In this document: positions 1 to 32,000 of the stretch, piece after piece
Layout: each line of letters starts with the position of its first letter
How positions within the stretch are numbered: position 1 is the stretch's first letter
NCBI RefSeq assembly: GCF_900167395.1
Contig: NZ_FUWK01000002.1
Location: 30,001 to 62,000, forward strand
Source of the DNA: Nitrosomonas europaea
GTDB taxonomy: Bacteria; Pseudomonadota; Gammaproteobacteria; Burkholderiales; Nitrosomonadaceae
Reading direction: 5' to 3'
DNA length: 32,000 bases
Notes under the pieces: generated by a model
The model's input: only the letters and a program-made list of their open reading frames with translations
Told to the model about the DNA's origin: nothing
Databases searched by the model: none
Position numbers and translations under genes: made by a program

Positions 1-242
1 AAAACTTCACCCTGCACCACCCGCACCAGTTTTCCCTGCGGTTGCTGTATCTGGTAGTGAAGACCGCGCAGGACATTCTTCACGCTGCGACTGTGATTAT
101 CCTGCACAAAATTGATTTCCCTGCCGACAGTTTCTTCAAACCGGGCCTGGTTGAAACTTTCAAAAAAGAAGCCGCGTTCATCACCAAATACTTTGGGTTC
201 GATGAGTACGACTTCCGGAATAGCAAAAGGAGTTACTTTCAT
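1..242 (-). CDS. rfbC: dTDP-4-dehydrorhamnose 3,5-epimerase, N-terminal part (gene runs off the window start)
   Basis: Minus-strand translation from the ATG at 242-240 reads [64 protein letters not shown]..., a typical RmlC/RfbC cupin N-terminus. Its ATG overlaps the rfbA stop (ATGA). It sits directly downstream of rfbA. Confidence 0.85.
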   Translation of the reverse strand, partial: MKVTPFAIPEVVLIEPKVFGDERGFFFESFNQARFEETVGREINFVQDNHSRSVKNVLRGLHYQIQQPQGKLVRVVQGEV

Positions 243-1123
243 CAGAACACATTTTCCCTGAGTATTTTCAGCAGATACTGACCATAACCATTTTTAGCCA
301 GTAATTGGGCCAGCATTTCCAGCCGGGCTGCATCTATCCATCCTTGCCGGTAGGCAATTTCTTCCGGACAGGCAACTTTCAGACCCTGCCGGTTTTCCAG
401 GGTAGCGATGAACTGACTGGCATCGAGCAGGGTTGCATGCGTACCGGTATCCAGCCAGGCGTAGCCGCGCCCCATGATTTCCACGCTGAGGTTGCCCTGT
501 TCGAGATAAAGACGGTTGAGATCGGTGATTTCCAGTTCGCCGCGTGCTGAAGGTTTGAGCGCTTTGGCATGATCGACGACCTGCGTATCATAAAAATACA
601 GCCCGGTCACCGCATAACTGGATCTTGGTTGTATCGGTTTTTCTTCCAGTGACAATACCTTGCCCTGTGCATTGAACTCGACTACACCATAACGTTCCGG
701 ATCATGCACATGATAAGCGAATACGCTGGCTCCTTCGGTGCGCATCATGGCATGAGTCAGCAGACGCTGGAGATCATGGCCGTAGAAAATGTTATCTCCC
801 AGCACCAGTGCAGAAGGATGGTTACCAATGAAATCCTCGCCAATCAGAAAAGCCTGTGCGAGGCCGTCGGGTGAAGGTTGCACGGCATATTGCAGATTCA
901 GCCCCCATTGTTCTCCGTCACCCAGCAGTTGCTGAAAACGAGGGGTGTCCTGCGGCGTGCTGATAATGAGAATATCGCGTATGCCTGCCAGCATCAGGGT
1001 GCTGAGCGGATAATAAATCATGGGTTTGTCGAATACCGGCAACAACTGCTTGCTCAGTGCAAGCGTCGCCGGATGCAGCCGGGTACCGGACCCTCCCGCA
1101 AGGATGAGGCCTCTGCGTGTCAT
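242..1123 (-). CDS. rfbA: glucose-1-phosphate thymidylyltransferase
   Basis: ORF 242..1201, trimmed to the ATG at 1123 ([30 protein letters not shown]...). It has the GGSGTRL nucleotidyltransferase motif, full-length RmlA-like sequence and an AAGGAA Shine-Dalgarno-like motif upstream. Confidence 0.95.
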
Positions 1124-1408
1124 GTATTTATTCCTTGAATATTTTTCGGATACGTAATCCAGGATATTCCTGCTGATGAAATAACGGTACTCAGCCAGCA
1201 AAACCGGAAGAACCTGGAAATATACGGATTCTTGCAGATAGGATCAATTCACGAAAGGCTGGCTGCTATACTACGACTGCTTGCTGCCAGCACACGGATT
1301 CAGATAAATTGACAGATCCAAAGCCAGCCGAATCACCGGACAGTCTACCTGTTTTACCGGGATCGCTTAACGGCAGATAAAACCCATTTTCTCGGTAATA
1401 CTGTTCAC

Positions 1409-2329
1409 ATGACAACGATCGGTTTCATCGGCCTGGGTATCATGGGAAAACCCATGGCCGGCCATCTCATCCGGGGAGGATACCCGGTTTATCTCAACTC
1501 ACGCAGTGGCATACCTGCTGAGCTGACAGTGCCGGGTGGGCTGGCCTGCCCCACCCCCAGGGCTGTGGCTGAACAAGCGGATATCATCATCCTGATGTTG
1601 CCGGATACACCTGATGTTGAAAAGGTGCTGTTTGCCGAAAACGGAGTGGCACAAGGGCTGTCTGCGAACCCGCCTCGGTCGAAAATCATCATCGACATGA
1701 GCACGATTTCCCCGATCAGAACCCGGGATTTCGTTACACGAATCAGGCAGCTCGGCCACGAGTACGCGGATGCCCCGGTATCAGGTGGAGATATTGGTGC
1801 ACAGAATGCCACCCTCACGATCATGGTCGGGGCAACCGAGGCAGTTTTTGCGGAAATCGAGCCGATACTGGCGTTGATGGGCAAAACTGTCACGCGAATC
1901 GGTGATCCGGGCACTGGCCAGGTCTGCAAGGCGGCCAACCAGATCATCGCGGCCCTGACACTTGAGGCTGTGGCTGAAGCCCTGGTATTAGCTTCCAGAG
2001 CCGGAGCTGATCCCAATAAAGTCAGACAGGCCCTGCTGGGAGGGTTTGCCGCCTCGCGCATCCTGGAAGTACATGGAGAACGCATGATCAAACATGCCTT
2101 CACTCCCGGTTTCCGGGTCGATCTGCACCGGAAGGATCTCGGCATCGCACTGGATTGCGCCACGGAACTGGGTGTCAGCCTGCCAGGCACTGCACTGGTT
2201 CAATCGCTCTATAATGCCAGCATTGCGCAAGGAGATGCGCAACAGGACAGTTCAGCCATCGTGCGCATCCTCGAACAACTGGCCGGACATACCCTCGATA
2301 CCTCCACTGAATCTGCCCATGAACACTAA
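1409..2329 (+). CDS. NAD(P)-dependent 2-hydroxy-3-oxopropionate (tartronate semialdehyde) reductase / 3-hydroxyisobutyrate dehydrogenase family
   Basis: N-terminal Rossmann motif IGFIGLGIMGKPMAGHL and the length and layout of the GarR/GlxR/MmsB family. The stop at 2327-2329 overlaps the glcD start at 2319. Confidence 0.85.
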   Translation: MTTIGFIGLGIMGKPMAGHLIRGGYPVYLNSRSGIPAELTVPGGLACPTPRAVAEQADIIILMLPDTPDVEKVLFAENGVAQGLSANPPRSKIIIDMSTISPIRTRDFVTRIRQLGHEYADAPVSGGDIGAQNATLTIMVGATEAVFAEIEPILALMGKTVTRIGDPGTGQVCKAANQIIAALTLEAVAEALVLASRAGADPNKVRQALLGGFAASRILEVHGERMIKHAFTPGFRVDLHRKDLGIALDCATELGVSLPGTALVQSLYNASIAQGDAQQDSSAIVRILEQLAGHTLDTSTESAHEH

Positions 2330-3773
2330 CCAGCTGATCGAAGCCTTCCGCAAATTTCTGCCTGCGGAAGCCATATTGCACGAGGCAGAGGATTTGAGAC
2401 CGTATGAATGCGACGCCCTGTCCGCCTATCGGCAGCTACCAATGATCGTCGTGCTGCCGCGAACCGAGGCTGAAATTGCCGCTATCCTGCAAACCTGCCA
2501 GGCCGAACGTATTCCGGTGGTAGCACGTGGGTCCGGCACCGGTTTGTCTGGGGGCGCACTCCCTCACGCAGAAGGTGTTTTACTGTCATTAGCCAGATTG
2601 AACCATATTCTGGAAATCGATCCTGCAGCCGGTACTGCGCGTGTGCAGCCCGGTGTCCGTAACCTGGCCATCAGCGAAGCGGCTGCATATTATGGAATGT
2701 ATTACGCGCCTGACCCTTCTTCCCAGATCGCCTGCAGTATCGGCGGGAACGTGGCAGAAAATTCAGGAGGTGTGCACTGTCTCAAATACGGACTGACCGT
2801 CCACAATATCTTGCGGCTGCGTGTATTGACGATCGAAGGAGATCTGCTGGAAATCGGTGCAGATGCACTCGACAGTCCCGGTTTCGATCTGCTCGCACTG
2901 ATGACAGGCAGTGAAGGCATGCTGGGGATCGTCACCGAGATTACGGTCAGACTGCTGCCCAAACCGGAAACGGTAAAACTGGTCATGGCAGTGTTCGACG
3001 ATGTCAGAAAAGCTGGAGAAGCCGTCGCCAGCGTCATTCAGGCCGGTATCATTCCAGCCGGTATGGAGATGATGGACAAGATCACCATTCACGCCGTCGA
3101 AGATTTCGTGCATGCGGGTTACGACCTCGAAGGAGCGGCAATTCTGCTGTGTGAATCCGATGGTATGGCGGAAGAAGTCGCTGATGAAATCGAGCGGATA
3201 CGCACCATTCTGCAGGCAAGCGGGGCTACCCGGATCAGCCTTGCGCAGGATGAAGCCGAACGGCAGCGCTTCTGGGCCGGACGAAAAGCAGCCTTCCCGG
3301 CAGCAGGCAGAGTTTCACCAGATTACTACTGCATGGATGGCACCATTCCACGCAAGCATCTGGCACACGTGCTGGAACAAATCGAACAGCTCTCGGCAGA
3401 ATATGGCCTGCGCTGCATGAATGTATTTCATGCGGGAGATGGCAATTTGCATCCCCTGATTCTGTATGATGCCAACCAGCCGGGTGAACTGCAAAAGGCA
3501 GAAGCATTCGGGGCGCGAATACTGGAGATCTGCATCGAAGCAGGCGGATCGCTGACCGGCGAACACGGCGTGGGAATCGAGAAACTCAACCAGATGTGCC
3601 TGCAATTCAATGATGCCGAGCGCAACCGGTTCCATGCGATCAAAGCAGCATTCGATCCGCAATCACTGCTCAATCCAGGCAAAGCAATTCCCGAGCTGCA
3701 CCGCTGTGCCGAATTCGGTGCCATGCACATACACCGGGGAGCTGAAAAATTCCCGGAAATACCCAGATTCTAA
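2319..3773 (+). CDS. glcD: glycolate oxidase subunit GlcD (FAD-linked oxidase)
   Basis: ORF 2094..3773, trimmed to the ATG at 2319 (MNTNQLIEAFRKFLPAEAILHEAEDLRPYECDALSAY...). It has the FAD-binding PCMH-type sequence VVARGSGTGLSGGA and is followed by glcE and glcF. Confidence 0.9.
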   Translation: MNTNQLIEAFRKFLPAEAILHEAEDLRPYECDALSAYRQLPMIVVLPRTEAEIAAILQTCQAERIPVVARGSGTGLSGGALPHAEGVLLSLARLNHILEIDPAAGTARVQPGVRNLAISEAAAYYGMYYAPDPSSQIACSIGGNVAENSGGVHCLKYGLTVHNILRLRVLTIEGDLLEIGADALDSPGFDLLALMTGSEGMLGIVTEITVRLLPKPETVKLVMAVFDDVRKAGEAVASVIQAGIIPAGMEMMDKITIHAVEDFVHAGYDLEGAAILLCESDGMAEEVADEIERIRTILQASGATRISLAQDEAERQRFWAGRKAAFPAAGRVSPDYYCMDGTIPRKHLAHVLEQIEQLSAEYGLRCMNVFHAGDGNLHPLILYDANQPGELQKAEAFGARILEICIEAGGSLTGEHGVGIEKLNQMCLQFNDAERNRFHAIKAAFDPQSLLNPGKAIPELHRCAEFGAMHIHRGAEKFPEIPRF

Positions 3774-3782
3774 TTTTTTGTC

Positions 3783-4868
3783 ATGCAAACCCTTCCCGAT
3801 CATTTCATCGACACTATCAACGCGGCAATCGAAAATAAACAGCCGCTGCGCATCCGCGGTGGCGGCAGCAAGGATTTTTACGGCAATCCGCAGGCTTTAC
3901 AGCATTCTTCCATACTCGATACGTCCACCTGGCAGGGAGTCGTCGATTATGAACCGAGCGAACTGGTGATCACCGCTCGCTCCGGAACACCACTGGCCGA
4001 GCTGGAAAAGCTGTTGCACGATCACAGCCAGATGCTGGCTTTCGAGCCTCCTCATTTCAGCACGGCTGCCACACTGGGCGGGTGTGTCGCAGCCGGATTG
4101 TCCGGCCCCAGACGGGCCTATACCGGTGCGGTGCGTGACTATGTATTAGGTACCAAACTGCTGGATGGCCAGGGAAGTATCCTGTCTTTTGGCGGGCGGG
4201 TGATGAAGAATGTTGCCGGCTATGATGTGTCTCGTCTCATGACAGGTGCAATGGGTACATTGGGCGTATTGCTCGAAATATCGCTTAAAGTGCTTCCCAA
4301 ACCGGCAGTAGAACGCACCCTTCGCTTCCAGGCCAGCACACCCGAAGCCCTGGCAATCATGCGTCGCTGCACAGCTGAACCACTGCCGATTTCCGCCACC
4401 TGTTTTCATAATGATCAGCTTTACGTCCGGCTTTCCGGCGCCGAATCTGCCGTGCAAACCGCGCATGCCAGACTGGGGGGGGATGAAATCAAAGACAAGG
4501 ATGATTTCTGGGAATCGATCAGAGATCATACTCACCCGTTTTTCCAGGAAGGAAAATCCGCCGAAAAATCACTGTGGCGCCTGTCGATCAAGCCGACCAC
4601 TCCCCCGCTTTCACTGCCGGGTAAACAGCTGATCGAATGGGGCGGTGCACTGCGCTGGTTCGTCACAGATGAAGATACTGATGCTGCCGTAATCCGCAAA
4701 CACGCTGCGGATGCCGGTGGTCACGCCACCCTGTTTCACGGCAATAAAACAGCGATTCCTGTATTTCACCCGCTTTCCCCTGCTCTGCTGAAAATCCACC
4801 GACGTCTGAAACAGCAGTTCGATCCAGCAGGTATCCTCAATCCACAACGACTGTATACCGAGTTTTGA
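3783..4868 (+). CDS. glcE: glycolate oxidase subunit GlcE (FAD-binding)
   Basis: 361-aa ORF containing IRGGGSKDFYG and VAGYDVSRLMTGAMGTLGVLLEISLKVLP, typical of the FAD-binding GlcE subunit. It lies between glcD and glcF with 9-nt and 3-nt gaps. Confidence 0.85.
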   Translation: MQTLPDHFIDTINAAIENKQPLRIRGGGSKDFYGNPQALQHSSILDTSTWQGVVDYEPSELVITARSGTPLAELEKLLHDHSQMLAFEPPHFSTAATLGGCVAAGLSGPRRAYTGAVRDYVLGTKLLDGQGSILSFGGRVMKNVAGYDVSRLMTGAMGTLGVLLEISLKVLPKPAVERTLRFQASTPEALAIMRRCTAEPLPISATCFHNDQLYVRLSGAESAVQTAHARLGGDEIKDKDDFWESIRDHTHPFFQEGKSAEKSLWRLSIKPTTPPLSLPGKQLIEWGGALRWFVTDEDTDAAVIRKHAADAGGHATLFHGNKTAIPVFHPLSPALLKIHRRLKQQFDPAGILNPQRLYTEF

Positions 4869-4871
4869 GCC

Positions 4872-6131
4872 ATGCAAACCCGTTTGACTGATCTGATCAA
4901 AGACACGCCGGAAGGACAAGAAGCAGATGCCATTCTGCGCAGTTGTGTGCATTGCGGTTTCTGTCTCGCGACCTGCCCCACCTATCAGCTGCTGGGAAAC
5001 GAGCTGGACAGCCCGCGCGGGCGAATTTATCTGATCAAGCAGATGCTGGAAGGCCAGGAAGTCACTGAAAAAACCCAGCTGCATCTCGATCGCTGCCTGA
5101 CCTGCCGCGCCTGTGAAACCACCTGTCCATCCGGTGTACAGTACGGGCATCTGCTCGATATCGGCCGAGGCATGGTCGAACAGCAAATTCAACGCACCCC
5201 TTATGCCACCTTCAAGCGTTATGCCCTGCGCAAATTGCTGCCCAACCGCACCCTTTTCAGCACTCTCATGGGCGTTGCCCGTATGGGTCGGCCACTACTC
5301 CCTGCCCGCCTGAAAAAGACGATATTCCCGAAACCGGTAACCGCACGCAGCCCCTCCGGCAAAACCCACACGCGCTCCATGCTGATACTCGCCGGCTGCG
5401 TACAACCGGCGCTGACGCCCAACACCAACCATGCCACCACACGTGTGCTGGATCGGCTCGGTATTGCAGTGATGGCTGCAGAACAAGCTGGCTGCTGCGG
5501 CGCACTTGCCTACCATCTCAATGCACAGGAAGAAGGGTTGAACGCCATGCGCCGCAATATCGATGCATGGTGGCCTTTTGTCACGCGATCCGAGAATCCG
5601 GTTGAGGCCATTATCGTCACGGCCAGCGGCTGCGGTGTCACTGTCAAGGATTACGGACACCTGCTGCAACACGATCCGGATTATGCCGAAAAAGCTGCAA
5701 AGATCTCCAGCCTGACCCGGGATATCAGCGAAATCATCACGGCCGAAGCTTCCACACTGATCCCGCTACTGGAAGCAGAAAAAGCGACATCGAAATCCTC
5801 ATCTCCACGCAATCTTGCCTTTCACGCCCCCTGCACCTTGCAGCACGGCATGAAGCTGAAAGGAAAAGTCGAACCGGTTCTGCAAGCGGCAGGCTTCAAC
5901 CTGACCAAAGTTGCTGATCCCCACCTCTGTTGCGGTTCAGCAGGCACCTATTCCATCCTGCAACCCAAACTTTCCCGCCAGTTGCGCGACAATAAAATCG
6001 CTGCATTAACCATGGAGAACCCTGATCTGGTAGTTACCGCCAATATCGGCTGCCAGATGCACCTGCAAGGCGGCACTTCGCTGCCTGTGCGCCACTGGAT
6101 TGAACTGCTGGATGAAACCCTGACCGGGTAA
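4872..6131 (+). CDS. glcF: glycolate oxidase iron-sulfur subunit GlcF
   Basis: Two ferredoxin-type clusters (CVHCGFCLATCP and CLTCRACETTCP) plus C-terminal CCG-type cysteine-rich repeats (GCCGALAYH, LCCGSAGTY). Confidence 0.9.
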   Translation: MQTRLTDLIKDTPEGQEADAILRSCVHCGFCLATCPTYQLLGNELDSPRGRIYLIKQMLEGQEVTEKTQLHLDRCLTCRACETTCPSGVQYGHLLDIGRGMVEQQIQRTPYATFKRYALRKLLPNRTLFSTLMGVARMGRPLLPARLKKTIFPKPVTARSPSGKTHTRSMLILAGCVQPALTPNTNHATTRVLDRLGIAVMAAEQAGCCGALAYHLNAQEEGLNAMRRNIDAWWPFVTRSENPVEAIIVTASGCGVTVKDYGHLLQHDPDYAEKAAKISSLTRDISEIITAEASTLIPLLEAEKATSKSSSPRNLAFHAPCTLQHGMKLKGKVEPVLQAAGFNLTKVADPHLCCGSAGTYSILQPKLSRQLRDNKIAALTMENPDLVVTANIGCQMHLQGGTSLPVRHWIELLDETLTG

Positions 6132-6159
6132 CTGCTGAAATAAAAATCAGGCTGATCAC

Positions 6160-6876
6160 CTATCCGCGCGGCCGTATCGCCGACAGGGGGATCTGGTTCA
6201 GTTCCGCTGTGGCCTCGCGCCAGGCCGGATAATGCTGATCCATTAACCCGACAAACCGTTTGTTATGCGATGGTTCGATCAGGTGAACCAACTCATGCAC
6301 CACAACATATTCCAGCAAATCCTGCGGTTTTCTCACCAGATCGGTATTCAACCGGATATGGCGACGCCTCGTATTGCAGCTACCCCAGCGGGTTTTCATC
6401 TGCTGCAGAAAGTAAGCAGAGACACTCACACCCAGCCGATCCTGCCATTTTCCGATCAGATCAGGCACCACGGCATGCAGCAGGGATTTATGCCAGGCAT
6501 GCATCACAGCAGCACGCTTGAACAGATCGCTACCGGGGCGCACCTGCAGGGTGATGGTCTGCTGATCCATCAGCACACACGGCCCGGCTGATTTCTCCAC
6601 CACCTGCAGCACGTAATGACGCCCCCATACGGTATGACTTTCCCCACCGATAAATTGCCGAGGGACTTCCCTGACCTGCGCTTGCAGTTTTGCCTGCTGC
6701 TTGTGAATCCAGTCCAGTTTTGCAGTGACAAACGCACGCACCACTTCCAGCCGCATACCGGTTGGTGCCACCAGTGTCACCCGGCCATCCGGTGGATGCA
6801 CCCGCAGGTAAACATGCTTCACTGCCCTGCGTTGCATGAAAATCGTAAGATTTTCCAGCCTGATCTGTTCGCTCAT
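6160..6876 (-). CDS. YgjP-like (DUF45, M48/WLM-type) zinc metallopeptidase
   Basis: HExxH motif in VVHELVHLIEPSHN near the C-terminus, as in the YgjP family. The ORF track starts at a TTG at 6879. The ATG at 6876 overlaps the sbcB stop (TGATG), which suggests translational coupling. Confidence 0.8.
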   Translation of the reverse strand: MSEQIRLENLTIFMQRRAVKHVYLRVHPPDGRVTLVAPTGMRLEVVRAFVTAKLDWIHKQQAKLQAQVREVPRQFIGGESHTVWGRHYVLQVVEKSAGPCVLMDQQTITLQVRPGSDLFKRAAVMHAWHKSLLHAVVPDLIGKWQDRLGVSVSAYFLQQMKTRWGSCNTRRRHIRLNTDLVRKPQDLLEYVVVHELVHLIEPSHNKRFVGLMDQHYPAWREATAELNQIPLSAIRPRG

Positions 6877-8366
6877 CAATCAGTCTGTTCTTCCGATCCG
6901 GAATGATCAGGCGGCCAGGGCAGATCATTTTCCTGTGCCAGTACCCTGCCCCACGCTTCCAGCTCATTCAGAATGTCCAGCTGCGCCTGCTGAGGGCAAT
7001 CGGTTCGCAGTTGCAGAAGTTTCTGGTGATATTCATTCAATGTCAGGCTACCGTTGATGGCATTTTCACCAAGCTGTCTGCGGCAATGCATTTGCCAATG
7101 GTGTTCTTCCTGAACCGATAAGGTATCGGGAAAGTTGCGGGCACGATAACGGAACAACAGCTCGATATACCGTTCATCCTGAAATTTTCCGGCCAGGTCA
7201 GCCAGTTTCCCTGGTTCTGCATCACGCACCAGCGGGAACAGATTGCGATCGTGGTCACTGGCAAAACCATCGTACAACGCCAGATCGGCATCGTTTTCTG
7301 CAAATACTTTATTGCCGGAATACGCCTGTTTGATTCGCTGCATGAAATCCGGATGCTGCAGTAACAGTTGCCAGTGTTGCTGACATTGTTCGACATTCAG
7401 TCCGATTCGATTGGCGACTTCGTCATTCAGAACTTTTTGTGGTGCCAGTGCCGGACATTTGTTCAGCCTGACCGCTTTGACTGGCAGGCGCTGCAGTCCT
7501 TCTGCCAGCTCTTCTTTGGGTGTAAAAAGACGTTCCGCCAGTGCATCGATATCCAGCAGGACAAATTCAGCGGGATCATGCCGCAAGTCATAAACCAGAA
7601 CACTGTTGGCATTACCGGTTTCAGGCAGCAGTGGCATGACCAGCGTAGTACAGCCATATTCGGAGGAGTACATACGGGAAGTATGCAAAACCGGGGCGTG
7701 GGTTTTCATATCCAGCAAATTGCCAGCAGCACGTTTATCGCGTAAACGAAACAGCCAGTCGTACAGGCGCGGTTGCTGTGCACGCAGCAGGCGGGCCAGC
7801 GCAATCGTAGCCCGGACATCGGATAACGCATCATGCGCACTGTCATGTACCAATCCATTGGCTGTGGTGATGTCCTCCAGCCGAAAACTGGGTTTCCCTT
7901 CCCCGTTGATCGGCCAGTTGATGCCTTCCGGACGCAGAGCAAAAGTCATACGGGCAAGATCGATCACATCCCAGCGCGAATTGCCAGATTGCCATTCGCG
8001 CGCGTAGGGGTCATAAAAATTGCGGTACAGCGTAAACCGAGTGACTTCATCATCGAATCGCAACGTGTTATAGCCCACTCCGCAAGTACCCGGTTGCGCC
8101 AACTGTGCATGAATCAGTGCGATGAATTCCGGCTCCGGCAGCCCCCGGGCTTCTGCCATTTGTGGCGTAATGCCGGTAAGCAGACAGGCTTCCGGGTGAG
8201 GCAACCGGTCGCGCGCCGGCTGGCAATAGATCACCAGCGGGTCACCAATTTCATTGAGCGCTTCGTCCGTCCTCAACCCGGCAAACTGAAATGGCCGATC
8301 CCAGCGTGGCGTTGCCCCGGAAGTTTCATAATCATGCCAGTAAAGCGTTGAGTTACCTGTCTGCAT
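6876..8366 (-). CDS. sbcB: exodeoxyribonuclease I
   Basis: 496-aa ORF starting MQTGNSTLYWHDYETSGATPRWDRPFQFAGLRTD..., with the DEDDh exonuclease motifs (HDYETSG; HDALSDVRATIALARLL) and full SbcB-like length. Confidence 0.95.
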   Translation of the reverse strand: MQTGNSTLYWHDYETSGATPRWDRPFQFAGLRTDEALNEIGDPLVIYCQPARDRLPHPEACLLTGITPQMAEARGLPEPEFIALIHAQLAQPGTCGVGYNTLRFDDEVTRFTLYRNFYDPYAREWQSGNSRWDVIDLARMTFALRPEGINWPINGEGKPSFRLEDITTANGLVHDSAHDALSDVRATIALARLLRAQQPRLYDWLFRLRDKRAAGNLLDMKTHAPVLHTSRMYSSEYGCTTLVMPLLPETGNANSVLVYDLRHDPAEFVLLDIDALAERLFTPKEELAEGLQRLPVKAVRLNKCPALAPQKVLNDEVANRIGLNVEQCQQHWQLLLQHPDFMQRIKQAYSGNKVFAENDADLALYDGFASDHDRNLFPLVRDAEPGKLADLAGKFQDERYIELLFRYRARNFPDTLSVQEEHHWQMHCRRQLGENAINGSLTLNEYHQKLLQLRTDCPQQAQLDILNELEAWGRVLAQENDLPWPPDHSGSEEQTD

Positions 8367-8388
8367 CGTAGTAGTCAGTTTCTCAAGG

Positions 8389-8579
8389 TTATGCAGCCAG
8401 GTGATCTTTCACTGTTATCGCTATATCGGGAAATACGGTGATCAGTTTTCTATCAGCCGTGATGAGTTTGGAGTTAAGCGATTTAGCAGTCGATATGAAT
8501 TCGCAATCATATGCAGAGCAGCCTGCTTAAGGTGCTCATAAATATCCTCAGGTATGTTTTTAACAGTCAAAGAAGCCAT
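8389..8579 (-). pseudogene. vapBC-type toxin-antitoxin relic: RHH antitoxin N-terminus fused by deletion to a PIN-toxin C-terminus
   Basis: From the ATG at 8579 the minus strand reads MASLTVKNIPEDIYEHLKQAA (FitA/VapB-like ribbon-helix-helix N-terminus). A different frame then reads SAYDCEFISTAKSLNSKLITADRKLITVFPDIAITVKDHLAA*. This looks like the C-terminal 40-odd residues of a PIN-domain VapC, with the aYDaxf...LxTxD pattern. That second frame has no start codon and is closed upstream by several stops. Confidence 0.55.
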
Positions 8580-8835
8580 CATTTCCACCAGAATAGTTTC
8601 TACCGGTTGCATTATGGTTTCGCTGAAAACAGCATGTCAATGCGATTCTCAGGGATCCTCTGAAAATCATTGACGAGGCAGTCAGCCAAGGCAAAAACAG
8701 ATAAAAAGCGCAGTTTACAAGTACTAAACAACCACCGGCTAAAGCCTGTTCCTGTCCCATCCTCACACAACGTCGCGCCATCTCTTACACAGCGCACTAC
8801 TCAATCAAATCAGGTGTAATACCACGTCTCGAAGG

Positions 8836-8851
8836 TTCGCAATCTGTATAG
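8836..8851. repeat. left arm of a 16-nt imperfect inverted repeat flanking the GC-rich efflux cassette (TTCGCAATCTGTATAG)
   Basis: The reverse complement of 16608-16623 is TTCGCAATTTGTATAG, a 15/16 match. The arm lies about 70 nt outside the first cassette gene. Confidence 0.4.
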
Positions 8852-8919
8852 AAGCCGAAAGCTGCCACGAAACTGCTCCATGTACGATAGATCGGACTCA
8901 ATCTGCAAACAGGGCTTTT

Positions 8920-9918
8920 ATGTCAATGCAATCCCGATCCTCTCCCATGACAATGGTCCTGCCAGTCATCTTTTTCCTGGCTGCCTGCAGTGGTTCCCAA
9001 CCGGAAGCGATGCCGGACAAGCCCGCCAAGGTAGAACCGATCGGCCACGAAACCAATCTCCTCAAGCTCACCCTGTCAACACAAGCCATCCAGCGTCTCG
9101 GTATCGAGACTGCACCCGCCAGCGACAGTAAAAATACAAATAACATAATGCTGCACGGCGAAGTCATCATTCCTCCGGCAGGTGGCGGGGTCCCGGTAAC
9201 ATCAGCGAGCGATCTTGCCACGCTCGCATCAAACCAGGCCCGCGCCGATGGTGACGTGATGCGGACCCGCGCGGAACTCGATATCGCGCTCAAGAATGCA
9301 GCGCGCGCCGAGGCGCTCGTGCGCGAGGAAGCGGGCAGCGTGCGGCTGCGTGACGAAGCACTGGCTACGGTTGCGGTAGCACGCGCAAACCTGCGCGTTG
9401 CCCAGACCCAGCGGGCGCAATATGGACCGCCGATCACCGCAATGAACCGGACAAGCCAGGTGTGGATCCGCGTGCCGGTTCCGGCCGGAGATGTGTCACG
9501 CATCATCCGCTCGGCACCCGCCCAGATCGCGGCACTCGGCGATGGGAGTACGCGTCGGTCGGCACGACCGGTCGACGGCCCGCCTTCCGCCAATGCAGCT
9601 GCGGCCACGGTCGACCTCTACTACGCGCTCGGCAATGCCGGTACCTCGTTCCGAATCGGGCAGCGCATTGCGGTGGAACTTCCCGCGCAGGGGCAGACCA
9701 GCGGCCTTACCATTCCGTCGTCATCTATCCTGCGCGACATCTACGGCGGTGAATGGGTCTATGTCTCGACCGGCAAACGCAGCTTCGAGCGCAGACGCGT
9801 CGAGATCGCTTCGGTGCAGAACGGCCAGGCTCTTCTCGCGCGGGGCCTCAAACCTGGAATGGAGGTCGTTACCGCCGGTGCCGCGGAATTGTTCGGTACC
9901 GAATTCGGCATAAAATAA
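8920..9918 (+). CDS. efflux RND transporter periplasmic adaptor (membrane fusion protein), lipoprotein
   Basis: Signal peptide with a lipobox (VIFFLAAC|SG), an Ala/Arg-rich coiled-coil hairpin segment ([32 protein letters not shown]...) and a beta-rich C-terminus. It ends 10 nt upstream of the RND pump gene. Confidence 0.85.
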
Positions 9919-9928
9919 GACACGCCCG

Positions 9929-12900
9929 ATGCTGAACTGGCTTGTCACCAACGCCCTGCAGCAGCGCGTTCTCGTGCTGGCGCTTGCTATCATCATGGTC
10001 TTCGTCGGGATCAATACGACGCGCAGCGTCCCACTCGACGTCTTCCCCGAATTTGCCCCGCCGATGGTCGAAATCCAGACTGAGGCGCCCGGTTTGTCGA
10101 CCGAAGAGGTCGAGAGCCTCGTCACTATCCCGATCGAGATGGTGGTCAATGGCGTGCCGGGACTCAAGACACTACGCTCGAAATCAGTACTGGGTCTATC
10201 CTCCGTCGTGATGATCTTCGCTGAAGGCACTGACGTGATCCGAGCCCGACAGCTTGTTCAGGAGCGCGTCGCGGTGGTCACGCCGCGCCTGCCGACCAAT
10301 ATCCGTCCACCCATCATGCTGCCGCCCTTGTCTGCGACGAGCCGGGCCATGAAGATCGGCCTGTCGTCGGATACGCTCGACCAGATAGCGCTGTCGGATG
10401 CGGTGCGCTGGACGATCAAGCCCAAGCTGATGGCCGTGCCCGGTGTCGCCAATGTTGCGGTCTGGGGCCAGCGCGATCGCCAGCTTCAGGTACTCGTCGA
10501 CCCCGCCCGCCTTCGTGCCTCCGGAGTAACGCTGGCCGAAGTCCAGCGCGCGACCGGTGACGCTGCCGTATCCCTGGGTGGTGGTTTCGTGGATACACCG
10601 AACCAGCGCCTTGCGGTGCGCCACCTTTCTCCGCTCGAAACGCCGGAAGATCTCGCCCGTACCGTAGTCAAGCTTGCCAACGGGGCGCCGATCAGGCTGG
10701 GCGATGTCGCGACTGTGAGGGAAGGCCATGCCGCGCCGATCGGTAATGCGATCATCAATGACAAACCCGGCATTCTGCTGATCGTCGAAAAGCAGCAGGG
10801 TGGAAACACCCTGGACGTCACCCGCGGTGTCGAAAAGGCGCTCACGGAACTCAAGCCCGGCCTAACCGGCATCGCAGTCGACAGCACGATCTTCCGCCCG
10901 GCCACCTTCATCGAAAAATCGCTCGGCAACCTCACCGAAGCAATGGCGATCGGCTGCGCGCTGGTCACAATGGTGCTGATCCTTTTCACCAGGGACTGGC
11001 GCTCAGCGACGATCAGCCTCACGGCCATCCCGCTGTCACTACTGGGCGCCGCGCTGATGCTGAGCTGGTGGAATATCAGCATCAATACCATGGTCATCGC
11101 CGGGCTGGTGATCGCGCTCGGCGAAATCGTGGATGACGCGATCATCGACGTCGAGAATATCGGCCGACGATTGCGACTCAACGCCGCGCTCGATGAACCC
11201 AGACCGGCGTTCAACGTCGTTCTCGCAGCTTCGCTCGAAGTCCGCAGTGCGGTGGTATTCGCAAGCCTGATCGTCATGCTGGTATTCCTGCCGATCTTCT
11301 TTCTTGAGGGCGTATCCGGCACCTTCTTCCGCCCGCTCGCCACGGCCTATGTACTGGCGATCGGCAGTTCACTTCTCGTCGCGCTGACGGTAACGCCAGC
11401 ACTCTGCCTTCTGTTGATGCCGCGTGATGGCATCCGGCACGCAGACACGAGCTTCGTGCGCTTTCTCAAGGCACGATACCGCCCTGTCCTGCCGCGCCTC
11501 ATCGAACGGCCAAAACTCGCCGTGATGACGATTGTGGTCGGCCTGACGGTCACCGGCATCGGTTATCTGAGTTTCAAGGACCAGTTCCTGCCAGATTTCC
11601 GCGAAACTGACTTCCTGATGCACTTCGTCGAAAAGCCTGGCACCTCGATCGAAGCGATGGATCGGGTGACGATTCGCGCCAGCAAGGAACTGCGGGCCAT
11701 TCCAGGAGTGCGCAATTTCGGGGCGCATATCGGTCGCGCCGAGGCAGGCGATGAAGTCTATGGCCCCAATTTCACCGAGCTCTGGATCAGTCTCGACGAC
11801 AGCGCAGACTATGATGCGAGCGTCGCGAAGATTCAGGAGGTGATCGACGGTTATCCTGGCCTCCAGCGCGATGTACTCACCTATCTGCGCGAGCGGATCA
11901 AGGAAGTCCTGACGGGAGCCGGGGCCACAATTGTGGTGCGCGTTTACGGGCCAGAGATCGATCAGCTCCGCACGATGGCCGAGCAGGTGAAGACGGCGAT
12001 CGCCAATGTGCCCGGCGTCACTGATCTCAAGGTCGAGATGCAAAGCCTCATCCCCCAGGTCCAGATCAAGCCCAAACCTGAAGCTCTTGCCGCTTATGGG
12101 CTGACCACAGGTGAAGTTCGCCGGGCCGCGGCAACCCTGATCCAGGGCGTAAAAGTCGGCGAGATTTATCGCGACCAGCGCAGCCTCGACGTCACGGTCT
12201 GGGGAACCGAGGAGGTACGCGGCGACCTCCATGCGCTGCGCAACCTGATGATCGAGGCACCGGCTGCGGGCGCAACAGTACAAGGAGCCGCTACCGGCGG
12301 TGCGCAGATCCGGCTCGGCGAGGTCACGGATATCCGCATCATGCCCGCAGCCAACGAGATCAAGCGCGAGAACGGCTCGCGGCGCATCGATATCACGATG
12401 AACATTTCCGGTTCCGATCTCGGCGCGGTGGCGACAGCTGTCGAAACCCGCGTACGTCAAATGAAGTTCGCCAGCGGCTATTACCCCGAATTTCTTGGTG
12501 AATATGCCGCACTCCAGCAATCGCAGCGCCAGCTTCTGACGCTCGGACTGCTGTGTCTTGCGGGTATCCTGCTGTTAGTCTGGCTCGAATTCCGCTCGCT
12601 GCGCCTCACAGGGCTGATCGCACTCAGCCTGCCTTTTGCGCTGGTCGGTGGTGTAATCGCGGTCGCGCTGTCGGGCGGCATCATGTCGCTCGGTGCGCTG
12701 GTCGGATTCGTGACCGTCCTCGGCATTACTGCCCGCAACGCCATCATGATGATCAGCCATTTCCGCCATCTGGAAGAAAAGGAAGGCGAAATGTTCGGAC
12801 GCGCACTGATCTTGCGTGGCACCGAGGAACGGCTGATCCCGATCCTGATGACCGTATCCTGCGCCGCACTTGCACTGCTGCCGCTGGTCGTGCGCGGCAA

Positions 12901-13069
12901 TGCGCCGGGCCACGAGATCGAACATCCGATGGCGCTGGTGATCCTGGGCGGCCTGATCAGCTCGACCGCCCTCAACCTGCTGCTGATGCCCACCCTTTAT
13001 CTGCGCTTCGCCAGGGGATCTCAAATACCTCCGCAACCCGAAGCGCCAGCCGCCAGGGTGACCGCATGA
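9929..13069 (+). CDS. heavy-metal-efflux (CzcA/CusA family) RND inner-membrane pump
   Basis: 1046 aa with the CzcA/CusA-like N-terminus [27 protein letters not shown]...[25 protein letters not shown] and a 12-TM, two-large-loop layout. The TM4 motif [15 protein letters not shown] lies at 11114-11158. Confidence 0.93.
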
Positions 13070-14454
13070 TCAGAATATCCTTATTCAGCCTGGTTGCCCT
13101 CACCTCGCTCGTGGCTTGCGGCACCACCAGCGAAGTGCGTACGCCATCCTCTCTTCCCGCGGCTCAGATGGAGTTTATCGAAGCGCGCACACCGGGTGTA
13201 GTAACCACGGCGCTGCCTGCCCAATGGTGGCATCTCTTTGATGACACTGAGCTCGACGCCCATGTCGAACGGGCGCTCACCGCCAACGCCGATCTGCATA
13301 TTGCCATCGCCAATCTCGAAACAGCCCGCGCGATGGTCCGACAGGCCGACGCAATCCGACTGCCGGCAACTGTCATCGAGAGTGGTGCAGGCCCTGATCA
13401 GGCGGACAAGCAACCCAGTACCTCGTCGATTCCAAAGACGAGCTACGAACTGGGGGCAACGGTTGCCTATGAAATCGACCTGTTCGGGCGATTGAGCAGC
13501 GGTGTCCGTGCCGCTCGTGCCGATGCCGCAGCATCCGCTGCACTGGTGGATGCCGCACGGATCGCGGTCGTCGGCGACACCGTAGCGGCCTATATCGACT
13601 ATTGCGGCGCGGTGCAAACCCGCACGCTGACCAAATCTCTGGTGCGCGCGCATGAACACAGCTTCCAGCTAATCGACCAGCAGTTTCAGGAAGGCGAAGT
13701 TTCGCCACTGGAAGTCGCCCAGGCTCAGACAGTGCTGCAGCGCGCCAGGGCAAATCTCGCCCCGTTGGAAGCAGATCGCCGACGAGCCCTGTTCAGGCTT
13801 GCAACTCTCGAAGGATTTCCACCGTCAGCGACGGATGGATGGCACCTCTCTTGCCACAGCATCCCGAAGATCGAAGTGCCTCTTCCGGTTGGAGATGGAA
13901 CCGCCCTTCTCGCTCGCCGCCCGGACGTCCGCGAAGCAGAGCAGCGCGTCATCGCTGCGACTGCCCGGATCGATATTGCTCACGCGGATCTTTATCCGAA
14001 AATTTCGCTGGGTAGTTCCCTCGGCCTGATCGCCGGCAGGTTCGACGCCATTCTGACGCCACTCATCACCTGGCCCTTCCCCAACCGGAGTGCTGTACGT
14101 GCGAGAATCGCTGCGGCTAAAGGCCAGGAAGCAGCAGCGCTTGCAACTTGGGATGCAGTCATCCTGCGTGCACTGCGCGAGGTTGAAACTGCGCTCGCGG
14201 ATTATCGGGCCGAACAGGTACGCCGCACTGACCTCATGTCTGCACTCATTGAGAGTGAGAAAGCCGTTCGCCGCGCACAAGCGCGCTTCCGTCTCGGTGC
14301 CGACAGCTATCTGCTGGTGCTCGACGCCGAGCGTACCCGAACTGACATCGCGACATTGACGGCCACTTCGGACCTTCGGATCGCTCAGATCCAGATCGCT
14401 CTATTCCGGGCACTGGGTGGCGGATGGAAACAGCCATCAGGACAGGTGAAATAA
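13066..14454 (+). CDS. efflux outer-membrane factor lipoprotein, NodT family
   Basis: ORF 12553..14454, trimmed to the ATG at 13066, which overlaps the pump stop (ATGA). Signal peptide and lipobox [18 protein letters not shown]|G. Two tandem outer-membrane-efflux-protein halves, with the C-terminal ...[10 protein letters not shown] typical of the family. Confidence 0.9.
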
Positions 14455-14466
14455 CCCGATCATAGT

Positions 14467-15153
14467 ATGATGAGCACCATGAGAGTTCTTGTTGCCGATG
14501 ATCATGAAGAAACGCTGAACTTCATCCGGCGCGGACTGACGCAGGCGGGTCATATCGTCTCCACGGTCGACAATGGCCGTGAAGCGCTCTTCCGCGCTAC
14601 CGAGGAAAGCTATGATGCAATTGTCCTCGATCGCATGTTACCCGGACTCGACGGTCTGTCGATCCTCAAAATGTTACGTGCTGGCGGCATCCGAACGCCA
14701 GTGCTGCTGCTCACTGCCATGACCAGGATAGCGGACCGGGTGGAAGGATTGGAGAACGGTGCGGACGATTATCTCGTCAAGCCCTTTGCATTTTCCGAAC
14801 TGCACGCGCGTCTCAACGTGATTATCCGGAGACCTGCCGTTCTGGAACCGGAAACAAGCCTCCGCGTGCTGGACATCGAACTGGACCTCGGCAAGCGTAT
14901 CGCCCGCCGAGGCGGAAGGCGCATCGATCTTCAGCCGCGTGAGCTGCTGATGCTTGAAGTACTTCTGCGTAATCCTCATCGGGTCATGACAAAGACGATG
15001 CTGCTTGAACGTGTCTGGGATTTTGACTTCGATCCTCAGACCAATATTGTCGAAACCCATATCAGTCGCCTGCGCGCGAAGCTCAATGCCGACTTCGATC
15101 AGGATGCGATCATCACAGTCCGCGGCGCAGGCTATATGATCCGCAGCGAATGA
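14467..15153 (+). CDS. OmpR/PhoB-family response regulator
   Basis: Receiver domain (RVLVADDHEE...AIVLDRMLPGLDG...DYLVKPF) plus a winged-helix output domain (LQPRELLMLEVLLRNPHRVMTKTMLLERVWD...VETHISRLRAKL...TVRGAGY). Alternative ATGs at 14470 and 14479. Confidence 0.9.
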   Translation: MMSTMRVLVADDHEETLNFIRRGLTQAGHIVSTVDNGREALFRATEESYDAIVLDRMLPGLDGLSILKMLRAGGIRTPVLLLTAMTRIADRVEGLENGADDYLVKPFAFSELHARLNVIIRRPAVLEPETSLRVLDIELDLGKRIARRGGRRIDLQPRELLMLEVLLRNPHRVMTKTMLLERVWDFDFDPQTNIVETHISRLRAKLNADFDQDAIITVRGAGYMIRSE

Positions 15154-16538
15154 AACTGCATATTCCCCGGACGACGTTCGGCCTTGCTGTCATGGTAAGT
15201 GTGGTGCTTACCGCACTGGCTGTCCTCTCCGGTCTGGTAGGCCGATATTTTGCGCATGAGGAACTTGAGCAACAACTCGATCACCGCATCACCACTGAAA
15301 GCAGCTTACTGATAGAGGAATATGATCGCGGCGGACTTGCTGCCCTTGCTGCCATGGTCGATTCACACCACGATCGTCACGAAAACAGTGGTCTTGGTTA
15401 TCTGCTGGTCGATCATCAGGGGCGCCGGCTGGCAGGCTCACTTCAGGCTGAAGCGCCCAGCAAGGCCGGCTGGCGAGAACACCTTTATGTCGGGAACAAA
15501 ACCACAGGTGATCGCCGCGCACATCAGGCGCTGACTGTAATCCTGCCTGCAGGAGAACGACTGGTTGTCGCTGCAGATCGCATGCCTGTCGAAGAGATCG
15601 ATGCAGTCATCGGCTGGATCACGGCAGGAATGACCTCAGTGATGCTCATGATGGGCATAGGCAGCGCATGGATCCTGGGCCTGATCACCCGGCAGCGTAT
15701 CGACAATATCAGTAAGGTAGCCAATGCAATCGCTGCCGGCGACCTCTCTCGCCGTATCGACCGGAACAATCGTGCAGGTGAGTTCGATCGCCTTGCTGAA
15801 ACGCTCAACCGCATGCTGGATCGGAACGCCGAACTGCTCACCAATCTGAAGCAGATCTCGACCGATATCGCCCATGATCTGCTCACGCCACTCGGCCGAC
15901 TGCAACAACAGCTCGAGCTGGCGCTTACAGACTGTCGGAACACACAGGACTATCGCCACACGATAGAACGCGCGATTGCCACTGCGGTCGAAATTCAACA
16001 GCTCTTTTCCTCTCTGCTCAAAATTTCCGAGATCGAATCCCTCACGCTTCGCAAGACGTTTACCCCGGTATCACTGACGGAAGTCGCTAAACGTGTGACA
16101 GATGCATTTCGCCCTGACATCGAAGAAAATGGCCGTAAGCTGATCGTGCGGCTGGATCACGATCTTCATATCCTGGGTGAACGACATCTGCTATCGCAAC
16201 TGCTGGTCAACCTGATCGAAAATGCCATGCGGCACACGCCTGTCGGGACCACGATCAGCGTCATCCTCAGCCGTGCGGCTGATCACACCATCCTCACAGT
16301 CGAAGATGACGGACCCGGTATTCCAGTCGCCGACAGAGCCCGTGTGATCGAGCGTTTCGTGCGCCTGGAAGCAAGCCGATCTACAAAGGGACACGGCCTT
16401 GGGCTCAGCCTTGTCAAGGCGATCGCGACGGCACATGAGGCGGAACTCATCATGGAAGATAATGCACCAGGGCTGTGTATTCGCCTGTCTTTCACCGCGC
16501 TTCCCATCCGTGATAGAAAGGAGGCAACAAAGGTTTGA
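15150..16538 (+). CDS. sensor histidine kinase (two TM segments, HAMP, HisKA, HATPase)
   Basis: Its ATG overlaps the regulator stop (ATGA). H-box STDIAHDLLTPL, N-box LLVNLIENAMRHT, G1 VEDDGPGI and G2 GHGLGLSLV. A HAMP-like segment follows the second TM helix. Confidence 0.9.
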   Translation: MKLHIPRTTFGLAVMVSVVLTALAVLSGLVGRYFAHEELEQQLDHRITTESSLLIEEYDRGGLAALAAMVDSHHDRHENSGLGYLLVDHQGRRLAGSLQAEAPSKAGWREHLYVGNKTTGDRRAHQALTVILPAGERLVVAADRMPVEEIDAVIGWITAGMTSVMLMMGIGSAWILGLITRQRIDNISKVANAIAAGDLSRRIDRNNRAGEFDRLAETLNRMLDRNAELLTNLKQISTDIAHDLLTPLGRLQQQLELALTDCRNTQDYRHTIERAIATAVEIQQLFSSLLKISEIESLTLRKTFTPVSLTEVAKRVTDAFRPDIEENGRKLIVRLDHDLHILGERHLLSQLLVNLIENAMRHTPVGTTISVILSRAADHTILTVEDDGPGIPVADRARVIERFVRLEASRSTKGHGLGLSLVKAIATAHEAELIMEDNAPGLCIRLSFTALPIRDRKEATKV

Positions 16539-16607
16539 TCAGGGAAAACAATCCGCATTGAATATAGCCATCCTAACGATCCGGACTTTCGCTCCCTCAT
16601 TCCGGAA

Positions 16608-16623
16608 CTATACAAATTGCGAA
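16608..16623. repeat. right arm of the 16-nt imperfect inverted repeat flanking the GC-rich efflux cassette (CTATACAAATTGCGAA)
   Basis: Pairs with 8836-8851 at 15/16 in inverted orientation. It lies about 70 nt after the kinase stop, where base composition returns to host-like values. Confidence 0.4.
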
Positions 16624-16769
16624 GCTGCACTGCTCAGTTGCGGTTGATTAGCTGTAGAACCCGCTTCCTGAAAGTCCAAATCATTCATGGCGAGATATCT
16701 ATCAGTCTCCTGTATATTCACGAATTCGCTAAATCCCCATTACATGAGTATTAGAAAACAGGAGCTTGC

Positions 16770-17579
16770 ATGGTATCTCCACGATTAGTCACTAAAATTG
16801 AAGCAGAAGAACCGACTCTTCGGTTAGCTGTACTCATTGATGCTGACAATGCACAAGCGGCCGTCATTGAAGGACTACTTGCCGAGATTGCGCGATTCGG
16901 GGAAGCAACCGTGAAACGCATCTACGGTGACTTCACCGCTCCTGCAAGCGCTTCCTGGAAAAAAGTACTTCAAAAATATGCCATCAAACCTGTTCAGCAG
17001 TTTGCATATACAACAGGCAAAAATGCCACGGACAGCACACTCATCATCGATGCGATGGATTTACTCTATACCCGAAAGTTTGATGGATTCTGCCTGATTA
17101 CAAGCGACAGTGATTTCACCGGCCTTGCAATGCGTTTACGTGAAGAGGGGCTTACTGTTCTCGGCTTCGGGGAGAAGAAAACACCCGAGGCTTTCCGCAA
17201 TGCCTGCCATAAGTTTGTGTTTACCGAGGTTCTTCGCCCGGATACAGCAACTGAATCAGCTGCACAACGAACCAAAAAGACAGAAAATGATCAGAAATCA
17301 TCCTCGCCACAGCCTGCTGCTCAGGCGCCGGAAACAAAACAGGCATTCCCCAGGAAATTTGTTCTGGCCGCACTCGAACAATCAAGCGATGATGCCGGGT
17401 GGGCAAATTTAGGCAATTTCGGCAACTACCTCAACAAGTTACAACCTGATTTCGACTCCCGACTTTACGGTTACAAAAAACTCTCTGATCTTGTCAAAGC
17501 CAGAACAGATCTCTTCGTAACCGAAGAACGGCAGGTACCGGGATCAACACAAAAAGCCTTGTATCTTCGTGCCAAATAA
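16770..17579 (+). CDS. NYN (LabA/PIN-like) nuclease domain protein with C-terminal OST-HTH/LOTUS domain
   Basis: NYN acidic motifs are intact (LAVLIDADNA; DSTLIIDAMDLL; CLITSDSDFTGLAMRLREEG). A low-complexity linker (TKKTENDQKSSSPQPAAQAPETK) follows. The C-terminal LOTUS-like segment reads DDAGWANLGNFGNYLNKLQPDFDSRLYGYKKLSDLV. An AGGAG motif lies 7 nt upstream of the ATG. Confidence 0.85.
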   Translation: MVSPRLVTKIEAEEPTLRLAVLIDADNAQAAVIEGLLAEIARFGEATVKRIYGDFTAPASASWKKVLQKYAIKPVQQFAYTTGKNATDSTLIIDAMDLLYTRKFDGFCLITSDSDFTGLAMRLREEGLTVLGFGEKKTPEAFRNACHKFVFTEVLRPDTATESAAQRTKKTENDQKSSSPQPAAQAPETKQAFPRKFVLAALEQSSDDAGWANLGNFGNYLNKLQPDFDSRLYGYKKLSDLVKARTDLFVTEERQVPGSTQKALYLRAK

Positions 17580-17759
17580 TTTTTTGACATAGGCACTCAA
17601 TCTCTTTTTAGTTACCAGACACTGCACCGTACAAGTATTGCAGCACCATCCAGCTCTATTGCGCATGGTCGGGATCAGATCACGAATCAAGAAAAAACAG
17701 GTATAACAAAAGTCATTGATCCTGGAGCTGATCTGCCCAGGAATTTCCTGCCAGTGAGA

Positions 17760-18008
17760 ACTGGAGATTCTAGGCCTGTTTCGGACAACAGTAGCATCAT
17801 CAGCGTGGTGCAGCTCTGTTCGGATGGATACATACGCGAGGTATGCAATACCGGAGTGCGCCCTGTCAGATCGAGTAGACGAGATACTTCACGCTTGTCC
17901 CGCAAACGGAACAGCCAGTCACAGGCGCGGTTGCTGTGCACGCAGCAGACGGGCCAGCGCAATCGTAGCCCGGACATCGGATAATGCATCATGTGCACTG
18001 TCATGTAC
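17760..18008 (-). pseudogene. internal fragment of a second, diverged exodeoxyribonuclease I gene (sbcB relic), frameshifted and truncated by the IS element
   Basis: It encodes ...DWLFRLRDKREVSRLLDLTGRTPVLHTSRMYPSEQSCTTLMMLLLSETG. The intact SbcB reads YDWLFRLRDKRAAGNLLDMKTHAPVLHTSRMYSSEYGCTTLVMPLLPETG. Positions 17901-18008 align to 7741-7850 with 5 mismatches plus a 2-nt deletion. The homology stops exactly at the IS inverted repeat. Confidence 0.85.
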
Positions 18009-18028
18009 TAACCTGAGTTCGGGATAAG
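18008..18028. repeat. IS982-family terminal inverted repeat (one end)
   Basis: CTAACCTGAGTTCGGGATAAG is the exact reverse complement of 18987-19007. Base 18008 could equally belong to the sbcB relic. Confidence 0.8.
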
Positions 18029-18031
18029 CCC

Positions 18032-18908
18032 TCAAGCTTTGACCAAGGTATTGACCCTGGTCAGATTCAAGGTAGGTTTGTTATCGGACAAACAGTAAGC
18101 GACGATACCAGCCATTAGGTTAACGACAAAATTGAAGAAAGAGCGATGTCGGGTGTGTTTGATCTGGCAAAGATTCTTCAATTCATCAAAGACGGTTTCA
18201 ATCAGGGAACGGCGACGTAGAATGGCTTTCTCGAACCCGGTACGAGGCGCAGGCTTCATGTTTTTCTTGAAGGGAGTAATGAGTTGAAGGTTTTGCCGGT
18301 CCAGTGTTTCAGTGAGCCACTGGGCAAGGTAGCCTTTATCGGCAAACAACTGGCCGAACAGTCCCTGACAGAGATCGGGCATGGGTTTACGATCGTCAAC
18401 ATTACCGGCAGTGAGCCGCAGACGGATCAGTTCACCCCTGGAATTGATGATGGCATGGAGTTTGAATCCATAGAACCAGCCCATCGAAGTCTTGCCGCGT
18501 CTGGCGCTGTCGGCAAAGACGCGATGGCGGGCGATACGCCGGTTATCGCAAACGGCGATTGCAGTAGCATCAGCGATGGAAATCCCGTCACACTGGCCTT
18601 TGAGCATCTCGAATAAGGCTGCCAAAGGAGCTACACAGCGGGCAGGAGTTCCACACATCGTTGATAGCTTGGCAGCTTTGGAAACTCAGCCTGCCAGTGA
18701 CGACACACGTAAACCAAGTAAAAACTCTTGAACTGGCGAAAGCGCAATTGATGGAACAAAACAGTTAAGGTCATTAACTCCGATAAGCTAACTCGCTGCG
18801 GCGTTTGCGCTTTTTTACCCCTGCTTCCAGAAGATGGCGCTCTAAAGCAGGCTCGAACTGGTGGCAGAAATCATCTGTGAGGCAAAAAAGTTCGGTTAAA
18901 CTGTCCAT
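18032..18908 (-). pseudogene. IS982-family transposase, interrupted by two frameshifts
   Basis: Three consecutive pieces lie in three different frames. Piece 1 runs from the ATG at 18908: MDSLTELFCLTDDFCHQFEPALERHLLEAGVKKRKRRSELAYRS*. Piece 2 runs from about 18780: ELMTLTVLFHQLRFRQFKSFYLVYVCRHWQAEFPKLPSYQRCVELLPAV*. Piece 3 is the 208-aa ORF 18032..18658, which carries the catalytic core. Confidence 0.8.
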
Positions 18909-18986
18909 GAGCGTCTCCAGGATGCGATCGATTTGTTTGTGGAAACATAATCTTACGCAAAAAGGCTGGCGCTCAACTCCTCTTTT

Positions 18987-19007
18987 CTTATCCCGAACTC
19001 AGGTTAG
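18987..19007. repeat. IS982-family terminal inverted repeat (other end)
   Basis: CTTATCCCGAACTCAGGTTAG is the exact reverse complement of 18008-18028. Confidence 0.8.
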
Positions 19008-19412
19008 GTAAGCCTATTCAGATCGTTAAATATATGAGTTCGTTTTTCCAGCTTATCCCGGAGTGATCAGATTCTGACAAAGATTCACTGGATCGATCCA
19101 AGTAGGGCACAGCCTTCGGGAATGCCATTCCCCAAGTGAAGAACGCAGAAGCACATCGTATCCCAATTAAAGCCTCGCACCAAACTCCCGTTAATAATCA
19201 TTGACAGACTTATTTTACCTGCCAGCTCAGCTGGACAAGGTTCTTGAACAATCTGCCAACCAAGGAAATAAAATGATTCTGATACTAGAGGCTTTAGAAA
19301 AAGCCGGAATAAGGCAAGTTAAGCTACGATAAATAAAATTATTATCGACCCTCCAACTGCCAAAAATAAATTTTTCCTCCTCCTTTGTTATGACTTAAAG
19401 CGAGATAATGAA

Positions 19413-19697
19413 ATGCTTCAATTTTTGCCCGCCATTGCCCCAGCTACTATCTTCTTAGTTAAAGCTGTATTTAAAAAGCAGATTGAAGACGGTATTGTTG
19501 ACGGTATTATTACAGCTAAATATGAAGTAGAAAAAAATATATGGAGAGCACTTTTCTCCACATTTTTCAACATTTCCATTAATGTCACATTACTAACTTC
19601 TTCTGTATATCTTTTACCATTTATTACAAGTAAAGAAATAGTCATTTACATAATTTGTATGTGTATATCTTGGCTCTATATTTTATTCTTTATATAG
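19413..19697 (+). CDS. hypothetical small membrane protein (possibly the 5' half of a frameshifted gene)
   Basis: 94-aa ORF in very AT-rich DNA with about three hydrophobic helices (LPAIAPATIFLVKAVF; FFNISINVTLLTSSVYLLPFI; IVIYIICMCISWLYILFFI). I recognise no family. Confidence 0.4.
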   Translation: MLQFLPAIAPATIFLVKAVFKKQIEDGIVDGIITAKYEVEKNIWRALFSTFFNISINVTLLTSSVYLLPFITSKEIVIYIICMCISWLYILFFI

Positions 19698-19854
19698 CGC
19701 AATTAAGAATACGCCTTTAGTATTAAAATTTGTTTTTGATCATAAATTAAATCTAAAGGAATATATTCGTAGTGAAATTTATATAGAAGCGCATAGAAAA
19801 GCACACTATCAAATTAGCGAAAAAAATATTATTATTAGAATATTAAATAATTTT

Positions 19855-20115
19855 TTGGGGGAGTCTGCATCATCTATAGCATCTACAATTTCCCGCAAAA
19901 CAACTAATATAGTTATAAAAAAAGTGATGTCTATTGCATTTATATTAATTGTTCTTTTACTGGTATATTCATTAATATTTAGAATGATGATAGCCCCCTT
20001 AATTATTGAGAATGCCACACAGTTTAATGTGTTTCAGGCCGCTATTTACCCGTTACTCTATGCGATTGATTATTTTTTCAACACAAATTCGGTCTCATGG
20101 CTTATGTACGTATAG
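19855..20115 (+). CDS. hypothetical small membrane protein (possibly the 3' half of the same frameshifted gene)
   Basis: The ORF track start is a TTG. The same frame is open back to 19654 with no ATG, GTG or TTG, and it overlaps the end of the upstream ORF. Two hydrophobic helices (VMSIAFILIVLLLVYSLIF; FNVFQAAIYPLLYAIDYFF). Confidence 0.4.
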   Translation: MGESASSIASTISRKTTNIVIKKVMSIAFILIVLLLVYSLIFRMMIAPLIIENATQFNVFQAAIYPLLYAIDYFFNTNSVSWLMYV

Positions 20116-20335
20116 CAAGGTGTTATAACCAGCGTACTTCGCAAGAAAGTCGCAATAACACTGCATCTAAATACTGTGACACCCGCCATTTTTCTATTGT
20201 AGGTAGCCACCCCTCAAATCAGATATATCCAAAAATTAACTACTTTATGTATTAACCCAACCGGAACCAGACGCGTATCAAAACTCAACTATTCAGTAAT
20301 AATCTAAAGGAAGCAGATGCAGGTTTTTCAGTGAT

Positions 20336-21181
20336 CTATAACCCCAGGCGTTGCCAGATTTTTGTGGGTAGTACGGCGGAGTTGAGTGTGTAGAAATGCA
20401 GGCCGGGTGCGCCGGCTTCCAGCAGACGAGCACATAACGCTGTGACGACATCCAGCCCGAATGCCTGGATAGACGGAATATCATCACCGAAGCTTTCCAG
20501 TTTTCTGCGAATCCAGCGTGGAATTTCTGCTCCACAGCCATCCGAAAATCTTGCCAGTTGAGAAAATTTGCTGATCGGCATGATGCCGGGAACGATCGGG
20601 ATATTCAGATCCGCAGCTTCACACATCTCTACGAAATGCAGATAGGCATCCACGTTATAGAAAAACTGGGTAATCGCTGCATTGGAACCTGCTTCGACTT
20701 TTCGTCTGAAATTGGTGAAATCCTCCAGAGCGGAGCGGGCTTGTGGATGATATTCCGGATAAGCCGCCACTTCGATCCAGAAGGTATCACCGAACTCCTT
20801 GCGGATAAATGCTACCAGCTCGTTGGCGTAGCGGAATTCTCCCGCCTGCGCCATGCCGGAGGGTAAATCACCACGTAGCGCCACAATGCGGCTGATACCG
20901 TGACTGTGATATTTCTCAAGGATCGAACGGATATTGTCACGCGTGGAGCCGATACAGGAAAGATGGGGCGCTACCGGATAGCCTTCTGCCTGAATTTCCA
21001 GCACGGTTTCGAGCGTGCGTTCACGAGTGGATCCGCCGGCACCAAACGTCACCGAAAAAAACTTCGGATTGAACTGAGCAAGCTGTATGCGCGTTGCCCG
21101 CAGCTTTTCCATGCCTTCCGGTGTCTGCGGCGGGAAAAATTCAAAACTGAATGTGGGGGTAAATTTTTTCTGGGATTGCAT
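20336..21181 (-). CDS. metF: 5,10-methylenetetrahydrofolate reductase
   Basis: 281 aa starting MQSQKKFTPTFSFEFFPPQTPEGMEKL... with the canonical MetF N-terminus (SFEFFPP) and full length. It lies downstream of ahcY. Confidence 0.95.
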   Translation of the reverse strand: MQSQKKFTPTFSFEFFPPQTPEGMEKLRATRIQLAQFNPKFFSVTFGAGGSTRERTLETVLEIQAEGYPVAPHLSCIGSTRDNIRSILEKYHSHGISRIVALRGDLPSGMAQAGEFRYANELVAFIRKEFGDTFWIEVAAYPEYHPQARSALEDFTNFRRKVEAGSNAAITQFFYNVDAYLHFVEMCEAADLNIPIVPGIMPISKFSQLARFSDGCGAEIPRWIRRKLESFGDDIPSIQAFGLDVVTALCARLLEAGAPGLHFYTLNSAVLPTKIWQRLGL

Positions 21182-21241
21182 CGGGATTCACTTCCATGAG
21201 TTGCGACCCTGTAAGAAGGGCAACGGTGAAAATCAATGAAG

Positions 21242-21278
21242 CAAAGCCGGGAAACTCTATCGCTGTTTCCCGGCTTTG
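21242..21278 (-). terminator. 14-bp perfect stem-loop between ahcY and metF (terminator, attenuator or RNA-stability hairpin)
   Basis: CAAAGCCGGGAAAC (21242-21255) pairs perfectly with GTTTCCCGGCTTTG (21265-21278) around a 9-nt loop. On the transcribed strand it is followed by GCTTCATTGATTTT. Confidence 0.5.
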
Positions 21279-21351
21279 ACAGGTTGAGCATAGCAACTCC
21301 GGAAAAAGCCCCGGGAGTCATCAAACCCCGGCGCAGTTTTTCAGAGTGCTT

Positions 21352-22788
21352 TTAGTACCGGTACATTTCCGGTTTATAGGGCCCGTTCTTGTCGAGGTTA
21401 AGGTAATGCGCCTGTTCATCGGTCAGTTCAGTCAGCTTCACACCCAGTTTACCCAGATGCAGCCGTGCAACCATTTCATCGAGGCGTTTAGGCAGTACAT
21501 ATACCTTCTTCTGGTAGTCTTTACCATTTTGCCAGAGCTCTATCTGCGCCAGCACCTGATTGGTAAACGAACTGGACATGACAAAAGATGGATGGCCGGT
21601 AGCACACCCCAGGTTGACCAGACGCCCCTGTGCCAGCACGATAATACGGCGGCCAGTCGGGAAGATCACATGATCGACTTGTGGTTTGATGTTTTCCCAC
21701 TGGTATTTCTGAACCGAAGCGATGTCGATCTCGGAATCGAAGTGGCCGATATTGCATATGATCGACTGATCTTTCATTTTCAGCATGTGATCGTGGGTAA
21801 TCACACGAAGATTGCCGGTAGCGGTGACGAAAATATCTGCTTTATCGCAGGCATCGTCCATGGTCACCACACGGTATCCCTCCATCGCTGCCTGCAATGC
21901 ACAGATCGGATCGATCTCGGTGATCCAGACCGTTGCTCCCAGGCCACGCAATGATTGTGCACATCCTTTGCCGACATCGCCATAACCGCACACCACGGCG
22001 ATTTTTCCGGCAATCATCACATCGGTTGCACGCTTGATGCCATCCACCAGTGATTCGCGGCATCCATAGAGATTGTCGAATTTGGATTTGGTGACTGAAT
22101 CATTGACATTGATTGCCGGAAACGGGAGTTCGCCTTTCTTTTCCATTTCGTACAGGCGATGGACACCAGTCGTCGTTTCTTCAGTCACACCGCGAATTGC
22201 GGCAAGATTACGCGAATACCAGCCCGGATGACTGGCAAGACGGCTGCGGATGGAAGCAAACAGGACTTGTTCTTCTTCATTGGTCGGATTGGCGATCACG
22301 GAAGGATCGCGCTCAGCCTTGCTGCCGAGAATGAGCAGCAGGGTCGCATCTCCGCCATCATCCAGAATCATATTGGCAGTATGCGAACCATCACTGGCCC
22401 ATTCAAATATCTGGTGAGCGTAATCCCAGTATTCTTCCAGCGATTCTCCCTTGTAAGCGAATACCGGAATGTTACGGGCAGCAATCGCTGCGGCAGCATG
22501 ATCCTGAGTAGAGAAAATGTTGCAGGAAGCCCAGCGGACTTCCGCGCCCAACGCTACCAGTGTCTCGATCAGTACGGCTGTCTGGATGGTCATGTGCAGG
22601 GAGCCTGCAATCCGCGCACCTGCCAGCGGTTTCTTGTCGGCATATTGCTCACGCAATGCCATCAGACCGGGCATTTCTGTCTCGGCAATGGCGATTTCCT
22701 TTCTGCCCCAGTCTGCCAGTGACAAATCGGCCACCTTGCAGTCGGTAAAAACAGAATTATCCACAACGGGGTTGATTGTTGCACTCAT
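21352..22788 (-). CDS. ahcY: adenosylhomocysteinase (S-adenosyl-L-homocysteine hydrolase)
   Basis: ORF 21352..22803, trimmed to the ATG at 22788 ([49 protein letters not shown]...). A GGAG motif sits 9 nt upstream. NAD-binding sequence [17 protein letters not shown]. The C-terminus is ...YKPEMYRY. Confidence 0.95.
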
Positions 22789-22810
22789 AACACATCTCCG
22801 CAAAAGTGAA

Positions 22811-22877
22811 AGAGCGCCGTTGTTGGGTTGTCCATTGGTACGAGCCTCACGGAATTGACCGCTGCAGCGCTCCTCGG
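22811..22877 (-). promoter_or_regulatory. SAH riboswitch (S-adenosylhomocysteine-sensing leader of ahcY-metF)
   Basis: The minus-strand RNA reads CCGAGGAGCGCUGCAGCGGUCAAUUCCGUGAGGCUCGUACCAAUGGACAACCCAACAACGGCGCUCU. It contains the conserved blocks I recall for the SAH element (GAGGAGCGCUGC ... AGGCUCG ... CAACGGCGCUC). GAGCGC/GCGCUC can form P1, and CGAG/CUCG can form the pseudoknot. The position immediately 5' of ahcY is the canonical context in beta-proteobacteria. Confidence 0.8.
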
Positions 22878-22919
22878 TACCAGTGGAACTTCATTCAGCC
22901 TGAATGACCGTGAAAATGG

Positions 22920-24083
22920 TCAGATACCTGCATCTGCTTTGAGCTGCTCTGCCATGTCAGTTTTTTCCCAGGTAAAGCTGGGTTCTTCCCGGCCAAAATG
23001 ACCATAAGCAGCTGTTTTGCCATAAATCGGACGCAGCAGATCCAGTTCGTGAATGATGGCCCGAGGCCGTAAATCAAAATGTCTGGCAATCAGTTCAGCA
23101 AGTTTCCCGTCCGGGATTTTCCCGGTACCGAAGGTTTGCACCATCAGCGAGACCGGCTTTGCCACTCCGATCGCATAGGCCACCTGGACTTCGCATTTAC
23201 GCGCCAGGCCGGCCGCAACAATATTTTTGGCCACATAGCGTGCAGCATAAGCGGCTGAACGATCCACTTTGGAAGGATCCTTACCGGAAAAAGCGCCCCC
23301 TCCATGATGTGCCGTCCCACCGTAGGTATCCACGATGATCTTGCGCCCGGTCAACCCGCAATCCCCCATCGGCCCGCCCACCACGAAACGGCCAGTGGGG
23401 TTGATCAGATATTGAATATGATTGCTCAGCATCTCGGCCGGTAAAACCGGCTTGATGACTTCTTCGATAACGCCTTCAACCAGTTCATCACGAGGAACAT
23501 CGGGAGAATGCTGGGTTGAGATGACGATCGTTTCGATGTTTTTCGGGAATCCATCTTCATAACGAACGGAAACCTGGGATTTGGCATCCGGACGCAGCCA
23601 TGACAATCTGCCGCTTTTCCTCAGTTTTGCCTGTTGCTCGACCAGACGATGCGCATAGTAAATCGGCAACGGCATCAGTTGCGGTGTTTCATCGCAGGCA
23701 TAACCGAACATCAGTCCCTGGTCTCCAGCCCCCTGATCCATTTCCTCGTCTTTACTGCGATTTACCCCCTGAGCAATATCGGGAGATTGTTTGTTGAAAG
23801 CAGTCAATACAGCGCAAGTGCTTGCATCAAAGCCGATCTCGGAACTGGTATAACCGATTTCGCGCACGATACCCCGGGGAATGGCGTTGTAATCGATCGT
23901 GGCATCAGTCGTGATTTCACCGGACAAGACGATCAACCCCGTGCTGCACATAGTCTCGCAGGCTACACGTGCATGAGGGTCCTGTTGCAGGATGGCATCG
24001 AGAATGGCATCCGATATCTGATCGGCAACCTTGTCGGGATGGCCTTCAGATACTGATTCAGAAGTAAAAAGATAGTTACTCAT
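22920..24083 (-). CDS. metK: S-adenosylmethionine synthetase
   Basis: 387 aa starting [32 protein letters not shown]..., with [10 protein letters not shown] and [19 protein letters not shown]. Unmistakably MetK. Confidence 0.97.
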
Positions 24084-24380
24084 ATTAGTTTTATTGATTG
24101 GATTTGGGTTATGAATGAGATAATACTTACTCGTGCAAGAGTAAAGCCAGTTTCGAATTCGAGGCCGAAGATAATAGCGGGTTATAACGACATGTTGCAG
24201 GAATTGCCTTAATGTGCTGTTGCATGAGCATTCGGATTATTCCAGAAATTCATATAAAAATCATTGCTCCTTTTACTGGATATACTCCGGTTCAGGAAAT
24301 GCAGATGCAATAATCCGTTATTTTTTCGATTTGATTCTTTGAAAAAAGGACATGATTCCGATTATTGACGGAGGTTTCCA

Positions 24381-25079
24381 ATGAATACTGTTTTGATTAC
24401 GGGTGCCAATCGAGGGATAGGTCTGGAGTTTGCCAGACAATATGCTGCCGATGGCTGGCAAGTGGTGGCCTGCTGCCGGCAACCGCAGCAGGCTGAAGCG
24501 CTGAACCGGTTGGCTGATCAGTATAAAGATCGATTTTCCATTCACCGGCTCGATGTCAGAGAACTCGCAGAAATCGATCAGTTGTCACACAAGCTGCAAG
24601 ATCTGTCCATTGATATTCTGATCAACAATGCCGGTGTTTACCCGCATGCACAAAACGGGGAATTCGGTCGTATCAGCTATGATGACTGGATGGAAGCTTT
24701 CAGGGTAAATACATTCGCTCCCCTCAAAATGGTCGAAGCACTGATTGAACAGATTGCCTGCAGCCAATTGAAAATCGTTGCCACCATCACCAGCAAGATG
24801 GGCAGTATCGCCGATAACCAGCGCGGTGGCAGTTATATTTACAGATCCAGCAAAGCTGCCGTTAACACGGTAGTCAAAAGCCTTGCCATCGATCTGCAGC
24901 CACGCGGCATTATCGCGGTGCTGCTGCATCCGGGTTGGGTGCAAACCGATATGGGTGGACGGGGTGCACTGATCTCGACAAAACAGAGTGTTACCGGGAT
25001 GAAAAGTATTCTGGATAGAGTGACTCACTCCGATACGGGTAAATTCATTGCCTATGATGGGCAACATATACCCTGGTAA
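24381..25079 (+). CDS. short-chain dehydrogenase/reductase (SDR) family oxidoreductase
   Basis: TGANRGIGLEF cofactor motif, NNAG, and a catalytic YRSSK (YxxxK). 232 aa. A GGAGG motif lies upstream of the ATG. Confidence 0.85.
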   Translation: MNTVLITGANRGIGLEFARQYAADGWQVVACCRQPQQAEALNRLADQYKDRFSIHRLDVRELAEIDQLSHKLQDLSIDILINNAGVYPHAQNGEFGRISYDDWMEAFRVNTFAPLKMVEALIEQIACSQLKIVATITSKMGSIADNQRGGSYIYRSSKAAVNTVVKSLAIDLQPRGIIAVLLHPGWVQTDMGGRGALISTKQSVTGMKSILDRVTHSDTGKFIAYDGQHIPW

Positions 25080-25122
25080 TTTCTGCCAGCCAATCGAGCG
25101 AAATTTTTTTATCAAACCCTGG

Positions 25123-25599
25123 ATGCACTCATCTCACGTGGTAAAGCTGGATAGTGAAGCAGCGACCCTGGCACTTGGAGAACAGCTTGCAACCCTGTTT
25201 CATCCGGGCCTGACCGTATTCCTGTATGGCGACCTGGGGGCGGGCAAAACCACGCTTGCACGCGGCATCCTGAAAGGGCTGGGTCATCACGGTAAAGTCA
25301 GAAGCCCCACCTATAACCTGGTTGAAATCTATAAACTTTCTAGGTTATACTTGTATCACTTTGATTTTTATAGATTCAATGACTCATTAGAGTGGGAAGA
25401 AGCAGGTTTTCGGGAGTATTTCAATCAGGATTCGATCTGCCTGGTGGAATGGCCTGAAAAAGCAGGGGAATTTCTGCACGCGGCTGATCTGGAAATACGG
25501 ATCAGCTATTCTGGAACAAGAAGAATCGCTGAATTTAGCGCGGCAACAGAGGCGGGAGAACAATGCTTATCACACTGGCAAAAACGGGTATCCGATTGA
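25123..25599 (+). CDS. tsaE: tRNA threonylcarbamoyladenosine (t6A) biosynthesis ATPase TsaE
   Basis: ORF 25048..25599, trimmed to the ATG at 25123. Walker A sequence YGDLGAGKTTLARGI followed by SPTYNLVEIY and HFDFYR, the TsaE/YjeE signature. It is followed by an amidase gene, as in the conserved yjeE-amiB arrangement. Confidence 0.85.
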   Translation: MHSSHVVKLDSEAATLALGEQLATLFHPGLTVFLYGDLGAGKTTLARGILKGLGHHGKVRSPTYNLVEIYKLSRLYLYHFDFYRFNDSLEWEEAGFREYFNQDSICLVEWPEKAGEFLHAADLEIRISYSGTRRIAEFSAATEAGEQCLSHWQKRVSD

Positions 25600-26906
25600 A
25601 TCGATTCAGCACCAGATTACTCACCTGCTTTTCACTTCTTGTTGCAACTCTCTTCCTGCCGCCGCTTTCATACGGCAACGGAGCGGTTGCCGGAACGCAA
25701 ATCACTGCTGCCCGCTATTGGGCCGACTCTGCGTATACCCGCCTGGCGATGGACGTGAGCAAGCCGGTCAAATACAAGATCAGCACACTCGATGCCCCCA
25801 AAAGAATTGTCATGGACATCGAAAATGTTTCATTCCCCGGTGCACTGGGTGATTTACCGGCCAAACTCAAATCACACGATCCGCTGATCAAAACACTGAA
25901 AGTCAGCCGATTCACCCCACAAACCACCAGACTGGTCGTCGAACTGAAAACCGATGCGGTACCCAAAGCTTTTGCACTGGCTCCTGCCGAGCAATACGGA
26001 CACCGTCTGGTACTGGATATTCACGCCAAGCCGGCTGATAAAGCCCGGAAAACTGAATATACCGATCCGCTGATGGCGCTATTACAGAAAGATACCCAGC
26101 CGGCAGTCACTCCTCCCACCCGGCCCGTTGCTCAGAAAGCGACTCCGAACCTCGTCATGGCTGCGATCAACCGCCAGCCTGCAGGCAAACGAACCTTTGT
26201 CGTTGCAATCGATGCCGGACATGGTGGCAAGGATCCGGGAGCGGTCGGCCCGCAAGGTACCATGGAGAAAAATATAACCCTGTCGATCGCCAAAAAGCTC
26301 AAGGCCAGAATCGACCGGGAACCCGGTATGCGTGCCGTACTGGTTCGTGACGGAGATCATTTCATTTCACTGGCAGGACGCCGCATCAAGGCAAGACAGG
26401 CCAATGCGGATCTGTTCGTATCCATCCACGCCGATGCTGCACCACGCAGGGAAGCGCATGGTGCTTCCGTTTATGCCTTATCGGAAAACGGCGCAACCTC
26501 TACTACGGCAAGCTGGCTGGCAAAAAAAGAGAATGAAGTCGATCTGCTCGGTGGAGTCAAGCTGGATGACAAGGATCGTTATCTGAAGCAAACACTCATC
26601 GATCTGTCCATGAATGCTACGATTGACGACAGCGTCCGGCTGGCAAGCCATGTGCTGAATGAAATCGGATCGGTCAACCATCTGCACAAAAGAAATGTCG
26701 AGCAGGCAGGGTTTGCGGTACTCAAATCACCTGATATTCCGTCCATTCTGGTTGAAACTGCTTTCATCAGCAATCACACCGAAGAAGCGAGACTCAATTC
26801 CGAGGCTTATCAGAACAAGCTGGTCGATGCAATATCTGCCGGGCTCAAGCGTTATTACGGTGGCAAAGGCTGGAAAACACGCGTAGATGTGGCAGATACC
26901 CGGTGA
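25563..26906 (+). CDS. N-acetylmuramoyl-L-alanine amidase (AMIN domain + Amidase_3), AmiB/AmiC-like
   Basis: Signal peptide, then an AMIN domain (ITAARYWADSAYTRLAMDVSKPVKYKISTLDAPKRIVMDIENV...RLVVEL). The Amidase_3 core follows (VVAIDAGHGGKDPGAVG...DLFVSIHADA...VLVETAFISN). The ATG at 25563 overlaps tsaE by 37 nt. An in-frame TTG at 25596 that overlaps the tsaE stop (TTGA) is an alternative start. Confidence 0.9.
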   Translation: MLITLAKTGIRLNRFSTRLLTCFSLLVATLFLPPLSYGNGAVAGTQITAARYWADSAYTRLAMDVSKPVKYKISTLDAPKRIVMDIENVSFPGALGDLPAKLKSHDPLIKTLKVSRFTPQTTRLVVELKTDAVPKAFALAPAEQYGHRLVLDIHAKPADKARKTEYTDPLMALLQKDTQPAVTPPTRPVAQKATPNLVMAAINRQPAGKRTFVVAIDAGHGGKDPGAVGPQGTMEKNITLSIAKKLKARIDREPGMRAVLVRDGDHFISLAGRRIKARQANADLFVSIHADAAPRREAHGASVYALSENGATSTTASWLAKKENEVDLLGGVKLDDKDRYLKQTLIDLSMNATIDDSVRLASHVLNEIGSVNHLHKRNVEQAGFAVLKSPDIPSILVETAFISNHTEEARLNSEAYQNKLVDAISAGLKRYYGGKGWKTRVDVADTR

Positions 26907-26952
26907 CGAAACAGCCTTGCCGGGCTCCATTATAATTGTGTGAAACGACCTG

Positions 26953-27705
26953 TTACGGGTAGATCAGCTCCAGCTTGTACCCCACAGCATCGAGGCTGCT
27001 CGTATTCAAAAAACACTGGACCTGTATTTCACTATCTCCGCCCAATACTGACTGATCTGTTACAGAATCAAGATAATCTTCGGCAGTAAAAATCCGGCTG
27101 GCAAGCGGCTTTTCATCAGAATCAGTCAGTGTCAGCAGCAATGCCGGCAATGCTTGTGGAAAGGGTGCGTGGTTGCGGATGATTGCAGATAACGCCACGA
27201 CATCAGGCTCTGCGGGAGAGCTTACACGCAAATCTGAAGATTCCAGACTCAACAGATGGAGATGGCGCGGTAAGTCGATCTCACATTGCATCAAATCACA
27301 ATAGCTATCCAGTGCCGGCTGGAATGCAGGAAAAGCAATAAAGATTTCAGTACGATAGGCATGCACAAACTGGCCCAGCAGCAATAACAGCAGTAATGCA
27401 TTGGGTATCAGCCACCAGCGGGAAGTTTTCCGTGTGGACAGTTGAACACCGAAATGATCTGCAGGAAAAGATGATTCTGCAACTGGTACTACAGCAACAT
27501 TACCGGATTCGAGGTAGTCCGGAGCTGATTCAGCAGATCGTGCAGCAGGCTGAATACATGTCTCCGGGACCACGATCAGTGCCACGAACCCGTTGAATAC
27601 CTGCCTGCACTGCCCACAGCGAACATCGCCATTGCACGAATGCAACTGTATTCCTGTGAGGCGGAAAACCGCATGGCAGACCGGACACCGTGTGACCAGC
27701 GTCAT
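26953..27705 (-). CDS. zinc-ribbon (MJ0042-type) plus DUF3426 domain membrane protein
   Basis: ORF 26953..27783, trimmed to the ATG at 27705, which overlaps the prmA stop (ATGA). The N-terminal zinc ribbon is [16 protein letters not shown]...[12 protein letters not shown]. One TM helix ([18 protein letters not shown]), then a C-terminal beta-rich domain. Confidence 0.75.
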
Positions 27706-28643
27706 GCAAAACCACCACCTGATTTTTGACCTGCAAGCAGCACCCACCCCTGCTCTTTTGCTGCAATATGCATATCGAACCATTCGCTGTAAACCTGCAA
27801 CACCTCATCAGCCTGGGTTTCCAGTATTCCTGAAAGCACGATACGCCCGCCGGGCTGCAAAGCTTTCATCAGAACAGGTGCCAGCATAATCAGAGGGTTG
27901 GCCAGTATATTGGCTACCACTATGGTAACCGGAGCCCATTCAGCACTGGCACGATCATCCTCCACGAGTGGAGGCAATACGGTAGTAAATAACAATCTGT
28001 CCGGGTCACAGAAATTATTCCGGGCATTATCCAGACTGGCAGTGATGGCATTGGGATCAATATCCATCCCCGTGACCCGATCTGCACCGAATTTCAGTGC
28101 AGCTATCGCCAGGATACCCGAGCCACAGCCATAATCGAGCACACTGTCACCGGGTTGAAGGAATTGATCCAGCCAGGTAAGGCATAACCGGGTAGTCGGA
28201 TGGCTGCCCGTACCAAAAGCCAGGCCAGGATCCAACCTTAGACTGATTGCTGCAGGATCTGGCGGTTCATGCCAAGATGGAACCACCCACAGCCGCGAGG
28301 AAATTCTGATCGGTTCGAATTGTGCCTGCGTCAGCCTGACCCAGTCTTGCTCCATAACCTGTGCCAGCTGGTACTCCGGCAATGCAGGCAACCCGATTAC
28401 CTCAGCAACCCCCTGTATGATCTCATCGATATTGGCATTTTCTTCCAGCAGCACCGTTACTTCCGCCTGCTGCCAGAATTGATCCAGAGGTGCGCCGGGC
28501 TCACCGAACAGAGGTTGTTCCTGGCTGGTTCCCTCCCCCGCATCATGCACATCGACCGACAATGCACCTCGTTCCAGCAGCCGGTCACCTACCAGATCGA
28601 CGTAATCGGATCCAATTCTAAAAGTCAGGGATAGCCAGGACAT
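27702..28643 (-). CDS. prmA: ribosomal protein L11 methyltransferase
   Basis: [34 protein letters not shown]..., with the SAM-binding sequence [20 protein letters not shown]. The ORF track start at 28649 is a TTG; the ATG at 28643 is preferred. It lies downstream of accBC, as in many proteobacteria. Confidence 0.9.
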
Positions 28644-28678
28644 CGCCAAAGCGGGTAACAGAATTTCTCACTATCGCA

Positions 28679-30037
28679 TCAGGTCGATTTTTTGTTATAC
28701 AACGCGAGTTTACCTTCAAGATGATGAATGGAAACGGGGCCGGACAGGAAATTGCAATCTGTCAGAAGGTCGAGATGCAACGGTATATTGGTTTTGATGC
28801 CTTCAACGATCATTTCCGTCAATGCTATACGCATACGGGCAATAGCCAGGTCGCGATCATCGCCATAGGCAATTACCTTGGCAATCATGGAATCGTAGTA
28901 AGGTGGTACACGATAGTTGTGATAGATATGTGAATCAACCCTGATTCCCGGGCCGCCCGGAGCATGGTATTGAGTGATGCGCCCGGCCGATGGGGTCAGT
29001 TTATAGGGATCTTCCGCATTGATACGGCATTCTATGGCATGGCCCTTGAACACGATATCCTTCTGCTGCAAAGACAGCTTTTCTCCGGCTGCCACACGAA
29101 TTTGCGCCTGAACCAGATCGATCCCGGTGATCGCCTCCGTTACCGGATGTTCGACCTGCAACCGGGTATTCATCTCAATGAAATAAAATTCATTGTTCTC
29201 GTAAAGAAATTCAAAAGTCCCGACACCGCGATAATTGATACGCTTGCAAGCCTCGACACACAGCTCCCCGATTTTGTCACGCAACTGTACAGAAATACCG
29301 CGGGCAGGTGCTTCTTCAATGATCTTCTGATGGCGACGTTGCATAGAGCAATCCCGCTCCCCCAGATGAACGACATTGCCGTACTCGTCGGCCAGTACCT
29401 GAAATTCGATATGACGAGGGTTTTCCAGGTATTTTTCTGCATAAACAACCGGATTGCCGAATGCAGTCTGCGCCTCGTTACGTGTCGTAATCACCGCGTT
29501 TGAAAGCGCTGCTTCGGTATGCACCACACGCATACCGCGCCCTCCACCGCCTCCGGCCGCTTTAATGATGACCGGATAGCCTATTTCTTTAACGATCTTC
29601 TTTACCTCATCGAGAGATTCCGGTAATGCACCACCGGAACCCGGTACACAAGGTACCCCCGCCTGTCGCATGGCATTTTTGGCACTGACTTTATCCCCCA
29701 TCAACCGGATCGTATCCGGCCGGGGTCCAATAAAGAAAAAGCCGCTTTTTTCCACTCTCTCGGCAAAATCCGCATTCTCGGATAGAAAACCGTAACCCGG
29801 GTGAATGGCTTCAGCATCGGTGACTTCAGCCGCACTGATAATGGCAGGAATGTTCAGATAACTCTGTGCAGAGGCTGCCGGGCCGATACACACCGACTCA
29901 TCGGCCAGTTTGACGTACTTGGCCTCAGCATCTGCTTCAGAATGAACGGCTACTGTTTTAATACCCATGGTGCGACATGCCCGCTGGATGCGCAGCGCGA
30001 TCTCACCACGATTTGCGATCAATATTTTTTCAAACAT
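28679..30037 (-). CDS. accC: acetyl-CoA carboxylase, biotin carboxylase subunit
   Basis: 452 aa starting [36 protein letters not shown]..., with an ATP-grasp core ([10 protein letters not shown]) and [14 protein letters not shown]. Confidence 0.97.
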
Positions 30038-30106
30038 AAAAATTAGGTGCTGGGAACCTGGTCTGGATGGATGCTTGAGAATTCAGGAAATCACCCCGGG
30101 AAATCA

Positions 30107-30565
30107 TCATTCGATGACAAACAATGGCTCTCCATATTCAACCGGCTGGCCATTCTCCGGCAAAATGGTCTTGATTTTGCCGTCACGGTCAGCCTCGATT
30201 TCGTTGAGCAGCTTCATGGCTTCGATGATACACAGCGTTTCTCCGGATTTCACATATTGCCCGATTTCGACAAATGGCTTCGCTCCGGGAGCTGAGGCAC
30301 GGTAGAAAGTCCCTACCATGGGGGATTTAACGATATGTCCCTCCGGCAGACCAGGTTTATCCGGTGCATCAGTCTCGCTCACCGTAGCTGTTACCGGCCC
30401 TGCCGGAGCAGGTGCATGATATTGCGGTACTATTGTGGCAGTCGATTGTGTCAGGGTTATGGATTTGCTGATACGTACTTTTTCTTCACCTTCAGTCACT
30501 TCCAGCTCGGTAATACTGTATTCTTCAACTAATTCAATCAATTTTTTGAGTTTTCTCAAATCCAT
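30107..30565 (-). CDS. accB: acetyl-CoA carboxylase, biotin carboxyl carrier protein
   Basis: [23 protein letters not shown]..., an Ala/Pro linker, and the biotinyl-lysine motif [19 protein letters not shown] motif lies upstream. Confidence 0.95.
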
Positions 30566-30765
30566 ATTTTCCTCCGGGGCGGATCCCGTCCATAAACACT
30601 CTGATTTGTCTTCAGGTTCGAAATTTTTTTGTTTCCTGATAACGATCGTTGACCGATCTGGAACCGAATCAGTTCATCTGATTTGTATTGCTATTCATTT
30701 CAATTATCGGAATCTGCCTGATTGTGGATAAAATCTTTTCAGCGACGCCACCCTGTCCATACTAT

Positions 30766-31209
30766 TTATCTGGTCAAAGCAAATTGAAGCGCCAGTTCAT
30801 ATCCCGCAGCACCCAAACCACTGATGACCCCAACTGCGATATCCGAGAAATAAGAGGTACGACGAAATGATTCACGAGCATAAACATTGGAAAGATGGAT
30901 TTCCACAAATGGCAGGCTGGTAGCAGCCAAAGCGTCACGCAGGGCAATACTGGTATGTGTCAGTGCGGCCGGGTTGATGATAATGAAATCGGTACCATCA
31001 CTCATGGCCCCCTGCACCCGGTCGATCAACTCATGCTCAGCATTGCTCTGAAAGATACTCAATGCTACAGGTGCTGCCTGCGCTTTGACCGTCAGATTCC
31101 TGTTAATATCTTCCAGTGTTGTTTGCCCGTAGACGGCGGGTTCTCTTCTGCCCAGAAGATTCAGATTGGGGCCATGGATCACCAGGATATTTGCAGCCAT
31201 ATCGACCAT
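30766..31209 (-). CDS. aroQ: type II 3-dehydroquinate dehydratase
   Basis: [21 protein letters not shown]...[18 protein letters not shown]...[12 protein letters not shown], the AroQ signature. The start is ambiguous between the ATG at 31209 and the ATG at 31200. Confidence 0.9.
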
Positions 31210-31371
31210 TCATTTACGATGGCCAATTATGTCCTTTTCTCCTGATATTGTACAGTTTTTTATGTATTTTCCCCGAAGTTACAGCAAAATACCTGATTCT
31301 GGCAAATTACAGAGTTGCTGATTCAGAGGCTGCCTCATTTATCTCTTGCAAACAAATACTGTCGAACGGAA

Positions 31372-32000
31372 ATGGCAAGTGATTTTATAGTGATTGGCGC
31401 AGGAATCATCGGCCTTTCCACTGCGCTTCGATTACTTGAAGAAGGTGCATCAGTCACCCTGCTCGATCGCCGGGAAGCAGGGTGTGAAGCCTCATGGGCG
31501 GGTGGAGGTATTTTGTCTCCTTTATATCCATGGAATTATTCGGATTCCGTAACCCGCCTGGCTGCGTACAGTATGTCACGCTATCCGGAGTGGACGGCAG
31601 CACTGAATACAGCCACTGGTATCGATCCCGAATATCAGATCTGCGGGCTTGTCATTCTTCCACCTTGCGATCCAGAGGCAGCCGTCAACTGGTGCTCCGC
31701 CCATGCGGTACGGCTGACATACCTCTCATCCTCACACCATGGCGGATTATCCTGGGCTCACATCAACGACGAACAGGGAAACGCTCAGGCGCTGTTTCTC
31801 CCTGAAGTTGCTCAGGTTCGCAATCCACGTCTGCTACAGGCGTTATACAAACGTATCAGACAACTGGGCGGAAAGATCATCGAGCATTGCGAAGTCCAGG
31901 AACTGGAGATATCCGGTCAGAAAGTTCATGCCATCCGGACACCATCTGAAAAACACTCTGCTGATCAGTACATTCTTTCAGCTGGTGCCTGGAGCAGAAA
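31372..32000 (+). CDS. FAD-dependent oxidoreductase, DAO family (ThiO/glycine-oxidase-like), 5' part (runs off the window end)
   Basis: This ORF is not in the ORF track because it is open to the window end. From the ATG at 31372 it reads MASDFIVIGAGIIGLSTALRLLEEGASVTLLDRREAGCEASWAGGGILSP... (GxGxxG FAD fold), and the frame stays open through 32000. Confidence 0.75.
   Translation, partial: MASDFIVIGAGIIGLSTALRLLEEGASVTLLDRREAGCEASWAGGGILSPLYPWNYSDSVTRLAAYSMSRYPEWTAALNTATGIDPEYQICGLVILPPCDPEAAVNWCSAHAVRLTYLSSSHHGGLSWAHINDEQGNAQALFLPEVAQVRNPRLLQALYKRIRQLGGKIIEHCEVQELEISGQKVHAIRTPSEKHSADQYILSAGAWSR

Follow-up and report, generated by a model that had tools for sequence, protein, structure and literature searches.

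Nitrosomonas europaea carries, in the window examined here (the whole stretch of 32,000 nucleotides), a dead 236-base piece of sbcB, the gene for exonuclease I, one half of which is of the type of the resident sbcB and the other half of the type found in N. eutropha. The relic, its parts and the intact gene with which it was compared are arranged as follows:

6876-8366, minus strand: resident sbcB (496 amino acids), with the Pfam RNase_T and Exonuc_X-T_C domains at full length; probable donor of the patch, with the second copy of the repeat at 7763-7849
17718-17771, no strand assigned: filler of 54 nt between the relic and the conserved region downstream of the NYN gene
17772-18007, minus strand: sbcB relic, SbcB codons 173-251
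17772-17920, minus strand: relic segment B, N. eutropha-clade type and decaying, sbcB codons 202-251
17920-17921, minus strand: site of a 2-nt deletion at codon 202 (TAC to T--), which shifts the frame, as read from the alignments
17921-18007, minus strand: relic segment A, N. europaea type, sbcB codons 173-201, region of the HDALSD exonuclease motif

In a gap-free alignment, relic positions 17771-17900 agree with 7611-7740 of the resident at 85 of 130 sites (65.4%) and the adjoining 17901-17920 with 7741-7760 at 18 of 20. The two resident nucleotides 7761-7762 are absent from the relic, and 17921-18007 match 7763-7849 at 84 of 87 sites (96.6%). The counts made by hand in the initial annotation (85/130, and five substitutions with one 2-nt deletion) were reproduced exactly. 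In tblastn the same step appears as a change of frame: amino acids 172-201 of SbcB are matched at 100%, and a second frame then takes over for 200-258, at 63-64% identity; with an E-value of 7e-28 to SbcB, the relic is an SbcB-derived pseudogene fragment. Against the N. eutropha sbcB, blastn gave 83% identity over 240 nt (E 2e-67), and no sbcB pieces besides the relic and the resident were detected in the window by tblastn. The homology does not fade near 17760, as had been supposed, but ends at 17772, after codon 251 (E-T-G), since 17700-17770 are only 28% identical to the resident, which is the random level. At the other end the relic does adjoin the insertion sequence as had been described, with the correction that 18008-18011 already belong to the inverted repeat and sbcB DNA begins at 18007.

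A functional SbcB is a full-length frame with an N-terminal DEDDh exonuclease domain (RNase_T) and C-terminal ExoI domains. The relic possesses codons 173-251 only, has a frameshift at codon 202 and no start, and its Pfam match (PF08411) covers just 41 positions. The open reading frame at 17687-18004, which is publicly annotated as "hypothetical protein [Nitrosomonas europaea]" and matches PF08411, consists of about 29 codons of sbcB read out of frame, a stretch in frame, and about 28 last codons of filler and NYN-downstream DNA; it is an annotation artefact, and the 2-nt deletion accounts for its switch of frame, as first proposed. It can be compared with SbcB gene fragments annotated as hypothetical proteins, but is itself no gene. 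Rfam, promoter and terminator scans revealed nothing at the relic, which is without a function of its own. None of the fetched loci significantly matched the 54-nt filler, whose alignment to the 3' part of sbcB beyond codon 251 was no better than that of shuffled sequence.

To place both halves of the relic, 80 sbcB loci were fetched from other genomes and compared with them. The identities were:

Segment A (codons 173-201): resident 96.6%; Nitrosomonas sp. HPC101 (L003) 86%; PE_soil1 (L001) 84%; N. eutropha Nm24 (L002) 78%; N. eutropha Nm57 (L004) 76%
Segment B (codons 203-251): resident 70%; HPC101 77%; PE_soil1 72%; Nm24 87.6%; Nm57 87.6%

Between the two N. eutropha genomes, identity in segment B is 88.3%, and because the relic is 87.6% identical to both, its sequence places segment B inside the N. 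eutropha clade, as expected if the diverged half is a foreign allele, which the initial annotation had put forward. For comparison, the SbcB protein of the window shows 86-87% amino acid identity to those of N. eutropha and of HPC101 and PE_soil1.

Taking as informative the sites that separate the resident from N. eutropha, segment A is of resident type at 17 of 18 sites (against Nm24) or 18 of 18 (against Nm57), and segment B is of eutropha type at 34 of 42 or 29 of 32, respectively. The maximum chi-square values of 29.5 and 38.8 were reached by none of 10,000 permutations (p<1e-4), and the breakpoint lies at 17909-17924 (an interval of 13-15 nt, with the upper bound at 17922 or 17924). The 2-nt deletion falls inside this interval, with a probability by position of p~0.06. 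The relic thus consists of two parental types joined at a statistically supported breakpoint, which bears out the earlier view of it as a chimera and rules out uniform identity along the fragment. We regard the mosaic itself as close to certain, and the foreign origin of segment B likewise deserves far more confidence than the full history proposed below.

The contrary reading, namely that there is no mosaic and the relic is either a uniformly diverged sbcB homolog with one conserved motif or an assembly chimera, has next to no probability. Segment A does encode the conserved H-x4-D motif region, in which protein identity is high in all orthologs. At the DNA level, however, true orthologs reach only 76-90% identity with either resident or relic in this segment, against 96.6% between the latter two, and the synonymous sites are of resident type throughout segment A and of eutropha type throughout segment B. 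The informative-site test and the independent assemblies together refute it. The relic is present in at least seven independent assemblies (L082, L085, L086, L090, L091, L102 and L103), one of which, L085, is a 2.81-Mb chromosome (CM135170.1), and it is identical in L082, L085, L086, L090 and L102. Strains diverged from the window by 0.6% (L102) and 1.5% (L091) also carry it, that of L091 with two extra changes; hence it is real and older than the latter divergence, and an assembly artefact, which had been named as a possible pitfall, is excluded.

Segment A is best read, from its sequence, as a gene-conversion patch from the resident sbcB, as had been suggested. It shows three differences to the resident of the window, compared with about 5-8 (counted by eye) to the alleles of L102, L098 and the L093 type, and it agrees with the window-type resident at every site polymorphic among the N. 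europaea-like strains; the patch is therefore closest to the paralog in its own genome, as expected of intragenomic conversion. On its 3' side it is followed by segment B; on its 5' side the remainder of sbcB has been deleted, and the eutropha-like flank remains beyond the insertion sequence. Since segment A lies between eutropha-like DNA on both sides, two exchange points would be required rather than a single crossover, which argues for a conversion patch. All three differences to the resident are synonymous third-position transitions, with no non-synonymous change among them. This is somewhat unexpected in a pseudogene (roughly p~0.03-0.05), and only the difference at codon 177 is clearly derived in the relic, while the other two could be old polymorphisms of the resident. 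Segment B, by contrast, has four relic-specific replacements (G238S, V243M, P245L and P248S) at positions that do not vary across the six sbcB sequences tabulated (except that P248 is A in HPC101), which is typical pseudogene decay. With no amino acid change in segment A against four in segment B, segment A looks as if a functional copy had renewed it once the fragment was already dead.

The patch was probably not short by origin, as had been assumed. The europaea-type and eutropha-type sbcB genes are 84-86% identical over nucleotides 1-606, a stretch in which they share perfect runs of 44, 27 and 26 nt, and their identity falls to 69-77% right after nucleotide 606, so that the end of the tract coincides with the point at which strand exchange would lack homology. 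The conversion tract could have begun in the conserved 5' part and reached up to about 620 nt, of which the last 87 nt would survive, the rest having presumably gone with codons 1-172. In this respect the relic resembles the products of homeologous, RecA-dependent conversion between dispersed bacterial repeats, such as a pseudogene or partial duplicate and its functional paralog, and it shares with them a dead partial copy holding a near-identical patch amid diverged sequence and a tract ending where the identity of the partners collapses. It differs in that only the last 87 nt of the tract survive, in the 2-nt deletion at the tract end, and in that direction and timing would have to be deduced.

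The linker of SbcB itself (codons ~203-250, window 7614-7760) occurs in several sharply different versions in closely related Nitrosomonas strains: the type of the window and PE_soil1, the type of N. eutropha and HPC101, and a third, local patch in L098 (TATCCGGCAGAATGCGGT). Such variety suggests that the functional gene often recombines internally.

The gene order in the window is glcDEF, ygjP, intact sbcB, a short toxin-antitoxin-like (TA) remnant, efflux genes, a two-component system, the NYN gene, the relic, the insertion sequence, an AT-rich stretch, metF, ahcY and metK. Outside the relic, the following features of this region were located:

8920-14454: RND efflux operon
14467-16538: two-component system
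16770-17579: NYN-LOTUS gene
8920-17579, plus strand: block bracketed by the two sbcB copies, comprising RND pump, outer-membrane factor, response regulator, histidine kinase and NYN-LOTUS (Pfam)
18005-18007, no strand assigned: GTA, left 3-bp direct repeat, read from the sequence
18008-19007, minus strand: ISNeu2 (IS982 family), 1000 bp, with perfect 21-nt inverted repeats (18008-18028 and 18987-19007) and a transposase frame split into three ORFs
19008-19010, no strand assigned: GTA, right 3-bp direct repeat, read from the sequence
19008-20335, no strand assigned: eutropha-like, AT-rich flank, in Nm24 the immediate upstream region of sbcB, stopping 7 nt short of its ATG

A 332-amino-acid ORF in the membrane-fusion-protein position of the bracketed block gave no Pfam hit.

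The N. europaea-like strains were reached through a look-up of the exact NYN protein. Four of them (L093, L095, L097 and L100) are about 95% identical to the window and a fifth (L098) 98.6-99%; all five lack the relic. In these five, ygjP, sbcB, TA, efflux, two-component and NYN genes are arranged as in the window; among L093-L102 the efflux, two-component and NYN order is the same with or without the relic, and the bracketed block adjoins sbcB in all N. europaea-like strains sampled. In the relic-free strains a DUF2059 gene and other genes replace 17718-20323 (filler, relic, insertion sequence and flank), the flank 19008-20335 is absent, and homology with the window stops at 17717 and resumes at the stop codon of metF. 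Because the relic-free strains share the efflux block, the acquired piece is the block of relic and flank; the efflux block did not arrive together with it. The proposal that the relic is a junction left behind when the island was acquired fails on the same ground, since the efflux, two-component and NYN genes adjoin sbcB even where there is no relic and the variable part is 17718-20323.

In Nm24 the DNA corresponding to window 233-8378 and 19008-29023 is contiguous: in the alignment to this locus, homology ending at window 8378 reaches 9989 and that starting at window 19008 begins at 9993. Of 17 segments compared with Nm24, the flank at 19301-20335 scores highest, at 91.1% identity; 15 genes of the window give 74-88%, with sbcB at 81%. 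Segment B, with 87.6%, is also above the sbcB average despite its decay.

The interval between metF and sbcB varies widely in the genus. In N. halophila and ANs5, metF directly adjoins sbcB; Nm24 has the AT-rich flank alone and Nm57 something else, while HPC101 has a different gene set including a response regulator. Among the N. europaea-like strains the slot between NYN and metF, beside the efflux, two-component and NYN block, is filled in at least three different ways. Within Nitrosomonas, DNA has long been inserted and replaced between metF and sbcB.

As a whole, the following history of import, conversion and truncation seems to us slightly on the probable side; how the import came about, which way the conversion ran and how long its tract was at first, and in what order the steps followed are what we infer from the patterns above. 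A recipient of the N. europaea lineage would already have carried ygjP, sbcB, the TA relic, efflux, two-component and NYN genes, a variable slot and metF. An upstream flank of sbcB together with the first ~251 codons, from the eutropha clade, may then have been imported and replaced the NYN-metF slot, ending cleanly at the stop codon of metF on one side and in an illegitimate join with the 54 nt of filler on the other. Such a boundary pattern would be expected of homology-facilitated illegitimate recombination, a process known in naturally transformable bacteria and in E. coli conjugation according to PMC3240628. The relic block likewise has one clean boundary and one illegitimate join with filler; the likeness is one of boundary pattern, and the join could equally come from a later deletion.

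After the import, two sbcB 5' halves in the same orientation and ~85% identical would have been present, and the resident probably overwrote the 5' part of the import by gene conversion, with a tract ending at codon ~202, where the identity of europaea and eutropha sbcB drops from ~85% to ~70% and where the 2-nt deletion lies. The 5' UTR and codons 1-172 would later have been lost, leaving ISNeu2 at the junction, flanked by its 3-bp repeat, followed by 87 nt of converted and 149 nt of eutropha-type sequence, the latter presumably acquiring its damaging substitutions since.

A donor closer than 87.6% was not found among the 80 loci or by the protein search, the metagenome scan or the search with the flank ORF, so that the attribution to a eutropha-clade donor rests on relative distances over 145 nt and on the 1-kb flank. 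The frame-repaired relic peptide of 80 amino acids, compared with 5.8 billion proteins, retrieved relic ORFs and a few weak fragments and no donor. The metagenome scan for the eutropha-type pattern of segment B added one more relic strain (L091) and an Nm57-like contig (L092), without a closer donor or an intact mosaic allele, and the relatives of the 94-amino-acid flank ORF were only near-identical N. europaea contigs. The state before conversion, a relic with a eutropha-type segment A, is absent as well, segment A being of europaea type in seven of seven relic assemblies. Arguments of parsimony from presence and absence in strains carry little weight if recombination freely exchanges the NYN-metF slot.

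Two other histories deserve consideration. Perhaps the imported allele was already a mosaic, i.e. a functional sbcB of an unsampled Nitrosomonas lineage with a europaea-type 5' part and a eutropha-type middle, so that no local conversion took place. The sbcB alleles of the clade are indeed visibly mosaic, that of HPC101 being eutropha-like in segment B and europaea-like in segment A and those of L098 and L102 carrying patches of their own, and three differences that are all synonymous are what one sees between functional genes. However, segment A matches the resident of this very window wherever N. europaea-like strains vary, the flank beyond the insertion sequence is eutropha-like again, which makes the patch internal, segment A is undecayed next to the four damaging changes of segment B, and no such intact allele was encountered in the 80 genome loci or the metagenome scan. 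We consider this origin unlikely.

Somewhat more doubtful still is the possibility that the relic is the native sbcB, cut at codon 251 when the efflux-NYN block arrived together with a new sbcB by one-sided homologous recombination, the DUF2059 gene coming later to the relic-free strains. The geometry (flank, truncated sbcB, filler, block, TA, intact sbcB) would fit, the direct adjacency of metF and sbcB in N. halophila and ANs5 marks a long-standing insertion site, and the NYN-metF slot is clearly exchangeable between strains. On the other hand, the block adjoins sbcB in every N. europaea-like strain and the relic occurs only in a subgroup diverged by up to ~1.5%; the flank (91%) and segment B (87.6%) are closer to N. 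eutropha than any vertically inherited gene of the window (74-88%, with sbcB at 81%); and conversion would still be needed for segment A. Campbell-type integration of a circle with an sbcB fragment was also considered and rejected, because it predicts that the 5' part of the resident and segment B are of one lineage, which is not so.

The insertion sequence at the junction agrees with ISNeu2 of N. europaea in length, inverted repeats, position of the 208-amino-acid ORF and the 3-bp direct repeat; Table 1 of PMC7335449, after ISFinder, lists 1000 bp, inverted repeats of 21/21, a 208-amino-acid ORF at 350-973 and direct repeats of 3 bp. Its length of ~1 kb, its inverted repeats and a DDE_Tnp_1_3 match (PF13612, 8.9e-72) make it a member of the IS982 family. 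The conserved 5'-AC-3' ends stated for this family in PMC7335449 are not seen in the window element, whose inverted repeats begin CTAACC..., with no outermost AC. In look-ups, the 208-amino-acid ORF of the window copy was not on record and the 44-amino-acid ORF was found only at this site.

The GTA/GTA repeat has the 3 bp of a target-site duplication, would match by chance in 1/64 of cases, and is compatible with a simple insertion without being proof of one. Unlike a simple ISNeu2 insertion, the window site lacks 523 bp of target from the UTR to codon 172, that is, from the end of the flank (7 nt before the ATG in Nm24) to codon 173. Either the element inserted with normal duplication into an existing junction, TAC being present at both deletion ends, or the deletion was mediated by it. 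The former would require a chance event, with an element and its perfect target duplication arriving at the very point where a deletion had already joined the ends; if the deletion was IS-mediated, the matching triplet could be chance (1/64) or reflect a target preference.

A composite transposon carrying the 10.6-kb block was rejected, since no second inverted repeat occurs in the window (allowing up to three mismatches) and the DNA beyond 8378 continues in PE_soil1 and L005 as a TA module. A candidate 5-nt duplication (GTMAG, 8374-8378 and 19008-19012) is explained by a part of the ancestral 5' UTR kept at both sbcB copies.

Over 12.8 kb the window is identical to four assemblies except for seven substitutions within 160 bp of the insertion sequence (18374-18536). 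L091 has the element at this site too, where it matches at only 95% and carries three 1-nt insertions, compared with ~99% identity in its flanks. These observations suggest either exchange between copies of the element or copies collapsed in the assemblies. In L105 (Logan SRR36303344, 1635-2387) ISNeu2 at this site appears to be interrupted by another insertion sequence with an HTH_Tnp_1 ORF.

The two sbcB copies are direct repeats, as had been described, with the difference that the stretch of high identity is 87 nt, or 107 nt with the 18/20 stretch, instead of 110 bp. From start to start, the two 87-nt copies are separated by 10,158 nt. As the initial annotation had foreseen, a crossover between these copies would remove 10.16 kb, namely the 5' part of sbcB, the TA remnant, the efflux, two-component and NYN block and segment B, and leave a 5'-truncated gene next to the insertion sequence (IS-sbcB(173-496)). 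Such a RecA-mediated deletion is possible and should be rare, because the longest perfect runs are just 35 and 28 nt.

Could the relic serve as an archive of a foreign allele in two-way exchange with the working sbcB, or the 87-nt repeat as a deletion switch? We think either role very improbable. An archive would allow linker codons ~203-250 of SbcB, for which at least three sharply different versions exist among closely related strains, to be re-patterned by reverse conversion; a switch would cost a subpopulation the efflux, two-component and NYN block and sbcB function. All the parts are of known kinds (a pseudogene fragment, a homeologous conversion, an ISFinder-listed element and an insertion hot spot). 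The relic is a routine recombination scar and no new system, and the view of sbcB, the efflux pump and IS982 is unchanged. Its worth lies in annotation and genome history: a "hypothetical protein" of N. europaea turns out to be a frameshifted sbcB fragment, N. europaea appears to have received DNA of the N. eutropha clade, and the relic would illustrate, neatly and on a small scale, how a conversion tract ends where homology breaks down. A literature search found no paper on this particular mosaic.

Several further observations concern the neighborhood. On the minus strand at 8379-8600, adjoining the start of sbcB, lies the putative remnant of a VapBC-like toxin-antitoxin pair, in which an antitoxin-like start (MASLTVKNIPEDIYEHLKQAA) runs into stops. 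The 3' end of its toxin gene is ~15 nt before the sbcB ATG, and the same end adjoins sbcB in PE_soil1 and L005 and, more diverged, in HPC101. The flank region 19301-20335 contains two small hydrophobic ORFs (19413-19697 and 19855-20115) without a Pfam hit and with almost no relatives in the collection of 5.8 billion proteins, yet the stretch is 91% conserved with Nm24. A search of E. coli genomes with the window gave no match, so the window is not enterobacterial. Conservation of the NYN-LOTUS gene (16770-17579) is unusually high: its protein is identical in strains whose neighboring histidine-kinase gene differs by 3.8%, and the only seven differences among its 810 nt all affect third codon positions. 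Upstream of ahcY, on the minus strand at 22805-22882, is an SAH riboswitch (RF01057, 47.7 bits), a known arrangement.
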